Source of the DNA: a virus
Virus record (IMG/VR): IMGVR_UViG_3300038620_000086
Span: 8,841-72,840 of that record
Direction: 5' to 3' (one strand)
Length of the DNA: 64,000 nt
Part shown: one piece after another, positions 1 to 64,000 of the stretch
How the letters are laid out: every line of letters starts with the position of its first letter
Numbering within the stretch: the first letter of the stretch is position 1
The notes under the pieces: generated by a model
Seen by the model: the letters and a program-made list of their open reading frames with translations, nothing else
Databases searched by the model: none
Told to the model about the DNA's origin: nothing
Made by a program: the position numbers and the translations under genes

Positions 1-2728
1 TAAGGTCAGTAACTGGTCTTCCCTGGTTTACTGATTCTTCTATGCTTAACTGAGTTATTTCTCTGTCCAGTTCACTAACTTCCTTGGAGGTTCGGTAAAG
101 TTTTTCTAGCTGTTTAATCTCCTGATCAGGGTCACTTATAAACCGACCGATTTGCATATAGATTTGTTCATAAGTCATTAGGAGGTCTTCTAGACCCCGA
201 CCAATTAGATCAGCTAGAGAAGCCTCTCTACTCATATCAACATTTGCGGCTTCTCGAACCGCTGGGATCCAATAAAGTAGGTTGGCAGGTACGTTTTGAG
301 ATACATCTTCCCAACGCTTAGCCATCTCTTGAATCCGGCGGCTGCCAACGCCAGAAACCCTGATCGTTCCATCTTGAGTAATAGCAACGTGAGGTTCTCT
401 ACCAACTTCACGTTGAAGAGTTGCTAGGGCACTTTCGACCTTATCTTTGTTTCCGGCGGATACAGTTGTTATAACCCCTCCCAGTACATTTTCTATAACG
501 TGCGACTGGAACCGACGAGCAATTCCTTGGAGTTTAACTAAGCTGAGGGAACTAGATTCGCTAGCAGTTCCTCCCTTAACGTCAAGACCAACATAGAGAT
601 TCTGAATTATCCCCATCAAGGGGTTTTTGCTTTCTCGGACGATTTGCCGGTTAAGTTCGTCCTCCATATGAGCTGAGGCTAGAGACAAACCTCTGAACAA
701 ACCGTAGCTTAAGAAAGAGGCAGATATAGCAGACACCGTCTCGGCTATTCCACCAAGACCTTTTTCAAATGGACCTGCGGGAAGCTCTTCAGGGTCATAA
801 TATTGACGGTCAGCAAATCCAGGAGAAGACTCGTAAAAACCCTCCCTCCTTCGCTGTTGTTCTTGGTAGTAGTAGTGAGCTGTGGCACGATCAAGTAGGT
901 GTCCTAACGTTGCCACTCCTCCTTCTAAAAAAGTTTCATCTTTCTCGAAGGCGGGGGAACGAAGTACATTAGGAAAAGATTGGTGAAGAAAACGATTCAA
1001 TCTTTCTTTAAATGGAACTCGGTTAAGATCCTCATTTAATTGCTCATCTTCAAAAGGAGTGACCTTAGGTAGCGTTGGTGCCCCTCGAAACTGACTATAA
1101 AATGACGCTGGTAGCTCAGAAGGAATTTTTACTTCTTCTTTCAGATAGTGCCTAGAACCTTCAACCGGTTTAGGAAGAGCGCGGATCGTTTTAACGCTGT
1201 AGACTGAAGGGTGATCATACTCCCCGCTTCCATAGTCAACCGAATCAACATCACCAATTTCGTTGGATCCTGACTTAATAGTGGTTGGTACAGACCTATC
1301 TAATCTTTCTACTGAAACGTTATCTAAAGAGTCTAGCTTTCCTATTAAGTTCTGATGCTCCCCGTAAGTTTGCTGTACAATGGACATTAGTTTCCGAATG
1401 CTCTTAGGATCCATCTCTGTGGTAATCCTCAATGCCATTTCTTCGTGAGATTCTCCAACAAACCGACGGGTTGTTAGATAAGCAACATCAGTTCCTTTCT
1501 CGTTAATGTCTTCAACGAAATAAAGGTTGTAGTGAGGTGTATCAGTCTTGGTACGATCTGGTTTTAGGAATTCTGCTCCGGCTCTTTCTAGGCGACTAAC
1601 GATCCTTTGTGTAGCCTCTTCGGGATCAACGTCTTTAGTTGCAATAGTAACGTCAGAACCAGTTCTTTCCTTAGCCTCTAGTAGCCCGACTATTTCCCGA
1701 AAATGCTCTTTTGCTTGTAGGTCTTTCTTAGATGGATCTTTACGATCCTCCATCTCATTATACTGGAAGGACGCAGTCGCAATTGTTACGTCTCCACTGG
1801 AACGCCTAATGTCCTCTTTTAGAGACTCAAATATGACGTTTCCGCCGCCTTTTACAATATCACCTTCATAAGACCTGTCCCTTTTCCCTTCAGCTTCCCT
1901 TTCGATCTGATTGTAATATTCTTCTACTTCTTTATGAACCTTAGGATGGGTTGTGTGGTAATATATATCAGTTGTTTGCTTCGCCATCGACTCACCTTTT
2001 TGGTTAGTTCCAAATGGTTGAGTTACAAAGAAGGTATGTTCTTCTCCTCCTTTTTCACCGATGATAAACTTGGAGTGAAGCAAACGAGGCTGAGATCCCC
2101 CTCCTTCGGTCAGTTCTCTCCCTTCGTAAGGTTTAAAGTTGCCGCCTTTACTATTCTGAAACTCTATGGCATTGCGTTTAACATTAACCTCAGTTGGTTC
2201 AAAGTTAGTAACGTCAACAATGACCTCGGCGTCGGATGACCGTAGAAAGTCCGCCTCTGTTTGTGTTCCAAAGATCGACGTCGTCCACCAATTTCTAATA
2301 GAACCAAATGGTCCAATTTTCTGCTCCTTCTTACTTTGAGATTCAAAACTATATTCCACCTTTGTTTTAGCTCTAGGATCAGCAATAAACTGAACAGCTT
2401 TTATATTCTCAAGATCACCTGTTAACTCTTTTACCTTCTCCGGAGTAGTGATCCCAGCTTCGACATGAGAGGCACTTCCCTCAAACTTTAGATTAGACCT
2501 CCATTGTTGGTCTTCAACATGGGAAAACCTCTTTCCCAATGCAACCCGAATTTCTTGATCCGAGTTCCGAGCTTGACTTGCCACTCTAGAGATTAATTTT
2601 TCTGTGTAGTGGCTTTCCTTAGAAAGAGATATATTAACTGTCTCGCCAGAAGACAAGATGTCATCCTCTTGTTCTGTATACTGGCGATACCATTGTGGAG
2701 CCTTAGTTTCAAATCCAACGGGAGCCAT
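1..2728 (-). CDS. Large protein, 3'-truncated by window edge (>=909 aa); degenerate PLD/HKD-like segments; candidate virion/ejection or tape-measure-type protein
   Basis: Not in ORF track. I translated the minus strand from ATG 2728 (MAPVGFETKAPQWYRQY...) to position 1 with no stop. It overlaps the upstream gene's stop by 20 nt. Contains LHSKFIIGE (2077-2054) and a PLD-like run (IRRSSGDVTIATASF...RLERAGAEF...PHYNLYFVE). Confidence 0.85.
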   Translation of the reverse strand, partial: MAPVGFETKAPQWYRQYTEQEDDILSSGETVNISLSKESHYTEKLISRVASQARNSDQEIRVALGKRFSHVEDQQWRSNLKFEGSASHVEAGITTPEKVKELTGDLENIKAVQFIADPRAKTKVEYSFESQSKKEQKIGPFGSIRNWWTTSIFGTQTEADFLRSSDAEVIVDVTNFEPTEVNVKRNAIEFQNSKGGNFKPYEGRELTEGGGSQPRLLHSKFIIGEKGGEEHTFFVTQPFGTNQKGESMAKQTTDIYYHTTHPKVHKEVEEYYNQIEREAEGKRDRSYEGDIVKGGGNVIFESLKEDIRRSSGDVTIATASFQYNEMEDRKDPSKKDLQAKEHFREIVGLLEAKERTGSDVTIATKDVDPEEATQRIVSRLERAGAEFLKPDRTKTDTPHYNLYFVEDINEKGTDVAYLTTRRFVGESHEEMALRITTEMDPKSIRKLMSIVQQTYGEHQNLIGKLDSLDNVSVERLDRSVPTTIKSGSNEIGDVDSVDYGSGEYDHPSVYSVKTIRALPKPVEGSRHYLKEEVKIPSELPASFYSQFRGAPTLPKVTPFEDEQLNEDLNRVPFKERLNRFLHQSFPNVLRSPAFEKDETFLEGGVATLGHLLDRATAHYYYQEQQRRREGFYESSPGFADRQYYDPEELPAGPFEKGLGGIAETVSAISASFLSYGLFRGLSLASAHMEDELNRQIVRESKNPLMGIIQNLYVGLDVKGGTASESSSLSLVKLQGIARRFQSHVIENVLGGVITTVSAGNKDKVESALATLQREVGREPHVAITQDGTIRVSGVGSRRIQEMAKRWEDVSQNVPANLLYWIPAVREAANVDMSREASLADLIGRGLEDLLMTYEQIYMQIGRFISDPDQEIKQLEKLYRTSKEVSELDREITQLSIEESVNQGRPVTDL

Positions 2729-3527
2729 ATAGACTATCGGTTTGGTCGCAAAGCAAAAGCTGGTCTAAAGAAACGGCTGGTTGATATTCTAAGTCAAAAG
2801 GATAGTCCGGCGGCGGAGACCAATCGGGCAAAAAGTTGAAGTAGTTCCAGCCTACTGACCATCGTAACGTATTTAGGGGGTAGCTTCTTGCCGCGATCGA
2901 TGCTAACCCGTAGAAGTCTCCAGGGAGGGGGATGGGAGCATAGGGCGGGTAGGGAACTAAAAGCCTGGTGATTCGGTGAATAGGAGTTTCTGGAACGACC
3001 CAATACTGAGTATCAATTGGCTCTCTTGGGTTGTCTTTGTGATAATATTCAACTTTATAGCGGTCAATCGGACTTGGGTGAGTCAGTACGCTTGGTGCTA
3101 GCTCCAACTTAAGATCACCATCTGCTGGAATAACTATGTTTCTCTTTTCTGGCAGGGGTTGTTCATAACCAAAGTAAGTGCTGTTTGGAGAGTAAATAGT
3201 GAGAAAATAGTCTGAGTGGTTAAACTTAGAGTCGGCTTCAGAGTTCTCAACTTTTATTGTCACCTCTTCGTAGCCTTCATCTAATAAGATGCTAGGAAGA
3301 GCAAATGTAATAGGGTCTAATCTTTTATACTCGAAAAGAGATCCAGAGAAGTCTTCAACGCCCTTCAAAACCTCGTTTTGTTCTTTCCATACTAAAGTAA
3401 ACTCATCCTCATTTTCTAACTGTGGGATGCGAAAAATTAGACTTACATCTGGTTCTACTGTTAGTTCTATGGGAGATTCAACCTCAATAGAAGACTGGAA
3501 CTTGATCCTAATAGGGGTCTTGTCCAA
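2709..3527 (-). CDS. Hypothetical protein (272 aa), probably virion-associated
   Basis: Long ORF overlapping both neighbours in the same orientation; no motif recognised. Confidence 0.75.
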   Translation of the reverse strand: MDKTPIRIKFQSSIEVESPIELTVEPDVSLIFRIPQLENEDEFTLVWKEQNEVLKGVEDFSGSLFEYKRLDPITFALPSILLDEGYEEVTIKVENSEADSKFNHSDYFLTIYSPNSTYFGYEQPLPEKRNIVIPADGDLKLELAPSVLTHPSPIDRYKVEYYHKDNPREPIDTQYWVVPETPIHRITRLLVPYPPYAPIPLPGDFYGLASIAARSYPLNTLRWSVGWNYFNFLPDWSPPPDYPFDLEYQPAVSLDQLLLCDQTDSLYGSRWI

Positions 3528-5295
3528 AATATCCTCCTTTTCTTCGTCTTTGTAAGTAGTCTAATCGGGACTTTCCTCTTTCTAAGAAAGAGGGATCAGA
3601 TCCTAAGAGTGAGGGGTCAAAGTTTTTATTGTCGGGCTGGTCTTCAGATTTCACCGACGATGCAGATACAACCCTTGGAATGTCATCTGAGTTCTCATCT
3701 CCAGTTAAATGCCAGACCACTGAAGCGATCCCATCTGCTAAGTCTTTACTCCCATTCTTCGGGTGGTCGATTCGTGTATTGTTAATCAACTCTAGCTGGT
3801 TAAGCTCATCTTTAGCCAGTTCTTTAACCGGCGAATCCTTAGGTAAAATGACCCTACCCTCATTCAGCATCGTTTGAAGCTGTTCGTAGATCATTAGCTG
3901 AAACTTGCCGCCGAAAAACTTTGCCTCAGCGTTAATGCCCCACTGTCTAATGCGTTGGATAGTCTCGGCATTCTGGTGATGGTCAGACGTCACCTTAAAG
4001 ATTGGTCGATGTTGGTGAATGTCAAATAAACATTCCTGAACGTTACTAATAGATACTTGATAGCCTGGGTCGGGTTGCCATGCCATAAGGACATCAATGG
4101 TAACGACTCTCAAGCCCTCTTCATTTCTCTCGGCATGACCAACTACTAAAGAGTAGGCATCTCGAACAACAGCAGGGTCAATATGGGCAATAGAAGGGGT
4201 ATCAGATTCAGTAACCTGTTTAATCCTTTTCTTAATTAGACCGCCCTTAGGCTCTTCGTCAGAATAGGTTACTTTAGAACGACCCCGGAAGCTCAACCTA
4301 ATGCTGTCAGGGTTTAAAAAGCGGGTTTGTGGGGTAATCCGCTTTCCTTCAAACTCCAGAGCTGCTTTTAAAGGGTTCAGAGAATACTCACTTCGAACAA
4401 CCGGGTTATCTCTAGCAGCGTGTTTAGGGTTGATATCCCAACTTTTTAGGCGAAAGCCAATAAAAGAGCTTTCATCTTCGGCAACCTTTTCATAAAGTTG
4501 TTCGATAGCATCTCCTGGTTCCCAAGCCGAACTTATAGCAACCCTCTTCGCTTCTGACCCAAACGTCATACCACTCAAACCTACGTTGCTCCAAAGGTTC
4601 TGAGCGTTGCTATTCCCCTCAGAGTCAACGGCGAACCTAGCCACCTCGTCCATCACCATGCAGATAACGTTCTGTCCGACTTGGCTAGAGCTTTCGCTGT
4701 TTCCAGGATAAATATGGACATTTTTCTCTTCATGGTCAATTGACTCTTTTCTTACAAAAACTTCACCTCTATCTATCATCCGTCTTAGTGGGCGGACTAG
4801 AGGGATCAAACCTCTAACATAAGAAAAGATCGTTTGCTTCGTCTGAGTAGCTGTCGTCGCGATCGCTAACAGTGAAATAGGAGAGTTCCCAGCTATACCA
4901 TAGTGCCCCTGTGGGTTATCCATCATAACTAGCTTTAGGAATTCATAAGCCAATATAATGGAAGCAAGATTACTTTTACCTCCACGCCTCCCTGCTTCTA
5001 AAATGAGTCCCTGATATTCTTTGTCAGGATCCATTGGATCCCAAGTCGTTTTCTGATCGTAGCGCCACCTCTCAAGTATTTCTCTATCACCTTTATCTAG
5101 CTTGGCTCCATAAAGCACTTTTAGAACTAACAACTGTTCCTTACAAAGCTCAATCCCCCATTTCTCCTGATCAATCTCATTTTCGACGAAATTAACAATA
5201 TCGGTATTTAAACCCCAAGAAGAGGATGACTTGATACTAAAGGCTAAATCTTGGAAGAAGTTCGACTCGTCTATTGATTCCTGCTGTTTTGCCAT
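3508..5295 (-). CDS. terL: Terminase large subunit
   Basis: Walker A (AGRRGGKS), Walker B (CMVMDEVARF), coupling motif (AISSA), RNase H-like nuclease aspartates (AHIDPA, VTSDHHQ, SKDLADG). Confidence 0.93.
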   Translation of the reverse strand: MAKQQESIDESNFFQDLAFSIKSSSSWGLNTDIVNFVENEIDQEKWGIELCKEQLLVLKVLYGAKLDKGDREILERWRYDQKTTWDPMDPDKEYQGLILEAGRRGGKSNLASIILAYEFLKLVMMDNPQGHYGIAGNSPISLLAIATTATQTKQTIFSYVRGLIPLVRPLRRMIDRGEVFVRKESIDHEEKNVHIYPGNSESSSQVGQNVICMVMDEVARFAVDSEGNSNAQNLWSNVGLSGMTFGSEAKRVAISSAWEPGDAIEQLYEKVAEDESSFIGFRLKSWDINPKHAARDNPVVRSEYSLNPLKAALEFEGKRITPQTRFLNPDSIRLSFRGRSKVTYSDEEPKGGLIKKRIKQVTESDTPSIAHIDPAVVRDAYSLVVGHAERNEEGLRVVTIDVLMAWQPDPGYQVSISNVQECLFDIHQHRPIFKVTSDHHQNAETIQRIRQWGINAEAKFFGGKFQLMIYEQLQTMLNEGRVILPKDSPVKELAKDELNQLELINNTRIDHPKNGSKDLADGIASVVWHLTGDENSDDIPRVVSASSVKSEDQPDNKNFDPSLLGSDPSFLERGKSRLDYLQRRRKGGYFGQDPY

Positions 5296-6195
5296 TTATG
5301 CCTGTCCAATTAACTTCACAGCTTCCAGCCAATAGTTCAATTCAACCGAACGGTCTAAAGATTCCACGACCAACTCTGCAAGGGAGTTAAAGTTATCTAG
5401 ATCCAGCCGGTTGGAAGGAGTGCTAGATAAAGTAAAGTCTGAGATAGACATCCTTAGCCCCTCGTTAGGGAGTAGGGTATCCCCAACGACTGTGCTGTCA
5501 GTGTTCCTAACAAAATAGTTGTTTCCAGAATCTAATGTGATCGGGAAGGATTCTGTCCAAAATGGTTGAGTCGTTCCTACTAAGTTTTCCTTAAGAAGAT
5601 CCACTTCAAGTTGGTTCGGCAATGACCGGTTATTTCCAGTAACCACTTCAATTTGGTAGCTAATAATCCGAGCATTTCCCAAAAATCCTGGAGGATAGAC
5701 TGAAAAGGAATCACCGTTAAACAGCTTTCGATAGCCAGAGATGACATACCGACTAAGATTGTCTAAGAGGTCACCAGAGATACTCCCCCTACGGGAGTCA
5801 GCGATTTGTATCTGTGCCGAACCCTGGATGGTATTTACATTACTAATTCTCCGAGCGTCATCAAGAACTGAAGGATCATTATCTGGATCCTCTCCGGATA
5901 ATAAGAAGTAAAGAAGCTCATTTTCTACAGATTTAACTGCTGGTTGACTCGCTTGAAACGCACTAGCGGTTATCTGAGAAAGAGTTGTTCCTTCAGGGAA
6001 TACCCTTTCGAGGTTGTTATCTACAATATATAAGACATCCCCAGGTCTAGCATCAATTAGCCTTGGGTCATCGGGGCTCACCGGTTGATGAGAATGACTG
6101 TTGTACTTAATAAAAGCGTCTTCTACATCATCTACGGAGTCATCCCCAAATAGCGAACTTGAAAAAGTAACTTGATGACTTGACTGGACACTCAA
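5296..6195 (-). CDS. Hypothetical protein (299 aa), TTG start, abuts terL
   Basis: GGGAG 8 nt upstream of TTG; stop directly adjacent to the terL ATG. Confidence 0.75.
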   Translation of the reverse strand: MSVQSSHQVTFSSSLFGDDSVDDVEDAFIKYNSHSHQPVSPDDPRLIDARPGDVLYIVDNNLERVFPEGTTLSQITASAFQASQPAVKSVENELLYFLLSGEDPDNDPSVLDDARRISNVNTIQGSAQIQIADSRRGSISGDLLDNLSRYVISGYRKLFNGDSFSVYPPGFLGNARIISYQIEVVTGNNRSLPNQLEVDLLKENLVGTTQPFWTESFPITLDSGNNYFVRNTDSTVVGDTLLPNEGLRMSISDFTLSSTPSNRLDLDNFNSLAELVVESLDRSVELNYWLEAVKLIGQA

Positions 6196-6200
6196 AATGC

Positions 6201-6248
6201 AATCTCCCAGCTCTACTAGTTCAATTCTCTCTTGAGAGCTGGAAGATT
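6201..6248 (-). promoter_or_regulatory. 14-bp RNA stem-loop that sequesters the Shine-Dalgarno of the 299-aa gene
   Basis: Minus-strand transcript AAUCUUCCAGCUCU (6248-6235) pairs with AGAGCUGGGAGAUU (6214-6201) with a single U-G wobble; the 3' arm contains GGGAG (6208-6204). Confidence 0.6.
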
Positions 6249-6267
6249 ACGTTTCAATCTTTTTTCT

Positions 6268-7158
6268 TCAATCGCTTATCGAGTATCCAAACAGCATAAT
6301 ATCTCCGACAACGCTGCTACCACCACTAGAAGGTTGTAGGACTTCTATGTAAAGGTGATTGTTATTAGTTTCAAAGGCAGAACCCGCAAAGAAATAATGA
6401 GAGAGAACAGAATTAGACGTATAAGTTCCTGGGACTAAAGTAAAGTCTTCAGTCCTATTGTAGGTTGATCCATCATACCAACCAAACCGATAAACTGTAT
6501 CTGTTGGCTGGTTTCCATCAGCTTCGTCTCTAACGAAGAAATCTAGATGATGTGGAACAAACCAATCTAAAATAGTCGGACGGAATAAAACTAGTGGTCC
6601 TTCTGAAACAGTAGAGATATCGACAGATCGGATTCGAGCCTTCAGACTGATCTGAGAAGGACCACCCGCTGTCGGTATGTATTTCCAATGACCATTGTCT
6701 GGGTTGTCCTGTATAGGAATCTTATAGTAACTATCATCTGCTAAAGGAATAGTATCTAAGCGGTCAGCTTGATAAAGACCGCCATATCCATCCCCTACTT
6801 CGTTACGACCTAATACTAGGGCATACTGGTCATGTCCCCTATCGGTAGGTGGCAGGTATGTTCTTAATACTTGGTTAGCGTTTTCGTTACCTTCTTCATC
6901 GGTTGACAAAGGGAGAACTAAGGGGTAACGTCCTCTATCGTCTAGTAAAACGCGATCATTACGGTCAAGAATACGATGGGATCCATCGCTGTGAGAGAGT
7001 CTTACGTCGGTTCTAAGACGCTCGTTAAGAACGGGATTAGCTGATGACCCGTCATGAACGACGATTGTATCGAGGCTAGTGCTATATGTAACTTCTCCCT
7101 CAAGCCCCGAAAAGTTGTCATAATTAGAGATCCGCCTAAACTGAAACTCTAGTGGCAT
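6268..7158 (-). CDS. Fibre/receptor-binding-type virion protein with Mtd_N/hyaluronidase-N-like N-terminal domain
   Basis: N-terminus FQFRR...FSGLEGEVTYSTSLDTIVVHDG matches the QxRR...GE...DT.....HDG pattern of phage fibre N-termini. Confidence 0.65.
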   Translation of the reverse strand: MPLEFQFRRISNYDNFSGLEGEVTYSTSLDTIVVHDGSSANPVLNERLRTDVRLSHSDGSHRILDRNDRVLLDDRGRYPLVLPLSTDEEGNENANQVLRTYLPPTDRGHDQYALVLGRNEVGDGYGGLYQADRLDTIPLADDSYYKIPIQDNPDNGHWKYIPTAGGPSQISLKARIRSVDISTVSEGPLVLFRPTILDWFVPHHLDFFVRDEADGNQPTDTVYRFGWYDGSTYNRTEDFTLVPGTYTSNSVLSHYFFAGSAFETNNNHLYIEVLQPSSGGSSVVGDIMLFGYSISD

Positions 7159-7539
7159 TTATGTCTCCTTTATTTCCAAGTCATATGCTTTAACAACAAG
7201 GGACTTCCCAGGTGATACCCTTTTTCCGGAGTCATTTACCACAGCACCCCAATAGGTAGCTTTGTCTCCTTTGGGGTCTTGCCACAATACGAAATAACGG
7301 ACGTTGACGTCTTTGTTGCCATTATTAACTAAGGTTAACTCAGTCTTATTATAGGAAGATTCACCATCGGTATCCCAATCTGAGAACTCTATAAAGCTTC
7401 CTTTATCCCACTCGACTGGTGTTGGCTGAGTTGACTCTGGGTCAGATCCTGGATCCTTTTCATAAAAGGCAATGTAAACAGGATTGTCAACGAAAACGTT
7501 GGTTTGAAGTCGGTTTTGGAATCCGTCTGTTTTTGGCAT
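7159..7539 (-). CDS. Small virion/tail-associated protein (126 aa), paralog of 33774..34175
   Basis: Pattern YIAFYEKDPG...N...VRYFVLWQDP.G.....G......V.PG....K..DLEI shared with the 133-aa ORF; resembles a widespread small phage structural family. Confidence 0.7.
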   Translation of the reverse strand: MPKTDGFQNRLQTNVFVDNPVYIAFYEKDPGSDPESTQPTPVEWDKGSFIEFSDWDTDGESSYNKTELTLVNNGNKDVNVRYFVLWQDPKGDKATYWGAVVNDSGKRVSPGKSLVVKAYDLEIKET

Positions 7540-7545
7540 AGTTAG

Positions 7546-7821
7546 TTATAAAGGCGATAGGTAGCAATAAATCTGACCAGCATTCATGGAAGATCCATTT
7601 AGAATCTTCTTCACTGCGATTGGATAGATACGACCTGTTTCAACAGGAAGAGTACGAGTTTTACCACTGAAGGTTTCAAATTCGAGGCTTCCTCCAGATG
7701 TTACCTCGATGCCCATTACCATCGGCGGGAGGTTTTGGTTGAATCCTACCTCATTCAATGGGAAAACATCGTAAAAAGGAGAAGTATTTCGAGAGATTTG
7801 GGATGAGTAGTTATTTACCAT
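7546..7821 (-). CDS. Head-spike base protein-like (RcGTA Rcc01079 family-like), 91 aa
   Basis: NLPPMVMGIEVTSGGSLEF...GKTRTLPVETGRIYPIAVKKI...AGQIY resembles the L...RALYVG.GG.V...G...TF.V.AG..LPI.V.RV pattern, and the size fits that family. Confidence 0.55.
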   Translation of the reverse strand: MVNNYSSQISRNTSPFYDVFPLNEVGFNQNLPPMVMGIEVTSGGSLEFETFSGKTRTLPVETGRIYPIAVKKILNGSSMNAGQIYCYLSPL

Positions 7822-7828
7822 GCTAAGA

Positions 7829-7845
7829 TGACGAACGGTTCGTCA
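7829..7845. repeat. Dispersed palindrome copy 1 (TGACGAAC-G-GTTCGTCA), intergenic
   Basis: Perfect 8-1-8 palindrome between the cpcA-like stop and the spike-base-like start. Confidence 0.85.
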
Positions 7846-7851
7846 GAGTAT

Positions 7852-9666
7852 CTACAAACTAGATCGGATATATTCAATAAATTCAACCGCCTTATCTTTC
7901 TGATCGGCTTGTGTAACAGTAAAAGAAACAGAGGTGTCAGAAGGCATTGTCTCCGTCTCATCGGGAAGAAAATAATCCTGAGGGTTATTCTCTAACTCCT
8001 CACGAAGCCATCTTAAAGCTTCTTTATACCATTTGGGGTCAAGCCCAAACGTTTCATTAACCTCCTTTAGCTCATCTAAGAACAGCTTATCAAGAAGACC
8101 GGTGTCATTGGCAACAAGTCCATAAGTTAAGTACCGAACATAATATTCGATATCACGGATACATTTACTTATCTGCGTTCCATTGTAGGAAAAAGGTTCT
8201 CTTTGGAACGGACTGTCTTCAGGCGGACGGTTGTCAGGAATCATGACAGTCTCATATCCCTCCGTCTTCTTAACTGCTTGTCCTCCTTTATCTGACTCTA
8301 GTATTTGGAGGATCATATCTAAATAGACGTGGACGGCACTAACTACATCCATACAACTATCAGCCGCAGGAGTGATGTCATATTTAGACAGGTCGATGGG
8401 AGAATTGTCTATTATGGCATCTCCCTGAATAACCTTAACTAAACGACTACGAAAGCCTTCTTTACCATCTCCTCCGTTAAAGGCTTTTTTATAGTTCTCG
8501 ACTATCTCCTCGTAACTTGGAGTACCACTCTTATTAGCTTGGTCAAGCAAAGCCTGTCTAGATTGAACCGCATAGTCATGAACTCTATCATTGCCGGTAT
8601 GTTTTAGATTGTAGGCGATCGCGTCTAGGAAAAACTTAAGATCCCGCGGGTACCTAGAAGGGTCATAAGTGGAGGTATCAGAGGTGACGACTGGAGGAGT
8701 CGCTATCCAACCTTTTAGCCCTACGTTACCGTTTCCATCATCGTAAGTGTTACTATCACTTTCGGTTATTAACTTGGCTGCATCAGCTAAACGACCTTCA
8801 CCAATGCCCTGGTCTCCATAAGGATTAGAACGTCTGGCTAAACTTCCTGCCCCTTTGTCTATAACGTCTAATATGAGATCAAGAAAAGTATCAGCAGTAG
8901 CTATAACACTTACGAAGCGGTCACCATAGGTTATATCTGGATCCTGCTTAGCCGATCCGTCTAAGACCATACGAAGGCGGTCACGGACTCCCTCATCTGT
9001 ATTCGATCCATTGCTCGTTCCGTTAATGGCAAGCTCATAGTTAATAACAATCGTTGAAAAGCTAGGACCGCTCTCATTACTTTGTTTCTGCAACGCATTT
9101 CTAGAGATCATGGCATAGTCATAAACTTGACTATTCCCACCCTCTACGATGTTGTACGCGATCGCTTCCAAGAAGAATTCAATGTCGCGGATACACTTCT
9201 CTTGGATGCTTGAGAGGTCATCTCTATTAACAACTGAGGGAGCACTGGCAATCCAGTTCTTATTGGTCAGAATGAGATTCCGAGCATCTTCTTTTCGATT
9301 GCGATGCTTATCTCCTACAAGCTCATAGAATCCGACTTTTCTGGGTTCATCAGGACGATCAAACTGAACACCAAAGATTTCTTGTCCACCGTAGTAAGGG
9401 TTTCCAGAAAGGGTTCTTGGAAAAGTAGAGTAAACACTGTTAGTTGCCTGCTCTACTAAATGGCTACTATGATTTGATATTGATTCAGCAGCCATAAGAG
9501 CAGCTAACCCATCTTTATAAGACCATTGGTCGTTAGCGGTGGGATCACTTGAGGAAGAGGACGAGTTGAACCGTTTGTTGGCAGTTATTAGATCATCATC
9601 CCTTATCTCTCTTAAATTTTGGCTATCGATTAATAGCGCTACTTCAGTAAGCTTTGATAAAGTCAT
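7852..9666 (-). CDS. Phycocyanin alpha (CpcA)-like protein split by two internal phycobiliprotein-like repeats (604 aa)
   Basis: N-term SKLTEVALLIDSQ...AALMAAESISNHSSHLVEQATNSVYSTFP aligns with CpcA TPLTEAVAAADSQ...ASLEAAKAL...LVNGAAQAVYNKFP. C-term SKCIRDIEYYVRYLTYGLVANDTGLLDKLFLDELKEVNETFGLDPKWYKEALRWL...AVEFIEYIRSSL aligns with CpcA [54 protein letters not shown]...EANSYLDYAINAL. C502 equals alpha-Cys84. Confidence 0.85.
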   Translation of the reverse strand: MTLSKLTEVALLIDSQNLREIRDDDLITANKRFNSSSSSSDPTANDQWSYKDGLAALMAAESISNHSSHLVEQATNSVYSTFPRTLSGNPYYGGQEIFGVQFDRPDEPRKVGFYELVGDKHRNRKEDARNLILTNKNWIASAPSVVNRDDLSSIQEKCIRDIEFFLEAIAYNIVEGGNSQVYDYAMISRNALQKQSNESGPSFSTIVINYELAINGTSNGSNTDEGVRDRLRMVLDGSAKQDPDITYGDRFVSVIATADTFLDLILDVIDKGAGSLARRSNPYGDQGIGEGRLADAAKLITESDSNTYDDGNGNVGLKGWIATPPVVTSDTSTYDPSRYPRDLKFFLDAIAYNLKHTGNDRVHDYAVQSRQALLDQANKSGTPSYEEIVENYKKAFNGGDGKEGFRSRLVKVIQGDAIIDNSPIDLSKYDITPAADSCMDVVSAVHVYLDMILQILESDKGGQAVKKTEGYETVMIPDNRPPEDSPFQREPFSYNGTQISKCIRDIEYYVRYLTYGLVANDTGLLDKLFLDELKEVNETFGLDPKWYKEALRWLREELENNPQDYFLPDETETMPSDTSVSFTVTQADQKDKAVEFIEYIRSSL

Positions 9667-10262
9667 ACTCCGTCTCGGGCAATGTCAAAGTAGGTTTTCA
9701 ACTCTGAATAGAGATCAGAACAGTTGGGAAGAGAGCCACCATATTCACTAGCAGGACTAACTGACCATTTATAAGGATCCTCCCAACCGCTAGGATTGTC
9801 TCCTTTTTCGTGGTCAAGGTATTTTATTGCTTCCTCCCACATATTCTCTACACTCTCTGCTACATACTCTCTTGGGGTTCCCAAAGATTTATAGGTTTCT
9901 TTTAAGCCGTCAAGACATCTAATGGTCAAGATACTGGGATCTCCGCACAGAAAGCTAAGGGTAACATACTTCAAGAGAAAGTCCATATCCCGAATACAAG
10001 CTTGATTACGCCGGTTCGGGTAGGCATTTCCTCCTGGTAGCACTAAATGAGGACGGTCTCTAAATAGCTTTCTAGCTGCATTTAAGACAATGTCATCAGT
10101 CTTATCCCTTAACCGACGAACAATATCAAATCGGCGGTTTTTCTCCCTCATAATCTCTTTAAGCTTAGAAAAGACTTCAGGCTTTATGTACTGCCCCCTC
10201 TGGTCAGCTTGCATAACAGCCCTCGTATAAGCATCATGAATAAAATCTCTAGGTTCAGACAT
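9663..10262 (-). CDS. cpcB: Phycocyanin beta (CpcB)-like phycobiliprotein (199 aa)
   Basis: DAYTRAVMQADQRG, IVLNAARKLF, PGGNAYPNRRNQACIRDMDFLLKYVT, GDPSILTIRCLDGLKETYKSLGTP and NCSDLYSELKTYFD are collinear with CpcB. N79 (methylated beta-Asn72), C89 (beta-Cys82/84) and C181 (beta-Cys153/155) are retained. Confidence 0.9.
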   Translation of the reverse strand: MSEPRDFIHDAYTRAVMQADQRGQYIKPEVFSKLKEIMREKNRRFDIVRRLRDKTDDIVLNAARKLFRDRPHLVLPGGNAYPNRRNQACIRDMDFLLKYVTLSFLCGDPSILTIRCLDGLKETYKSLGTPREYVAESVENMWEEAIKYLDHEKGDNPSGWEDPYKWSVSPASEYGGSLPNCSDLYSELKTYFDIARDGV

Positions 10263-10989
10263 TTATTCTAAAACTCCCTTCCTGTAGCTGTTGTTCAAAC
10301 ATTTTCTTGACTTCCTCAGGTAAGTCACAACGTTGGGAAAGATCATCCAGGCTTTCATAATCTCCTTTTTCCCTCTCCTCTATAATTCGGGCAGCCAACG
10401 TTGAGTCTACGTTTGGGAAACGATCATAGCTTAGTTGAGCAGAATCCACGAGGTTCAGAGTCGCAACACTATATTTTCGGTTCCAGAACTCTTCATAGGA
10501 TATTTCAGGGGCTAACAGTGACATCAACTGCCTAAGAGGAACTTTCCTTGAACTAAGTATCAAAGAACTAGCCTTTTCTCTATCAGCGGGGTCAGGAATT
10601 ATCTCGGTAAATCGCTGCCAATATCCCACAATAGCTTTCAACAGGTCATATGAATTTTTATAGGGATATGTTCCATCCCAGCGTTGGTAGTTTTGAAGAT
10701 TCTTAGAAGAAAACTGACTCTTCACTAAGTTCCTATCGTCAGAATCCAGATTGTATAAAGCCCCTTTTGCTTTGAAAATGAGCTTAGTTACCCAACAAAC
10801 TGATCGGTGAGCAGACTCTGGAAAGTAGATGCACCAACCATAAGAAGACTCGTCTAGAAGGTGGGGAAAATAGCCAAATACCTTTTTAGAACGAACTCCT
10901 TGGTCAAAAGGCTCTGGGAAGGTTATTCTAAGGCATTCTTGGTTCAGTAAAGATGCCGTCTTTCCATCAGGTACAACATAATATAACAT
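10255..10989 (-). CDS. Hypothetical protein with C-terminal helix-hairpin-helix (ComEA/PsbU-like fold) domain
   Basis: LNL...FPNVDSTLAARIIEEREKGDYESLDDL matches the HHH_3/ComEA pattern; overlaps the cpcB-like start by 8 nt. Confidence 0.6.
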   Translation of the reverse strand: MLYYVVPDGKTASLLNQECLRITFPEPFDQGVRSKKVFGYFPHLLDESSYGWCIYFPESAHRSVCWVTKLIFKAKGALYNLDSDDRNLVKSQFSSKNLQNYQRWDGTYPYKNSYDLLKAIVGYWQRFTEIIPDPADREKASSLILSSRKVPLRQLMSLLAPEISYEEFWNRKYSVATLNLVDSAQLSYDRFPNVDSTLAARIIEEREKGDYESLDDLSQRCDLPEEVKKMFEQQLQEGSFRINV

Positions 10990-10992
10990 AAG

Positions 10993-11205
10993 CTACTGGA
11001 CTACTTTAACAACGCCGTTGGAGTCCTGATACCAATCACCGGGGACTAATCCACCCGTTTTAGCCGCAGAGTCATCAGCGTATTGAGGAAGGCTAAGACT
11101 AATTGGACTGCCATCCTCAATTTCTTGTAATCCCTCTACACTACCATCATCGCTGAGCTTTATTGTGATTAGCCGCATTGTACTACTGGGATTGAATGGG
11201 TCCAA
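10993..11205 (-). CDS. Small virion protein (70 aa) with fibre-tip-like motif
   Basis: LPQYADDSAAKTGGLVPGDWYQDSNGVVKVV resembles a motif common at phage fibre C-termini; fills the gap between two genes. Confidence 0.55.
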   Translation of the reverse strand: MDPFNPSSTMRLITIKLSDDGSVEGLQEIEDGSPISLSLPQYADDSAAKTGGLVPGDWYQDSNGVVKVVQ

Positions 11206-14200
11206 TGTCTATTCTACCGTTTGTAAGTCGGCTGTTACCAATCATATCCTTCTGTAGAACTTCAGGATCTATGTCGAACTGGTTAGAATTGGACACTCCA
11301 CCGTGGATCCCATCGATGTAAGAATATACATCACCTGGTATAAGATTAGGATCACCAGACTCGATCAAGGGACTTTCTTCTTTCGGCTTGAGAATATTAC
11401 CATACTGAGACCCACCGGAAAATAGGTAATAGCTTTTATCTTCTTTCTCTATAGAAATTGTTTCTTCCTCTAAAAGACTAGAAAGGTTACCGACTTCAAT
11501 AGGAGAGACTGGAGTTTCAATAGTGGGATCTCCACGTTCGTACACAAACTCTGTAGACATATTATCATCCTCCTCGTAAAAGTTAGGAGCAATTAATCTC
11601 ACAGTCTCATCCGAACTTAATTGAAGATTCTGGCTAGTTGCTGTATTTCCGATATAGAAAGTATGTCGGTCGGTTCTAAACGTTCCTTTCATCGACTCCG
11701 TACCTGCAAATAAGCAATTGAAGATGAAGTTACTCGAATCACTATCATAATGATGACCTAAAGATACTTTGTTTGGAAATAAACAGTTATAGAGGAAGAG
11801 AGCACAATCGTTAAGTCCCCCGGCAATATCCCCACTCTCAATGTAAGAGTTGATTAGAATTAAATAGGATCTAGATCCTACAAAAAACCCTGCATTACGC
11901 CTGCCACCAATACTATCAGGTATTCGACAATTTATTAAGACTACAATGCTATCTTCTCCAAAGTTAGTGATTCCTGTTCCTTTACTATAACTACCATCAT
12001 TACTTCTACCCTCTTTAAGAGTAAGGTTTTCGAGGAATAGACTAGACTCTCCTGGAGACGTTCCCCGAAAGATGTGGAAATCTCTAACTTCGGAAGAGCG
12101 CTCAATAGTCGCACCAAACTTTTTAGGTGCAACTATCTTAATTCCTTGTTTTACTTCTATTTCTCTCTCAACTATTATGTGCTCTGCAACAACCAGAATA
12201 GTTGACATATTCTCTGCATTCTCTACAACCTGTTTTAGTTGTCTCCCATTAAAAGCAACGTGATCAAAGTCAATTCCGAGAGCAGAAGCTAGAAGATCCC
12301 TTACTCGAAAATTTCGCCCCATCAACAGAAACTCTGGGACTTGATCAGTAGGAGTTCTAGTGTTTAATCCGTAAAGTTGAGAGAAGTAATCTTGGAGAAA
12401 TAGTGGTTGATTAGGAATTCTATAGTCTGTAGAGAGAATTCCATATATACTTCCTCGGAAGGAAGTACCTACATTAGGGGTAAACTGGTTCTTAACAGAT
12501 TCAGCCCCTCTAGCATCAATTTCATAGCGATCCTTATTAACTATTAGAGCAGGTCGCCTAATATCAGCAGTATCAATGCTAAATAGGTTGTCATTCGGCT
12601 TTGGAAATTCTACTGTTCTTCTCCAAACTCGTTCGTCGTTGAGATGGAGTTTTCTAACTTCACTCGGCCAATAGTCGAATCCAAAACTTGTCGAATCTAG
12701 TATATAAAGCTCATTTGATATAGAAGCTAACTTATAATAGTTACTATCTGGTTTCCTACCATCTTGTGTGCGGACTTTACGCCGAGAACCAAATAATCCA
12801 TAGTCCTCCCAATAACCTTCTTTTTGAGGATTGTCTTTATCAGGTTTGTATTTCTGAAGGATTCCTAGATCCTCTACCTCCGGCGTTCTGTTCACAGAAA
12901 GCCGATAAAGAGATCCGTTATGGAATTCTAAGATCCTACCTCCTAAAGGTTCTTCCCCAATATTAGTTTCTACTTCAGTGAATCCAGATGAAGGGTCTGT
13001 CGAATAGTATAGAAAAGGACTCTGAGGACCCCATTCGACTCCATATCTACCTCTATCTTCTCCGCTTGGCTGTATCCAAAGTTGAGGTTCTCCTTTTTCT
13101 AGTTCGGGAACATCACCAATAGCAAATGATAGGTATTCTACGCCGGTATCATTATTTCTTTCTATAGAGAAGACTTCGTTCTTGTTCTCATCATACAACC
13201 TGTACATCCTCGTATCTGAGTTGTATTGAAGGAAGTAGATATACCCCTTATAGACAACTGCACCAATAATGCCTTTATTGAGATTATCTAGGCTATATAA
13301 CTCCATTAGGTCATGATTGATCCCATTCCACCCTCTTTCATCTCTATCAGCAGTTAGAAGCGCAAATTCTAAGTCATTAGAACGCTTCCATACATAATAT
13401 ATTCTAGTCCCCTCCGTATTTTTAAAGAAGTGATCTCTTACGAGCCAAAATACAACGGGATACTGACCATCTATATCTGGAGTTTGGTCAGCATAATAAA
13501 GTTTAGGATTATAGAGATTGAAATAGTTGTCTACAAACTGCCCATAGTGACTATCTTCTTCTTCCTCATTATCCTCTCCTGGGTAATAGAATATATCAAG
13601 CTTTAGAAGATTTCCTCCCTGGAAGAAAAGCAATCCAGCTTTATCTATATCCCAACGGTAATATCGAACTGCCGCTCCAAAGCTAAATTTAGGTCCTTCA
13701 TTCTGAATAATGGCATCTTGTACGCCTTCATCATGGTTGTAATATTTGATTCTACAGTTAGTTCTATGCTGGTGACTCTCTGTAAAGTACAAGTGACCCT
13801 TCCAGGGAATTAAGTTATTATGTTTGACATGACTAAAGCTACCAGCAGCATTGAATGGAATTTGGACTAGTTGTTCACTATTGTTTTGGCGACTACTTGA
13901 GTTCCATCTCCAAAGCTCTGTATCATAGTTATTATCAACAAGAATATAAATCTCCTCACCATTCCCAGAACCATCCTCAAATACAGTAATATAGTGAGGT
14001 TCTCTATTTCCAGAAAAACTAGCTCTCTGTTGGAAATTAGTACCAGATGGATCATCCATAGAGTATAACCTCTGCTCACTTGCAGAAACAGTCCAAATTT
14101 CATTATCAGAGGTGCGGACAGAAGAAACAGGTCTATCTATATAAGGATGCTCTGGTTGTTCATAATACCAACCTCCAGCATAACCCCCATGCAAAATTCT

Positions 14201-17200
14201 TAACTTATCTTCACTCTCCCCGTAATAAGCTATATATTCCCACTGATTGTTCCTACCCTCTGAGTTAAAGTTATTAGGGTTCACTTCACTGAACCGATAG
14301 ATACCTTTTCCATAGTTTCCGTCACCTTTTTCATCGCTCTTTCCCTGTTCGAGATGTTCATTAAAACTGTCTCCTCCATAATACCGCCACATTTTAATAT
14401 CGGTTTCTTCATCCCAGATGCCTATCCAGCAGTCCTGATTAGCTAAGATGTCAGATATATGTCCCATGCCAGCAGGTTTATTTGCTCTTACAAAGAATCC
14501 TTGACCAATACCCCACTGAGGTGTCGGCATATGATAAAGCTCCTGGGTTGCCCTATCAAGAGCGACCAGTCCTATATCAGCGTGTACGATAACAGGGTCA
14601 AATAGGTCTGTCCCTCGCTCCAAAGCCCAACTTTCTCCATCAGAAGTCGAGAAGATAAACCCATCGTTAGAAGCTGCATAAAGTTTATTGTTAAAACCAC
14701 TTATCTCAAAAGAAGCTACTCGTCTATAGTTACCTCTTGGTAATTCAGATCCTTCTACGGGATATCTTTTGGTTGCCAGGTTTAAGGCTATACTCCAGTG
14801 AATACCGTCAAAATAGAGAACATAGGAAGCAGATTTTATAAGATTATCTTCTTGGTTAGACCCAACAAAAAGAGTGCCCTTAAACTCTTTCAGAGGCTCA
14901 CCGATTTGGTAGGTAGGAACAAATCTGTCTCCAGCAGGTGTATATCCCCGACCCCACCAAGCTTCTTCAGACCAAGCAAAGTAAAGGTCTCCATCATGAT
15001 TATGACATAGTGTATAGAAGATGTAATTGGGGTTTATACCTTTTTCTGTCCTTTCAACGTCTTCTGGGGGATCGATAACTTGTATACGATAAGGATGATC
15101 GACTTCATATCTATCCTTAGTAAACCATTCTGTATCTGTTTTATTATCTATTGCATATACATAGTTACGACCAACAACATATAGTCTTTCATCTTCTTTT
15201 TCACCGGCAGTAGCAAAGTTTATCGGGTATTCTCCAGGAAAAGAATCCTCTGAAAAGTTGTTTTCGTTAAGTTCATAGTCATACCGGAATACCTTGTTGC
15301 TCCAACTGCAAGCTATATGAAGAATCTGAGTTAGTGGTGAAAAGTAAAGACCTCTAGGAGACGAGTTTTCTCCCAGTTGGCTAGAATCAAACTCTACTCT
15401 CCAATCTTCTGGATCCATATCACCGTTACTAGTGATAGCTCCATCATAACGCCATATTTCGTCGCTACCAGAGCAAGAAACAAGCAAATAAGTATTACCG
15501 CCCTCACTTACTTCTACAATTTCAGAGGGCTTATTGCCAACCTGTACAAAACTCCAACCATCAGTTGGATTATACCGACCTACTTCATCAGAGCCTTGAA
15601 AAGTAACATATAAAGATTCAGCACCATTATCTGTAAAAACTATCATTCTATGAGGATGTAGATGATCAGTCCACGTAAAGTCCTTATTTGGTCCCTCAAT
15701 GACAGAAACTTTGTTGCTTCGACTGTAGCAGCAGTAAAGATCCCCATCATACTTCATAAGGTCTAAAGGTCTGTCACCATTATTCTCAGTATGCACTTTC
15801 CATTTCTTTGGAGAGCCTTCATATCGCCAGACCTGACTTTTATCTGCTAAAGTCAGATAGAGTTGCCCATTGTATTTATAGAGGCAAGTTGGTTTGTCCT
15901 TTGTTCCTGTCATAGAGAAGAATCCATTAACTTCTCCTCTCCAAGTAAGCTCTAAAGTTTCATCTTCGTAGTCTAAAGAGTAGGGCTCAGTATCGATTAT
16001 TCTTTGAATAGATCGGTCGGAGTTATCAATATCTAATCCTAGTGTCAACAGGTCTGACCGGAACACACTATTGTCTTGAGCGGGCGGTAAGTTAAATTCC
16101 TTAGAGGTTCCTTGCAGAGGGTCTTGAGGTTGAAGGTAGGTAGTTAGGTCACCAGTCTGGTTTTGTGTAGCGTTGCTCCAACCAGATATACTATCTTCAA
16201 AGGTTTCTTTTAAAAGGAGCCTTTGAGCCCCATCACTAATTTCTAAGTTGTCTATCCCAAACGTTCTTCCGGGGTCAGACTTAATGCTGACTTGAAAGAC
16301 CTGCTGATAGGGGAATTCAATAGATATCCGGTAGTAGTCCTCCTCAACTTTTTCTATGAGCCATTCTTTTTCTCCGAGACTTCCGGAAGATGTAGAAGTG
16401 ATATTTAATAGTTCAGAGTAAATTATGGGGTCACTTCCATCAAGCTCTAGGACAAATCTTGTATCAGCCCAATTTCCCAGAAGATAAACATCAAACTTAA
16501 GTTCAACTGATAACTGAAGATCTAAGGTTTGGGTTTCCTCAAAGTTGATCCGGTTTGTGTCTAAATAGCTAGGTTTTATGTCTTGGTCTTTTTGAGTCAG
16601 GATCGCCGATGATTTTATGTCCTGCCAGCGTTCGATTCCGGAAGTCGATAGAATTACACTGCTAGCTGATGTGGCATTAAACCAGTTTTTAAGTGAATCT
16701 TCAAGGCTGAATAGGTTCCATGATGTATCTATGAAAGCCGAAGATAGATTATCTACACATGACCCGAGGTCTAGTTGGTCAGCACTGGCTGAAAATATAA
16801 CCCTTACCAGTATCCGCTCCTGGTAACAGAGAACAAAGTTCTCCACCTTGGCTACAACTGCTGAAAGCTCTGAGGAGTAATATAAATCCTCTGCTATTCC
16901 ATATTTAGGAGAGATGGTAATGCTGTCGAGTAGCTTTCCATTGTCGAAAATAAGAACCTCATTTCTAAGAAGTTGAGAGCTAATAGAGGGTTTGGTTAAA
17001 CAGTATAAATAGCCGTCCCTCATCGAAACATCTATTCCGATAGGAACACGATCAGCAGCTTTGTTTGTGCCTCCCAAAGACTCAATTGGATAACGGCTAA
17101 TAGGAAACTCTCTAACCAGATTGCCTTTCAGGGAAAATTCCGCGATTGTTTGCCTGGTTAGGTTGGTAGCAACAACAAGTTCTCTGATACTATCATACGC

Positions 17201-20200
17201 TAACCGGTCATTCTTTGAAAACTCTCCCTCTAGGTCTTCAATACGACCTAATCGCCTAGTACCATCCTGCTTCGTAGATGAGATAATAACAATAGCACCA
17301 CCAGATTGTTCGCTCCACTCTATGAACCATACCTCGTTATTGGGAGGGACTGTTACTGGAGAGTAAAAAGGTTGGAAGTTAAACTCAGATTCGTTTAGCG
17401 GGTTTAGCTTGGTTGTAAACTCGTAAACTTGCAGTTTCGGCACAAGCTCTTCCTCATCTTCATCATATTCGCGTCCGAAGACAAATATTTGGTGGTTTTC
17501 TAGCTGGTTATCATCGGTAGCTTCGTAGAAATGAGCAACCTCAATTTTGTCAAATTCTAAGGTCTGTGCCTTACCACTAGGGTTAATTAAATTCCAATCT
17601 CTGTCATAGATATAAACTTTAAAACCTTCAAACCGAAAGTGTAGCTCGGCACCAGCAGCAAATCTGGAGTTAAACTTCCATACCACTCTACGGTCTATCT
17701 TAGGATCAGGTCTAGTGATAGTCGCCCCATAGCTTGTTATCGTTTCTAACCCTACGGTTTCTTTGCCACTAGTAGCAATGCTTCCAAAACTTGGGGTAAA
17801 TGAATACGATAAGGACTCCCCTAAGAAATAGGTCTCATTAATACTATTTAGGACTACAAAGTCGTTGTCAATCTCTATGAACTTTATTCCTTCTATCTCT
17901 GCCGACTTCAGAATTACCCCATTTGTACCAACAAGGTGGAATTGATTATCTGACAGAATTATAAGAAATCCGTGACGATCATCATAATAAGCCTTGTCAA
18001 CATCTCTAATAGGGGAAGGTAGTATGGATCCTTCATAAGGAGGACCATTGTTGGGGACTTTAATTATACTATCCTCTGTTTTCTCGAACAAGTAGTAGCT
18101 ACTGGAAGCAACATGGTGGGAATACAATGCACCATGACTGAGGTTAAGGTCATACTCACTTCCGTTAGGGATAGAAAGATGAATATCAGCGATATTGCCG
18201 AATAAATAGTCATCTTGAATACCAATGCTTCCATCAGAAGAAAAGGTAATGCCAACACCGATATAAAGAGGGAAGTCATTAGGCTCGATTTCTTCTGGAG
18301 GTCGTTTCTTGGAGGCAAAAAAGTCGTTTGTGTAAAGGTAAGTGTCTTGAGAGAGTTCTACAGTGAGAGCTTGATAGTCATTGGAGTTAAGGCTTTCTCC
18401 CTCCTTAACTAATCTCTCCGAGAGGGATACACCAGGAGGATAACTTGGGAAGACAAATATCTCCCCGTTTCTAGTTGCAGAAAATAGTTTCCTGTTAAAT
18501 GACTTTAGTACAACAGGATCGGAAGCAGAAGATATTCCAACCTCAGGAACCCATGAAGGAGATGTCTGATATCTATCGTATGACTGGACAGTCCCATCAA
18601 TGAGCATTCTGTGAAGTCTATCTTCGTAGACCTCCATTCCTATAATTTCTGAACTTGGTTCTGATATTGGCTCTGGCGTCTCCTCAGTATAAATATCATA
18701 CTTATAGACTACATTATTCAGCCGAGAGAGAATATACAAGCTTGGATTGTAATCTGTTCCATCGATAGTATTGTCAGAACTTGGATAAGATGCTATATCA
18801 GAGAGCTTCGATTGACCTGGCGTAGTTAGCACTTTCCATATTCCGAAAAGGGAGTTATAATAGCAAACTCTGTCTACCGTCGTTACGTATAGACTGGGAA
18901 GGGTATTAGAGTTGGGGTCACTAGGATTGCTTCTGATAGTAGCGGTCGTCTTGTCTGCTTCTAATAGATCATCAACAGTCATTCCAATGAGGCTTAGATC
19001 CTGCTCATTAGGAATGAAATCTCCTATACTAGTGTCTACTTCAGCAATCACCCAGTTTGACCCATCATATTTGTAGATCCCTCTGCCTAAAGGTTGCGGA
19101 TCTGAGTGATCCAATCCATAGCAAAACACAAATAATTGATTCTCGTAGAAAGCAGCTAAATAAGGATGATATCCACATTCATCAAGTCGTGAAACCTCAG
19201 ACCCGTCCCACATAAGAACATCGTTTGTATTAGAACAGGCAACAACGAGGTTTCCTTCAAAGGAACTCATAGAAGATGGGTCTATACCAAAGTTGGAAAC
19301 CCTTTCCCAGTCTTCTATCGAGGTATTATATGCAATTAGTCTTTCATCCTCAGTAGCAGCGTAAAGGGTTCCATCATTTTCTCCAACAACCTTTATATTT
19401 GACCCGACTGATGTACCAACAGGAGTGTATGAGACAGGAGGAGAAGAGGCATCATCCCAATCGAGTTTAAATACGTCTTCCCCTTGAGGGAAGTAGAGAG
19501 AATCGTTATAGACAACTCCTTTACCGAGGGGACTTTCTAAGAAGGATTCAGTCCAATCTGTCCAAAAGTCACTGTTTGCATCATAGCTAAAGATTTTGCC
19601 GTTGCTGCAAAGAGCGAAAAGCTTCCCACTCTTGGGGTGATCTAGTATCTGAAACGGGTAATCGTCTAGCTCTCCCACAATAGACAACCGACCTACTGTT
19701 TCCCATAGGTAAATTCGATCTGAGGTGGCAATCCAAATGTTTCCATCCTTTTTAGCAAGGGAGTGAGCCCCACCTTCTACTGAAGGGCTGTTTTCGCTAT
19801 TCCCAATTACTTCTACCCATCCAGGAGAGTAAGTTATTAACTTTGTCCATACTTTGTCATCCGATGGATAGGTAAATAAAACATAGAGCACATCATTTAG
19901 CTCGATGACATCAACGGGATCTCCGCCAAAAACAGAGTCCTCTTCATTCTTGTCAGAAATACTATACCAATCTCCAGTATTACTGTCTTTTAAGAATATA
20001 TCTTGTGTTGTTAGAGCAACCAGAGACCCCTTATATTGGCTTACTGCTACTACCGTTTTATCCTCGGGGAAATCAGTGTCCCTTTGCCAGATCAACCTAC
20101 CATTACCATCTTTTGACCCATCAGTAAAAAACAGTCCGTCATCGCAAACCAAATAGAGCTTTGAATCGAGAACATGAAAGCCACGAGGGTTAGGACCAAA

Positions 20201-23200
20201 GTCAGCTTCTAATGCTGAACCTTGTTTGTTCCATTGGCTTGACCCTTTTTCTTTGACATACACCGAATTATTACCCGCCGCAGCAACGAACAGATCCCCA
20301 CTATAGTTAATTATGCTTTCTGGCTCAGCAGTGGAAGAAAGGTTGGTATCAAATTTCCATTCTCCATTAACTAAATTGTAGACATTTCCATCAGAACGTG
20401 AGATTACATGAATATCCCCCGAGTCATCCATTTCCAAATCAAACGGGTCAGATCCAACCTCTGGATCCTGAGCAAACGTTCCATCCCAAGATGTTCGGCT
20501 AACAGTGGCAATAGAAGAAGATGTGCTAAATAATGCGTAAACTGTATCATCCTTCACAGTTAGGCGGTTCATGCCCTCTCCGGGAACAACTCCTTTCCTT
20601 TGCCAGTTAATTCCCTCTAACTTCCAAAGATTTTGCGAGTCACGGCAAACAGTATATAGGTCGCTATCATGTGACTCCAAAGATATTGGGTATTTGCCGA
20701 CTTTTCCTTCCCCAGAAGGAAGCCACCCACCGATGCTAGAAACCTTTATCCTGTCTTCTCCCGAGCAAGCTACATAAAACTTAGAGCCTGTTCCTTTGTC
20801 AAACTCAATTATATCAGTTGGATTTTCTCCTACCTCTTCTTCTAAGAGCGGGTTTCTGCTCCACTTACCTTGAGAGAAGGAATATACACTATTGAAATCA
20901 AAACATACTGCATATATCACATCTTGGTCTTGATCATTATTGTAAACTCGAATCGATACCGGGCTCCGACCAATGAGACCGTTTAGTTTTGACCAGGAGG
21001 AGCCTTTATCCTCGCTATAGTAAACACTATGTCCGTCTTTGCAAGCAACAGCAATAACAGAATCTTCGCCGTTAAAAGATCCGCTATCACCATCGATTGG
21101 ATAAGATTCTAAAAGGTAACCTTTATCCCAGTTTTGACCCCTATAGCTATAGACCTTGTTTTCCTCTTTGCTTAAAGCAAACAAGGTACTACCGGATCCT
21201 ATCAAAGACGTAACCTCTCTCCCCACTCTATCTTGTCTAGAGAAGTCTGTCGCTCTTCCGGGCTTGACTTCCCAAGTTAATTCGCCTTCAAATTCTCTAA
21301 GAGAATAGTTTCCTTTAGTGAGTAAAGTTTGTGAGCCGACTTCCTTCTCACCAATACCAGCAAAAAGGCTAAGCCGAAGAGTATTATTAAGATTCAACTG
21401 CTCGGTACTATCAACTTTTAAGTAACTAGGAGGACTAGTAAACCCAAAAAGCATTGATAAGTCTCCGAGAGGGGTTGTAATAGCCTGCCCATTAAATACA
21501 ACCAAAGGCATTCTGTCAGAGTCATTTTGATAGGCAACTAGACCAAGAAACTGACCATACAGACGCTTGACGCCAACATTTCCTCCCCCAGCAAAATTCT
21601 GCAAACTAGTTATATCAATAAATCCGCTAGAGTCAAAGAAGAAGTCGGTTTCAGTATCGTCATCAAAACGATAGGCTGTAAAACAAGAATCCTGGTATTC
21701 TGGATTCTGCCGATGAAAAGAAAAGGTCTCCTTCACATCGACTTTAGGTGGGAATTGCCTCATCTTAGGAACGAAGTATCCAGTTCTTACTGTCGGGGAG
21801 TTTGCACTCTCTCCTAGGAGGTCTGGAACAAAGTTGACCGACACTACCGAGTCAAAAGAAGGTGAAAACTCTCCATCTGGACCTAACTCCTCAAAAGGTG
21901 CAAACTCAATTGTAGATTGTCCCGGGACAACAGCCTCTTTATTAAGATCTCTGTCCTCTCCAATCATCAAGTCTTTCCAGGACTGGCTTTGGGAAAAACT
22001 AGTATTAGCAGCACTTGGATCGGAGGTTCCCTCTGTGAGAGTTATAGAGTCAGATCCAACCACGAAAAAGTAGTCCTTATAATTTTGAACAATTCGAGTC
22101 AGACTACTGTGTTTGTCAGAGAAGGAAGAGAGTTCAGCCCCAAAGCTAGAAGAGAAAAGTCTTATATCACCATTACTATAACCAACAGCGATAGCTGATC
22201 CATTAGTAGCGAGCTTTTCTGTTGAACTACCAGGAAGTGTTTTAACCTCTATTTGAGGTCTCTCCTGATCAGGTAAGAAGCCAATAGATATACTAGGAAT
22301 CTGACAGCTAGTAATCCCTGAATCTCCTCCAACCAGGATTTCTAGCCCCCTATCATCGAAAAATCTAATTTCGTTGACCTTTCCAACCCCAGGCGTCATA
22401 CTTTGAACTATAGAGGAAGAACGATAAACCTCGACCTCGCCGTTTCTATATCCAACTAGAATATATCCACGCCGAGGGTCACTTTCTATTGCCGTAGCGT
22501 TAGAACCAATAGAAAAGCTGGTTTCTACACTAACTCCATCGATGACATAAACTTCTCCATCACATAAACAATAGATCTTACCATCTAGCGAACTGTAGGT
22601 AAGCTGGGTTGGGTTAGAACCAACTGCAATGAGAGATAAAGGTCTATAATTATCACCTCGGTTTAAACAGACCACAGTAGAATTACTGCCTGAGTTAGCA
22701 ATATATAGATAATTTCGGGCTGTATCAACGGCTAAATCATTCAGATGTCTGAAGAAAGCATAGCCAATATTATCTGTTACTTCACCAAACTGGTTATTTT
22801 CAGTTGGAAAAGAAGAAAGGATAACACCAGTGTCCTCTTGACTGTTATTAAATGAAGCCAGTATCTCACCACCGTTAGCAATAACCTCAGAAGAATCAAA
22901 TGATGAGCCTGCTGGAACAAAGGTGAAAGACGCCAAATTTTCTCTATACTCTAACAACTTATTACCGTAAACCAGATAAATCCTACGGCTCCCGGCAACA
23001 TACAAGAATTCTACCCTTTTGAAAGATTCGCTCAGTCTATCTTCTAACGGCAGCGTTTTGTCGCCGGTTGCAATATCAATGATCTTCAGCTTGTTAAATT
23101 CAATGAACAGAACCTCATCCCCATCTACTGTGAGATCTAGGCAAAAATCACCGGTAATTTTCTCAGTAGGAACGTATGGTAATTGATACTCAGTGATCGA

Positions 23201-23572
23201 GTCCAGGATAGTATTCCCTAAATAAAGTGTTTGGTTAATGTCATTATACTCTAGGTAGTCTATAGACCCATCAACTTCGATTTCAAGTATCTTAGATCGA
23301 AAGAAAACAGAACTAGAATCAACGTTATAGGCTTCTACCTTTCCAGACTGGGAGTTAAATAAGAAAACTAAAGAGTAAACGCTGCTATAGGTAATTAAGG
23401 AATACTCGCCGGAAGTTAGAACATCGTAGTCGTCATCAACTAAGTTATACTGGGAGCTTATAAAGTAGACTTTGTCATCCAGCACAAAGCTATAGTTCCC
23501 ATCCGGTGGGGTAAAATAGATAGCTTCCGTAGAAAACTCTTTTGTAAAAGGATAAGCATTAAATAATCTCAT
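11183..23572 (-). CDS. Giant (4129 aa) fibre/baseplate appendage protein: many beta-propeller blades, two split LamG/ConA-like domains, C-terminal beta-helix
   Basis: Dozens of GxxP...hhxhxxxLYhxC...V..W blade repeats; LamG-like N- and C-halves; C-terminal DMIGNSRLTNGRIDIGPIQ (D..G..R.....DIG.) ending. Confidence 0.8.
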   Translation of the reverse strand: MRLFNAYPFTKEFSTEAIYFTPPDGNYSFVLDDKVYFISSQYNLVDDDYDVLTSGEYSLITYSSVYSLVFLFNSQSGKVEAYNVDSSSVFFRSKILEIEVDGSIDYLEYNDINQTLYLGNTILDSITEYQLPYVPTEKITGDFCLDLTVDGDEVLFIEFNKLKIIDIATGDKTLPLEDRLSESFKRVEFLYVAGSRRIYLVYGNKLLEYRENLASFTFVPAGSSFDSSEVIANGGEILASFNNSQEDTGVILSSFPTENNQFGEVTDNIGYAFFRHLNDLAVDTARNYLYIANSGSNSTVVCLNRGDNYRPLSLIAVGSNPTQLTYSSLDGKIYCLCDGEVYVIDGVSVETSFSIGSNATAIESDPRRGYILVGYRNGEVEVYRSSSIVQSMTPGVGKVNEIRFFDDRGLEILVGGDSGITSCQIPSISIGFLPDQERPQIEVKTLPGSSTEKLATNGSAIAVGYSNGDIRLFSSSFGAELSSFSDKHSSLTRIVQNYKDYFFVVGSDSITLTEGTSDPSAANTSFSQSQSWKDLMIGEDRDLNKEAVVPGQSTIEFAPFEELGPDGEFSPSFDSVVSVNFVPDLLGESANSPTVRTGYFVPKMRQFPPKVDVKETFSFHRQNPEYQDSCFTAYRFDDDTETDFFFDSSGFIDITSLQNFAGGGNVGVKRLYGQFLGLVAYQNDSDRMPLVVFNGQAITTPLGDLSMLFGFTSPPSYLKVDSTEQLNLNNTLRLSLFAGIGEKEVGSQTLLTKGNYSLREFEGELTWEVKPGRATDFSRQDRVGREVTSLIGSGSTLFALSKEENKVYSYRGQNWDKGYLLESYPIDGDSGSFNGEDSVIAVACKDGHSVYYSEDKGSSWSKLNGLIGRSPVSIRVYNNDQDQDVIYAVCFDFNSVYSFSQGKWSRNPLLEEEVGENPTDIIEFDKGTGSKFYVACSGEDRIKVSSIGGWLPSGEGKVGKYPISLESHDSDLYTVCRDSQNLWKLEGINWQRKGVVPGEGMNRLTVKDDTVYALFSTSSSIATVSRTSWDGTFAQDPEVGSDPFDLEMDDSGDIHVISRSDGNVYNLVNGEWKFDTNLSSTAEPESIINYSGDLFVAAAGNNSVYVKEKGSSQWNKQGSALEADFGPNPRGFHVLDSKLYLVCDDGLFFTDGSKDGNGRLIWQRDTDFPEDKTVVAVSQYKGSLVALTTQDIFLKDSNTGDWYSISDKNEEDSVFGGDPVDVIELNDVLYVLFTYPSDDKVWTKLITYSPGWVEVIGNSENSPSVEGGAHSLAKKDGNIWIATSDRIYLWETVGRLSIVGELDDYPFQILDHPKSGKLFALCSNGKIFSYDANSDFWTDWTESFLESPLGKGVVYNDSLYFPQGEDVFKLDWDDASSPPVSYTPVGTSVGSNIKVVGENDGTLYAATEDERLIAYNTSIEDWERVSNFGIDPSSMSSFEGNLVVACSNTNDVLMWDGSEVSRLDECGYHPYLAAFYENQLFVFCYGLDHSDPQPLGRGIYKYDGSNWVIAEVDTSIGDFIPNEQDLSLIGMTVDDLLEADKTTATIRSNPSDPNSNTLPSLYVTTVDRVCYYNSLFGIWKVLTTPGQSKLSDIASYPSSDNTIDGTDYNPSLYILSRLNNVVYKYDIYTEETPEPISEPSSEIIGMEVYEDRLHRMLIDGTVQSYDRYQTSPSWVPEVGISSASDPVVLKSFNRKLFSATRNGEIFVFPSYPPGVSLSERLVKEGESLNSNDYQALTVELSQDTYLYTNDFFASKKRPPEEIEPNDFPLYIGVGITFSSDGSIGIQDDYLFGNIADIHLSIPNGSEYDLNLSHGALYSHHVASSSYYLFEKTEDSIIKVPNNGPPYEGSILPSPIRDVDKAYYDDRHGFLIILSDNQFHLVGTNGVILKSAEIEGIKFIEIDNDFVVLNSINETYFLGESLSYSFTPSFGSIATSGKETVGLETITSYGATITRPDPKIDRRVVWKFNSRFAAGAELHFRFEGFKVYIYDRDWNLINPSGKAQTLEFDKIEVAHFYEATDDNQLENHQIFVFGREYDEDEEELVPKLQVYEFTTKLNPLNESEFNFQPFYSPVTVPPNNEVWFIEWSEQSGGAIVIISSTKQDGTRRLGRIEDLEGEFSKNDRLAYDSIRELVVATNLTRQTIAEFSLKGNLVREFPISRYPIESLGGTNKAADRVPIGIDVSMRDGYLYCLTKPSISSQLLRNEVLIFDNGKLLDSITISPKYGIAEDLYYSSELSAVVAKVENFVLCYQERILVRVIFSASADQLDLGSCVDNLSSAFIDTSWNLFSLEDSLKNWFNATSASSVILSTSGIERWQDIKSSAILTQKDQDIKPSYLDTNRINFEETQTLDLQLSVELKFDVYLLGNWADTRFVLELDGSDPIIYSELLNITSTSSGSLGEKEWLIEKVEEDYYRISIEFPYQQVFQVSIKSDPGRTFGIDNLEISDGAQRLLLKETFEDSISGWSNATQNQTGDLTTYLQPQDPLQGTSKEFNLPPAQDNSVFRSDLLTLGLDIDNSDRSIQRIIDTEPYSLDYEDETLELTWRGEVNGFFSMTGTKDKPTCLYKYNGQLYLTLADKSQVWRYEGSPKKWKVHTENNGDRPLDLMKYDGDLYCCYSRSNKVSVIEGPNKDFTWTDHLHPHRMIVFTDNGAESLYVTFQGSDEVGRYNPTDGWSFVQVGNKPSEIVEVSEGGNTYLLVSCSGSDEIWRYDGAITSNGDMDPEDWRVEFDSSQLGENSSPRGLYFSPLTQILHIACSWSNKVFRYDYELNENNFSEDSFPGEYPINFATAGEKEDERLYVVGRNYVYAIDNKTDTEWFTKDRYEVDHPYRIQVIDPPEDVERTEKGINPNYIFYTLCHNHDGDLYFAWSEEAWWGRGYTPAGDRFVPTYQIGEPLKEFKGTLFVGSNQEDNLIKSASYVLYFDGIHWSIALNLATKRYPVEGSELPRGNYRRVASFEISGFNNKLYAASNDGFIFSTSDGESWALERGTDLFDPVIVHADIGLVALDRATQELYHMPTPQWGIGQGFFVRANKPAGMGHISDILANQDCWIGIWDEETDIKMWRYYGGDSFNEHLEQGKSDEKGDGNYGKGIYRFSEVNPNNFNSEGRNNQWEYIAYYGESEDKLRILHGGYAGGWYYEQPEHPYIDRPVSSVRTSDNEIWTVSASEQRLYSMDDPSGTNFQQRASFSGNREPHYITVFEDGSGNGEEIYILVDNNYDTELWRWNSSSRQNNSEQLVQIPFNAAGSFSHVKHNNLIPWKGHLYFTESHQHRTNCRIKYYNHDEGVQDAIIQNEGPKFSFGAAVRYYRWDIDKAGLLFFQGGNLLKLDIFYYPGEDNEEEEDSHYGQFVDNYFNLYNPKLYYADQTPDIDGQYPVVFWLVRDHFFKNTEGTRIYYVWKRSNDLEFALLTADRDERGWNGINHDLMELYSLDNLNKGIIGAVVYKGYIYFLQYNSDTRMYRLYDENKNEVFSIERNNDTGVEYLSFAIGDVPELEKGEPQLWIQPSGEDRGRYGVEWGPQSPFLYYSTDPSSGFTEVETNIGEEPLGGRILEFHNGSLYRLSVNRTPEVEDLGILQKYKPDKDNPQKEGYWEDYGLFGSRRKVRTQDGRKPDSNYYKLASISNELYILDSTSFGFDYWPSEVRKLHLNDERVWRRTVEFPKPNDNLFSIDTADIRRPALIVNKDRYEIDARGAESVKNQFTPNVGTSFRGSIYGILSTDYRIPNQPLFLQDYFSQLYGLNTRTPTDQVPEFLLMGRNFRVRDLLASALGIDFDHVAFNGRQLKQVVENAENMSTILVVAEHIIVEREIEVKQGIKIVAPKKFGATIERSSEVRDFHIFRGTSPGESSLFLENLTLKEGRSNDGSYSKGTGITNFGEDSIVVLINCRIPDSIGGRRNAGFFVGSRSYLILINSYIESGDIAGGLNDCALFLYNCLFPNKVSLGHHYDSDSSNFIFNCLFAGTESMKGTFRTDRHTFYIGNTATSQNLQLSSDETVRLIAPNFYEEDDNMSTEFVYERGDPTIETPVSPIEVGNLSSLLEEETISIEKEDKSYYLFSGGSQYGNILKPKEESPLIESGDPNLIPGDVYSYIDGIHGGVSNSNQFDIDPEVLQKDMIGNSRLTNGRIDIGPIQSQ

Positions 23573-23578
23573 TGTTAG

Positions 23579-26524
23579 TTAAGGTAGAACTCTTGTAATT
23601 GAACCGTCAGTAAAATAGACTCTGATCAACCCCTCAGTTTGGGAGTAAACCATATACTCCATTGAATCTCCCACTTCTAGGGTCTCATCGAGGATGTAGA
23701 CAAGCTGATCTTCTCTTGCCAGTCGGTCAAACTGGTAAGAGTAAATGTTGGGATCGAGAACGAATATTACATATATCCTTTCCTCTAATTCCAAAATATC
23801 TCTGATAGGAGAAGAGGCTAGATCAGGACCGTCGTTAAGCTCAATTAGCTGAACCCAACGATTCTCTATGTTCGCTCGGTAAAACTGGTTATTCTGATCG
23901 AAGAAGTAAAGATAACCGTCCTTGTAGAAATATGGACTATCCACCTCCTTAGATATTTTATCGCCCAGAAGCGGAAAGCCGCTATCAACTGTCTGAAATC
24001 CCGGAGTATTCTTCACATTAACTAGTAAATAGGGATCGTGATCAAGTGAGTAGAAGGTATCTCCAGGTTTACCTAACGTCAACTCTCGACTAGGATCAGA
24101 TATGCTGATATCAGTCTTTGGCGGGATGGGCTCCTGATTTAACCTGATAATACCCTCTCCAAAAAGGCTGATGATCGTATTTGTATCTGCTGTCAGATCG
24201 TCACCTGCTGTAAAGGTTTCAGTGAAAATTTCTTTGCTAGTAGGTGACGACTCCGAAAGGGAAACAACATAAAGAGTCGAGCTTTGGGAATCAATCTTTA
24301 TAACATCCCCAACAGAAACCTTCACTCCTATTTGTTGCCCAAAAGTTAAAACGTTGGCACTTTCACCCTTGCCGATTGATTCCGACAATGACGGAAGGAT
24401 GTCATTGTCCCGCTTGTAAACAATATAGAGGTAGTTGTTGAAGTAAGATAGTGCTAAAGGCTTTCCCGGCAGATAAGTTCTAGAATACAACTCAAAAGCC
24501 CCATTTAGTGTGTAAACACTATTTTCCTGTTCATCTAAGATATGAAGCAATTGATGATCCGGGTTGGAGTGAAGGTCACTCAAAGACCCTTTAACGTCGA
24601 TTGTATTAAGTGTGGAGGTCAGAGATGACCCAATGTATCGAACAAGATTCTGACCACGATCAACAAAAAAGGTGTTTCCGTTAAACAATTCTAAAGAACT
24701 TGTTTCCCCACTTGTATCCTGAAAGGGATTAGAGACCTCAGGCGATAGAGTTATTCCTTCTGGATTTAAGTTGTAGCCTCTAAGAATTATATTCCCAGAA
24801 TTTGACTTTCCTGTTACAAGAAGGTTGTTTATAGCATTGTAGATAGAGATTGAGATTAAGCTTTGGAATGTGTTATCCGGTACGCCTATATAAGCAATAG
24901 GAGACATACCACTTATACCACTACCTCTATCATAGCCATAAACAACGACCGTTCCGGAAGTGGACTCTGTAATACCATCAGTTAGGTTTTCAACAATACC
25001 ATCGGGAAAACAAACATACAGATAACCGAAACTACTATTGAATCTCACGTCAGACGGAACATAAGGACCATTAGAATCAGGGTTAATTAGCTTTCTTTTT
25101 GCATTTGCTCCTGACTCTTCCAAAATTATTTCAGATGTTTGAATAGTGGTAATAACAGTGAAGTTATCATTGACTAGTAGGAATGTCCCGTTGTCAAATG
25201 CCATAGCAAAGAAGGAATCTCCCTGACCCTCATACCATTTCCCTAAGACACAACTAGTATCAGATGAAAGACTCCCATAGCCAGCCTGACCTTCTAGATC
25301 ATAAGCAACGGTTTGAGACTGAAACCTACTGTCATACGTCGTTATTCTCAACCCAGATATTCCTCGCAACCGGTCGTTGGATCTATCGCCAAAATAAGTT
25401 GGGCTAAGAACGTTAATGCCATCGAGTCCAAGGGTACGATCCTCTTGAAGAAGATTAATTGCTTTATACTCTCGGATAGTATTTCCGAGAGTGACATACA
25501 TGGAAGAGCGGGAAGGAGAGTGGACGTGGTCTGTACTACTCCCGTAAGGAACGAACAGATCATAATAACGCTTGATCTCGCCACTATCAAACGTAAAATA
25601 AACAGCAGCGTCCAAGGAACTACTCGTCACACTGTCAAAGTAGAAAGAAAGAACTTTTGCATAGGTTCTTTCGATGATCGGATCGTACTCTAAAGATTGA
25701 ATCTGCCCGCTAAAACCATACTTGGCTTCGTCTAGTCTCGTTAGTTCCTGTAGGTCTCCACCGCTCCACTGGTAAACTCTGAGAAGACTAGACTCTGACC
25801 CACTAACGTAGAGGAGGTTTTCTTTAGGAGACCAAGAAACTGCTACCGGTTCAAAGTCTAACTCTACGTATCCTGAACTTGGATTCTCCGGATTAACTAC
25901 CCATTGAATTCGTCCTTCATTTGACCCACCACGATCAACCAAATAAATCGTATTTGTTGACTCATCAATAGTTGCCTGTAGAACCGCGTCAGCAGGTTCA
26001 AACGAGAACAAATTTCTGTTAACAAAGAAGTTAGTATCGAGTTTATGGACGGAAAAAATGTCCTCGTCGATTATGTATATGGCGCTTTGCAATGGACTAT
26101 AGAGAAGGGAAGCTATTTCTCCTACAGCGTCCTCTCCAGTTTCTCCCCTGTCTATAATAGTAGATATGTTGTTGCTCTTGGTAAATACAAAAAGACCATT
26201 ATTTTTACCAAGTTCTGCTCTTCCACGATAAACAATACCGTCTACATTTGGGAAATATCTGGCAGGTGCGGTCGGATTATTTGCCGGGCTAATCCTAGAT
26301 ACAACCTTAACTTGATCGGGGCTAACCTCAATAACCTCGTTGGCAGGATCAGAGAACACAACGACACTGCCATCAAACTCTCTATAACTTACAGCGCTGA
26401 GTCCAATAGCAATTTCAGGGTATGGAATATAGCCAAACCCAACATCTCCTTCTCCAGAACGAGCTATATAAGATAGTCTTAAAATATGGGAGGCTTTCTG
26501 CGATCGCAGTAAAGATAAGGACAT
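23579..26524 (-). CDS. Beta-propeller (YVTN/NHL-like) virion protein (981 aa)
   Basis: Repeating blades such as PVAVSWSPKENLLYVSG, PSDVRFNSSFGYLYVC, PLALSYFNNYLYIV. Confidence 0.7.
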   Translation of the reverse strand: MSLSLLRSQKASHILRLSYIARSGEGDVGFGYIPYPEIAIGLSAVSYREFDGSVVVFSDPANEVIEVSPDQVKVVSRISPANNPTAPARYFPNVDGIVYRGRAELGKNNGLFVFTKSNNISTIIDRGETGEDAVGEIASLLYSPLQSAIYIIDEDIFSVHKLDTNFFVNRNLFSFEPADAVLQATIDESTNTIYLVDRGGSNEGRIQWVVNPENPSSGYVELDFEPVAVSWSPKENLLYVSGSESSLLRVYQWSGGDLQELTRLDEAKYGFSGQIQSLEYDPIIERTYAKVLSFYFDSVTSSSLDAAVYFTFDSGEIKRYYDLFVPYGSSTDHVHSPSRSSMYVTLGNTIREYKAINLLQEDRTLGLDGINVLSPTYFGDRSNDRLRGISGLRITTYDSRFQSQTVAYDLEGQAGYGSLSSDTSCVLGKWYEGQGDSFFAMAFDNGTFLLVNDNFTVITTIQTSEIILEESGANAKRKLINPDSNGPYVPSDVRFNSSFGYLYVCFPDGIVENLTDGITESTSGTVVVYGYDRGSGISGMSPIAYIGVPDNTFQSLISISIYNAINNLLVTGKSNSGNIILRGYNLNPEGITLSPEVSNPFQDTSGETSSLELFNGNTFFVDRGQNLVRYIGSSLTSTLNTIDVKGSLSDLHSNPDHQLLHILDEQENSVYTLNGAFELYSRTYLPGKPLALSYFNNYLYIVYKRDNDILPSLSESIGKGESANVLTFGQQIGVKVSVGDVIKIDSQSSTLYVVSLSESSPTSKEIFTETFTAGDDLTADTNTIISLFGEGIIRLNQEPIPPKTDISISDPSRELTLGKPGDTFYSLDHDPYLLVNVKNTPGFQTVDSGFPLLGDKISKEVDSPYFYKDGYLYFFDQNNQFYRANIENRWVQLIELNDGPDLASSPIRDILELEERIYVIFVLDPNIYSYQFDRLAREDQLVYILDETLEVGDSMEYMVYSQTEGLIRVYFTDGSITRVLP

Positions 26525-26528
26525 AAAC

Positions 26529-27071
26529 TTATCCTTCGTAAAAGGCGATAAATGTTACAACATTGTTTGCTTGAGGGGAGACGACAGAAATCTTGCTTAA
26601 GTCATCGATGGTGACAACTGTGGGTTCTTTTGGATCCAGTTCTCTTCCGTTATCACGGGTTACAGCATTGGCTCCCTCTGATGCACCAATGTAGACTGGT
26701 CCTTCATTGCTGGAGCTGGCTTTTACTTCACAATGAGACAAAGATCCAGAAGAAGGGATCTGTTGAGTTACTAGAGCTTTGCGTTCATCAGCCCTTTCCA
26801 AAGTAACCTGACCTGTAAAAACATTGTTAGGTGGATAAACTCGATCAACTGTTGAGTGTAAAGAGTCGCTTCCATCGATCTCCTCAATTAACCCTTTTAC
26901 TGAGTCTAAAGCTTCCTCAACATTTTTAGGAAGTGCATAAATCTCGGTGAGTGTTGCCGCCCCTTGTTGCCACTTTCCTTGAAGGGTTTCGTCTGACCGA
27001 GAGTCAGGAATTTGCGTTCTCAGTGATAAGGTCTCTGTGTTTCCCTCTGACCCTTTTACTTTTATAGCCAT
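26529..27071 (-). CDS. Virion structural protein (180 aa)
   Basis: C-terminal VKASSSNEGPVYIG...NGRELDP.E...TIDDLSKISV pattern seen in small beta-rich phage structural proteins; operon context. Confidence 0.6.
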   Translation of the reverse strand: MAIKVKGSEGNTETLSLRTQIPDSRSDETLQGKWQQGAATLTEIYALPKNVEEALDSVKGLIEEIDGSDSLHSTVDRVYPPNNVFTGQVTLERADERKALVTQQIPSSGSLSHCEVKASSSNEGPVYIGASEGANAVTRDNGRELDPKEPTVVTIDDLSKISVVSPQANNVVTFIAFYEG

Positions 27072-30000
27072 CTAAATCATTCCTATTAAGTAGCTAGCTT
27101 CTTTAAATGTAAAATCTAATAACCCCCATTCGTAGTCCCCTTCTGGAGTTCCTTCTTTATACGTATAGTTCACTGGTATTAATTTTAACGGATCGTTAGG
27201 ATTCGTTGCAAAAAGATAAGCCTTAATACTTGCCCTAGCTCTCCTCCATTCAGCTTCTTCGTCTTCTGAACCAGGAAAATAAGATAGTATATCCCCTCCT
27301 TCTAAAGGAGTGATACCAAGGTCAACATTCTCTAGATCATTAAGCCCAGCTTCAAGCGGAACATTTCTTAGAAAACTTCCATCGCCAAAAAACGATCCCT
27401 GGAAAATTCCGTTGAGAGTGTTGCCAAAGACGTATATATTGCTGTTCCCGGCAAACACTGGTTTTCCTGCTTCGTTTAAGTCGAAATATTGAACCGCTCC
27501 GATATTGTCCTCTGGATCTTCCCTGTTACCTTGAGGAAATCGGATGTCGGGATTTCTGACGTACAAAGTAGATTTACCTTCATCAGGATCCTTAATCGAC
27601 GATGCACCAATACGATAAAACAACTTAGGAGGAGCATTAAACGGGACAGTAAACAGTACAGACTTTCCCGACACAGATGTAAGTTCGGCTAACCCGTTGT
27701 TAAATACACCATCTTCTTCTCCAAGATCATCACCATTCTCGTCAACTATCCGAAAACTGGCAATATCAACTCCTGCATTAGCCGACAGATTAAACCGATA
27801 GGTCATCCCCCTAAGAACTTGGATAGACCCAAAGCTTCTCCCATTAAGAGTAACTAGACTAGAAGCGCTATAATTAATGTCAACTTGAATGATTGGTCCA
27901 GCCCTTCGATCCACATACCGCTTCACTGCTGTCTGCGTCGGAACTGTATTAGGACCGGGTTCCCCCTCCTGGACATCGGGTCGATCAGAAGATAGATCTG
28001 TATTGTCCGATACCTCATTAACCTTAACGCCAACAGAACCAAGCGGCGTTGTAAACGGTCCTAACTCTTCAACGTTTGTTAAGCTAAAACGTTCGGTTGA
28101 GAAACTTACTGCCCCGGTTGCTTGGTCAACTGAGAAAAAAGGACCAACCAAAAAGTTACCTTTCTCATCACTAGCCGAATAGAAGACCTGACCAAAGTCA
28201 ACACGCTTAGCAACATTCTCGGGAACTAAGGTTCCAGACCCACCAACATTTCTTGGTAGCCTAGTACCAGTTCCAATATAACCAAAATCGTGTGACGTCA
28301 TACGGACTACAGACCGAAATTCATAGACCCCAGAAGTATCACTTTCATCCTCTAGGTTTCCAAAGGGAGAGATGACATTTGGGGATGATACCTGGATACT
28401 TTCCCAACTAGGATTAACTAGTACCTTTATATAAACCGTCCCATCATTGGTTACAAACCTTGAAACTGTAAGAATCTCTACCGGCTTAGACCCATCGTCG
28501 ATCCGAATTAAAGCACCAACCTTAGGATCAGCTCTTACAACCTCGTTAGTAGGATTGTAGACTGGATCTTCTATAACGGCATAGTTGTTAATAATCCTAT
28601 CATCGCTAATGGACTCGCCAGCTTCCTCATAACCACTTCCTCCGGGTTCTTTTGGTAATTTTCCTTGACCTTCTAAGGTCTTTGTATAGGTGTGCCCAAT
28701 CCAAATACGTTTAGCAGTGATCTCTGGCGTATTGTCAGGAGTACGGAATTTATCCTGCCCAAGATATCCTTCTGCTTTAACACCATACACCCCGAACCCG
28801 TTTGAACAGTTTAGAGCCCGTATTTCTCCGCCATTCCTGGAGTATAGCCCGTTGTTGGTGAAATACGTAAAAACCGATACACATTCAGCGTTAGCGATAC
28901 CCTCGCACAATATGCCGTAGCCGTTCAGATTGACTTGAGTATAGTCATTAAACTGCATGAGCCTTGACTTGGGCGGATCAAAGCTCAGGCGAGTTCTAGG
29001 ATCCAGCCTAAATCCATCAACGTGAGCACCCCCTCCTCCATTTCGACGTTGCCAAGGATCTTTCCTAACACTGGCCCAAGGACGAATATAGGATTGGCAT
29101 TCGTGGCGATCCTCCTCATTATGATCCTCACCCGGCAAAGGTCTTAATGTCTTGACATGGAGAAGGTCATTAATCTGACTTTTCTTACAGTAGGCATTAG
29201 TAACCTTCATTGTAGTATCTCCAGGTTCAACATTCCTCTTAAGTCGAACCATGAACTGGTTGTCCGTGGGACGATCATTTCTAATCTCCTCGAACCAGAG
29301 TTCTTCGCCCTCTTCCTCGCTTCCTTCTTCGCGCCCAACGTAAGTGCGGTCAATATCCTCGGGATTTAATAGCTCGATTACATCATTATCTGGGTCTTTT
29401 GTTCGTTCTTCTAACTGGTATGCAACATAGTTGCTCTCTGCTATCTTATGGAATTTGCCGACTTTTAGCTTTGTTGACCCCTTGGAAGCATTCTCGGTGA
29501 GAACAAATAACTCTGTAAACAAAGGATGCTGGTAATGGATAGTTGACCCTTGGGTAAAGGAATAAGATACAAATAGCGGGTCTCCCTGGACTCTTGGGTT
29601 TTCAACATCAATGCTTGTATCTCCAACTTTGACCTCAGAAGAAACCACCATTTCTACTACCCTCTTTTCCTGGTTAGAGATATATAAACGGCTACCGGAG
29701 GGAATGTTTTCCTTAGAAGGCTCGATGTTTATACTTGATACCTTAGTTTTCTTTTCTAAGGACTGGCGAAGTAAACTGAATGGTACTGCTCTTGGGTCTC
29801 CCAAATAGATTTGGTCACCTCGTTCCAAATTCAAGGGGATAGGATCAACATCTATTTCCTCAATCTTGTCTCCTGGGCGGAATAGATAGTTGTCGTAGAC
29901 TGTGTTGGGGTTATATAACTTTACCTCTCCATCAACAAAGTTATTGTTTTCAATCTGGTAGTAGAGGTTTAGATCATTAGGATTGACTCCTCGAAGGTCA

Positions 30001-31280
30001 AGTTCTGTATAGCTTGGGCTCCTACTAGTCACCAGGTCACTCTCTTCAAAGTTAGATAAATCTGAGGTGAATCTTATTGTCTTTCCTTGAGTATTCGGAT
30101 CAATGGAGAAACGATAGCGACGCCCTACAGCTAGTCTCATTTGATGGTTGACTCGTCCATCAACCTCTAGCATTAACGGTTGGTTAGTCTCGTTAGGATC
30201 GTAAGTAGGATGCCTGTCATCTTTAGGGATAGCCTTTATTACATTGTTCGACTCTACGAGGTCACTACTTTCTCTTGGAATTAGCTTACCCTTAGCCTTA
30301 GTAAGTTCTAATTTGAATAGCTGATGGACATCCCTACCGTCGTTGTAACTCGTTACGTTCTGAATGTAAGGACTTATCGTCTTTAAGTCGGCGTTCTTTC
30401 TAAACCCTAAAGTAAATCCAGGTTCAACGACCCCGCGAACTGTCATGTTTCTGATAATGCAGTCGTGAGTTACTTCGAAAAGGTTTGTACCACCGCCATT
30501 CCTATCATGAGTTGCCCCGCAAGTATCTGTTGTCGGGTAAACTCGCACCCTCCTTAATTCCTCGCCAATTAAAGAAGTTCTTGGTGGCAGCTCTAGAGGA
30601 GCCTCTTCGATGTATAGTCCGGAGTAGACGAATACTGTACAGTCTCCGCGTTGAACCTGCTCAGATTCTAGAGCCTCTTTAATCGTTAGATAAGGGCGGT
30701 CAAATGACCCGTCTCTTACAGAGGCATAGGGTTCACCAGTAGAGTTAACATAGACTGTATTGGCTCTATGTCTTTCTGTAGACTGAATGTACTCTCGATA
30801 TTTAAGGTTATTTAGGATCTGCCTAGATTCGTCATCTAAGGAGACTTCTAAAGATTCGGAATCACCGACTCCTTTAGCTTTCTGACGATACTTAACTAGA
30901 CCCTCGCCGATCCTCAGCTTTTCGTCTAAAGTATCAAGCTCGTCATCTCCCTCTGTTACTTTTAGCTTACCTTCCGAGCTGATCTGAAGCTTCTCCCCTT
31001 CAGAACCTTTTGAGGGATAAATCCTTATACCCGATCCTTCCAGGAAATTATCGCTCGTTATCCCACTTTCAGATCCAGACCCAACTTCTTCCCAGTTTCC
31101 CTCGGGACTGGTGTTAAGATAGAATTTCCCATCGGAGGTATCAAATAAAAGTGCAGGAACAATGCCAAAGTCAGATACACCAGAGTCCTCGCTATTAGGG
31201 TCTCCTTGGTAATCACCAGATCGAACCTCGATCTTGCGTCCCCAGTTTTGTCTTACCCATTCAGCAAATGTTAGTGCCAT
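27072..31280 (-). CDS. Cyanophage-type fibre/virion structural protein with pectin-lyase-like beta-helix (1402 aa)
   Basis: YVNSTG...DGSFDRPYLTIKEAL...GLYIEEAPLELPPRTSLIGEELRR, SPYIQNVTS, FNDYTQVN, ECVSVFTYF, SHDFGYIGTG, VFYSASDEKGNFLVG..FSVDQATG, VPTQTAVKRYVD: a motif series I recognise from large cyanomyovirus structural proteins. Confidence 0.75.
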   Translation of the reverse strand: MALTFAEWVRQNWGRKIEVRSGDYQGDPNSEDSGVSDFGIVPALLFDTSDGKFYLNTSPEGNWEEVGSGSESGITSDNFLEGSGIRIYPSKGSEGEKLQISSEGKLKVTEGDDELDTLDEKLRIGEGLVKYRQKAKGVGDSESLEVSLDDESRQILNNLKYREYIQSTERHRANTVYVNSTGEPYASVRDGSFDRPYLTIKEALESEQVQRGDCTVFVYSGLYIEEAPLELPPRTSLIGEELRRVRVYPTTDTCGATHDRNGGGTNLFEVTHDCIIRNMTVRGVVEPGFTLGFRKNADLKTISPYIQNVTSYNDGRDVHQLFKLELTKAKGKLIPRESSDLVESNNVIKAIPKDDRHPTYDPNETNQPLMLEVDGRVNHQMRLAVGRRYRFSIDPNTQGKTIRFTSDLSNFEESDLVTSRSPSYTELDLRGVNPNDLNLYYQIENNNFVDGEVKLYNPNTVYDNYLFRPGDKIEEIDVDPIPLNLERGDQIYLGDPRAVPFSLLRQSLEKKTKVSSINIEPSKENIPSGSRLYISNQEKRVVEMVVSSEVKVGDTSIDVENPRVQGDPLFVSYSFTQGSTIHYQHPLFTELFVLTENASKGSTKLKVGKFHKIAESNYVAYQLEERTKDPDNDVIELLNPEDIDRTYVGREEGSEEEGEELWFEEIRNDRPTDNQFMVRLKRNVEPGDTTMKVTNAYCKKSQINDLLHVKTLRPLPGEDHNEEDRHECQSYIRPWASVRKDPWQRRNGGGGAHVDGFRLDPRTRLSFDPPKSRLMQFNDYTQVNLNGYGILCEGIANAECVSVFTYFTNNGLYSRNGGEIRALNCSNGFGVYGVKAEGYLGQDKFRTPDNTPEITAKRIWIGHTYTKTLEGQGKLPKEPGGSGYEEAGESISDDRIINNYAVIEDPVYNPTNEVVRADPKVGALIRIDDGSKPVEILTVSRFVTNDGTVYIKVLVNPSWESIQVSSPNVISPFGNLEDESDTSGVYEFRSVVRMTSHDFGYIGTGTRLPRNVGGSGTLVPENVAKRVDFGQVFYSASDEKGNFLVGPFFSVDQATGAVSFSTERFSLTNVEELGPFTTPLGSVGVKVNEVSDNTDLSSDRPDVQEGEPGPNTVPTQTAVKRYVDRRAGPIIQVDINYSASSLVTLNGRSFGSIQVLRGMTYRFNLSANAGVDIASFRIVDENGDDLGEEDGVFNNGLAELTSVSGKSVLFTVPFNAPPKLFYRIGASSIKDPDEGKSTLYVRNPDIRFPQGNREDPEDNIGAVQYFDLNEAGKPVFAGNSNIYVFGNTLNGIFQGSFFGDGSFLRNVPLEAGLNDLENVDLGITPLEGGDILSYFPGSEDEEAEWRRARASIKAYLFATNPNDPLKLIPVNYTYKEGTPEGDYEWGLLDFTFKEASYLIGMI

Positions 31281-31281
31281 A

Positions 31282-33774
31282 TTAGATTCTTTCTTCTACA
31301 TCTACAGTTATCTCCCCAGAAGCTAAATTCTTTAGCTCTGGGTTATTGAATTGAATTGTGCTTGGTGCATTAAACTTGATCTGAGCTGGATCTCCCCCAA
31401 ACTCTGATACCAAGAAAAAGTCAAGTGGCGGGTTAGAAGATTCGACGACAAGGTTGTCGGGATTAACAACAGTTATGCCGACGTCGAGAGTAGAAGTGCT
31501 AAAGGTGTCGAAGGTGTAACTTTGAGGTCTAAATCCTCGAATCTGATATTGCCCCGTTCGGGTTACTGTTCTGTTGGCAAGGTTAGTAATTTCTACTTGA
31601 AAGCTATACGAAGCACTTTGATGGACGTCTTGGTTGTTAACCCGAATAATTAACTCCCAGTTGGATCGACTAGCTTTCTCGTTAATCTGTTGGAAAGTAC
31701 CTTGATCATCACCAATTGATCCACTAACGTAAGAGACATTGAGTAATTGCTGGTCAAAAGAAAGCGCGATCGCGTGGTCAATGCCGCCCTCATCAGAACG
31801 GAGTGGAGGATTGGGCTGACCTGATTTCCAGTCGGGTTCGTTGTGAGCGATCTGAACTAGGGTACTTGCCTGATTCTGAGAGCCATTTGCGTTCCGAGTC
31901 ACCTGAAAAGTAAGGTTATTCCCACTAACTCGATATCCTTGTGATCTGCCATTACTATTGAGGGAGGCTAGAATTGTCAAATTAGAGTCATCATCAGTCG
32001 TTGACAGCTCGGATGATGTAATCTGCTGGGTATCAGCATTATTTACAAAATATTCGATACTTGCCTCCTCAGAGTCTTTTAGGGCTTCCTGACCGTCGGG
32101 ATAAACCGGAGAGTTAAGGTTAACTGTTGGTTTAAGGTTATTAAGAGTTACAGTGTTATCTGTTTCCACTTTGGGAGAAAGGGCGCCGTTACTAGCCGTT
32201 TCTACTCTCAGTTTTCCTTTTAGATCTTGAGGAGTCGTCCCTCGGTTAGCAACTACAACTTCCCTTGTCACCTGGCTTGTAGCTCCAAAGGTGAAGGTCT
32301 GAGATTTAAGAGCCCCAAAGTCAAAGATGATCAATTTGACGAACGGTTCGTCAGCCTCAACGGTTAACTCAATCTTGTCATTCTCTTTTAACTCCGACTG
32401 AATTCCCCCATTAGGTCCGCGAGGATAAATGCCAGAAAACTCTGCTAAGGTTATATTAGCGGGTTGAGTTCCACTAAATGGAAGGACAGTTTTCCCTCCG
32501 TTTCCCTCAATTTGGATTTCTTTTGGGTCAGAGAAATCTAAATCGAGATCAACCGTTGCTGTAAACCTACGGTCACCTTCTATCTGCTGGTAGTTAGAGA
32601 AAGGAACACCATTAGCAGTATAGTTACCACGATATTTTTTCCCTCCGTCAAACTCAATCTTAACTGTTACTTTACTAGTCGTCGTTGAGAACGATTCTAC
32701 AACCCGACTGACTGTTTCACTACGACTAAGATTTACTGTTTCCTCAGAATCTTGAGGGAAAACATCAACGACAAAAACACTAGAGGAACCAATATTTTCA
32801 AAGTCAGGTTTATTCGTTAGATCTTGGTAATCCCCCGATGTCGCTACTGGTTCTAGATCAGGCTTGTCGGACAGATCCGAATAAGAACCGGACGTAGCAA
32901 CTGGTTTCAGATCCGGCTTGTCACTAAGATTCTCATAGGAGATATCAGGTTTATCGGTAAGATCAGAATAGGATCCACTAAAGGCAATGGGATGGAAGGT
33001 CGGAGTTCCTGAAAGGTCATTATAGTTTCCAGTGAAAGCGACCTGAGAGAAGTCCGGGGTTCCAACTAAGCTTTGATAAGATCCAGTAAAAGCAACAGGT
33101 TGTAGGTTTGGACGATTGATTAGATCCTGATAGTTGCCGGTACGAGCGACCCTCTCTAGGCTTGGCTTGTCAATGAGATCCTCGTAGGAACCTGTTTTGG
33201 CAACTTGTTTGAAGTCTGGTTTATCGCTAAGGCTTTCAAAAGACCCAGTGAAAGCAACCTCACTAAGGGAATCCTGGTCAACATCAATCTGAATCGTGTT
33301 ACTAGAGGGATCGGTAGTGATATCGACACCAGTTCCAGGAACTAGGTTAAGTAGATCCTCACCGCTAGCGACAATATTGCTTTGTCTGGGAACAGCTATT
33401 GTCTTAAAGTGTGACCCCAGGGAGACTTCTACTTCACCATCGTCTGTTTCTTCAACCAATAAACCAGAATCCGAGTCGAAACGAAGTGTACTAGTTGCAA
33501 ACCGAGTTGGTGTCTCGCCTGGAGTTTGCGAACCAACAACGTCTATCCCTGCTTCAATATTAACCCCGTCAAGATCTCCTGAAGTTAGAATTCTCCTCCA
33601 ACTTCCATTGACCTTTTTATAGAGGTTTCCGGTATCACGATCAAATAGAAGGTCATAGGGAGCCCCAAAAGCTTCTACTGAGTCAGGATTTCCGTTGTAA
33701 TTACCTGATCGCAGTGTCTGTTTGCTTGGCCAGTTCTCTATTATGAATTTTTCTAAAGACTGGATATCAACCAT
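31282..33774 (-). CDS. Tail-fibre-like protein with 18-aa repeats and C-terminal Ig-like module (830 aa)
   Basis: VAxSGSYxDLxxKP fibre repeats; N-terminus similar to the 1402-aa protein; C-terminus similar to the 1256-aa protein. Confidence 0.75.
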   Translation of the reverse strand: MVDIQSLEKFIIENWPSKQTLRSGNYNGNPDSVEAFGAPYDLLFDRDTGNLYKKVNGSWRRILTSGDLDGVNIEAGIDVVGSQTPGETPTRFATSTLRFDSDSGLLVEETDDGEVEVSLGSHFKTIAVPRQSNIVASGEDLLNLVPGTGVDITTDPSSNTIQIDVDQDSLSEVAFTGSFESLSDKPDFKQVAKTGSYEDLIDKPSLERVARTGNYQDLINRPNLQPVAFTGSYQSLVGTPDFSQVAFTGNYNDLSGTPTFHPIAFSGSYSDLTDKPDISYENLSDKPDLKPVATSGSYSDLSDKPDLEPVATSGDYQDLTNKPDFENIGSSSVFVVDVFPQDSEETVNLSRSETVSRVVESFSTTTSKVTVKIEFDGGKKYRGNYTANGVPFSNYQQIEGDRRFTATVDLDLDFSDPKEIQIEGNGGKTVLPFSGTQPANITLAEFSGIYPRGPNGGIQSELKENDKIELTVEADEPFVKLIIFDFGALKSQTFTFGATSQVTREVVVANRGTTPQDLKGKLRVETASNGALSPKVETDNTVTLNNLKPTVNLNSPVYPDGQEALKDSEEASIEYFVNNADTQQITSSELSTTDDDSNLTILASLNSNGRSQGYRVSGNNLTFQVTRNANGSQNQASTLVQIAHNEPDWKSGQPNPPLRSDEGGIDHAIALSFDQQLLNVSYVSGSIGDDQGTFQQINEKASRSNWELIIRVNNQDVHQSASYSFQVEITNLANRTVTRTGQYQIRGFRPQSYTFDTFSTSTLDVGITVVNPDNLVVESSNPPLDFFLVSEFGGDPAQIKFNAPSTIQFNNPELKNLASGEITVDVEERI
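32337..32353. repeat. Dispersed palindrome copy 2 (inside CDS)
   Basis: TGACGAACGGTTCGTCA, identical to copy 1. Confidence 0.85.
32803..33267 (-). repeat. Eight 54-nt (18-aa) degenerate tandem repeats plus one 11-aa partial
   Basis: LSEVAFTGSFESLSDKPD through LEPVATSGDYQDLTNKPD; 155 aa = 8x18+11. Confidence 0.85.
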
Positions 33775-34175
33775 TAATACTCTTCTATTGAAAGATCTCC
33801 GCTATTAATCGTAAAAACCTCACCATCTTCGATCTCTACCTCTGTATCTAATTGGTCAACAAAATAGGAGTTTCCAGATGATGGGCTATCCCAGAGAACG
33901 AGGTAACGAACGGTAACGGTTGCTCCACTGCTGTTCGTCAAACTATAGCTAGACAGATTGTCAACTTTACCCCCTCCCTGATCAGACCAGTTATTAACCT
34001 CCAATCTTTGACCTTCCTGCCAAGTAATTGGGAATAAAGTGTTTTTTTCGGGATCATTCCCAGGGTTACTAGAATAAAATTCCACCCAGAATCCCCCATT
34101 AGGTGTTAAGGGCTGAGATCCACTAAAAAATATGTACTCCTGAAGTTGCTGCTTATAGCGATTTGTTTTAGGCAT
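33774..34175 (-). CDS. Small virion/tail-associated protein (133 aa), paralog of 7159..7539
   Basis: Both begin MPKT and share FY..[ND]PG.DPE, W, VRY.VLW, and a terminal DL.I.E. Confidence 0.75.
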   Translation of the reverse strand: MPKTNRYKQQLQEYIFFSGSQPLTPNGGFWVEFYSSNPGNDPEKNTLFPITWQEGQRLEVNNWSDQGGGKVDNLSSYSLTNSSGATVTVRYLVLWDSPSSGNSYFVDQLDTEVEIEDGEVFTINSGDLSIEEY

Positions 34176-36600
34176 TATTCAAATTTAATCTCGATCCAGA
34201 TTTAATCCTTATAGGAGATTCAGAGATACCAGGATTAGTTAAAGTTATCCCAGTATTTGTATCACGATTCCTATCGTTGTCCCTATAAAGAGAGGTCTTC
34301 GCTATTCGGTAATATAACTCGGCTGGCTTTATATCCTGAATCAAACTTGCTGCTTGTGGATCTTCTCCCTCAGTTTCTATATACCCAAGCAATTGGTTAC
34401 TATCGACTTTGGTGGTTGGACTATCAAGCGAACCTGGGTTAGCTGTAACTGTTTCATTGAGATGCTGTGATATTAAATCATTGGAGCTTCCCAATAGTTC
34501 AGATGAATCGCCTACATAATAGTTACTCTGAAGGTCAATTACCTCTGACAAATGGGAAGTCTTGCTTATAGAAAACAGATCTTCCCAAGAATTAGGATCA
34601 AACCAACGGGTTGTGATAGACCACCCTGTACTTGATTCGTTCACTTGGTATGGGTAAGGTTCTGGTGTTTTTACCTCAACTGAACCTCCAAGCAGACTAC
34701 TTATTGTCTCTGATATCTCTTCGATGGTCTTGTTTTCTGGGCGAAGATATTGGCTAAGCATCTGATTCCAAAAAGTATCAGAGGTTAATTTGGGTTTAGG
34801 AAGGTAGACTGAGGCATATTTAGCTAGAACAAACCCTACTGCTGATGAAATGTCTTGTCCTATCTCGACTAAAAGATATCGAAGAATAGAGGATAGAGTG
34901 CTGCTAACATTCGATAGCAATAAGTTAACTAAAGTGCTATCAGATCGCCTTAACACCTCGGGCTGGAACCAATAGCGCCCTACAGGAAGCATTCTAGTTG
35001 CTTCTTCATACAGTTGCCAGACAGCTAGTATAGCTTCCTCTGCTAGCAAAGGAAAAGGAGGTATATTATTGAAAACTTGCTGAGTCGTGTCCCGAAGGGA
35101 TATAGCACTTTGGGTTACTAAATTAGGGATCTCATCAGGATAGTGATAAAGACCGTCTGTCTGATTGGTTGGGAGGTCATAAATAGGGCTTTCTTCCAGA
35201 GTGTTGCCAGACGAATCTTGGAAGTCTGGATAGATATTCTGTAGAAACCCTTGTCCAAAGATGATCATTCGATATTCTGAGTCATCTTTTTCGTCCTCTC
35301 TTTTCTCTTGTAACCGGGAGATAAAGCCCCTGATGATCTCTACTGTGTCTGAGTTAGATAACGAAAAATAAATCTGCCATATAGCTCTAGCTACTGGAAC
35401 CCTTAAACTATCAGTATCTGACGCATCAACCATCTGTAACTGTTCAGCGGGTTGAGCCGGGAGTTCTGCTAACTTTAAATAAAGTCTAGCAGCAGTAGCA
35501 TGATTTTCGACAGAGTAATCTAACTGAAGGGCTTTAGTTAGGTAGATAGAAGAGAGGAAGCTTGCTTCTAAACTTTCACTCGAAAGAAAGAAGCCTTCGG
35601 CTGATAAAACCTCCGAGCTAAACTGGTTCCCACCGTCGGTTGCCGCCGAAAGTAGTAAATTTAGCTGCTCAACAACGAACTTTAACTTCTTATCGAGTTT
35701 TATACCTCCGTCTAGGGTTTTTATCTCTGAAAGCGGTTTATCATAGAAATAGCTTAATCCGTCCAGAATAGCCAATCCTAAAAAAGCGTTTTGAGCAGTC
35801 CACACTTCTTCGGAAACAGCCCGGTCTAAACGAGGCAATCGATAAGGAAATCCTGGAATAGCTTCATCTCCTGGTTCATAGCCAACATCAGACTCGATGG
35901 CGCCAACCTTCTCAATGTAATAATCGCTGATAGTGTTAAGTAGTCCGACTAAACTCTCTTCGTCATTCCCCGCGATCGCGAGATAGATTCCATGAGCTAC
36001 AGTCTCTGGATCGGAGAAACGAAATGATCCATAAAGATGAGGAGTAGGCAATGCCGTGTAGTACAAACCCCTTATCTCTTTCTCTGTAACCTTGGAATTA
36101 GAGCCTTGAACTCTAATCGTGCTATGAGCCGCTCGAACTGTCCTAATCTCCTGAACCGTTGGAGAGGTAGATGAATAATATTGATATTTATAAAGACCAG
36201 GAATCAGCCCTGAGGTTGGTTGACTTGTTTTCTGATGAATCGTGACTCGGGAAAGAACCCCATCACTCAAGAATACGTAGGGATTATCTAGCGTCACTAA
36301 AGAGGGATCTGAAACAGGATAACGGTTAAGTAAAAAGGAACGGTTGTCGTCCGAGTGAAAGTAAACCTCGTCTATTTCTATCCGGTCACTGATCTTAGGA
36401 TTCTCTGAAATAAGAATCGGGTCACTAACCTTAATTGGTCTCTTTAGACTATTAGCTTCGCCAGAAATAGACTTTTGATGGAAAGTGTCAAGGTATAAGT
36501 CATACCCCGAACTACTAACTCTGTATTCAGGCTCGGGTCGTCGAGCGGGGCTAAAATCAAATCGGTTAAAGAAGTTTTTCTGGCTAGAGTTGAGTGACAT
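34168..36600 (-). CDS. Putative baseplate wedge protein (P2 gpI / Mu gp48-like C-terminal part), 810 aa
   Basis: Follows baseplate J; RMLPVGRYWF and DISSAVGFVLAKYA...PKPKLTSDTFW resemble the gpI/gp48 wedge pattern. Confidence 0.5.
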   Translation of the reverse strand: MSLNSSQKNFFNRFDFSPARRPEPEYRVSSSGYDLYLDTFHQKSISGEANSLKRPIKVSDPILISENPKISDRIEIDEVYFHSDDNRSFLLNRYPVSDPSLVTLDNPYVFLSDGVLSRVTIHQKTSQPTSGLIPGLYKYQYYSSTSPTVQEIRTVRAAHSTIRVQGSNSKVTEKEIRGLYYTALPTPHLYGSFRFSDPETVAHGIYLAIAGNDEESLVGLLNTISDYYIEKVGAIESDVGYEPGDEAIPGFPYRLPRLDRAVSEEVWTAQNAFLGLAILDGLSYFYDKPLSEIKTLDGGIKLDKKLKFVVEQLNLLLSAATDGGNQFSSEVLSAEGFFLSSESLEASFLSSIYLTKALQLDYSVENHATAARLYLKLAELPAQPAEQLQMVDASDTDSLRVPVARAIWQIYFSLSNSDTVEIIRGFISRLQEKREDEKDDSEYRMIIFGQGFLQNIYPDFQDSSGNTLEESPIYDLPTNQTDGLYHYPDEIPNLVTQSAISLRDTTQQVFNNIPPFPLLAEEAILAVWQLYEEATRMLPVGRYWFQPEVLRRSDSTLVNLLLSNVSSTLSSILRYLLVEIGQDISSAVGFVLAKYASVYLPKPKLTSDTFWNQMLSQYLRPENKTIEEISETISSLLGGSVEVKTPEPYPYQVNESSTGWSITTRWFDPNSWEDLFSISKTSHLSEVIDLQSNYYVGDSSELLGSSNDLISQHLNETVTANPGSLDSPTTKVDSNQLLGYIETEGEDPQAASLIQDIKPAELYYRIAKTSLYRDNDRNRDTNTGITLTNPGISESPIRIKSGSRLNLNNA

Positions 36601-37660
36601 AAGTTATATTAACTCGGCTGGGATAAATAAGGTCAGAAGAGGCTATTTCAATAGAGGTTTTAGGGATAGATACCCTAAGGTCTTCATAGATAGATTTCAG
36701 CGATTCTTCTAAGTCACTAGGGTTAAATATATTATTTGGTTCTAGATTCCGGGAGTAATCGAATACTAAGGCTCTAATGTAGTCACTTAACTGGGACTGA
36801 TCGATCTCTGGAGTTGCTGAAACAATAATCTCGACATCAATGCTAACTCTTCTAGCTTGTTTAACGGTAACTGTAACACCGGGGCTCACCCAGGATCGAA
36901 TCTCGTTAGCAATAGCCTCTTGGTCTGCTTCTGTAAACGAAGAAAATGGATCAACAAGAACAACTAAGACTCCACCGCCAGAAGGTTCAACTCTTACATT
37001 GGCGATGGATTCTCGACTTAGCAGCTTTTGTTCAATCTCTTTTGATGTAGTTCTTTCTCGGTTTTGGGCAGATCGAATCAACCGAAGCCGAAAGGATTCA
37101 TCCGTCTCTGGTTCTTTACCCCCTTGTATAGAACCACAAACTTTTCCATCAATTGTTTCCCCGGATCCTACTCTAATCTCTAACTCTGGAAACTGGGTAG
37201 CAACGAGTCTAGTACCGCTTCCGAGATTATACTCTCTCCCCGGCTGATCAGCCTCAATAGGAACGGCTGTTTTGACTTTTGGGGCTAATGATTTAGAAGA
37301 ATTAGAGGGAAGGTTAGTTCGGTAAAGAAGGTTTGTCTCTGGATCAGCAATTACCGAATTGTTTGGCAGATTTACTATCTGGTTGGAAGTGTTTTCTACC
37401 ACAACGTGACCTTTAGCTCTAGTTGCCTTACGGCGGTCTAGCCAGTATCCCTTACGGTCTAGACTCTCACCTGTAGCAGATATTAGAAAACTGTCTTTCT
37501 CAACCTGATCAACTTTTTGTTCAAGACTTAATTGAGAAGCAGCGAAAGAGCGGACTAGCGCTCGAACAACTGACCCCTCAGAGAGGTCAATTTCCAAATT
37601 TGACCCAGACTGCATTGCTGCTGCTATTTCCTCTTCGATTTCATTGATTGGTCTACTCAA
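36584..37660 (-). CDS. Baseplate J / Mu gp47-like protein
   Basis: EGSVVRALV, SATGESLDR...RRKATRAKG, IEADQPGREYN, GGKEPETDESFRLR. Confidence 0.9.
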   Translation of the reverse strand: MSRPINEIEEEIAAAMQSGSNLEIDLSEGSVVRALVRSFAASQLSLEQKVDQVEKDSFLISATGESLDRKGYWLDRRKATRAKGHVVVENTSNQIVNLPNNSVIADPETNLLYRTNLPSNSSKSLAPKVKTAVPIEADQPGREYNLGSGTRLVATQFPELEIRVGSGETIDGKVCGSIQGGKEPETDESFRLRLIRSAQNRERTTSKEIEQKLLSRESIANVRVEPSGGGVLVVLVDPFSSFTEADQEAIANEIRSWVSPGVTVTVKQARRVSIDVEIIVSATPEIDQSQLSDYIRALVFDYSRNLEPNNIFNPSDLEESLKSIYEDLRVSIPKTSIEIASSDLIYPSRVNITYVTQL

Positions 37661-38108
37661 GGGTTAAACTCTCCTGTCTTACTGTTGCTTCACCTTTAAT
37701 TTGATACTGTAATGTCACCTCAACTGTATCGGGTTGAGTGGAATAAGCGCTGACTTCTATAATGTCTACACGTCCGTCTTTTTCCAAAGCAGAACGGATA
37801 GAGTCTTCTAAACTAGAGAGATTTGGATCTGATTGGGAAACAAAGAAAGCGCTGTTGTTTCCAAAACCTACCCCTACAGCTTTCCAGCCGCTAGGGTTTA
37901 AAACCCAACGAGCGTAGCCCCCAGTCGGTGTTAAAGCTCTACGAATTAAAGAGGTAACGATAGAATGTGTCCCCTCTACCGTGTTTATATCCCCAGAAGG
38001 ATTAATCTGAATGTCATAGTTGTTTGAGGGGTCGAGTGCTAGATCTTTTCCCGTGTCCTTGTAATCAAGTGTCGGCTCGGACTCTCGGTTAAATCGTCTT
38101 TCGATCAT
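37653..38108 (-). CDS. Baseplate wedge/sheath initiator (gp25/GPW-like)
   Basis: GDINTVEG...SLIRRALTP.G...GFG...ALEKDGRV; canonical position before J. Confidence 0.75.
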   Translation of the reverse strand: MIERRFNRESEPTLDYKDTGKDLALDPSNNYDIQINPSGDINTVEGTHSIVTSLIRRALTPTGGYARWVLNPSGWKAVGVGFGNNSAFFVSQSDPNLSSLEDSIRSALEKDGRVDIIEVSAYSTQPDTVEVTLQYQIKGEATVRQESLTLE

Positions 38109-38719
38109 AGAAAACTAATGGTTGGCTGCTGACATCCTTCCCCACATCCTAGTATTTTTTGTGGGGAGTTAAGAGACCAATCTCTCGACTTCAGCTTAAC
38201 TGGTATCATACTATCAAGGTCATAAAAGCTGACATATATAGTATATATCCCCTCCTTCCATTCCGCAGATCCGTTATATTGGCAAATACCTCTTGAAGAG
38301 GCATCATTTCCCTGAAGGATAGGAGACTCATCCTCTTCATCTTCATCAAACGACTGATAAGTGAGAGTCCACCCTAACGAACCGGCTGGGACGTCATTAA
38401 AGAGGGCGCATTCGGCATAAAGTTCCCCTAAATTCTTAGCCGACCAAGCCGATAGAGGTCGAGGAACATTGCTATAAGGAGTGACATTCTGCCGATAAAC
38501 AGACTGGAGAGTTTGGTCAACCGAACTCTTTAACCTAACAGGAACTCTTTTCCCATCGTCTAAAGCAACGCCAATCCCTTGCGGCAAAAACCTGAAGATC
38601 TGACCTTTAATGATGGTATCGTTTGTCTCAATTGTCACCAACCTACCATCCTGTTCAACTATTTCTAACTTCTCTGGGTCTGGAGAGTAAGCATTAGGGT
38701 CGAATGCTGGTTTAAACAT
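38105..38719 (-). CDS. Hypothetical baseplate-region protein (204 aa)
   Basis: ORF overlapping both neighbours. Confidence 0.7.
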   Translation of the reverse strand: MFKPAFDPNAYSPDPEKLEIVEQDGRLVTIETNDTIIKGQIFRFLPQGIGVALDDGKRVPVRLKSSVDQTLQSVYRQNVTPYSNVPRPLSAWSAKNLGELYAECALFNDVPAGSLGWTLTYQSFDEDEEDESPILQGNDASSRGICQYNGSAEWKEGIYTIYVSFYDLDSMIPVKLKSRDWSLNSPQKILGCGEGCQQPTISFL

Positions 38720-39761
38720 AGCTTTGCCTCCGTTGATAGTTCACAGAACCAGCTTTTTGGACTGAAGGTTGCTGTAGGGTAGGATTTCCATTAGCATCTG
38801 TATAAGTAGGCTGCCCTACTTTCTTGGCAGTTGGTTTGTGCTTGTAAGTGGGTAAGTCTTGAAAAGATTCATAACTTGACGAATAGGTCTGAGGGCTACT
38901 AGGAGCACCTTGAGTTGACGTGTTGATATAGACTATAGAACCATTAACGAATGTATTACCACTGGCTTCTGCTGTCAATGTTGCATTAGAGTAGTAGGTA
39001 GAGTCGCTCTTAGACTGAATTCCTACTTTTCCTTGTTTGGTTTGGACAAGCAGATCTCCTTTAGAACTAGCCAGGTTGAAAGACTGCTCCGTCAAAATAG
39101 AGGCAGCTCCGTATTGACCGTCTAGAGAAGTTTTGTCTGAGTGAAGTTTTTCTTTTCCCTGACCTACTTGAACTGAGAGGTAGTCTGAGTAAAGTCTTCG
39201 ATTTCCGACAGCACTTCGTTGGTTGGAGGCAGAATGGACGTCCCAGTCAGTGATATAAGTATTCTTGCGGTCTGATAGAAAGGTTAATGTTTTAGATGAA
39301 TTGATCCAAAGGTGGTTGTGTAAGACATGACCAACATCGGTCATCCGGTGATAGTAAGAACCGTAATCAATAATCTGAGAAGCCATCGACAGTCTAAGGG
39401 GCGTCTTAATTACCATCTCTTGATAGCTTTCTAGTCGGACTCGGTTTCCCCCTATCTGGTTGGTTCCAGAAACCGTATTATTGGAGTTTCCACCCGCAGG
39501 ATCGTTTTCATCAAGCTTGGACTGCTGAGATAGGTGGTCACCACTAGCACTTAGGAAAGGTTTGACATAAGATTCAATCCCTTCTACAGCTTCTTTAATG
39601 TCACTATGAATCTCCTTCAGGAGTTTTGTTTCAGATCGATGGGTTGTTAGCTGCTCAGAGATCCCTCTCTTAGCCTGAGATACGGCTACCCGAGAGGCAT
39701 TGAAAGCTTTCTGCGATTTCTCTTGTAGATCATAGGCGGTAGGGCGGTTCTGAATCGACAT
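38712..39761 (-). CDS. Putative baseplate spike beta-helix protein (gp5/gpV C-terminal-like)
   Basis: Short periodic beta strands (FNLASSKGDLLVQTKQGKVGIQSKS...LTAEASGNTFVNGSIVYIN) typical of spike C-termini; position in the baseplate cluster. Confidence 0.5.
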   Translation of the reverse strand: MSIQNRPTAYDLQEKSQKAFNASRVAVSQAKRGISEQLTTHRSETKLLKEIHSDIKEAVEGIESYVKPFLSASGDHLSQQSKLDENDPAGGNSNNTVSGTNQIGGNRVRLESYQEMVIKTPLRLSMASQIIDYGSYYHRMTDVGHVLHNHLWINSSKTLTFLSDRKNTYITDWDVHSASNQRSAVGNRRLYSDYLSVQVGQGKEKLHSDKTSLDGQYGAASILTEQSFNLASSKGDLLVQTKQGKVGIQSKSDSTYYSNATLTAEASGNTFVNGSIVYINTSTQGAPSSPQTYSSSYESFQDLPTYKHKPTAKKVGQPTYTDANGNPTLQQPSVQKAGSVNYQRRQSYV

Positions 39762-41199
39762 TTTGAGCCTCCATAATAGCAGAGTGGAACGATAAATCTT
39801 TTAAATCTTCAAGTGATCTAATTGGATCAGGTGTAACAACAAACGTATAACTGCTATCTACTTCCAGCGCAACCGATAAAATCTCATTTTTATCAGTAAT
39901 AGAGATAGGAATAGGATCTATCTTCCGAGATCCTTCACATAGATATCCTTCCACCGAGTCACCAATAGATCGAAATTCAATCTTAGCCTTATCTCTTACA
40001 ACACTAGGAACAGAAAGGATAACTAAAGGCTTTCCTTTTGGGGGACGAAGTGTTTTCCCAAATTTGGGAAGTTTGAGTTCTCTATCAGTTAGCCTTAACC
40101 AGCTTTCTTTATTTGGGTCTTTCCGGTAAGCTTTGTAATAAGATACAAGCCTATCAACATATTGACGGCTCGGATCTAACGTTAAAATGGAAGAACTGTT
40201 ATAAAGGGCGTCATGAATGAATGTTAGGTAGCCATAAAGCAGCTCTACATCCTTGTCACTCAAGTTGTCTTCCCACTCAGATAACGGTTGATACTTGTTT
40301 GAAGAAGAATCAACAAAAGTGGCAAGAAGAATGTAAGCATCAACAATTAGAGCTTGAAGTACAGTATCTATTCCAGCAGGAGGAGATAGTCTGAGAAACT
40401 TGGTTAGCTGTTTAACTATCCATTCTGCGTCCACTGATAAGAGTCCTCTACCAGCAGCAGTTTTGAAAACCGATATTAGCGGTGATCTGACCTGAATCCT
40501 AGGAATTCTCCACGCCAAGTTTGTCACTTCTCCTCGGAGAATCCCCGAACTAAGTAAGCGTTGTTTGAGGTCAAAGTTAGGGTCACCAACATCAAGGTCA
40601 TACAGTGCTGCTAACTCCCCTTGTACCTTTTCGGCAATATCTAAAGAATATCCCATCCTCCTCAAAAGAGTATCATACTTCCTTTCTAATGGTGTTTTGT
40701 GTAAGTCCAGTGATCGCCAAAATGTCTCTTGTTGACGTTTTATAATTGATATGACATCAGTGTCGGAGGGGATAGGATCTCGATTCAATAGAGAAAAGGC
40801 AACAGATCCTAGAAACCCGGCGTAGTAATAGTCCCGATAATCCTTATTTTCGTGCCAGAAGGCGGAGAAGTCATGACCTTTCCAGTAGGTTAGGGCTGCT
40901 GGTGTTAGCTCTTGGGCTTTTCCCCTACGATATTGGCAGTTAACTAGCGAATGAACTACTGCTTGGTTTATTGCCAAATCACGAAGGTTAACTGCTAGCT
41001 TCTCTTTAGATTCCCAGTAGGAGTTAAAGAATGCTTCCCCTAGCTTCCTATAATGCCGTTCAGCACGTTGCAAGTTATTACTTTGCCTCTTCCAGAAACG
41101 AGTTTTCTCTTCATCCCAGCTACCTGAGGCATGAAGTTCAGGAGGGATAGGAAGATGCGCTTTGTACTCACCCTTAATCTGGTCTGGTAGTCGTTTCAT
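39730..41199 (-). CDS. Hypothetical protein (489 aa)
   Basis: Long ORF overlapping both neighbours; no motif recognised. Confidence 0.7.
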   Translation of the reverse strand: MKRLPDQIKGEYKAHLPIPPELHASGSWDEEKTRFWKRQSNNLQRAERHYRKLGEAFFNSYWESKEKLAVNLRDLAINQAVVHSLVNCQYRRGKAQELTPAALTYWKGHDFSAFWHENKDYRDYYYAGFLGSVAFSLLNRDPIPSDTDVISIIKRQQETFWRSLDLHKTPLERKYDTLLRRMGYSLDIAEKVQGELAALYDLDVGDPNFDLKQRLLSSGILRGEVTNLAWRIPRIQVRSPLISVFKTAAGRGLLSVDAEWIVKQLTKFLRLSPPAGIDTVLQALIVDAYILLATFVDSSSNKYQPLSEWEDNLSDKDVELLYGYLTFIHDALYNSSSILTLDPSRQYVDRLVSYYKAYRKDPNKESWLRLTDRELKLPKFGKTLRPPKGKPLVILSVPSVVRDKAKIEFRSIGDSVEGYLCEGSRKIDPIPISITDKNEILSVALEVDSSYTFVVTPDPIRSLEDLKDLSFHSAIMEAQNVDSEPPYRL

Positions 41200-44100
41200 T
41201 GGCTAGTCTCCACTAAAAATGTAGTTTCACCGTAGACATATTGATATTGGAAATCAGGGGATAGTTCAAATGTTTCATTATCTATCCGTCGGTATTGGAA
41301 AGCCCCTGAGAACTCACTGACCTCTGAGAGTGGCTTTTTATTATAGATCCAAAACAGTTGAAAGCCGCCAAAAGCTGTTTGGATTGGTTCTGGAACAGTA
41401 AACTCTAGAGTCTGTCTTGTGTCAATAGTTACAGAATAGGGAAGATAATCCGTTATCTTGAAGTTGACCGTGTGGGTACTTACCTCATTTGCCATGTTAG
41501 TTGCTTTGACCTGATAAGTTCTTTCTTCATCGCTCGGCGGGTCATCGATGTCAAACTCTATAGTGTGTCTCCAATTACGATCTTCCCCTTCTATAGAAAT
41601 AGATTCCCCAACAGGAAGTGAGCTGTCTAACTCAAGGTTACTAATAGGCTCACTAAATTTAATATTAATTGGTTGCCTAACCCCCTCTGGGTCAGACTTA
41701 AACTCATTGTTCGTGATAGCTTCTATCTCAAGCGTCTCCTGATCAACCGAAACCTCGATCAACTTTTCGCTTTGGCTATCGTTTGCAGCTCTACGTAGCT
41801 TAACAGATACATTGAAATCGCCTTTAGAGAGGTTTGAACAGTTACTCTTCGGTGATAAGTCGAAAGAAAGGTTATTGTTTCTATCGATGGTTAACCCATT
41901 GGAGGAGACTTCAATGTCTGAATAGTCTCTTGCCTGAAGCTCTAAACCAGCAGTTTGGTCACATTTAATTGCCTCCTGGTTGTTGGGATAGGTAACATTA
42001 ACAGAGGAGAATGTCGGTGTTAGGTCATTAAGCCTTAACCTGTCAATTCCGAAGTCTTCTAAAGTGAAAGTCTGTGACCGATTGGCTGAATAGAATCTAA
42101 ACCTGGCTGACTTGTATGTAAGCGACTGAGTTCCCTCAGCGTTAACTCTTGAGGTAAAGAAAAAGCTCGTTCCGTTTACAGATTTCTCTTCTGCAAAGAG
42201 GGCACCGGAATCCTGAATTTCAACCGTTTGAATTGGTTCATTAGCCAGCACTCGGAAGGTGACCTCATCCCCAGTCTTTAGCTCGGTTTGCTCTCCTGGA
42301 TAGGGATCTATTATCTGGAGATTCTTGACAAGTGGTTCAGCTTTTTCCTCGGTTGGCTGCTGCGGTTGACTGCTTCTCTTAGCCATCTCTTTTTGAGGAA
42401 GGTCATCGATTGAGATCATCTCTTGTAAATCATGACCTCTCGGAGAGGCAAATGTTGCCCTAGCAACAGCAGATCGCAGCCTTTCATACTCAGTTCCTAA
42501 GGCATCTATGTTGCGACCTGTATTTTGGTAGATTAACTCCGTCATAGCGTCAGTGACAGCACCTTGTTTGAGAGATTGGTAAATTCCCCTGTTCTCTGGG
42601 TCTACCTCAGTTGCCCAATCTAACAAAGAGAAAGGATAGTCGAGAACTTCTTCAGAAGAAGGAGGAGAAGAGTTGGTACTGCTTTGGTTGAGAGGACTAG
42701 AAACCCCCTCTTCGGGAGGAGTAACTAAATCTAGCCATTCTTGAAGACCTTCGCAACAAATTCTTGTATTTACTATCTCTGCCGGTTCAAACCCACTGAT
42801 ATCGGCTTTTATATTGTAAGAAACAGTCTCTACAGTTCCACTACCAACCGCAGCTAAAAAGTCCATTAGGGCAAGAATGCTATCATGGCGGATTAGATCA
42901 TGTAGAGCCTGAGAGAGTTGACCAGCATAAAATATGCCGTAGCTGGCTAGTAAAGCGGCTAAATCTGAAGGAGGGAGGTCTTCTAATGCGGAGGAAGGAA
43001 TGTCTACAGTAGGATAACTTGTGACTTCATAACCTGGTGGTAGATCCCTTGCAACTTGAGATAGGTAATCTGTCTCTCCATCTGTTATGATACCTGCCTC
43101 CAATCCGACATTAGGACTCCCGTATTGTTTATACCCGTTGTTTTGGGCAAAAAGATTATCTAGAAAACTCTCCAAAAACGTATCGAACCGAAAAGCATCT
43201 CGATCGCGCCTTCCTATGTCAGGGTCAAACAAGTTCTCTAGTATTTCCTGACCATTGCAGGATTGAGAGGCGCCGCGACCTTCTCCAGACCCCGGTCGTG
43301 AGCGAGGGAACTTTGATAGCCTTGGTCGGCTAGGGAGACTAGACTTAGCAGCGTCGTTGGCTTTCTTGTTCTCTTGGGGAGATTCTGTAAGGGCAGGTTG
43401 GCTTTGAGCCTTGTCTTTTTTGCACTTTCCCTCCTGAATAAATATGGTTTCTCCTAAGACTGAGATCGATTTATCTTCACTGTTGTAGGTCACCGGTCCC
43501 AGAGAAACAGATTCAAAGTCAGAGGATACTCTCAGATTAAGAGGTGATGGGAAAAACCGCTTGCTGTTTTGGTTGACAACGGATGCTAACTTTCCCTTGT
43601 TGAGATTAACATTGCCACTTCCTAGATCCACATTAACCGGACCAACTGACAGCTTGTTTTTCTCATTGTTAAATCCAACATGGAGCGGTTCTGGTAATCC
43701 TTGGTTAAGTTCGTCAAGTGCATTGTTGGCGAGACTGGCTACCGATCCGTTTATAGAGACTGTTGAAGAACAAACTTCTTCGGAAGCACCAGGTCCGGCA
43801 GGACGAAGTTGGCAGTTTTTCTCCATGGAAAAGGGACCTATATCAAACTTTGGCTCACCTTCTAGAATAGAGTCAATATCAAACCGACCATAGTCTCCTA
43901 CTTCCAACACGCCTGTCTTAGTCAGACATAGCTGGAGATAAGGTGGAAGGGACTGGTTTAAAAGAGATAAACCCGCATTAGCAGCAACATATCCTAGGTT
44001 ATCTTCGCCAGCAACTGTTACTTTGCCAGTATTAGGGTTATACTTGAAAGGTCCAACACTAATACCGCCATTTTTCCCCGCTGATATTTGCATAAATCCG

Positions 44101-44966
44101 GGGAGAAACTCGTTTAAAGCTTCTAAAGCAGCTTGTTCTATTTTTTCCTGTAATTGTTCAAGACCTTCCTCTATTTCCTTGTTTCTTTTCTCTAGACACC
44201 GGTTCATCTCCTCTTGACGGCGGCGATCCTCTTCAGCCTCTTCTAGTTCTAGCTCTGCCTTACGCAAAGTCTGTTTTGCCGCCATCTCGTCCAGAGTATT
44301 GTGGGTGATTAGTCGAGTTCTCTTATCCAAGAACTTCCCACTTCTGGGATCAAATAAGGAGTTAGTCCTAGCAACCTGTTCCTTACTCTCTTCAACAAAA
44401 GACTCCGCTTCCTCTTTTATTGCCGTTTCTTTTTGCTTTGGAGAGTCAGATACACCGCTATCAGAGTTGGAATTGTCAACAACCTTAGGAAGGTCGGTTA
44501 AGTCCTTATAGATCTCTTTACCCACCAAAACCAGAGCATCTTCGGCTAAATTGAGCATATTAGCACTGGGGTTGGCTGCAAAGTCTGGATGCTGGGTAAG
44601 AGCATTCTCCCCTTCAATTGCCTCTGCAACTTCTGGTAGCCTGGCTCCAATGATCTCGTGAACCGGACCATTGATCAGCACCTGGTTTGTTGCACCAGTG
44701 TTCGGAAACTGAAGAGCAACGCGATCGCCGGGCTGGTATCGGGGGACTACCCCTGATCCCTCTACCCCCATAGATTTAGCAATTTGAAGCGTTGTAGAAC
44801 CATTAATATTTACTCTTGCGATATAGGTTCTTGTTCGGTCAGAGTAGGGTCCTTCCGAAACAATAATACCGACTGCCTGACCGTCTTTTCTAACTCGGTT
44901 TATTAATTTATTTTCTCTGCCAGGGAATCCACCCTGCCCTTTATGGATATTGAACGGATCAGCCAT
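41196..44966 (-). CDS. Multidomain baseplate protein: N-terminal gp5/gpV-like OB fold, coiled coil, internal repeats, C-terminal Ig-like module (1256 aa)
   Basis: AVGIIVSE...ARVNING...VVPRYQPGDRVALQF...VLING follows the spike OB-fold pattern; lies directly after the hub gene. Confidence 0.6.
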   Translation of the reverse strand: MADPFNIHKGQGGFPGRENKLINRVRKDGQAVGIIVSEGPYSDRTRTYIARVNINGSTTLQIAKSMGVEGSGVVPRYQPGDRVALQFPNTGATNQVLINGPVHEIIGARLPEVAEAIEGENALTQHPDFAANPSANMLNLAEDALVLVGKEIYKDLTDLPKVVDNSNSDSGVSDSPKQKETAIKEEAESFVEESKEQVARTNSLFDPRSGKFLDKRTRLITHNTLDEMAAKQTLRKAELELEEAEEDRRRQEEMNRCLEKRNKEIEEGLEQLQEKIEQAALEALNEFLPGFMQISAGKNGGISVGPFKYNPNTGKVTVAGEDNLGYVAANAGLSLLNQSLPPYLQLCLTKTGVLEVGDYGRFDIDSILEGEPKFDIGPFSMEKNCQLRPAGPGASEEVCSSTVSINGSVASLANNALDELNQGLPEPLHVGFNNEKNKLSVGPVNVDLGSGNVNLNKGKLASVVNQNSKRFFPSPLNLRVSSDFESVSLGPVTYNSEDKSISVLGETIFIQEGKCKKDKAQSQPALTESPQENKKANDAAKSSLPSRPRLSKFPRSRPGSGEGRGASQSCNGQEILENLFDPDIGRRDRDAFRFDTFLESFLDNLFAQNNGYKQYGSPNVGLEAGIITDGETDYLSQVARDLPPGYEVTSYPTVDIPSSALEDLPPSDLAALLASYGIFYAGQLSQALHDLIRHDSILALMDFLAAVGSGTVETVSYNIKADISGFEPAEIVNTRICCEGLQEWLDLVTPPEEGVSSPLNQSSTNSSPPSSEEVLDYPFSLLDWATEVDPENRGIYQSLKQGAVTDAMTELIYQNTGRNIDALGTEYERLRSAVARATFASPRGHDLQEMISIDDLPQKEMAKRSSQPQQPTEEKAEPLVKNLQIIDPYPGEQTELKTGDEVTFRVLANEPIQTVEIQDSGALFAEEKSVNGTSFFFTSRVNAEGTQSLTYKSARFRFYSANRSQTFTLEDFGIDRLRLNDLTPTFSSVNVTYPNNQEAIKCDQTAGLELQARDYSDIEVSSNGLTIDRNNNLSFDLSPKSNCSNLSKGDFNVSVKLRRAANDSQSEKLIEVSVDQETLEIEAITNNEFKSDPEGVRQPINIKFSEPISNLELDSSLPVGESISIEGEDRNWRHTIEFDIDDPPSDEERTYQVKATNMANEVSTHTVNFKITDYLPYSVTIDTRQTLEFTVPEPIQTAFGGFQLFWIYNKKPLSEVSEFSGAFQYRRIDNETFELSPDFQYQYVYGETTFLVETSQ

Positions 44967-44969
44967 GAT

Positions 44970-46892
44970 TTAAAACGGGGAGACTAATTGAATTTCTGTA
45001 TAGTAACCTTCTCTACCATCATTCAGCTTATGAACAATCGCTTCCGCGCGATAGATGCTCTCTGGATCAGCTTTGGTAAGGAAGTCAGAGTCACTATCTC
45101 CAGATCTCTCTCCTGTTATTATATCGTTGTTACTATCTGCCTCAGCCAGGTTATTTGCCTGCTGAGTTCCCTTTTCAAGAAGGTCTGGTATATCTCCGTC
45201 TCCACTCGATTGCCCTTGATTCCCCCTTGGAGTTTCCTGCTTTACTTCTTGCTGATCTGACATTCTATTCTCTTCGCGCTGGTCATAAAGCTCATTTTGC
45301 AGCTTTTTAATGTTTTTGTTGAGGATCTTTTGAGTTTCTAGAAAGCCCTTAATATCGTCCTCATAGTCTTTCCCACTTTTATCTTGGGTAATGGGAGATC
45401 CTCTAATCTGAAGGCATTCTCCTGGACTCCAAGTTGGATCCCCTTGTACAACCATCATACCGGAACGGGTGTCCCTAGAGAAGATCTGGGCAAAAGATGC
45501 TGCGATCGCAGCAGCCTCCTCTGGCGTGTCGATTAACTCGTCGTCTATTTGCTTATAGTATCGAGGGAGATGTCTGCCCTCGTAATAGCTAGGCAAAGCC
45601 TCAAAGTTAATTACGACAGAGTTCTTCGGATCCCCTGCTGAAGCGTTAGAAACAATATAGTTAGTCCGCACTGATAGGGAACTTCGCTCTTCTTTTAAGG
45701 TGATAATCTCCTGGCGAAGATCCATCTTTTCATCGCCCTTATCTGTGGCAATGCAATATTCTGGTCGGTAAAAATAGGTTCGATATAACCGTTCTTTGGC
45801 TTCCTCAGCATTTCCATTTACTAAGCCTTCTATTCCTGTTGTATCATTAAGCCGTGGCGTATAGTAAAAGCATCCGTTGAAGTGATCCTGAAATAGCTCA
45901 GTTGGGTAAACTTCATGCTGAGCCATGTATTTGATGTAGTCGATAGGTGTCTGGTTGGCTACGTTGATCCCCACTCCACCAATTGATTCATTAGCCATAC
46001 TAAATCCAGGACGGGTGACATATATGTGAAACTCTGGGTCTAAGGACGTATTTTTTTGGTTAGATGAAGATTCACTTTTGAGAAGGGGAGGTTGGTTCGC
46101 CTTAGAATTAGATCCTCCGTAGAAAAAGCGAGATATATTGGAAAGGTTGACATTATTTGGAACGCTAGTGGAGTAGTGATAGTTTGGATCCTCCAGCTTT
46201 CTGTCTTCACCTTTTGAAATATCGCTTATCACACCCCTGTATATACCACGGTCAACGTTATTTTGATCAGGTATATGACCAATGCCCCTTTGAGCGATCT
46301 CTAGAATCACTTCTGAACGAGGGATAATATCCTTTTCCTCCCCGGACATCAGTTCACTTACCATTAATCTACCAGGGCTAGCATCCTGAATGGCATTATA
46401 ACTAACCGTCGTATCCATAAGCCATTTCATGCGATCTCTTCCCTGAAGCGTTAAAGTATGACCACCTTGAGGCGAACCGACCCACTCTATAACATCTATA
46501 GATCCATAAAAGATCGTATTAGCTCCCTTATCTTCAGGATGATAATTAAATTCGTCAGAATACCCAGCTTGTATGAGTATGTCTTGATCTTGCTTTATGG
46601 GAGTTCCATCGTCAAGTAAGGGCTTTTCTGGAATGGGGCTCGTGATGTCTGGCTGGTGGCAAGAAAGGACAATATAAAAGGTGCTAGCATCCCAGAATCG
46701 GGTTATCATAATCCTGGCTTTTTGTATCTGCCAAGAAAGGTCTTTCCTATTAGAATTAGATGCTAATACAGCAAACTCGCCATTAACACTATCTATTCCA
46801 TAGAGTATAAAGACAGGAGTATCCCCCTGCCTTTGCTTCATGCTACTATGACCTAAGTCTTCTGAATAAATATCATACTTACCTTGTAACAT
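44970..46892 (-). CDS. Baseplate hub (gp27 / late control D / Mu gp44-like)
   Basis: IFYGSIDVIEW......TLTLQGRDRMKWLMDT, MVVQGDPTWSPGECLQI, YRAEAIVHKL...GYYTEIQL. Confidence 0.75.
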   Translation of the reverse strand: MLQGKYDIYSEDLGHSSMKQRQGDTPVFILYGIDSVNGEFAVLASNSNRKDLSWQIQKARIMITRFWDASTFYIVLSCHQPDITSPIPEKPLLDDGTPIKQDQDILIQAGYSDEFNYHPEDKGANTIFYGSIDVIEWVGSPQGGHTLTLQGRDRMKWLMDTTVSYNAIQDASPGRLMVSELMSGEEKDIIPRSEVILEIAQRGIGHIPDQNNVDRGIYRGVISDISKGEDRKLEDPNYHYSTSVPNNVNLSNISRFFYGGSNSKANQPPLLKSESSSNQKNTSLDPEFHIYVTRPGFSMANESIGGVGINVANQTPIDYIKYMAQHEVYPTELFQDHFNGCFYYTPRLNDTTGIEGLVNGNAEEAKERLYRTYFYRPEYCIATDKGDEKMDLRQEIITLKEERSSLSVRTNYIVSNASAGDPKNSVVINFEALPSYYEGRHLPRYYKQIDDELIDTPEEAAAIAASFAQIFSRDTRSGMMVVQGDPTWSPGECLQIRGSPITQDKSGKDYEDDIKGFLETQKILNKNIKKLQNELYDQREENRMSDQQEVKQETPRGNQGQSSGDGDIPDLLEKGTQQANNLAEADSNNDIITGERSGDSDSDFLTKADPESIYRAEAIVHKLNDGREGYYTEIQLVSPF

Positions 46893-46898
46893 ACCCGA

Positions 46899-47519
46899 TT
46901 AACCTAACTCGTCTGGGATCTGTGCCGAACCTTCTTCGCCGACGACTGCGTTTTCTTGAACAGCTTCTCCTCCAGAAGTAGAAGAGCTAAATTCGGAGGT
47001 TTTATCTTCAAAGTAGATTCCTTCAGCCATGCCTTCCCATTGCACTGGTACTATTCCGTTGTTACTGCCATCGGCTCCAAAACTTAGTACCTCAGTCTTG
47101 CAATAGGTAAGCATATAACGTCCTTTGGCTAGCCTGCCCTCTAAATCTCCTTCAAGCTCTTCTGGATTCATTTCGATGACAAGGGAGAAGCGAGGGTGAC
47201 GAGAAATCCGATCAGATCTTGTCATTCTTGCTCGGCTGCCATCCTCATTGAGTGAGTAGCCAAATGTTCGCTCGACTACCCTGGTATCAACCATTCCCCT
47301 TTGAAGTGTCCACTCAAAGGTAAGGGTTCCATCGAGCAAGCGAGGGATTCGAGAGTTAAGCGGGTTATAAGGTCTAGTTGCGTTCCTAACCGATGCCATA
47401 AAGGAGACAAAGCGACCAATTAAAGCTAACTCGCCAGTTCCTTGGTCAAGGAGGAACGCATCAACATCTTGCGACTGTAAAGGGTCGGCAAGAGCGTTGT
47501 TAATTGGAACAAAAGCCAT
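46899..47519 (-). CDS. Tail tube protein
   Basis: Directly after the sheath; 206 aa; strong RBS AAGGAGG; C-terminal VPVQWEGMAEGI tube-like ending. Confidence 0.75.
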   Translation of the reverse strand: MAFVPINNALADPLQSQDVDAFLLDQGTGELALIGRFVSFMASVRNATRPYNPLNSRIPRLLDGTLTFEWTLQRGMVDTRVVERTFGYSLNEDGSRARMTRSDRISRHPRFSLVIEMNPEELEGDLEGRLAKGRYMLTYCKTEVLSFGADGSNNGIVPVQWEGMAEGIYFEDKTSEFSSSTSGGEAVQENAVVGEEGSAQIPDELG

Positions 47520-47531
47520 ATTGTCCTCCTT

Positions 47532-50500
47532 TTATACTTGGGTTTGCAGGGACAGAGTTCTTGTCCGTTGTCGTAAGAAGTTAAGGATGATGTGATCTGC
47601 CGGAATTGCTGGATCAAGGTCGATTTGTACGTTAAGAATTCCCCGATCAAGGTCTTCTGGCGGGTTGTTTCTTCGATCAGCAACCGTAGGTCGGAATCCA
47701 GTAATCCATCCTTGAGATTTAAGGTATTCCAGCCTAGTATCAACAATTCCCGCTACTCTCCTCATCAGATCATCTGTTAAAGGCTGTGACCTAACAAAAG
47801 CAAGCCTCTGAGAGAGATCCATCATGATCTGGTCGTAGACTCTCACAACGGAGACGTATTGACCCTCAATGTCAGTTGAAGTAGTCTGACCATTTAGGAA
47901 TCTAAGGCGCTGCGATGAACGGTCAAAATAGATTCCCTCAATGCCATTGCGAGTTAGAGCATCTAGATACTCTTTTTCGGAAGGAATATTAGTTGTTGTT
48001 GGACCGTTAATGGCGTCGGATCGACTAAGAGCAGCAGGACTGATATGTGGGGATCTCGAATTTACCCATCCTAGGTAAAACCCAATACCTTCTACATTGT
48101 TAAACCCGAGCGAAGGGCGACGACCGTATGTAACATAGCCAGCAAGGAGTCGAACCCGCTCATTATTGAGAGAGCTAGGAACAATTGACTTCACCCTAGA
48201 AAGAGGTAACCGTTTGGGAAGCTGAAGAACTGCTTGTCGGTAGCCATTGAAACTATCAGAACGATTAGCTTGCTCGATTAACTCTGCAATTACAGGGTTG
48301 TCTGTCGTTCCTCGGAATGGATAGTCTGGGGTACTTATAGTAACTAGGTCATAGGACTCTAGCCTTTTAACCGCTTCGACATAGTCGCTATCGCTGGGTT
48401 CGTTACCTTCTGATCCTTCTGATCCACCGGTCAGCTTAACGTCAGTTACAAAGTCAGATCCGACGGCGAGAGTGCTTACAGAAGGAGTCTCTGATGCCTG
48501 GTTGATAGTGTTGACCTGACTTAGAAAGGTTCCTAAGTTAGGACCAGAACGAATTGGGTAAGAAGACGCCATATCATTCTGTAACTTTTTACCAGCTTGG
48601 TAAAACTTAGGAAGATAGTAGGCTCTAACTAGCTTCGAGGGACGAGAACCAGGGTAGATCCCGTTGCTAGTCGTAAGAGCGTTCTCATTAGAAAGGTTTA
48701 GACGCTCAACTAATGGTTCATCTAAATACTCCTCAGCATCACGGTCAACCACGATTAAATCGAACAGACCAGCCCGACCATTAATAATGCTAACCTCTAT
48801 ATCAGTCTTTCCAGGGCTAATAGCACGGACTAGAACTAATGGGTCGCCGGACTCTGAATAAAGAACCGTTTCTGCTCTATCCGGACCTTTTTTAGCCTTA
48901 TCAAAGGTGAGGTTTTCAGAGTTTACCGTTTGTACTAGAACGTAATCGTTATCTACAGTATCCCAATCTTCAGGAATAGTGTCGTCACCAATGTCGGATC
49001 CAGGAACAGCATCGTCCGGATAGCCCCAAACTTCATCTCCACTACCATCAGTAGGGGGATTTTCTGTATCTTTAGGATTCTCTGATGTGTCAACTAACGA
49101 CTTGTCACCTGTTAGGGCGACTTTAATAACCATATTGTTAGCGCCGTCTCCAGTAGCCCGAGTCTCAAACGTAGCGTCTACGAGAGTACGATCTTGGCTA
49201 ACATCATAGGTTTCCTCTACAGAGAAGTCGGTAAAGATGTCTTGGCTAGACTCTTTAGAGTTTAGCTGGTCGAACAGTTGATTAATAACCTCTTTATAAG
49301 GAGTTCCTGGGGAAAGTGCTTCGACATTGCTGCCCGAGAGGAAAGATTTGCCAACATACACCATCGCTTGATCAATCCGAACTGCGAACTTAGAAGGAAT
49401 ATAGGAGTTGCGAATTGACCGATCATAAGTCTCTCCGGACTCGTCCATCATTTTTAACTGGGCTGGAGTGAATCCGGCATCTCCACCAGAGATCTCACTA
49501 TCTGGTCTAAACAAAAAGCTAACCAATCTAATTGGCTTTTGTAGACTTAATTGGATTGGTCTTGACAAGTCATAGTAGATAAAGAAGTTATAGATGTCAA
49601 CGCCATTCCAAGTATTTGTAGAGGTGTCAAAAATCACAAATCCATCAACTCGGTCAGAGTTGTAAGAGGGGAACATCCCTGTAATATAAGATCCCTCAGA
49701 ATCGTCCTTTTTAGGGAAACTAGCTGTTGTCAAATTATCCCAGCTATAAGAGAATACATATTTATCTTCTGTGGGGGACTTAATAGATACTTCACTGGAA
49801 GCAGCATCAATCCAATCAGCCGATATGTCAATAGTCCCTGTTCCTACAGTAATCTGAATAGCAAATCGGTATCTTACTTCCTCGATTCCACTAAGCTCGT
49901 TAAAGTATTCTTCCGCTGGGGACATAACAGTAGCTTCGCTCTCAAAAGCGCTAGAGCTACCGAACTCATCACCATCTAGGGTAAGACTAACCCCAGGATG
50001 GATATTCTCAATAGCATCATCATTATTCGTCTCTGCAATCAGAGTAACTCTGTCTCCTTGTTGAAGATTACCAGCATTGCTAGAACCTAATAGCTTGTTC
50101 CCGTTAGGCAATGCAGGGTTATAGATCTGAAGATGGTCTAGAGATCCCACATCAACTGCCGAACTACTTCCTTGAAGGAACAGTTCAGACCGAAGATTGA
50201 GGGTTCCTTGTCCCTCTAAATGAGTCTCAAAATTCTCCGAACCAAACGGTGCAGAACCACTACGGTCGCTATTTAAGTCCTCCTTTCTAACGGAGATATT
50301 AGAGGTACTCGGAGTAAGTTTAGCAACATTGGAGACATATTCAGTAAGAAGAGTGATACCTTGAGTAGCTACATCTCCAGTTGCATCAACATACGACTGC
50401 TGAGGAGTTCCTGCCGTTACAAGGCGAAATCCAACATTTGCTGGAGTGTCACTAGCAATAGCTCTAGAAACTACAAAGTCTCCTAAACCATTGTCTAAAG

Positions 50501-50708
50501 CAGCTCGAATGGCTACTGCACTAGCTTTGTCGTCATCGCCAAAGAAGTTGGCTAAATCGCTGGCACTTCTAACCCTGGCAACAGGGGGACCTTTTCTAAA
50601 TTTTCCAGCTATTCCGGTTCCAGTCCTCCAGGGTTTCTGGGGACGGGTTGCCGTTGTAGTTGTTTCAGTTGTCGTAACTGATGGAAAGGCGTTGCGTTGT
50701 CTTTGCAT
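47532..50708 (-). CDS. Contractile tail sheath protein (1058 aa)
   Basis: N-term FPSVTTTET...GIAGKFRKGP...FFG; LTGGSEG; PHISPA; C-term VVRVYDQI...GWITGF...DRRNNPPEDLDRGILNVQIDLDPAIPADHI. Confidence 0.92.
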   Translation of the reverse strand: MQRQRNAFPSVTTTETTTTATRPQKPWRTGTGIAGKFRKGPPVARVRSASDLANFFGDDDKASAVAIRAALDNGLGDFVVSRAIASDTPANVGFRLVTAGTPQQSYVDATGDVATQGITLLTEYVSNVAKLTPSTSNISVRKEDLNSDRSGSAPFGSENFETHLEGQGTLNLRSELFLQGSSSAVDVGSLDHLQIYNPALPNGNKLLGSSNAGNLQQGDRVTLIAETNNDDAIENIHPGVSLTLDGDEFGSSSAFESEATVMSPAEEYFNELSGIEEVRYRFAIQITVGTGTIDISADWIDAASSEVSIKSPTEDKYVFSYSWDNLTTASFPKKDDSEGSYITGMFPSYNSDRVDGFVIFDTSTNTWNGVDIYNFFIYYDLSRPIQLSLQKPIRLVSFLFRPDSEISGGDAGFTPAQLKMMDESGETYDRSIRNSYIPSKFAVRIDQAMVYVGKSFLSGSNVEALSPGTPYKEVINQLFDQLNSKESSQDIFTDFSVEETYDVSQDRTLVDATFETRATGDGANNMVIKVALTGDKSLVDTSENPKDTENPPTDGSGDEVWGYPDDAVPGSDIGDDTIPEDWDTVDNDYVLVQTVNSENLTFDKAKKGPDRAETVLYSESGDPLVLVRAISPGKTDIEVSIINGRAGLFDLIVVDRDAEEYLDEPLVERLNLSNENALTTSNGIYPGSRPSKLVRAYYLPKFYQAGKKLQNDMASSYPIRSGPNLGTFLSQVNTINQASETPSVSTLAVGSDFVTDVKLTGGSEGSEGNEPSDSDYVEAVKRLESYDLVTISTPDYPFRGTTDNPVIAELIEQANRSDSFNGYRQAVLQLPKRLPLSRVKSIVPSSLNNERVRLLAGYVTYGRRPSLGFNNVEGIGFYLGWVNSRSPHISPAALSRSDAINGPTTTNIPSEKEYLDALTRNGIEGIYFDRSSQRLRFLNGQTTSTDIEGQYVSVVRVYDQIMMDLSQRLAFVRSQPLTDDLMRRVAGIVDTRLEYLKSQGWITGFRPTVADRRNNPPEDLDRGILNVQIDLDPAIPADHIILNFLRQRTRTLSLQTQV

Positions 50709-50742
50709 AAAGCTTATTCCCTCTCTCCTTTTTCTTTTTTAT

Positions 50743-51939
50743 CTATTTGTCGTTGTTGTCGTGAGTCAAATTTAATTCCGCAATAGACTTTCCCTTAACA
50801 ACAATGGGATCGACTATCCGTTCTTGGTTAGGAAAGTAGTCAATGTTATAAGGTGAGTAATGAGTGTTATCTACTCTTATGTTGGTTATCCCCGAAACTT
50901 TTGAAGTAGATGGTGAGTATGGGGTTGTTGGATCCTCATCTAGGGTTGGTTCTGGTTTAGATTGTGGTTCCGACCCTAAATAAAGGTTAGGGTCAAATGA
51001 AGGAAGTGGATAAGATTTGTCGAACGGTTCGTCAAATCGATTAGGATTAGAAACATCTGACCAGTTACCCGGTAGCATGGAGAGAGAATTAAGATGATCC
51101 TTAAACTCAGTTGCTACGGTAGAAATCTTGTAGGGATTTGTCTCTTGAGACTGGTTAACCTCTTCTGCCCAACCTGGAGCGAGATAATTTGGATCCTTAG
51201 CATGGACTGTCTCGTAGACACTTATAGAAAGGGTTATATAACTCGTATGGAAGACAATGTTCTGAGAGTTTTTAAGCCAACTTGAGGAAGGGTAGTCTAC
51301 TGCTTCTACATTGATTTGCTTAATTCCGAAAGGCTTTAAGGTTCCAATTTCTCTTAGAACTGATCGAACTAGATAAGTATAATCTCGAATAACTTCCTCT
51401 CCAGGAGAAATTGTTAGATCTAGAGTTTCTGTTCCAAATTCCCATTTATCTGATACTTTGTCCTTGCCATCGATTGGCGTTGAAAAACTCTCGCCGTAGG
51501 TGTTAAACAGGTCTGAAAGGCTGTCAATGTCTTTTTTCCCATAGGTAACAGACTGAGAGACGTTGAAGTTAGGATCTCGGTAATAGATTTGAACAACGAA
51601 CCGGAGTTCTCCTCGATCAAAGTAAGAAAAATTATCAGGTCTTCCTAGCGTGTGTTGTTGGTACCCAGCGAACTGAGATCCACTGCTACTAGAAGGATTG
51701 TCGCCGCTAGAATCGTAGCTACTGAACATTGGGTAAACAGCGATCGTTAAACCAGGATCAATAAGTTCTAACCCGCCAAATGTCCGAAGCTTGGATACAA
51801 ATACCTGTTGGGGAGACTGACCTTCTCGTAGAACTGGATAGAAAACGGGCGGGTTTTTTATTGCCGGGTGGAGACCAATAGCACCAACTAGCCCGAGGAT
51901 AATTTGTCTATCTGTTGCGCCTCTTACTGTTTTCGCCAT
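50743..51939 (-). CDS. Putative neck/tail-completion protein (398 aa)
   Basis: Position immediately before the sheath; no diagnostic motif. Confidence 0.5.
   Translation of the reverse strand: MAKTVRGATDRQIILGLVGAIGLHPAIKNPPVFYPVLREGQSPQQVFVSKLRTFGGLELIDPGLTIAVYPMFSSYDSSGDNPSSSSGSQFAGYQQHTLGRPDNFSYFDRGELRFVVQIYYRDPNFNVSQSVTYGKKDIDSLSDLFNTYGESFSTPIDGKDKVSDKWEFGTETLDLTISPGEEVIRDYTYLVRSVLREIGTLKPFGIKQINVEAVDYPSSSWLKNSQNIVFHTSYITLSISVYETVHAKDPNYLAPGWAEEVNQSQETNPYKISTVATEFKDHLNSLSMLPGNWSDVSNPNRFDEPFDKSYPLPSFDPNLYLGSEPQSKPEPTLDEDPTTPYSPSTSKVSGITNIRVDNTHYSPYNIDYFPNQERIVDPIVVKGKSIAELNLTHDNNDK
51018..51034. repeat. Dispersed palindrome copy 3 (one mismatch; symmetry extends 51014..51038)
   Basis: GATT-TGTCGAAC-G-GTTCGTCA-AATC. 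Confidence 0.8.
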
Positions 51940-51941
51940 AG

Positions 51942-53498
51942 CTACTTGAAATCGAATGGATGAACTGGTTGTTCCATCAATCTAGTTTCATCTTTAATGT
52001 CGTCCAAAACTTTAGACCTAGGAAATTTAACAACCCCTACCGACCGATTGGCAGATTTAAGCTCCTCCGAATTTAGAGGGAAGTTATTGTCATACGTTGT
52101 TTTTATCCTCAAAGACTTCGGCTTAGAAGAGAAGCGAGTTAAAGGTCTTTTTGTATCACCTAATGCAACTTCTAAATCCTCTGGAACTGATAAAATATCT
52201 AGGACAATATACTGCTCTGGGTTGGTTGTGCTAAAGGCTATTAATTTGAAGGCTGCAACTGGATTATCAAGATCAGACCCGTCATTTCTAATAATCGCTC
52301 CGAGGGAACGAGTCTCCCCCTGAATGGAGCTTAATTCATTGATCATTGCTAAAGCAGCGGCACCAGGTCTGTCTTCTGGATCTAGATCATCGGGGATATA
52401 AACAGTTCTAACCTGTTCATCTGTAGGATTGATTCGGAACTTGATCTTATTACTGGAGCAGACAACGTCCTTACTCCGGAAATAAATAGAGTTCTGAGCT
52501 GAATCCTCTTGGGAATCTAACTGGGAAACCTTTGAGCCAGTTGTATCGCCGGTGAGGATTATAACAGTGCTATTTAAGTAATAGTAGGTTAACTGGCTCG
52601 ACTTAATTCCCCAACGGAAAGGAACCTGCTCAATAGTCCTCCCCTCAAACTCGTCAAAGAAATCAAACCGAATAGATATAACCTCCGACTGAATGCCTTG
52701 GAAGTTATACCGAACATAAAAGTCAATGGTATGAGTTCCTGCCGGTCCTGATAAAACAGGAGAAGCAACTAGATTTGCAGTGTTGTCCTCTAAAGTAAGC
52801 TCGTTAATTGTATCTGCGATATCGGATACGATCGCTGCCGTCGATACTGATTCCTCATAGGTAGCTACGGTTTGCCAACCAAGCCCACTATTGGTCAGAG
52901 AAGGGATATAAATAGAGCAAGTTAGCTGATCACCTTCTCTAATATCTACCTCTTGTCTAGAAAAGAAGAAGGTAGAGTTAAATTCCTGTGAAGGCTCTTC
53001 TACCTCTTTTTTCTTGACAGACTCTGGAATTGATATAATCCTTTCTAAATCCTCCAGAGCCTGCTTTTTAATAGAGTTAGAATGTTGAAACTGTTCAGGA
53101 ATTTGAGAAAGTTGACCGGTTAGTATAGAGGCAGTTAGAGCGATTGAAACTCGCCTAACACCATCACTGAGGAAATCCTCGTTCTCTGACCCCTCTACCG
53201 AGTCCAAGCCATACAGAATGTTTTTAATTGCCTCTTCGGAAGGAAACATGGGGTTTCCTTCCTCATCATCAGCAGCCGCTAGAACAAGAGCAATGTGTGG
53301 ATCGGAGTGGATCGTAGCAGTTTGATAAATCTCCCACGTCGATTTCTGCTCTAGTAGAGCAGAATAGCGCCTCACTTCCCTAGCATAGGTAGCAAGGCGA
53401 TTGCTGAGATTTTCGAGTTCAGAGTCAACAGGGTTGGGTGTGTTATCAATGTAATCAGCTAGTTCCTGATTGTCAAAGATAAACCGATCATTAAACAT
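51942..53498 (-). CDS. Putative head-tail adaptor (Mu gp36-like N-terminal part), 518 aa
   Basis: VRRVSIALTASIL...KKQALEDLERI resembles the adaptor helix pattern; lies between head and sheath genes. Confidence 0.45.
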   Translation of the reverse strand: MFNDRFIFDNQELADYIDNTPNPVDSELENLSNRLATYAREVRRYSALLEQKSTWEIYQTATIHSDPHIALVLAAADDEEGNPMFPSEEAIKNILYGLDSVEGSENEDFLSDGVRRVSIALTASILTGQLSQIPEQFQHSNSIKKQALEDLERIISIPESVKKKEVEEPSQEFNSTFFFSRQEVDIREGDQLTCSIYIPSLTNSGLGWQTVATYEESVSTAAIVSDIADTINELTLEDNTANLVASPVLSGPAGTHTIDFYVRYNFQGIQSEVISIRFDFFDEFEGRTIEQVPFRWGIKSSQLTYYYLNSTVIILTGDTTGSKVSQLDSQEDSAQNSIYFRSKDVVCSSNKIKFRINPTDEQVRTVYIPDDLDPEDRPGAAALAMINELSSIQGETRSLGAIIRNDGSDLDNPVAAFKLIAFSTTNPEQYIVLDILSVPEDLEVALGDTKRPLTRFSSKPKSLRIKTTYDNNFPLNSEELKSANRSVGVVKFPRSKVLDDIKDETRLMEQPVHPFDFK

Positions 53499-54063
53499 CG
53501 TGTTCGCTTAAAATACGGTCACATTCTTCTACAACTGCCTTATAGTTATAGAACTTAAGTTTGGTGGCTTTAATCAACTCTTTAGGAATAGGGACTTGGT
53601 TCTCAAGGTCTAAAACATAGCTTTTTACTGTTGCCCAATGGGTACCTTCTGAGTAGGGAACGTTTGGTAGAGATAGTTTTCCTAGTTTCTCTTCTAAAGA
53701 GAGTTGGTCGTCCTGAGCAACCTCATCCACAGATACTTGAGGTTGATCTTCAGATTCCTCACTCGCGGTCTGATCTTCTTCAAGATGAGCGCTAAAAGAA
53801 GGTTGGTCTCCTTCTTCCTCAGAGCTGGAGACCTCTTTTTCTCCCTCTTCCTCAGAGCTGGAGACCTCTTTTTCTTTTTCTTTTTTAGAAGGTTGGCTTT
53901 CTTCAACGTAGCCAATAACCTTAAACTTATCTTGATAAATCCCTCTGGTTAAGCGTCTTCTCTCTCCATCGCCAACGACAATCTGATCATTGGGGCGAAG
54001 ACGCCTAACTTGACCATTGTAAGAAACACGGCAGGGCTTTCTAACTTTCAACCGATATGGCAT
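53491..54063 (-). CDS. Hypothetical head-region protein with acidic low-complexity linker (190 aa)
   Basis: RBS GGAGGT; contains duplicated EKEVSSSEEEG. Confidence 0.75.
   Translation of the reverse strand: MPYRLKVRKPCRVSYNGQVRRLRPNDQIVVGDGERRRLTRGIYQDKFKVIGYVEESQPSKKEKEKEVSSSEEEGEKEVSSSEEEGDQPSFSAHLEEDQTASEESEDQPQVSVDEVAQDDQLSLEEKLGKLSLPNVPYSEGTHWATVKSYVLDLENQVPIPKELIKATKLKFYNYKAVVEECDRILSEHDV
53813..53875. repeat. Exact 30-nt direct repeat, 33-nt period, in frame
   Basis: TCTTCCTCAGAGCTGGAGACCTCTTTTTCT at 53813..53842 and 53846..53875. Confidence 0.9.
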
Positions 54064-54071
54064 ATTACCTC

Positions 54072-54980
54072 CTAAATGGATAGTCGAGTTCGGCTATAGC
54101 GCTGATCGACTTTTACAGCTTCGGTACTACTACTATCAAAGCTTCCTCCGGTTATTGCAACGTCGAAGTGGATCTCAGCTAGGAACAAAGTAGCACTTTC
54201 TCGGAGGTAAGCTTGAGATTTTCCAGAGACGTATGGAGGGCTAACGGACTTATGGAAGACCTTTTTCTCTGGAACCCGACCAATGACCATATCTTCAGGG
54301 TTAACATTAGATAGAGAATTACTGTCACTGGTCGTCAAAGTATCGGAGTCTCCACTCCTAATATCTGACTCTTTGACAGCATTGAACGGAAGGTTATTGT
54401 GACCCCAATCTTTTCCTTCTACTGGAGACTCAAATACAATGTCATTGCTGAACTTAACCCAGTCGCCGTTCCTCTTCTTATAGAAATCCCGGACAACAAG
54501 ATATTCATCAAATTGGCTGTGAGGCATAACACGCACTACCTTGTCTCCCTCACTATAACCACTTGCTGAAGGCAGCTCTTGAACGACAGGAACTTCTCGG
54601 CGGGGGTTAATGAAGACAGGAACAATTAGCCGGTAGTTATCATCCCCGCTTTCTCCAAGAGATAAGTCGTTGAACTCACTAGGAAGAGGGATTAGTACCT
54701 TATTGTCTGCTCCACTAAATTCAAAGACGTGGTTGATCCAACCATCTAACTTGATATCCCCTTCACTAAGTTCAAAGGCTACATAGGAATAGGCAGGATT
54801 ACCGGAGCTGACGGAATCCTTCTCTACAAGTTCGGGGTTAGAGATACGGCAGCCGTTAACAACGCCGCTAACCGGATAGAAAGATAGACCCCCTCTTTGA
54901 GCTGTTGGAAAGAGATGGTAAGAGAGGCGAAGCCCCTCAGCGGGTTTAGTTTGAAAGTGTACTCGTTGATCTTCTGGCAT
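54072..54980 (-). CDS. Putative capsid decoration / second head protein (302 aa)
   Basis: Immediately downstream of the major capsid gene with strong RBS AAGGAGG. Confidence 0.5.
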   Translation of the reverse strand: MPEDQRVHFQTKPAEGLRLSYHLFPTAQRGGLSFYPVSGVVNGCRISNPELVEKDSVSSGNPAYSYVAFELSEGDIKLDGWINHVFEFSGADNKVLIPLPSEFNDLSLGESGDDNYRLIVPVFINPRREVPVVQELPSASGYSEGDKVVRVMPHSQFDEYLVVRDFYKKRNGDWVKFSNDIVFESPVEGKDWGHNNLPFNAVKESDIRSGDSDTLTTSDSNSLSNVNPEDMVIGRVPEKKVFHKSVSPPYVSGKSQAYLRESATLFLAEIHFDVAITGGSFDSSSTEAVKVDQRYSRTRLSI

Positions 54981-55005
54981 GAAACCTCCTTAGTATTTAC
55001 CAGTT

Positions 55006-56364
55006 TTAGAATGTACCGTAGCTTAGGTCTTGGGATAGGATTAAGTTATTATCGATCTCGCCTTCATAAGCAACATCAATGAGAGAAATCCAGTGCGGAT
55101 ACTTAGCAAAAGGTAAGAAAGCATCACCCATTTGAATAGTCCTTCCCGGAGGGCTTGGAGAGCCGGTATCACCCATGCTCCTCATCCACAAACCAGAGGT
55201 TCCATCTGGAGATTCTCCCACGCAATGGTGAGTCATTCCTAAAGTTGCATTACGGTCACTCTGATGTCTAGGAGCAACTAAAGCAACCCGATGATTTGGC
55301 CAGTAGTTTGTTATCTCTGAGGACTCTGGGTCTCGATAAAGACCGTCTAAAACTCGGACTCGGAACCCAGCAATGGTCGCTAATTCACCCGTACCAGTGA
55401 AGGTTACTAGAGAGCTTGTAAACGGTCCACCAGCCGTATTGGTGCTGACCTTTTGCGAGTCAGCTACGACCATTCCAGGTACCCCCATGAACTGACTAAT
55501 ATATTCGTTCTCATGAAGGATCGTCTTTAAGTCACTGCTCATAATAATCTCTGTAAACCTAACTTTGTTGGTTCTGTAGAGATATTGAGCAATTAAACGA
55601 AGGCAACGAACAACGTCACAGCGCCGATCTGTCCAAGGAACTCCTGCATATCGACCCTCGTTGTCCATAAACAAGAAGGCTTCTCGGCGAGAAACCATTC
55701 CTGGTTTTAGATCATTTGCAGCATAGATACTAATCGCACCAGTAGGGTCACTACTGCTGGTAAGAGCTTTACTTCGGAGGGTAAACTCGCTAGTTAGGTC
55801 ATCACCTGCATTTTTCTCTTGGTCATAATGATAGAAAGCAAAATAGTTATGATCAGGAATGTTAGTGTCAACATTGATCCGACGATTCGTCCTAGGATCG
55901 TAATGGTCAATTCCCCCAAGAAGGACGTCAGCACGGAACTTGTCTACCGTTCGCTGATGTCGGTTAGCCATCTGCTGAACCCTATCACTGACAATCTGTT
56001 CGGGTTCATAACGCTCGTTAGTTGTTCCTACTTTGCGAAGTTGGTTAATCTGGTCTTGAGAAATGAACTGGTCTTCCCGCACAACTAAGGGGGTTTCCCT
56101 AAAGCTGCGAGTCCGATCCGGCATCATGAAGTCGCCAGAAGGAACGCCGTAATCAACAACTGGCATGATACCTAATCCGGTAATGACCTGTTCAATGATG
56201 ATGGTTCGTTCGGGGATATTTTCACTAGGAAACAGATCATCAAGTTCGCCCTCTTCGAGCTGTTCAAAGCTTTTTGCCAGCATTGTTAGCTGGAGTGATC
56301 CTAAGGCAGGTATATCCCCCGTATACTGCCATTCACTAATTTCTGGTTCGAGTTCTCTTGGCAT
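55006..56364 (-). CDS. Major capsid protein (lambda gpE / Phage_cap_E-like HK97 fold)
   Basis: LDDLFP..NIPERTIIIE...GIMPVV..G.P, VREDQFI...INQLR, RHQRTVDKFRADVLLGG, C-terminal AFLP...P; follows the protease/scaffold gene. Confidence 0.88.
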   Translation of the reverse strand: MPRELEPEISEWQYTGDIPALGSLQLTMLAKSFEQLEEGELDDLFPSENIPERTIIIEQVITGLGIMPVVDYGVPSGDFMMPDRTRSFRETPLVVREDQFISQDQINQLRKVGTTNERYEPEQIVSDRVQQMANRHQRTVDKFRADVLLGGIDHYDPRTNRRINVDTNIPDHNYFAFYHYDQEKNAGDDLTSEFTLRSKALTSSSDPTGAISIYAANDLKPGMVSRREAFLFMDNEGRYAGVPWTDRRCDVVRCLRLIAQYLYRTNKVRFTEIIMSSDLKTILHENEYISQFMGVPGMVVADSQKVSTNTAGGPFTSSLVTFTGTGELATIAGFRVRVLDGLYRDPESSEITNYWPNHRVALVAPRHQSDRNATLGMTHHCVGESPDGTSGLWMRSMGDTGSPSPPGRTIQMGDAFLPFAKYPHWISLIDVAYEGEIDNNLILSQDLSYGTF

Positions 56365-56378
56365 AGCTTACCTCCCGA

Positions 56379-56909
56379 TTAAACGTCGTCTTGCATTAGC
56401 TTTTTCTTTTTCTGTTCAGCAAGTTTTTTGTTCCTCTCAATGATGTGTTTGTATGGGTTTTCAGCTAACTGTTGTTGCTCACCCTCATCATTGGTTTCTT
56501 GCTGACGTTCGAGGTTTTCTTCCTGAGTTTCCGTCGTTGTACCGTGTTGTTGTGTTAACTGCTGGGTGTTGTCTTGGGCAACCTCACCAAGCATTTCAAA
56601 TACCTCGTTGTACTGATCTTCAGAGAGCTTTTCCTCTTCGATCAGGCTCTTGTATTTGTCTTTAGCGGATTGGCTTACATTTAAGCTCTCAATGCTAGAT
56701 AGCCGCTCTTGTTTAACACGGTTGCGACGATCTTCTTCAAGCTCCTTAATCTGTTGATCTTTCTGGTCAATTTTCTGTTCGAGTTCCTCTAGTCGTTTAG
56801 TTAGACTGAGAATCTCTTGGAGCTGTCCTTCCGAGAGCTTTTCACTAGCCGGTTGTTGCTCACTAGCTGGTTGTTGCTGTTGTTTTTCAGATTGTTGGTC
56901 TTCACTCAT
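56379..56909 (-). CDS. Nested in-frame scaffolding protein (176 aa, internal start)
   Basis: GGAG 8 nt before in-frame ATG 56909 (MSEDQQSEK...), just after the protease domain; same arrangement as Mu I/Z. Confidence 0.6.
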   Translation of the reverse strand: MSEDQQSEKQQQQPASEQQPASEKLSEGQLQEILSLTKRLEELEQKIDQKDQQIKELEEDRRNRVKQERLSSIESLNVSQSAKDKYKSLIEEEKLSEDQYNEVFEMLGEVAQDNTQQLTQQHGTTTETQEENLERQQETNDEGEQQQLAENPYKHIIERNKKLAEQKKKKLMQDDV

Positions 56910-58487
56910 AGACTCTTCTCCGTTTGAGTTGTCCTGATTTAAATAGAATGTGACCTCTCCTGGTGTTGATTCAGATAAAGCCCTATTAGGTGGCATACGA
57001 GTGAGGTGAGGACGATTTGTTAATGCTGATCCTCTTAGAACGGTGCCAACCTTTTCACCTGTTTCTTTGGAAATAGCATTCTTGGCATATTCAGCACTGG
57101 CATAGCGATACATATTGTTTTTAACTGCTGAATATACAGAGTCCACGGTTGGTCTATATTTACCCAACAAGGTGTCACCCTCTTGGTAAAGTTCTTCTAA
57201 GAATCCAACCGCTGGTTGTCCCCCTAAACTGTCAGCATCAGGGTTCTCGTGCCCTAAGAATAAAGGAGGTTCATATCCGGTCACATTGTTATTGAAGTTA
57301 TTGATCATCTGATCAAAGTCTTCTTGCGTGAAAGAGACTTTCTCATACTCAGGATGTGACCATTCCCCTAACACAGCGATGGGGATAAGTAGGAGACCGG
57401 AGGAATCTTTTTCGCCCTCTTCTGAGAGGATTTGGAATAGATCTGTCGTTAGAACAGTCGATTCATCTACTTTCGGATCTGTCTCAGTAAGATTAAAAGA
57501 TCCGTGTGCCTCCGTCCCCTTTGTATTTCCTGAGGAGTAGTCGTCTCTTTCCTTCTTGGTTGACTCTTTCTTTTCTTTTCCGCCATTAGAGCGTAGTTTA
57601 GAAACTAGATAACGATAGCCGCCATTTCCACCAAGCCACTCTGAATCAGCTAACCTTTCAATGCTTTCTTGTAGTTCCTGTTGTGGAACCGGTTTACCGT
57701 TAGCCAACTGGAAAGAAACTAAGAGGTCTGTTAAGTTAAGTTGACCTACCTCTTCTTCTGAAGCCTGAGAGTGTACCTCTTGGATTGACTGGCGAAGTTG
57801 TGTTGGAATAGTAATTCCCTCCGAAGATTTGACGAACGGTTCGTCAAATTCAGAAAGGTGTTTCCCTTGTTCAGAACTCAGCTTGTAGAGAAGGGAATAA
57901 TCCTTGACATCCTCACCATCGTCTTGGAATTCCGAGGAGACAACATCAGGATCAGAAGAAAGAACAGTTTGCTCATCTGCTGTCTCAAAATCTAAAAGCC
58001 CAGGCGTCGAGAACCGACTCTGAGCGGCTTGAGAAAGCAGATACCCTTGCATGGCAGGCTTGTCAACGATTGATCCATCGTCCTTTTTTTCCCAAAGAAC
58101 GCCATGAAACTGATCACTGTAAGCCTGCCCCTTTCCTTGAGTTTCTCCAGAAGTAAATGCCCCGTATAAACTGCCGTAGCAGTTGTAATACATCTCTTTG
58201 TAAGCGTTGGCAAGCTGTTGAGTCCGCTCTACGGGGTCAGTTGCTTCCACTAAAGTCTCAGCTAATTTAGACAGAGAACTGTTAGCAAAGGAATAGGGTT
58301 TAACTTCTGACTTTCCTTTGTCTTGAAAAGGTTCCTGATCTTGGTATACTGTCTCATGCAGACGAGAATAGATATTATCAGCCTCTCCCTCGTCTTCAAC
58401 AAGCTCCTTAATAAAGCCGTAGAGACGAGGGTCGGAAGCAATTCGATTGTTTTTGCTTTCGCTCATAGTCCAGTCGCTATTTATCAC
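56379..58487 (-). CDS. Mu-type prohead protease fused to scaffold (start may be ATG 58466)
   Basis: IPIAVLGEWSHPEY, PPLFLGH, PAVGFL, YRYASAEY, GTVLRGSALTNRPHL are Mu gpI-like motifs; C-terminal coiled coil. Confidence 0.88.
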   Translation of the reverse strand: MINSDWTMSESKNNRIASDPRLYGFIKELVEDEGEADNIYSRLHETVYQDQEPFQDKGKSEVKPYSFANSSLSKLAETLVEATDPVERTQQLANAYKEMYYNCYGSLYGAFTSGETQGKGQAYSDQFHGVLWEKKDDGSIVDKPAMQGYLLSQAAQSRFSTPGLLDFETADEQTVLSSDPDVVSSEFQDDGEDVKDYSLLYKLSSEQGKHLSEFDEPFVKSSEGITIPTQLRQSIQEVHSQASEEEVGQLNLTDLLVSFQLANGKPVPQQELQESIERLADSEWLGGNGGYRYLVSKLRSNGGKEKKESTKKERDDYSSGNTKGTEAHGSFNLTETDPKVDESTVLTTDLFQILSEEGEKDSSGLLLIPIAVLGEWSHPEYEKVSFTQEDFDQMINNFNNNVTGYEPPLFLGHENPDADSLGGQPAVGFLEELYQEGDTLLGKYRPTVDSVYSAVKNNMYRYASAEYAKNAISKETGEKVGTVLRGSALTNRPHLTRMPPNRALSESTPGEVTFYLNQDNSNGEESMSEDQQSEKQQQQPASEQQPASEKLSEGQLQEILSLTKRLEELEQKIDQKDQQIKELEEDRRNRVKQERLSSIESLNVSQSAKDKYKSLIEEEKLSEDQYNEVFEMLGEVAQDNTQQLTQQHGTTTETQEENLERQQETNDEGEQQQLAENPYKHIIERNKKLAEQKKKKLMQDDV
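57830..57846. repeat. Dispersed palindrome copy 4 (perfect symmetry extends 57827..57849)
   Basis: ATT-TGACGAAC-G-GTTCGTCA-AAT. Confidence 0.85.
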
Positions 58488-58569
58488 TTACTTATAGGGC
58501 GGACTCACCCCAACTAGTTTCTAACTTAAACAGATGTTGTCGCTATTAAGAGTCAATCTCTGAACCCAT
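58467..58569. promoter_or_regulatory. Divergent intergenic region, probable promoter region of the head-tail operon
   Basis: Only divergent junction in the window; 9-bp direct repeat GTCGCTATT at 58473..58481 and 58539..58547. Confidence 0.45.
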
Positions 58570-59142
58570 ATGTCAAAATATTCTTATCTATTAGCCCTTA
58601 ACGAGAAATTAAAGTCCTTAAAGCTGTCGGTCAAAGAAATCTATGAAGATGAGTTGGTATTAACAGTTAATGATCGGAGGTTCCCAGTTGCTATTCCAAA
58701 GGATCAATCTCAGATCAATCGATTAGCCTACGCCAAAGATCGTGTAGCCGTATCATGTAATCTTCTAAACCAAGCAGCCAATATATCTGAAGATGAAGCG
58801 ATTGGCTGGCTTTTACTGGAAGATTTGATCTCTGACAAAATCTTGAGTTCTTGGAGGGAAGAAGGCAAGATTCTCTGTAATATATCAGGGAAACTTGTTG
58901 AGTTTCAGGATTTTACTTACCACCCTTACGACTTACTCAATGTCGCCTGGATGATAAGAAAGGGATACACTTTTGAGGAGTCACCTGGAGAAGGACTACT
59001 TGTTGAGTCTCCTTACGGGATTCAAGAGTGGACAACGCCGTTCTCTTGTACCTGCGATAGACAGGAAAAGCCCTGTGAACATAAAGACCTTCTCCACACT
59101 TTTATTAAGAATCGAGAATGCTTCAGCCCTCTAGTTGACTGA
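58570..59142 (+). CDS. SWIM zinc-finger protein (190 aa)
   Basis: C-terminal FSCTCDRQEKPCEH (CxC-x-CxH); occupies a gap free of minus-strand genes. Confidence 0.75.
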   Translation: MSKYSYLLALNEKLKSLKLSVKEIYEDELVLTVNDRRFPVAIPKDQSQINRLAYAKDRVAVSCNLLNQAANISEDEAIGWLLLEDLISDKILSSWREEGKILCNISGKLVEFQDFTYHPYDLLNVAWMIRKGYTFEESPGEGLLVESPYGIQEWTTPFSCTCDRQEKPCEHKDLLHTFIKNRECFSPLVD

Positions 59143-60946
59143 TTCTTTCTTCAAGCTCTCTTACCTTGTCTGCCGGATGATAATTCAAGCCATCAAGAGA
59201 CCACTGGATGATCCCTCTACCGGTAGTAAAGTTAGTTACGGTATCTATCGCGTTAGGGATATTGTGGACAGCTTCATCAAACGAGTTTCCTGTTCCGACG
59301 TCCCACATAGTACATCCTGCTAACTCAACATAGGGTGGTTGAAGGATGAAGACTTTAGCTCCCTCATTTTGACCCACCGGCAATCCATCTCTTAAATGGC
59401 AATTAGCAACGCCATTTGACTCGCCTTCGATATCAGTTAATACTGTGACAAAGTCCTCGTTGTCTGTTTGAAGAAGAACAGGTGGTTTAGGAATAATATT
59501 AGGATCAATGTCTATAGAGTCCGACTGTTGAAACGTAAGGCTAACAGACTGATCAGACTCACTAGCTGGACTGTCGAATAGTCCAATGTGTCGAACTCTA
59601 GAGTCACCAACTGCTTCAACTGCTGCGTCCCCGGACATGAAGGTGCATCTGTCTACCTTTGCCATTCCCGCATTCACTGTGGAAACACCGCGCCCATTAA
59701 ATTCAAATTGAGAGTCTTTGACATGAACGTAGTTGAGACGCTCAGAAAGGATTCCTATGCCGCCGTAAGTCTGAATCCGACAGTTACTAACTTCACAGGT
59801 GATGACGGGAGTATCTAACGGAGTGATAAACTCTCCAGGTGCTCTTGTTGAAACCCTTATAGCGTGAGTTGTCCAACCAACTGCTGCTGGTCGGAAAACG
59901 CAATTACGGACGTGGGTTCTGTCCCAGTGATAGGTAGGCTTTTGAAAGTCTTCTTGGACATCTCCAGATGAACCAATGAAATGAAATTCTAGAATAGCTC
60001 CTACATTGTCCTTATCCACATAGTCAGTGTTTGTATCCCCTTCAAATATGATGCCTTCTATAGAACATCCATGCTTGGCTATTACAGCAGGCTGATCCTC
60101 AACGTTAGACTGAATGATTACCTGATTTGATTCGTCCCCTATGGGACGAGGATTGGCAATAGCTTCAGGCATAGACCTTAAAGTCACAAACTCATCTAGT
60201 TCGACCGGAGTATCAACCTCATACAGTCCTGGATAAAGGACAATTGTGGCGTGGATAGACCCTCTCGCTTTGTCAGCAGCAAGATGTAGAGACTTTATAG
60301 GGTTATATTTAGAACGACCTGTATTGTCATCAGATCCATTCGGACTAACCCAGATATAGTTCTCTAGGTCTATTCCAAGACTTTGAACCCTCTGAGAGAT
60401 AATCCAACGACCGGAGGACTGTGAGGGAATTCCATCGGGCTTTATAACATGACGGTTATCTCCCTCTTCAGTTGATTCCGAGTTCCAATAGTAAAGCGGG
60501 ATTATACCATCAGATAGCTCGTCTGCTAGTTCCCCAACATAAGTAGCCTTATAGTAAGCGTGATCATTAGACTGCTTAAGGCTGAGAAGCGTCTCTCTAT
60601 AAGCAACCAGAGAAAATACATCATTCGTTATCCTCGCGATCGCGCTCGGATCAGCTCCAATCTGAGACAACCCGTTACGGACAATTTCAGGTTGACTAAT
60701 AGGGGATACACCATCCTCCATACCAATAAATAGACGATCAATTGGAATGTCAATGGATAGAACCCGCCTGTCTGAGTCCCAATGTAAACCGGTATGATCC
60801 TCTCCGGGAATTCCATCAAGGGGATCAGACTCCGATAGGACTTCATCCATATTGTCGTTGAACTTTTGGAAGATTTGACGAACTGTATCTGCCGTCTCAT
60901 CACCAGGAAATTGTCCGATGTTTGCTTTTTTCAGGTTGTCAGCCAT
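59123..60946 (-). CDS. Tailspike/fibre-like protein with pectin-lyase-like beta-helix (607 aa)
   Basis: N-term NIGQFPGDETADTVRQIFQKFNDN (T4 gp9/gp10-like attachment motif); WVSPNGSDDNTGRSKYNPIKSL...LYPGLYEVDTPVEL; repeated beta-helix strands. Confidence 0.7.
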   Translation of the reverse strand: MADNLKKANIGQFPGDETADTVRQIFQKFNDNMDEVLSESDPLDGIPGEDHTGLHWDSDRRVLSIDIPIDRLFIGMEDGVSPISQPEIVRNGLSQIGADPSAIARITNDVFSLVAYRETLLSLKQSNDHAYYKATYVGELADELSDGIIPLYYWNSESTEEGDNRHVIKPDGIPSQSSGRWIISQRVQSLGIDLENYIWVSPNGSDDNTGRSKYNPIKSLHLAADKARGSIHATIVLYPGLYEVDTPVELDEFVTLRSMPEAIANPRPIGDESNQVIIQSNVEDQPAVIAKHGCSIEGIIFEGDTNTDYVDKDNVGAILEFHFIGSSGDVQEDFQKPTYHWDRTHVRNCVFRPAAVGWTTHAIRVSTRAPGEFITPLDTPVITCEVSNCRIQTYGGIGILSERLNYVHVKDSQFEFNGRGVSTVNAGMAKVDRCTFMSGDAAVEAVGDSRVRHIGLFDSPASESDQSVSLTFQQSDSIDIDPNIIPKPPVLLQTDNEDFVTVLTDIEGESNGVANCHLRDGLPVGQNEGAKVFILQPPYVELAGCTMWDVGTGNSFDEAVHNIPNAIDTVTNFTTGRGIIQWSLDGLNYHPADKVRELEERISQLEG

Positions 60947-60950
60947 AGTT

Positions 60951-63900
60951 TTACAGGAACTCGTTTTGATAGGTGTCCAATGTATTTTCTAGGTTAGAGA
61001 AGACATTATTCTTGGTATAACGGGGAGCATTCCAGCTAAAGTTGTTTTTCTCTCTGATTCCAGTTGATCCAGACATAACGTCGCCTAAGTTCAAACCAAT
61101 TAACCCATCTCTAAACCAGTTTCGACCATGTGGATAGCGGGGATAAACACTGGGATCAATGAGAGGACGAAGGTTGATCGAGCTGGTTTTATCTTGGATT
61201 TGAGGAGTATCGGCTCCGTTATTTTGCCAAGTATTAATGGAAGAGGAAATATCATTTAGTTGGACAACTAGACTTCCTAGGTTATTTTCGTTGCCGAAGC
61301 AAACCAACAAGTGTGGTGTACCACCGTCGTCTGTATAGTCCATAACAGAGCGAACTTGCTCTTGTGGATATTTATGAGAGGTGAATATTGGTGAAGGAGT
61401 TCCCTCGACACTAGCAACACTAACCGTTGAGGGGTCATAAGAGAGAGGAATAGGAGGATTTTCACCCTGGTCGGAGAGACCTAGCGCAACCATTACGTAC
61501 TCCCAAGCATCGTCGCTTGTGTTGTGCAAGTAAAGGAAGATAGTAGGAGTATCATTCTCACCGTCCTGCTGGTGGACAGAGATAAATCCGTAGTCATAAT
61601 CGTGACTATCTTCACTTAGAACAAATAGCTTGTCAATAAATCCACGCTGCCCACCGTCACCGTTTATATCATTACCATTACCGGGTGTATAGATAGTGGT
61701 TCCACCGCTATTTTGTATCTGCACTTCTTCCCACTCTCCAACGGAGTGGTTGTAAGACAGAAGCTTATTGGTGTTAATACCATTAGTCGAACCAAAAACT
61801 TCGTCGCGGAATGCTACGATGAGCGTCTCATTGTTATCGATAGAAATCATGTCAACCGCTCTCATTTGGTTGTCACTTTCTTCGACAGACCCATCATCAG
61901 CAACATCCGCTACCAATGTCGTAAAGCCATTGTTGTCAGCAAGAGTACCTCCGTCAGAGGAATAGGGATGGGGGGATCCAATATAGTTCCAAACAGGTCT
62001 GTCTGTCCCACTTCCATAAAGATAGCTCATCTCTTGAGGGATATGTTTTACGCTAACTTTGGTATTAAAGCTATCCTTGCTATTAGAAATGAGAACGGCA
62101 AGGTGAAACTCACCACTAGCAATAAATGGTGCGATCTTTTCAAAGTTTTCGTTCGATCCGACATCAATTTGGTGATAATTCCTCCCACCTCCTAGAGTGC
62201 TGTTGTTATTATATTCTTCTTTTCTTACATAAGCACCAGTGTCACCATCGGTAAGTCTTCTCCACCCTCCTTCTTCGTCTCCTTCTCCTGGAATCCACTC
62301 CCAGTTTCCATTGGAACTAGCATTAGGACTTCCGTAGACTGTCCAGACCAGTCTAGTGCTAGAATTGAGTGTATCTCCTCCTATCTCCTGTATAACAGGA
62401 TCTTCACCGGCAGGAAATAGATCCCTTATATCAACTGGAGTTCCCATAAAGTCAACCTTTCCGTCGGCAAGCTCATCCTCGATAACACTGGGATCTTTAC
62501 TGAGGCTGTAGGTGTCGTCCCAGAAGAAGACACCTGCTTGCTCTTCCTCTGAAAGATTTTCAGAGGATGGTAACGTCAACAGTGAGAAGATCTCTCCATC
62601 GCGGTTATCTGTTTCATCAGATATTTCTTCAACTATATCTATGTCTTCTCCAAACAACTTCCAATCTTTACCAAAGTCACCGCTGTTGGTATCAAAGACG
62701 TAAACTTTAGGAGAAGATTGAACCCCATCTTTTTGTAAGAGGAACAGCGCTCCTTGATCACTGATCTCTAATATCTGAGAGAAGTAGTTTCTCGCGCGAT
62801 TAGGAATGTCGATGTCTCCTTTACCATCTTCCGCAATGGTTATCCAACGCTCATTATTATTCTTAGCCATAACACTGCTTCCGTTGGATAGGTAATCAGC
62901 GATAACTGGAAGGACAGACCCATTGCCTCCAAACAAATTGCTACTAAAGCCGGTTGTTTCAAGAATCTTTTCTGTTCCTCCTGTACGGAGGTTTAAAATC
63001 TCCGACTCCCATTCTTCACTAGTAGAACTTAGAGAGCCAGACGTGATAGAAAAGATGCTATCCCTGTTGTTCCCATTAATGTCAATCCGGTTCAGAAAGA
63101 TACGATCATCTATCTTAGATAAACCTGAGAAATACTCACCGCTCTCATTTGTACCCAAGTAGCGACGACTAATTAGCGGAACACCGCCATTAATTTGAGA
63201 TTGAACACCAGAAGTCGTAAAGGAGTTAATGTAGTTAAGTCGTTGTTGTAGCAACGATTGATCAGGATTGTTTTCAAAGACGGGAACATCTCCGTCTCTT
63301 ATCAGATAGTCATTGTTTATCGAGGATTCAGCAACAGTTGAGGGATCATTAAATATCGTTCCCCCATTTCCTCCTAGATTTTGAGAAAGCACCTTAGAGG
63401 CGGCCGATGTCTTCTGACCAAATCCAGGATCAAATACTGCTAACTTGGCAGTGATTCTATCCCTCTGTTCCTGACCGATATTTAGATTTTGATGAAGGAA
63501 CCCTAGTTTAGAATGTAACCTGACAATTAGTTCATTAGGGAGTACATTCTGTTCACTATCTCGACCAAAGACTCGGGGGCTGATATTTAACGTTGGGATA
63601 CTTATCTGAATATCAGGTCCTTCTTCGGCTAAGAAAGTAAAGATTTTAGCCGTACTAGGAAGATCAGAAGGCAAACCTGGAAATTCGTTGGGGTTCATTG
63701 CTATCTGTACCATCCGATAAGGGTTAGGGAAGAATCTCAAAGAAGAAATATTCTCTATGCTCTCTGATCCATCAATGCCTGTCCCATAAAACAGCAAGTT
63801 ATCTGCGTCACTTCCCCCTTCATATATAGGGATAAGGAGACCCATACCATCAAAGATGTCGGTCTGAGCCTCTGTAATAATTTCGGCAAACTCATCGAAT

Positions 63901-64000
63901 GTTTGTTGATCTCCTAGGAATGGCTCGATCTTCTTACTACCATCATCTGCTTCTCCTATTTCATAAGTTGACTCTCTTGCTTCGTTTAAATTAAGTCTAT
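60951..64000 (-). CDS. Large acidic beta-rich virion protein, 5'-truncated by window edge (>1000 aa)
   Basis: The 964-aa ORF frame stays open upstream of ATG 63845 to 63998 (RLNLNEARESTYEIG...), so the real start is probably outside the window. Confidence 0.75.
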   Translation of the reverse strand, partial: RLNLNEARESTYEIGEADDGSKKIEPFLGDQQTFDEFAEIITEAQTDIFDGMGLLIPIYEGGSDADNLLFYGTGIDGSESIENISSLRFFPNPYRMVQIAMNPNEFPGLPSDLPSTAKIFTFLAEEGPDIQISIPTLNISPRVFGRDSEQNVLPNELIVRLHSKLGFLHQNLNIGQEQRDRITAKLAVFDPGFGQKTSAASKVLSQNLGGNGGTIFNDPSTVAESSINNDYLIRDGDVPVFENNPDQSLLQQRLNYINSFTTSGVQSQINGGVPLISRRYLGTNESGEYFSGLSKIDDRIFLNRIDINGNNRDSIFSITSGSLSSTSEEWESEILNLRTGGTEKILETTGFSSNLFGGNGSVLPVIADYLSNGSSVMAKNNNERWITIAEDGKGDIDIPNRARNYFSQILEISDQGALFLLQKDGVQSSPKVYVFDTNSGDFGKDWKLFGEDIDIVEEISDETDNRDGEIFSLLTLPSSENLSEEEQAGVFFWDDTYSLSKDPSVIEDELADGKVDFMGTPVDIRDLFPAGEDPVIQEIGGDTLNSSTRLVWTVYGSPNASSNGNWEWIPGEGDEEGGWRRLTDGDTGAYVRKEEYNNNSTLGGGRNYHQIDVGSNENFEKIAPFIASGEFHLAVLISNSKDSFNTKVSVKHIPQEMSYLYGSGTDRPVWNYIGSPHPYSSDGGTLADNNGFTTLVADVADDGSVEESDNQMRAVDMISIDNNETLIVAFRDEVFGSTNGINTNKLLSYNHSVGEWEEVQIQNSGGTTIYTPGNGNDINGDGGQRGFIDKLFVLSEDSHDYDYGFISVHQQDGENDTPTIFLYLHNTSDDAWEYVMVALGLSDQGENPPIPLSYDPSTVSVASVEGTPSPIFTSHKYPQEQVRSVMDYTDDGGTPHLLVCFGNENNLGSLVVQLNDISSSINTWQNNGADTPQIQDKTSSINLRPLIDPSVYPRYPHGRNWFRDGLIGLNLGDVMSGSTGIREKNNFSWNAPRYTKNNVFSNLENTLDTYQNEFL

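Follow-up and report, generated by a model that had tools for sequence, protein, structure and literature searches.

In the present study, we analyzed a 64,000-nt window of a cyanophage record in which two adjacent genes on the minus strand resemble those for the phycocyanin subunits. The upstream gene is beta-like (P0001, 9663..10262, 199 aa), as judged from PF00502, solved structures, and alignments, and the downstream gene is alpha-like (P0002, 7852..9666, 604 aa) and encodes a discontinuous alpha globin domain with two nested domains of the phycobiliprotein fold. The stop codon of the former overlaps the start codon of the latter by 4 nt (ATGA), which bears out the host order, cpcB then cpcA, and the overlap described in an earlier, sequence-only reading of this DNA. 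Upstream, a gene for a 244-aa protein (10255..10989, minus strand) shares 8 nt with the start of the beta gene and is followed on its far side by an ORF of 4129 aa (11183..23572, minus strand), which was taken from the ORF list and for which "fibre" is the label of the sequence-only reading. The chain of overlaps or tiny gaps proposed from this ORF to the pair holds for the 8-nt and 4-nt overlaps, but not for the 193 nt separating the 244-aa and 4129-aa ORFs, unless a 70-aa TTG ORF at 10993-11205 is real. The 244-aa protein has a C-terminal helix-hairpin-helix region, with weak HHH_6, HHH_3, and PsbU matches under their cut-offs and ComEA-like helix-hairpin-helix proteins as its Atlas structure neighbors (TM under 0.4), and an N-terminal part of approximately 180 aa without explanation.

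On the other side, 30 nt downstream of the alpha gene, lies a gene for a 91-aa protein of the RCAP_Rcc01079 family (7546..7821, minus strand), the head-spike-base assignment of which was upheld by NF048002 (29.8 bits, cut-off 28). It is followed by three ORFs of 126, 296, and 299 aa (5296..7539, minus strand), two of which are weakly fibre-like (PF23140 Gp80 fibre, E 0.0018; PF18454 Mtd_N, E 0.0013; both under the cut-off), while the 299-aa ORF had no family match, and by the large terminase gene terL (3508..5295, minus strand; phrog_17415, E 3.2e-20). Every gene of this block is on one strand, and no terminator-like site was found on the strand of the pair within 5000-12000. The pair is, as claimed previously, situated within a virion block, although gene position alone is no proof of a virion protein. 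The best tblastn matches of the terminase were from Ma-LMM01-type Microcystis phages (31.6% identity), and among isolated phages, those of this type come closest in capsid and terminase. We assign the phage to the myoviruses, as a distant relative of the Ma-LMM01-type cyanophages.

Because the record is a metagenome assembly from tidal flats, a linear fragment of 72,840 bp estimated to represent about 38% of the genome with about 62% unseen, a chimeric assembly or the erroneous fusion of cellular cpcBA DNA to a phage contig needs to be considered. A 14,196-nt contig of the independent Logan assembly, possibly from the source sample, showed 0 differences across 6800-11600 (4.8 kb), the beta/alpha junction (9586-9963) was bridged by a contig from a second study, and the spike-base/alpha junction (7699-8173) by a diverged saltern contig. 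The region is uniform in GC content, the frames overlap those of their phage neighbors, identity to cellular proteins is just 45% for beta and about 30% for the alpha core, and the proteins form a family of their own with 8-11 relatives. An artefact is, therefore, close to refuted, and the locus is regarded as a genuine phage arrangement.

Judged from its sequence, the 9663-10262 ORF is a diverged phycocyanin beta subunit. The protein matched PF00502 with an E-value of 4.5e-41 (140.8 bits, cut-off 22.2), which places it in the phycobiliprotein superfamily, and a six-frame search of the record with the same profile detected the same four places as the search from ORFs. The best 37 rows of a solved-structure search were all beta chains of phycocyanin, R-phycocyanin, or phycoerythrocyanin (E 9.8e-43 to 1.6e-35), followed by phycoerythrin beta (1e-28), and residues 10-151 align residue by residue with solved phycocyanin beta. 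The C-phycocyanin beta equivalog model TIGR01339 was the top scorer among six phycobiliprotein models, but at 160.2 bits fell far below its cut-off of 279.3, and among 1.84 billion representatives, the nearest cellular one shared 45% identity. In a tree of 47 rows, a check proposed together with the profile search by the sequence-only reading, the beta protein was placed inside the phycocyanin-beta group (viral clade 100, stem 1.04, group support 81). Departures from cellular CpcB comprise a 7-aa N-terminal extension and a G-H insert of approximately 21-23 aa ahead of C181.

The 7852-9666 ORF is a phycocyanin alpha subunit, the globin domain of which is split by an insert of approximately 390 aa. 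PF00502 matched in 3 stretches (E 5.4e-27, 95.1 bits, cut-off 22.2), again within the superfamily, and TIGR01338, the C-phycocyanin alpha equivalog model, was the top scorer among the six models, with 97.1 bits over three stretches against a far higher cut-off of 269.45. The earlier description of both proteins as heavily diverged and cpcB- and cpcA-like is consistent with these scores. Residues 1-111 (9334..9666, minus strand; PF00502 profile 24-62 and CpcA alignment) contain the X, Y, A, and B helices with an insert of approximately 17 aa between Y and A, while residues 469-604 (7852..8262, minus strand; profile 68-132, 63.7 bits, and CpcA alignment) supply the E to H helices, including C502-x-R504-D505 (8152-8163, minus strand), and a hairpin insert of approximately 20 aa ahead of the last helix. 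Insertions, thus, occur in both proteins, as previously noted, but that in alpha is mainly one insert in the B-E loop that consists of two domains of the phycobiliprotein fold.

An AF2 model of alpha, the confidence of which is modest (pLDDT 67.3, pTM 0.43, below 50 for the X-Y part at residues 1-46), aligned over residues 29..604 with phycobiliprotein alpha chains (144-147 residues, rmsd 3.1-3.3, 29-30% identity to CpcA chains) at Z 14-15.8, a Z of about 14 being within the range that the tool gives for some unrelated helical models; a globin-like fold is indicated. Foldseek comparisons of the model with the PDB gave weak E-values (best 0.04), and chains of the core-membrane linker ApcE were among these weak rows (ranks 24 and 43). 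ApcE likewise has a phycobiliprotein domain broken by an insertion, and its PB-loop between helices B and E presumably occupies the same place as the insert described here. In ApcE, the loop is short and does not form a phycobiliprotein domain of its own, and ApcE is a cellular protein that anchors the phycobilisome.

The first repeat of the insert, R1 (8812..9333, minus strand, alpha residues 112-285), is a globin core of the phycobiliprotein fold without the X-Y hairpin. In the AF2 model, its residues 111/115..270 aligned with phycobiliprotein beta chains over 137-142 residues (rmsd 2.7-3.1) at a Z of about 14, subject to the same caution, and it matched positions 73-104 of the PF00502 profile with 17.8 bits. 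R1 carries C158-x-R160-D161 (9193-9195 and following, minus strand), and its late cysteine is deleted in this copy. The second repeat, R2 (8263..8805, minus strand, alpha residues 288-468), which is supported by hhalign and the family alignment, retains its late cysteine C438 (8353-8355, minus strand), but reads Y339-x-R341-D342 where a cysteine occupies the position of Y339 in 11 of 12 relatives. The two repeats matched each other by hhalign with a probability of 100 (E 5.8e-49). Against the phycobiliprotein profile they gave E-values of 1.6e-5 to 9e-5, with a probability of just 59-79%, versus 0.29-0.85 for reversed and 0.25-0.88 for ten column-shuffled controls, and C-x-R-D fell on the Cys82 site.

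By both profile and fold similarity, the inserted domains belong to a C-x-R-D repeat family of T4-like cyanophages, in which it occurs in giant proteins of the tail fibre and baseplate, including the tail fibres of marine cyanophages; the sequence-only reading had overlooked this relationship. The tail-fibre family phrog_4527 matched R1 (E 3.3e-11), and phrog_5342, another such family, was matched by alpha (E 4.1e-7). tblastn matches in 6/6 records were tail or virion structural proteins of Synechococcus phages, as were all five named proteins among the 9 matches at E <= 1e-3 in a BFVD structure search. Compared by hhalign with the repeat units in a fibre protein of 2569 aa, R1 and R2 reached probabilities of 95.6 and 96.9 (R2, E 1.5e-10). 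Examples in this family include SRSM4_151 and SRSM4_214 of S-RSM4, p091 of S-PM2, and gp236 of S-CAM4; BFVD structure matches to the family had E-values of 5.7e-7 to 4e-4. Like these proteins, R1 and R2 carry the C-x-R-D helix, and a late cysteine ahead of the last helix is common to the R1/R2 family and the longer fibre units. Whereas the two copies found here lie within a genuine phycocyanin alpha subunit with a beta partner, the fibre domain is repeated 3 to 22 times in proteins of 2500 to 7100 aa, only one of three of which passed the Pfam cut-off when tested (P0025, 47.5 bits; L006, 19.5 bits; S-RSM4 segment, none). A motif scan of the 4129-aa ORF detected no C-x-R-D. Since the alpha insert is built of domains of a virion-protein type, it lends new support to a structural role of the pair.

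The pair is, on the basis of sequence comparisons, a conserved family: alpha has 11 full-length relatives (46-54% identity) and beta has 8 (59-70%). The longest contigs of five of the 8 beta relatives are equal in size to that of an alpha relative (193383, 26500, 8264, 4551, and 3669), and pairing is suggested from size alone. N79 (10026-10028), R84, R85, C89 (9996-9998), R91, D92, and C181 (9720-9722), the codons of which were checked, are invariant in 9/9 beta members, and C158-R160-D161, R341-D342, C438, and C502-R504-D505 in 12/12 alpha members. Beta C89 and C181 and alpha C502, previously proposed as the equivalents of the three chromophore cysteines, and N79, proposed as the methyl-Asn site, were accordingly confirmed as present and invariant. 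They match beta Cys82, Cys153, and Asn72 and alpha Cys84 of cellular CpcB and CpcA, with Arg-Asp following beta 82 and alpha 84, so that the bilin-site features of the superfamily, namely a cysteine with a following Arg-Asp, the second beta site, and Asn72, are found in the two proteins; we take the roles of these positions, and those of R84 and R85 as propionate binders, from phycocyanin. Beyond these sites, alpha has additional conserved cysteines: this copy retains C158 and C438, and 11/12 relatives have another two.

A bilin-free scaffold, in which the globin fold of phycobiliproteins serves both the pair and the fibre repeats purely as a stable helical building block and Cys, Arg, and Asp are kept for folding, a disulfide, or inter-domain contacts, may also be envisaged. 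C-x-R-D occurs up to 22 times in a single fibre protein (L006) and also in phages that infect Prochlorococcus (P-HM1/2, P-RSM4, and P-SSM7), the record contains no lyase gene, and we know of no report of colored cyanophage preparations. Moreover, two of the four repeat cysteines, which are kept by 11/12 relatives, were lost in this copy, which indicates that those sites are dispensable here. On the other hand, the full beta bilin-contact set, including the methyl-Asn site and the two Arg, is invariant at 59-70% identity, which is difficult to explain through fold stability alone, and C-x-R-D is the most conserved feature among fibre repeats that are otherwise 22-30% identical. We consider a bilin-free scaffold to be rather unlikely.

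The prediction of the alpha-beta complex, another check proposed by the sequence-only reading, yielded the canonical interface with an ipSAE of 0.70 (runs 0.80, 0.62, and 0.70), whereas the best of 3 controls gave 0.00; a value of 0.70 is attained by 58/80 solved complexes and 2/110 mismatched pairs. The runs shared at least 65% of contacts with a partner pLDDT of at least 71, and the predicted interface comprises alpha 1-67 and 511-528 with beta 7-55 and 95-115, together with alpha 572-577. The pair is, thus, a predicted X-Y hairpin heterodimer, and since phycocyanin complexes have already been solved, the result may reflect likeness to them. In gene order, the globin-like fold with its X-Y hairpin, and this predicted interface, the pair resembles cellular CpcB/CpcA, from which it differs in being phage-encoded within a structural block, in its beta extension and G-H insert and three alpha inserts, and in the lack of neighboring linker, lyase, and bilin genes.

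The absence of linker, lyase, ho1, and pcyA genes, previously stated for the window, extends to the whole 72,840-bp record, which contained no match to CpeT/CpcT, CpeS/CpcS, HEAT_PBS, bilin reductase, haem oxygenase, NblA, or phycobilisome linkers (about 38% of the genome being covered); this argues against a pigmented protein, although host enzymes could serve. The statement that nblA, cpeT, and bilin enzymes are the known phycobilisome-related genes of cyanophages agrees with the literature surveyed and with phage records; among the latter, the T4-like cyanophage records examined carry annotated cpeT and ho1 genes. The Ma-LMM01-type group carries nblA. Similar to the pair, cyanophage nblA, cpeT, pebS/pcyA, and ho1 belong to host pigment biology and are carried by phages; however, they encode enzymes or a degradation adaptor rather than pigment-binding apoproteins, and none was found in the record.

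An intracellular function is also conceivable, in which the pair, produced in the course of infection and left unpackaged, caps or poisons phycobilisome rods, diverts energy transfer, or soaks up host lyases and bilin. The derivation from host cpcBA in the host order, the retention of chromophore sites and of the predicted interface, and the kinship by capsid and terminase to Ma-LMM01-type phages are in line with this possibility, and one report describes cyanophages as targeting phycobilisomes with NblA (PMC12695635). However, the pair lies inside the fibre/spike/terminase block with overlapping frames and not among early or metabolic genes, it is strongly diverged (45% identity, scores under both equivalog cut-offs), and the 390-aa insert of the fibre type, the only relatives of which are tail, baseplate, or virion structural proteins, is expected to hamper entry into host rods. 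The pair, accordingly, lacks the host-like sequence and the location outside the virion block that characterize classical auxiliary metabolic genes, and we regard such a function as unlikely; among the roles suggested earlier, a pigmented appendage or ring-shaped hub ranks above a decoy.

The reading that we favor, with a probability of approximately 0.45, is a late, appendage-associated phycobiliprotein heterodimer that probably still binds bilin. It draws on computed homology, conservation, domain architecture, the predicted interface, context, and assembly, from which we infer late expression, virion incorporation, and chromophore attachment. The earlier view of exapted late proteins stands in that the pair is real, phage-borne, phycocyanin-derived, paired, and within the appendage/packaging block, while its late expression would follow from context; a conserved pair embedded in this block is more in keeping with exaptation than with a classical auxiliary metabolic gene. 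A single capture of a host cpcB-cpcA operon by a cyanophage may have given rise to the two proteins, which would be co-produced from a structural transcript given the stop/start overlap and the lack of a terminator-like site on the strand. They would pair through their helical X-Y hairpins in exactly the manner of phycocyanin subunits, with an additional lineage-specific contact between the beta G-H insert and the alpha C-terminal hairpin, and the two domains of the alpha B-E loop would face away from beta. These fibre-family domains may dock the heterodimer onto the fibre/spike apparatus or make it part of that apparatus. Every residue with a role in holding bilin in phycocyanin is strongly constrained here, and the pockets are, therefore, probably filled, presumably with host phycocyanobilin attached by host lyases.

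We found nothing in print resembling this phage pair. A related case is the cpcB gene described as auxiliary for glacier RNA viruses (PMC12581897), which is, as here, a virus-associated phycocyanin beta gene. According to that report, it occurs on metatranscriptomic RNA-virus contigs as a lone beta gene, is read as a photosynthesis-supporting auxiliary gene, and, unlike the pair described here, is without an alpha partner, structural context, or domain insertion.

The sequence-only reading had described two overlapping genes for a phycocyanin beta-like protein of 199 aa (9663-10262, minus strand) and a phycocyanin alpha-like protein of 604 aa (7852-9666, minus strand), and both reading frames were confirmed together with the ATGA overlap between them. 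Both products, hereafter beta and alpha, were recognized as phycobiliproteins by the PF00502 model, with E values of 4.5e-41 for beta and 5.4e-27 for alpha. The best 37 distinct sequences matched by beta among solved structures were phycocyanin-type beta chains throughout (E 9.8e-43 to 1.6e-35), and the top NCBIfam models were the phycocyanin beta and alpha equivalogs, the cut-offs of which were far from being reached (160.2 vs 279.3 bits for beta and 97.1 vs 269.45 bits for alpha). Among 1.84 billion representative sequences, 176 proteins matched beta at E <= 1e-3; the top representative belonged to its own family (59% identity) and the second was a cellular-type protein of 172 aa (45%). The residues proposed as chromophore-binding and methyl-Asn sites, namely N79, C89, and C181 of beta and C502 of alpha, were present as named. 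The reported absence of pigment genes was upheld in that no match to CpeT, CpeS, HEAT_PBS, bilin reductase, heme oxygenase, NblA, or the phycobilisome linker was detected in the record, from which most of the genome is missing.

The pair is not an assembly artefact but a real, reproducible, and conserved finding. Positions 6800-11600 were matched without a single difference by a 14,196-nt Logan contig, the run of which may be the source of the record. In a second study, 10 of the 12 pieces compared were at least 99% alike, one of which, at 378 nt, crosses the beta/alpha junction (9586-9963), and a saltern contig with 28 differences crosses the junction between alpha and the spike-base gene (7699-8173); no contig bridging the junction of beta with the upstream 244-aa gene was seen among the pieces of the second study. 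Any artefactual explanation is, thus, extremely improbable. The DNA of this region was found in tidal-flat metagenomes of three studies, with a diverged relative in a saltern metagenome, and no RNA data set was listed for it.

The source record is linear with a length of 72,840 bp, bases 8841-72840 of which form the window, and its completeness was estimated to be 38%. Nearly all long reading frames of the window lie on the minus strand, and PHROG matches assigned a head protease (56379-58487), major head protein (55006-56364), tail sheath (47532-50708), baseplate genes (36584-38108), fiber protein (27072-31280), and large terminase (3508-5295). Because the tblastn matches of the capsid protein were restricted to cyanophages, with 10 of 10 records being Ma-LMM01-type Microcystis phages or a Microcoleus phage (approximately 28% identity), and the best matches of the terminase fell in the same group (31.6% identity), the phage is, judging from these sequences, a myovirus that infects a cyanobacterium and is only distantly related to isolates.

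Regarding the immediate neighborhood, the description of the 91-aa neighbor as similar to a head-spike base was borne out by a model score of 29.8 against a cut-off of 28 bits. The claim that the pair is chained by overlaps or tiny gaps to the upstream 4129-aa reading frame held for alpha and beta themselves, but 193 nt separate that frame from the intervening 244-aa frame. The latter (10255-10989) overlaps the start of beta; its product contains a helix-hairpin-helix region at the C terminus only, its weak matches include PsbU (E 0.007, under the cut-off), and its first approximately 180 residues lack any match. This protein may serve alpha and beta as a partner or chaperone. Promoter-like sites occurred at the frequency expected by chance. 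Our preferred interpretation, to which we assign a probability of roughly 0.45, is that the pair would be a late, appendage-associated phycobiliprotein heterodimer, tied to the fiber and spike apparatus by the fiber-type domains of alpha, in which the bilin pockets are probably still used. A structural role is favored because of the position of the genes, their overlapping frames, and the flanking fiber, spike-base, and weakly fiber-like genes.

Eleven full-length relatives of alpha (594-616 aa, 46-54% identity, coverage of 99-100%) and eight relatives of beta (199-202 aa, 59-70% identity) were obtained. Since the longest contigs of five of the eight beta relatives were equal in size to those of alpha relatives (193,383; 26,500; 8,264; 4,551; and 3,669), the data suggest that the two genes are linked in these genomes as well. 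A tree of 47 rows was constructed from nine viral beta sequences, eight cellular proteins (encoded at two metagenomic cpcBA loci), and 30 of 149 representatives, i.e., those of 155-190 aa. In the phylogeny that had been proposed as a check, the viral beta sequences grouped into a single clade (support 100), the stem of which is long (1.04); this clade falls within the phycocyanin-beta group (support 81) and adjoins a phycoerythrin-beta-like group. This topology fits a single ancient capture of a cpcBA operon, which would have evolved rapidly at first and diversified in the phage lineage thereafter. The host origin of the pair, together with the phycobilisome-directed genes carried by other cyanophages, would also accord with an intracellular decoy or auxiliary role; we regard this as unlikely, the place of the genes and the kinship of the alpha insert with virion proteins being points in favor of the appendage-associated heterodimer.

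No further pair was recovered from other collections. Beta matched nothing by tblastn in 50,697 phage records, and IMG/VR scans with the single proteins and both family alignments yielded no relative of the pair, the sole fiber-domain locus being the contig of a 4184-aa repeat protein. None of the 16 JGI metagenome loci retrieved with the alpha alignment qualified as a full-length relative: the two inspected (L010 and L021) were cellular cpcBA operons, and the other 14 matched alpha partially, mostly in the C-terminal domain. In GTDB genomes, alpha had no match and beta matched cellular phycobiliprotein beta genes only (35-42% identity).

The insertions and divergence attributed to both proteins became evident from alignments to cellular CpcB and CpcA. 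Beta carries an N-terminal extension of 7 aa and an insert of 21-23 aa right before the equivalent of Cys153, and alpha carries three inserts, of approximately 17 aa (helices Y-A), 390 aa (the B-E loop), and 20 aa (before the last helix). An AF2 model of alpha from a 12-row alignment (pLDDT 67.3) was re-examined against the best 1000 PDB chains from Foldseek. Phycobiliprotein alpha chains aligned over positions 29..604 (144-147 residues, Z 14-15.8), CpcA chains being 29-30% identical, so that one alpha globin domain is predicted to be rebuilt from both ends of alpha. The large insert comprises two tandem repeats, R1 (residues 112-285) and R2 (288-468), which are predicted to be phycobiliprotein-fold domains, and R1 may represent the entire globin core minus the X-Y hairpin because phycobiliprotein beta chains aligned over 111/115..270 (137-142 residues, Z about 14, rmsd 2.7-3.1, 14-18% identity). 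Since the tool warns that Z scores of 13-14 are attainable by chance for helical models, and the Foldseek E values were weak (best 0.04), sequence profiles were also tested. R1 and R2 matched each other with a probability of 100 (E 5.8e-49), and the repeats matched a profile of 30 phycobiliprotein representatives at E 1.6e-5 to 9e-5 (probability 59-79%), with the C-x-R-D motif of the repeats aligned onto Cys82-x-Arg-Asp; the E values of controls were 0.29-0.85 for the reversed alignment and 0.25-0.88 for column shuffles (n=10). Positions 73-104 of PF00502 were recognized in R1 (17.8 bits), and toward their ends, the repeats carry a Cys immediately ahead of the final helix, the surrounding D-x-C ... 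Y-[FL]-D pattern resembling the Cys153 region of beta. The C-x-R-D motif was absent from the 16 other large window proteins scanned.

C158-R160-D161, R341-D342, C438, and C502-R504-D505 were invariant in all 12 alpha proteins. Pigment binding is favored because the full set of bilin-site residues is invariant in beta and in the core of alpha. Two more Cys, at the late site of R1 and at position 339 in R2, were conserved in 11 of the 12 and missing only from the window copy, in which Tyr replaces the Cys of the R2 C-x-R-D motif (8650-8652) and a deletion at about 8890-8920 takes out the late Cys of R1. The absence of these two Cys, as well as the many repeats in phages whose hosts have little phycobiliprotein, would be in line with a scaffold free of pigment, which we consider rather unlikely in view of the invariant sites in the globin domains.

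The appendage-associated heterodimer is further favored because the only relatives of the alpha insert are virion proteins. Residues 116-272 of alpha matched the PHROG tail-fiber families phrog_4527 (E 3.3e-11) and phrog_5342 (E 4.1e-7), and all six records matched by tblastn were from Synechococcus phages (S-RSM4, S-WAM2, and S-H9-2), the annotation of the matched genes being tail protein or structural protein of the virion; the segment in S-RSM4 contains both the C-x-R-D helix and the late-Cys helices. The alpha model yielded nine matches at E <= 1e-3 among predicted viral structures (best 5.7e-7), comprising tail, tail-fiber-like, and structural proteins of Synechococcus phages and uncultured Caudovirales. 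A search for longer proteins identified a fiber protein of 2569 aa with 14 C-x-R-D repeats, which reached the PF00502 cut-off (47.5 bits), and R1 and R2 matched its repeat profile with probabilities of 95.6 and 96.9. A profile of the repeats matched 14 of 18 T4-like cyanophage genomes, every time within reading frames of 2900-7100 aa. A repeat-only query matched 56 phage records (43 Synechococcus, 10 Cyanophage, two Syn1, and one marine single-cell virus), and the 2569-aa query, which includes non-repeat end domains, produced 306 matches, among them two non-cyanophage records (Pelagibacter and Ralstonia). A host bias of the repeat was considered and rejected (53 Synechococcus- or Cyanophage-named and two Prochlorococcus-named records by tblastn vs a gp8 background of 433 and 24, Fisher p = 0.75). 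These matches suggest that the repeat domain is used to build cyanophage appendages, and we found no earlier work that ties it to phycobiliproteins.

The 4184-aa protein on the IMG/VR contig (4180-16734) has 22 shorter repeats of 108-117 aa, and its PF00502 score of 19.5 bits was under the cut-off. Its N-terminal end domain resembles that of the 2569-aa protein, and its repeats are arranged in blocks with spacers of approximately 385 aa between them. A folded pair of its 108-aa repeats, from an alignment of eight two-unit stretches of the 22 units, reached a pLDDT of only 59.5, and this poor model retrieved nothing from Foldseek at E <= 1e-3, cyclin and phycobiliprotein rows being intermixed.

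The structure prediction of the two proteins together, suggested earlier as a check and performed with family alignments, gave a score of 0.70 (runs of 0.80, 0.62, and 0.70), a mark that 58 of 80 solved complexes but only two of 110 mismatched pairs attained; the three controls all scored 0.00. At least 65% of contacts were common to the runs, and the partner pLDDT was at least 71. The two proteins are predicted to meet at the classical interface (alpha 1-67 and 511-528 with beta 7-55 and 95-115), to which the 390-aa insert contributes no residue, and an additional predicted contact joins the beta-specific insert (166-175) to an alpha-specific hairpin (572-577). The score may mirror a likeness to solved phycocyanin complexes; it shows that the sequences have preserved the alpha-beta interface and does not demonstrate binding.

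To our knowledge, the targets of phage-encoded CpeT lyases and bilin enzymes are unclear. In S-CAM4 and S-RSM4, a giant 'short tail fiber' gene with repeats is immediately preceded, on its own strand, by the gene for a CpeT-like lyase. Coordinates place cpeT likewise in S-PM2 (163961-170139) and Syn1 (19950-26036), and nothing but tRNA genes or an HNH endonuclease intervenes in these four phages. In P-SSM2 (213709-216727), a heme oxygenase gene lies just upstream of a repeat-free tail-fiber gene, separated by an HNH endonuclease, and the fiber protein shares end domains with the 2569-aa protein (42% identity); neither the repeat nor CpeT was matched in this phage. In P-HM2 (19862-27654), cpeT adjoins YadA-domain and fiber genes without the C-x-R-D motif, and the repeats are instead located in a gp7-like 4458-aa frame and a 3682-aa frame. 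Among 18 cyanomyovirus genomes, 12 had both repeats and CpeT, three had neither, two had repeats alone, and one had CpeT alone (Fisher p = 0.044, rising to 0.053 when the near-duplicate P-HM1 is left out, kinship being ignored). According to published work, adsorption occurs in light only for S-PM2, P-HM1, and P-HM2 and also in darkness for P-SSM2 and P-SSP7, and the light dependence of S-PM2 is independent of photosynthesis, host receptors and/or tail fibers being thought to be involved (PMC6628666). In this sample, which like the set of 18 genomes is small and non-independent, repeats were found in the three phages described there as light-requiring, and none were matched in the two dark-adsorbing phages. 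Because of the co-occurrence, the adjacency of cpeT to fiber genes, and the adsorption pattern, pigmented, light-sensing fibers are a testable idea: the C-x-R-D domains of the pair and of marine T4-like fibers and baseplates would be real bilin sites, served by phage CpeT and bilin enzymes, and the pigmented appendages would act as a light sensor for adsorption, which we consider doubtful at present.

Phycobiliproteins are light-harvesting proteins of cells, which phages attack or service, and we know of no phage that encodes phycobiliprotein apoproteins. The pair is unusual in its architecture and context alike, both subunits having been retained for a long time by a phage, among appendage genes and with pigment pockets intact. 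It provides a bridge in sequence and structure from true phycocyanin to the repeat domain of giant fiber proteins in 14 of the 18 T4-like cyanophage genomes checked, and, thus, suggests an origin for these domains. It also makes two questions directly testable, i.e., the substrates of phage cpeT and bilin genes and the light sensor in light-dependent adsorption. Even if the domains are free of pigment, this would still be a clear case of a photosynthetic antenna fold recruited as virion building material. No published description of a phycobiliprotein pair encoded by a phage, or of a fiber domain resembling phycobiliproteins, was found in searches of openly available full texts; the nearest report concerns RNA-virus contigs from glaciers, on which cpcB was described as an auxiliary gene (PMC12581897).

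Besides the tail sheath at 47532-50708 (1058 aa), the window encodes sheath-like proteins at 41196-44966 (1256 aa) and 31282-33774 (830 aa), with tail-sheath PHROG E values of 1.5e-20, 1.3e-15, and 1.1e-47, respectively, and three large proteins of this type are unusual for a single myovirus tail module. A giant minus-strand reading frame that starts at 2728 occupies positions 2-2728, continues through bases 1-8840 of the record, and runs off its end; its product, of at least approximately 3850 aa, weakly matched phrog_29513 (function unknown, E 8.9e-10).

Follow-up and report, generated by a model that had tools for sequence, protein, structure and literature searches.

Genes at the locus and their setting

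The window analysed here, a 64,000-nucleotide stretch of the IMG/VR virus record IMGVR_UViG_3300038620_000086 (positions 8,841 to 72,840), carries two adjacent genes that resemble those of the two phycocyanin subunits, followed by a gene for a head-spike base protein:

9663..10262, minus strand: cpcB-like gene (P0002, 199 aa; PF00502, E 4.5e-41; PDB CpcB, E 1e-42)
7852..9666, minus strand: cpcA-like gene with a nested insert (P0001, 604 aa plus stop; PF00502, PDB phmmer)
7546..7821, minus strand: head-spike base protein, 91 aa (RcGTA Rcc01079 family; NCBIfam NF048002, 29.8 bits against a cut-off of 28)

The cpcB-like and alpha-like genes overlap, stop on start codon, the start and stop of the pair overlap the neighbouring genes, and the pair is located in a late structural operon in which all genes are co-oriented. 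It is flanked by a 4129-aa ORF and the spike-base gene, as well as by fibre-like genes and a terminase; the spike-base gene, the next one downstream of the cpcA-like gene, was counted as context because it puts the pair next to an appendage module. Lying in a late operon is by itself no proof of virion incorporation, and cyanophages can also carry photosynthesis genes in the midst of structural ones. The source virus is a myovirus distantly related to the Ma-LMM01-type cyanophages, its nearest cultured relatives, and is not T4-like.

Genes for bilin synthesis or attachment (CpeT, CpeS, Fe_bilin_red, heme oxygenase) were absent from the 72.8-kb record, which is only 38% complete, and no further ORF of the record, its two giant ones included, contained the KCxRD repeat described below. 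A 244-aa ORF upstream was considered as a lyase or linker candidate and rejected, all of its helix-hairpin-helix matches being sub-threshold (PsbU, E 0.007, among them); against the PDB it gave nothing at E <0.01. Scans for promoters and terminators near the pair gave no signal above shuffled controls. Among the sequencing runs listed with this DNA there was no RNA run; two runs contained at least half of its sampled words, one of them perhaps its own source and the other, with a share of 0.74, labelled tidal flat metagenome, and a third run had a small share.

An interrupted alpha subunit and its beta-like partner

PF00502 is the sole Pfam family in P0001, scoring 95.1 bits in three stretches against a gathering score of 22.2, and the protein is confirmed as phycocyanin alpha-like. 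In the PDB phmmer search, its residues 50-86 align to CpcA 31-67, and residues 490-556 to CpcA 72-138 with 42-48% identity. Since P0001 aligns to CpcA in two separated segments, about 400 aa lie inside the B/E loop, between CpcA positions ~67 and ~72, just as had been proposed for an insertion between this loop and the chromophore helix. The protein can accordingly be divided as follows:

9406..9666, minus strand: outer alpha, N-terminal half (aa 1-87; aa 50-86 = CpcA 31-67)
8200..9405, minus strand: ~400-aa insertion (aa ~88-489) of linker, Repeat 1, Repeat 2 and linker, the gap between the CpcA-aligned segments
8812..9315, minus strand: Repeat 1 (R1, aa 118-285), a phycobiliprotein-fold globin domain without X-Y hairpin (predicted model, PF00502, phrog_4527)
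8257..8811, minus strand: Repeat 2 (R2, aa 286-470), a phycobiliprotein-fold globin domain (predicted model, Foldseek PDB)
7855..8199, minus strand: outer alpha, C-terminal half (aa 490-604; aa 490-556 = CpcA 72-138)

The N-terminal half comprises the X-Y hairpin, a Ser-rich extra loop of ~17 aa, the A and B helices and that end of the B/E loop which reads FPRTLS, while the C-terminal half comprises chromophore helix E with Cys502 in its KCIRD motif, helices F and G, a beta-hairpin insert of ~25 aa and helix H. The beta-like protein retains the GGNAY motif with Asn72 and has an insertion of ~27 aa ahead of its second cysteine; C89, R91, D92 and C181 are invariant in 9/9 sequences. P0001 reached 97.1 bits against the cut-off of 269.45 for the C-phycocyanin alpha equivalog (TIGR01338), and P0002 160.2 bits against 279.3 for the beta equivalog (TIGR01339, phycocy_beta). 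Judged from these profiles, the two proteins are phycocyanin-derived and are not functional equivalogs by the NCBIfam criterion.

Two repeats within the insert

The insert had been described as holding two repeats at 8293..9300 (aa 123-458), and two are indeed there, each of ~170 aa; they are 41% identical across 160 aligned columns (E 1e-28) and reach an hhalign probability of 100%, far beyond chance. The image of a "Russian doll" used for them applies in part: both repeats sit inside the CpcA loop, but they stand in tandem and are not nested in each other. R1 matches PF00502 positions 73-104 at E 0.0026 (18.2 bits, under the cut-off of 22.2), and R2 has no match to this Pfam family. Compared with 29 CpcA/B sequences in hhalign, the repeats reached 94.7% (E 6e-8, 93 columns) under -M first and 85.1% under -M 50, where reversed controls stayed at 0.2-0.4%; the alignment places KCxRD on Cys82/84 and IT..D.C on beta-Cys153.

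Kinship to the KCxRD repeats in structural proteins of T4-like cyanophages, proposed at the outset, is upheld by several lines of evidence that agree with one another. A profile of the repeat found 7-12 units in each of three giant cyanophage proteins, and hhalign of R1/R2 against those units gave 97.8% (E 1e-12, 115 columns; reversed controls 0.2%). PHROG tail-fibre families matched as well (phrog_4527, E 3.3e-11 for R1; phrog_5342, E 4.1e-7), and a fold search of BFVD returned tail and structural proteins of Synechococcus phages. A census with the repeat profile collected 1282 cluster representatives at E<=1e-3; nearly all of the top 150 are proteins 500-6400 aa long that carry as many as 39 units. 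In the giant proteins, many units are reduced to ~110 aa and have no second cysteine.

Predicted folds

The whole-protein model of P0001 is mediocre (pLDDT 67, pTM 0.43), with low values in the outer alpha segments (34-58 over aa 470-540, <50 over aa 1-46) and in the linkers (aa 84-97, 105-123 and 474-499, all <50). Even so, model residues 26/29..604 superpose on alpha subunits with Z 14.5-15.8 and rmsd 3.1-3.3 over 144-147 aligned positions; the outer N- and C-terminal halves are thus predicted, at low local pLDDT, to close into one alpha fold with its X-Y hairpin, in line with what had been anticipated. The ESM Atlas entry for P0001 is a poor model (pLDDT 0.42), all of whose structural neighbours have TM <0.4, and gave no usable feature match.

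Both repeats likewise model as the phycobiliprotein-type globins that the initial annotation had expected. In the whole-protein model, R1 superposes on residues 22-177 of beta chains (Z ~14, rmsd 2.6-3.1, 137-142 aligned), and the R2-only model (pLDDT 87.6, pTM 0.87) has a phycoerythrin beta chain as its top match of 48,161 chains in VIA-align (Z 13.2, rmsd 2.4, 140 aligned); a Z of 13-14 is, according to the tool's own warning, within the range that helical bundles can reach. Further matches of R2 were allophycocyanin (Z 12.5) and the bilin domains of ApcE (Z 10.1-11.8); domains of globin-coupled sensors, DosC and RsbR/stressosome proteins ranked after the phycobiliproteins, at Z 8-10.3. Foldseek matches against the PDB were weak (best E values 0.025 with R2 and 0.04 with the full-length protein; none reached 0.001), and the R2 rows listed were all phycobiliproteins or 'bacterial fluorescent protein'. 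The fold call for the repeats is therefore based on the composition of the hit list together with VIA-align. Taken with the profile matches, the folds support the earlier suggestion that the phage repeat is itself a phycobiliprotein-type globin unit and that the chimera links both families.

Predicted pairing of the two subunits

Complex prediction for the alpha-like and beta-like proteins gave a score of 0.70, against 0.00 for the best of three controls, a mark that was reached by 58/80 solved complexes and 2/110 mismatched pairs; as alpha-beta complexes of phycobiliproteins have already been solved, resemblance to these may be all that the score reflects. The runs share at least 65% of contacts, with a partner pLDDT of at least 71, and the predicted interface covers alpha residues 1-67, 511-528 and 572-577 and leaves the insert uninvolved. 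The beta-like protein is thus predicted to pair with the alpha-like protein as an alpha-beta protomer. All light-harvesting hallmarks are retained in the pair, which fits an intracellular antenna role equally well.

Cysteines and candidate bilin sites

P0001 has three cysteines only, C158 (in KCIRD), C438 and C502. The positions of interest in the two proteins are:

9193..9195, minus strand: R1 Cys158 in KCIRD, first-type site kept
8914..8916, minus strand: R1 Phe251, second-site Cys lost
8650..8652, minus strand: R2 Tyr339, first-site Cys lost, Arg341 and Asp342 kept
8353..8355, minus strand: R2 Cys438, second site, placed by hhalign on beta-Cys153
8161..8163, minus strand: outer alpha Cys502 in KCIRD of helix E
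9996..9998, minus strand: P0002 Cys89, equivalent to beta-Cys82
9720..9722, minus strand: P0002 Cys181, equivalent to beta-Cys153

In an alignment of the window copy with its 11 relatives, only five columns contain three or more cysteines, and all five are canonical bilin positions; 9/11 relatives have exactly these five cysteines, of which the window copy keeps three, its Phe251 and Tyr339 being Cys in 11/11 relatives. C502, R504 and D505 are found in 12/12 sequences, and so are C158, R160 and D161 of the KCIRD motif that had been noticed in Repeat 1; in the CxRD motif of R2, the cysteine is present in 11/12 (Tyr in the window copy) and Arg/Asp in 12/12. The reading of Repeat 2 as a domain that has lost its first cysteine and holds C438 at the second site of beta subunits is borne out by the alignment and, for C438, by hhalign. 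The count of three sites holds for the window copy, whereas the family consensus is five. Up to three bilins per alpha chain would fit this cysteine pattern. No invariant or nearly invariant histidine occurs anywhere in the 12-sequence alignment.

Relatives and distribution

Eleven full-length relatives of the alpha-like protein (594-616 aa, 46-54% identity, 99-100% coverage) come from several collections (lgn, ena, jgi, mgnify) and have the same architecture, with a mean pairwise identity that is similar across the four regions (0.55-0.61). The beta-like protein has eight relatives, five of which appear to be co-located with an alpha relative, judging from longest contigs of equal length. Among 50,697 deposited phage records, tblastn detected neither the whole alpha-like protein (E 1e-5) nor the beta-like protein (E 1e-2), and IMG/VR yielded no phage-encoded beta/alpha pair apart from this record. 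A search of viral contigs with the alpha alignment returned one locus, carrying only a giant repeat protein, and a search with the beta alignment returned none; metagenome contigs yielded 16 loci, all of them ordinary cyanobacterial cpcBA operons. In full-text searches of literature outside the subscription journals, we found no report of phycobiliprotein-like domains in phage virion proteins or of phage-encoded cpcBA.

Discussion

The architecture of the pair, its conservation, its homologies and its predicted folds are established by the analyses above, and the question is what the pair may do. On balance, we lean towards a phage phycocyanin-derived pair, its alpha subunit bearing two KCxRD globins, that forms a virion-associated, bilin-loaded appendage or decoration complex. 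Its alpha subunit has gained, in the B/E loop, a tandem of KCxRD globin domains. The outer halves are predicted still to fold as one alpha and to pair with the beta-like partner via the usual X-Y-helix interface, with the two inserted domains hanging off the alpha-beta protomer. These domains are members of the large family from which the T4-like marine cyanophages build their giant baseplate and fibre proteins, and the chimera therefore ties the virion repeat to the phycobiliproteins. The complex would be expressed late, as a virion-associated appendage or decoration, and bilin would be loaded while still in the infected cyanobacterium, through host lyases or by autocatalysis, at three sites on this alpha chain (five in relatives) and two on the beta chain. 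Bilin attachment is, in our opinion, probable. Presence in the virion is a more tentative matter, for which we would stop just short of an even judgement, and assembly into rings may be supposed. Since the inserted domains match the repeats of giant tail proteins, virus particles may carry pigment; the bolder proposal that cyanophage particles carry covalent bilins, with the alpha-beta complex and, by homology, the KCxRD arrays in baseplate and fibre proteins of T4-like cyanophages chromophorylated in the infected cell and displayed on the virion, seems to us rather unlikely.

The most serious competitor, somewhat unlikely in our judgement, is an intracellular auxiliary metabolic pair that is not packaged. 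Such a pair would assemble into the rods of host phycobilisomes, cap them, or compete for linkers, lyases or bilins, and during infection its two extra chromophore domains would work as an extra antenna, a quencher or a blocker. This alternative is favoured by the conserved order of cpcB then cpcA, by the retention of the X-Y helices, of Asn72 in the beta GGNAY motif, of both beta cysteines and of the alpha Cys-x-Arg-Asp, and by the canonical alpha-beta interface predicted here. The insertion, moreover, lies in the B/E loop, which we take to be the very loop that carries the PB-loop of ApcE, and the nearest cultured relatives are the Ma-LMM01-type phages, which manipulate phycobilisomes through nblA. 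Nevertheless, identity to cellular CpcB/CpcA is only ~40-48%, both proteins fall far under the NCBIfam equivalog cut-offs, the family of the inserted domains is otherwise seen in giant virion-type proteins, and the pair is packed among fibre, spike and giant ORFs.

Alternatively, the fold and its self-assembly might have been co-opted for a pigment-free structural scaffold, with KCxRD kept for folding or packing and not for bilin. The window copy does tolerate the loss of two cysteine sites, many giant-protein units of ~110 aa lack the second cysteine, and the fragment is without a lyase or bilin gene; yet cysteine is otherwise excluded from this protein of ~600 aa while occurring at every canonical attachment position, and the bilin-contacting Arg and Asp are kept in 12/12 sequences at all three motifs, which folding alone hardly explains. 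We therefore hold the scaffold to be improbable. It is far less credible still that the inserted globins are sensors for heme or some other bound ligand, in the manner of globin-coupled sensors or RsbR: such sensor and stressosome domains (DosC included) do come next after the phycobiliproteins in the fold search, at Z 8-10.3, but phycobiliproteins rank first, the motifs align to bilin sites, and the conserved proximal histidine that a heme pocket would call for is not seen in the 12 sequences. Lastly, an assembly chimera or decaying pseudogene, brought to mind by the two missing cysteines of five in the window copy, deserves next to no credence in view of the intact frame, the 11 relatives of the same architecture from several collections and the even constraint across regions.

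The chimera joins an unmistakable CpcA sequence to a KCxRD domain of the virion type within a single chain, and what was a remote similarity thereby becomes a firm evolutionary link for a domain family of >1,200 sequence clusters. The pair also offers a compact bench substrate for bilin-binding tests, 604 + 199 aa in place of a fibre of 3,000-6,000 aa. Phage genes for bilin synthesis and attachment (ho1, pebS, pcyA, cpeT) have long been puzzling; if cyanophage particles do carry covalent bilins, the particle would be pigmented, fluorescent or light-responsive, and these genes would gain a phage-encoded substrate. Should bilin binding be true, both the view of cyanophage virions, with possible light sensing and light-dependent adsorption, and the reading of the phage bilin and lyase genes would be changed.

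Comparison with known systems

The usual view of phycobiliproteins is that they serve as antennae in the cells of cyanobacteria, red algae and cryptophytes. With C-phycocyanin CpcA/CpcB (PF00502), the pair has in common the beta-then-alpha order, the fold, the X-Y hairpin, the Cys-x-Arg-Asp helix, beta Cys82/Cys153, GGNAY and, by prediction, the alpha-beta interface. It differs in being phage-encoded, in its identity of ~40-48%, in scoring under the NCBIfam equivalog cut-offs, in a 604-aa alpha chain with two more globins in the B/E loop and smaller insertions, and in the ~27-aa insertion of its beta chain.

The core-membrane linker ApcE likewise has an alpha-type domain interrupted by an insertion that permits assembly; according to one account (PMC11789067), its PB-loop consists of 50-70 extra residues that are tolerated and contacts PSII. 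The present insert, in contrast, has ~400 aa and is itself made of two folded globin domains, and the PF00427 linker repeats of ApcE are absent from P0001. Cryptophyte and red-algal phycoerythrin beta chains, the best structural matches of R1/R2 (Z 13-14, with the reservation given above; residues ~22-184 aligned), are only 12-18% identical to the repeats, which are without the X-Y hairpin.

To the KCxRD units of PHROG 4527/5342 (structural protein, short tail fibre, gp7 baseplate wedge initiator), R1/R2 are homologous over nearly the full unit. Unlike in the giant KCxRD proteins of T4-like phages, however, there are two units only; they form no long tandem array but have been inserted into a true phycocyanin alpha subunit, in a myovirus that is not T4-like; furthermore, the second (beta-153-type) cysteine is kept in most alpha-like relatives and absent from the sampled giant-protein units. 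To our knowledge, three globin domains in one chain are unprecedented among phycobiliproteins. What is new here is a complete phage cpcBA-derived pair together with a nested chimera that bridges the two families.

Genomic setting of the phycocyanin-like pair

The cpcBA-like pair sits, translationally packed, in the late operon of a virus of which the window represents 64 kb of a 72.8-kb IMG/VR record (completeness 38% according to CheckV), and nearly all long ORFs of the window lie on the minus strand. The surrounding features, in window coordinates, are as follows:

11183..23572 (-), giant ORF of 4129 aa upstream of the pair, without a PHROG match
70-aa ORF, upstream of the pair
10255..10989 (-), 244-aa ORF upstream of the pair, overlapping the cpcB-like start
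9663..10262 (-), P0002, cpcB-like (beta-like) protein of 199 aa, overlapping the alpha-like start codon from upstream
7852..9666 (-), P0001, cpcA-like (alpha-like) protein of 604 aa
7829..7845, 17-bp perfect palindrome within the 30 bp that separate the cpcA-like stop from the spike-base start
7546..7821 (-), spike-base protein of 91 aa directly downstream of P0001, RcGTA Rcc01079 family (NCBIfam, 29.8 bits; cut-off 28)
Further downstream ORFs with weak fibre-type matches, Gp80 (E 0.0018) and Mtd_N (E 0.0013), both below cut-off
Terminase, downstream of the pair, beyond the fibre-type ORFs
2..2728 (-), giant ORF extending to record base 1 and off the record start, at least 3868 aa, matching phrog_29513

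The palindrome is not followed by a T-run and so is unlike an intrinsic terminator. The 244-aa ORF carries only C-terminal helix-hairpin-helix matches, all below cut-off; PsbU, an extrinsic protein of PSII, is among these weak matches (E 0.007).

The large terminase subunit was recognised by PHROGs, which also matched a major head protein, a maturation protease, three tail-sheath-like proteins, baseplate wedge proteins and a tail fibre. The major head protein matched 10 deposited phage records at ~28% identity, all of them cyanophages (Microcystis, 8; Microcoleus, 1; "Cyanophage", 1), and the best terminase match belongs to the same group (31.6% identity). These matches make the virus a myovirus distantly related to the Ma-LMM01-type cyanophages, not a T4-like phage. 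The sheath matches fall in three separate ORFs (31282..33774, 41196..44966 and 47532..50708, all minus strand; 830, 1256 and 1058 aa), an unusual multiplicity of such genes.

Nested architecture and its conservation

Against PDB sequences, P0001 aligns with C-phycocyanin alpha in two separated segments (aa 50-86 with residues 31-67, aa 490-556 with residues 72-138), and therefore some 400 aa interrupt the B/E helix loop, presumably the same loop that the PB-loop occupies in ApcE. Pfam PF00502 matches the protein in three stretches (95.1 bits). Within the insert lie two tandem repeats, R1 (aa 118-285) and R2 (aa 286-470), which are 41% identical over 160 columns (E 1e-28); the initial annotation had placed two nested domains inside a CpcA-like chain at 8293..9300, corresponding to aa 123-458, which is confirmed, and the cysteines it singled out are the only three of the protein: C158 (KCIRD of R1), C438 (R2) and C502 (KCIRD of the true chromophore helix).

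The nested feature is real and conserved. In a collection of 5.8 billion proteins we found 11 full-length relatives (594-616 aa, 46-54% identity, 99-100% coverage), and all share the architecture. In the 12-sequence alignment only five columns hold three or more cysteines: three are the CxRD positions of R1, R2 and the outer alpha, and the other two are a further site (D.C.DV), one per repeat; exactly these five cysteines occur in 9/11 relatives, with Phe and Tyr replacing two of them in the window copy. Each of the three CxRD motifs keeps its Arg and Asp in 12/12 sequences, and no histidine of the alignment is invariant or nearly so. Since mean pairwise identity is similar in the outer N part (0.55), R1 (0.60), R2 (0.60) and the outer C part (0.61), the insert is as constrained as the phycocyanin core.

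Predicted folds

In the AlphaFold model of whole P0001, built from the 12-row alignment (pLDDT 67, pTM 0.43), the repeats are better modelled than the outer alpha segments. R1 (model residues 111/115..270) superposes on residues ~22-177 of cryptophyte, red-algal and cyanobacterial beta subunits (VIA-align Z 13.4-14.4, rmsd 2.6-3.1, 137-142 aligned). R2, modelled alone from the same 11 relatives, reached pLDDT 87.6 and pTM 0.87; in an exhaustive VIA-align comparison with 48,161 representative chains its top match was phycoerythrin beta (Z 13.2, rmsd 2.4, 140 aligned), followed by far-red allophycocyanin (Z 12.5), the ApcE bilin domain (Z 11.8) and, lower, globin-coupled sensors, DosC and RsbR (~10) and photocobilins (8.6-9.3), and since the arrangement of helices can by itself bring a helical fold to Z ~13, we weighed sequence evidence too. 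The Foldseek matches listed for R2 against the PDB were all phycobiliproteins plus one "bacterial fluorescent protein", weak throughout (best E 0.025, TM ~0.5).

By sequence, a 24-member repeat profile matched 29 CpcA/CpcB sequences, taken from retrieved loci, at 94.7% (hhalign; E 6e-8, 93 columns), or 85.1% under another column setting, against 0.2-0.4% for reversed controls. A beta-only comparison (probability only 10%, 90 columns, same span) places KC.RD on Cys82 and IT..D.C..V on the beta-Cys153 segment. By Pfam alone, R1 scores 18.2 bits on the chromophore helix, below the cut-off of 22.2, and R2 has no match. Homology of the repeats to phycobiliproteins is established and their globin folds are predicted, in agreement with the initial annotation.

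The proposal that the split ends close into one CpcA fold likewise held in the predicted model, in which the N and C halves superpose as one alpha subunit: residues 26/29..604 match R-phycoerythrin alpha (Z 15.8) and phycocyanin alpha (Z 14.5-15.3), with 144-147 of ~162 residues superposed (rmsd 3.1-3.3, identity 29%), at low local confidence (pLDDT <50 at aa 1-46, 34-58 at aa 470-540).

The beta-like partner

P0002 is phycocyanin-beta-like (PF00502 E 4.5e-41; PDB CpcB E 1e-42), with ~40% identity to CpcB of 16 metagenome loci. Its eight relatives (59-70% identity) keep PGGNAYPNRR..AC.RD, with C89 and C181 invariant. In five of the eight the longest contig (193383, 3669, 8264, 4551 and 26500) equals in length that of an alpha relative, which we take as an indirect sign that the alpha and beta genes move as a pair. 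P0002 also shows a ~27-aa insertion just before its Cys153-equivalent and an extra invariant Cys106 beside Cys116 (CpcB Cys109 position). Both proteins score far under the NCBIfam equivalog cut-offs (alpha-like, 97 of 269 bits; beta-like, 160 of 279 bits); Pfam, fold and motif all mark the outer protein as a phycobiliprotein, but it is not a CpcA equivalog.

An alpha-beta protomer is predicted: the pair scored 0.70 in predict_complex (three runs 0.80, 0.62 and 0.70; best control 0.00), a mark attained by 58/80 solved complexes and 2/110 mismatched pairs, which, because alpha-beta phycobiliprotein complexes are already solved, shows likeness and not proof of binding. At least 65% of contacts agreed among runs, with partner pLDDT of at least 71. 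The predicted interface (alpha 1-67, 511-528, 572-577; beta 7-55, 95-115, 166-175) does not involve the insert and looks like the canonical X-Y-helix interface.

Link to cyanophage virion repeats

Several lines of evidence agree that the nested repeats match those of giant cyanophage virion proteins, as the initial annotation had proposed. In P0001, aa 116-272 match the 3730-position profile of PHROG 4527 ("short tail fiber protein"; E 3.3e-11), and PHROG 5342 ("tail fiber protein") gives a further match (E 4.1e-7). Three giants of 2364-2936 aa came from a search for longer proteins, and the repeat HMM hits them in 7, 12 and 10 stretches, spaced ~130-170 aa around KCxRD motifs; no Pfam family rises above threshold in these giants, PF00502 reaching 16.3 bits in one. 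By hhalign, 22 giant-protein units matched the nested repeats at 97.8% (E 1e-12, 115 columns; reversed controls 0.2%) and phycobiliproteins directly at 79% over only 27 columns, and therefore the nested repeats are intermediate in sequence. Homology to both families is established.

With P0015, one of these giants, as query, tblastn hit 437 phage records (Synechococcus 346, Cyanophage 51, Prochlorococcus 22, Marine 13, Xanthomonas 2, three others 1 each); the features hit bear the labels structural protein, short tail fibre or gp7 baseplate wedge initiator. Among 40 listed matches, 29 lie wholly inside residues 1033-2627, which hold 7/9 of its KCxRD motifs, 4 span more and 7 cover only N-terminal residues 22-407. 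Against BFVD, the top matches of the R2 model were fragments of tail and structural proteins from Synechococcus phages (S-CAM1, S-ShM2, S-H9-1, S-WAM2, Syn30, metaG-MbCM1, ACG-2014d and S-PM2; TMq 0.45-0.61, only one at E<=0.001). A profile of seven sequences (R1, R2 and five units from the IMG/VR contig L005) retrieved 1282 proteins at E<=1e-3 from 1.84 billion cluster representatives (869 at 1e-10, 446 at 1e-30); nearly all of the best 150 of the 1282 measure 500-6400 aa and contain as many as 39 stretches.

The L005 protein itself (4171..16731, plus strand; 4187 aa) has 22 CxRD motifs, most 108-117 aa apart, so most of its units fall short of the ~150-170 aa seen in the window; a neighbouring 307-aa ORF holds one degenerate unit without cysteine. 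Of all ORFs in the record from which the window comes, P0001 alone contains the repeat; both giant ORFs lack it. The insert is a member of the cyanophage KCxRD repeat family, not a giant array.

Possible function

The cysteines of this ~600-aa protein are confined to canonical attachment sites, next to invariant bilin-contacting Arg and Asp, and the P0001 domains probably still take bilin. Such bilin would come from the host cell; this 38%-complete record shows no gene for bilin synthesis or a lyase. An intracellular, antenna-modifying role for the pair seems to us somewhat less likely than a place in the virion, as other members of the insert's domain family occur in virion proteins and the pair is packed in a late operon with spike-base, fibre-type and terminase genes. 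The putative bilin sites, the late-operon packing among giant, spike-base and fibre-type genes and the virion affiliation of the insert family lead us to favour, tentatively, a virion-associated appendage or decoration complex, as which the pair would act. A link to pigmented virions is plausible, and the overall interpretation of the initial annotation is supported.

Comparison with known systems

A tblastn search of 50,697 deposited phage records returned none encoding a relative of either subunit, and the openly readable main texts searched yielded no account of a phage-encoded cpcBA or of virion domains resembling phycobiliproteins. The locus adds a complete phage cpcBA-derived pair and a nested three-globin alpha chain, a new variant form within the phycobiliprotein family. 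With C-phycocyanin alpha, the outer P0001 shares PF00502, fold and CxRD motif, but it falls under the equivalog cut-off; with the giant KCxRD arrays, the insert shares the repeat family but lacks the giant array. Among known interrupted alpha domains the closest is that of ApcE, with its PB-loop of 50-70 aa (PMC11789067).
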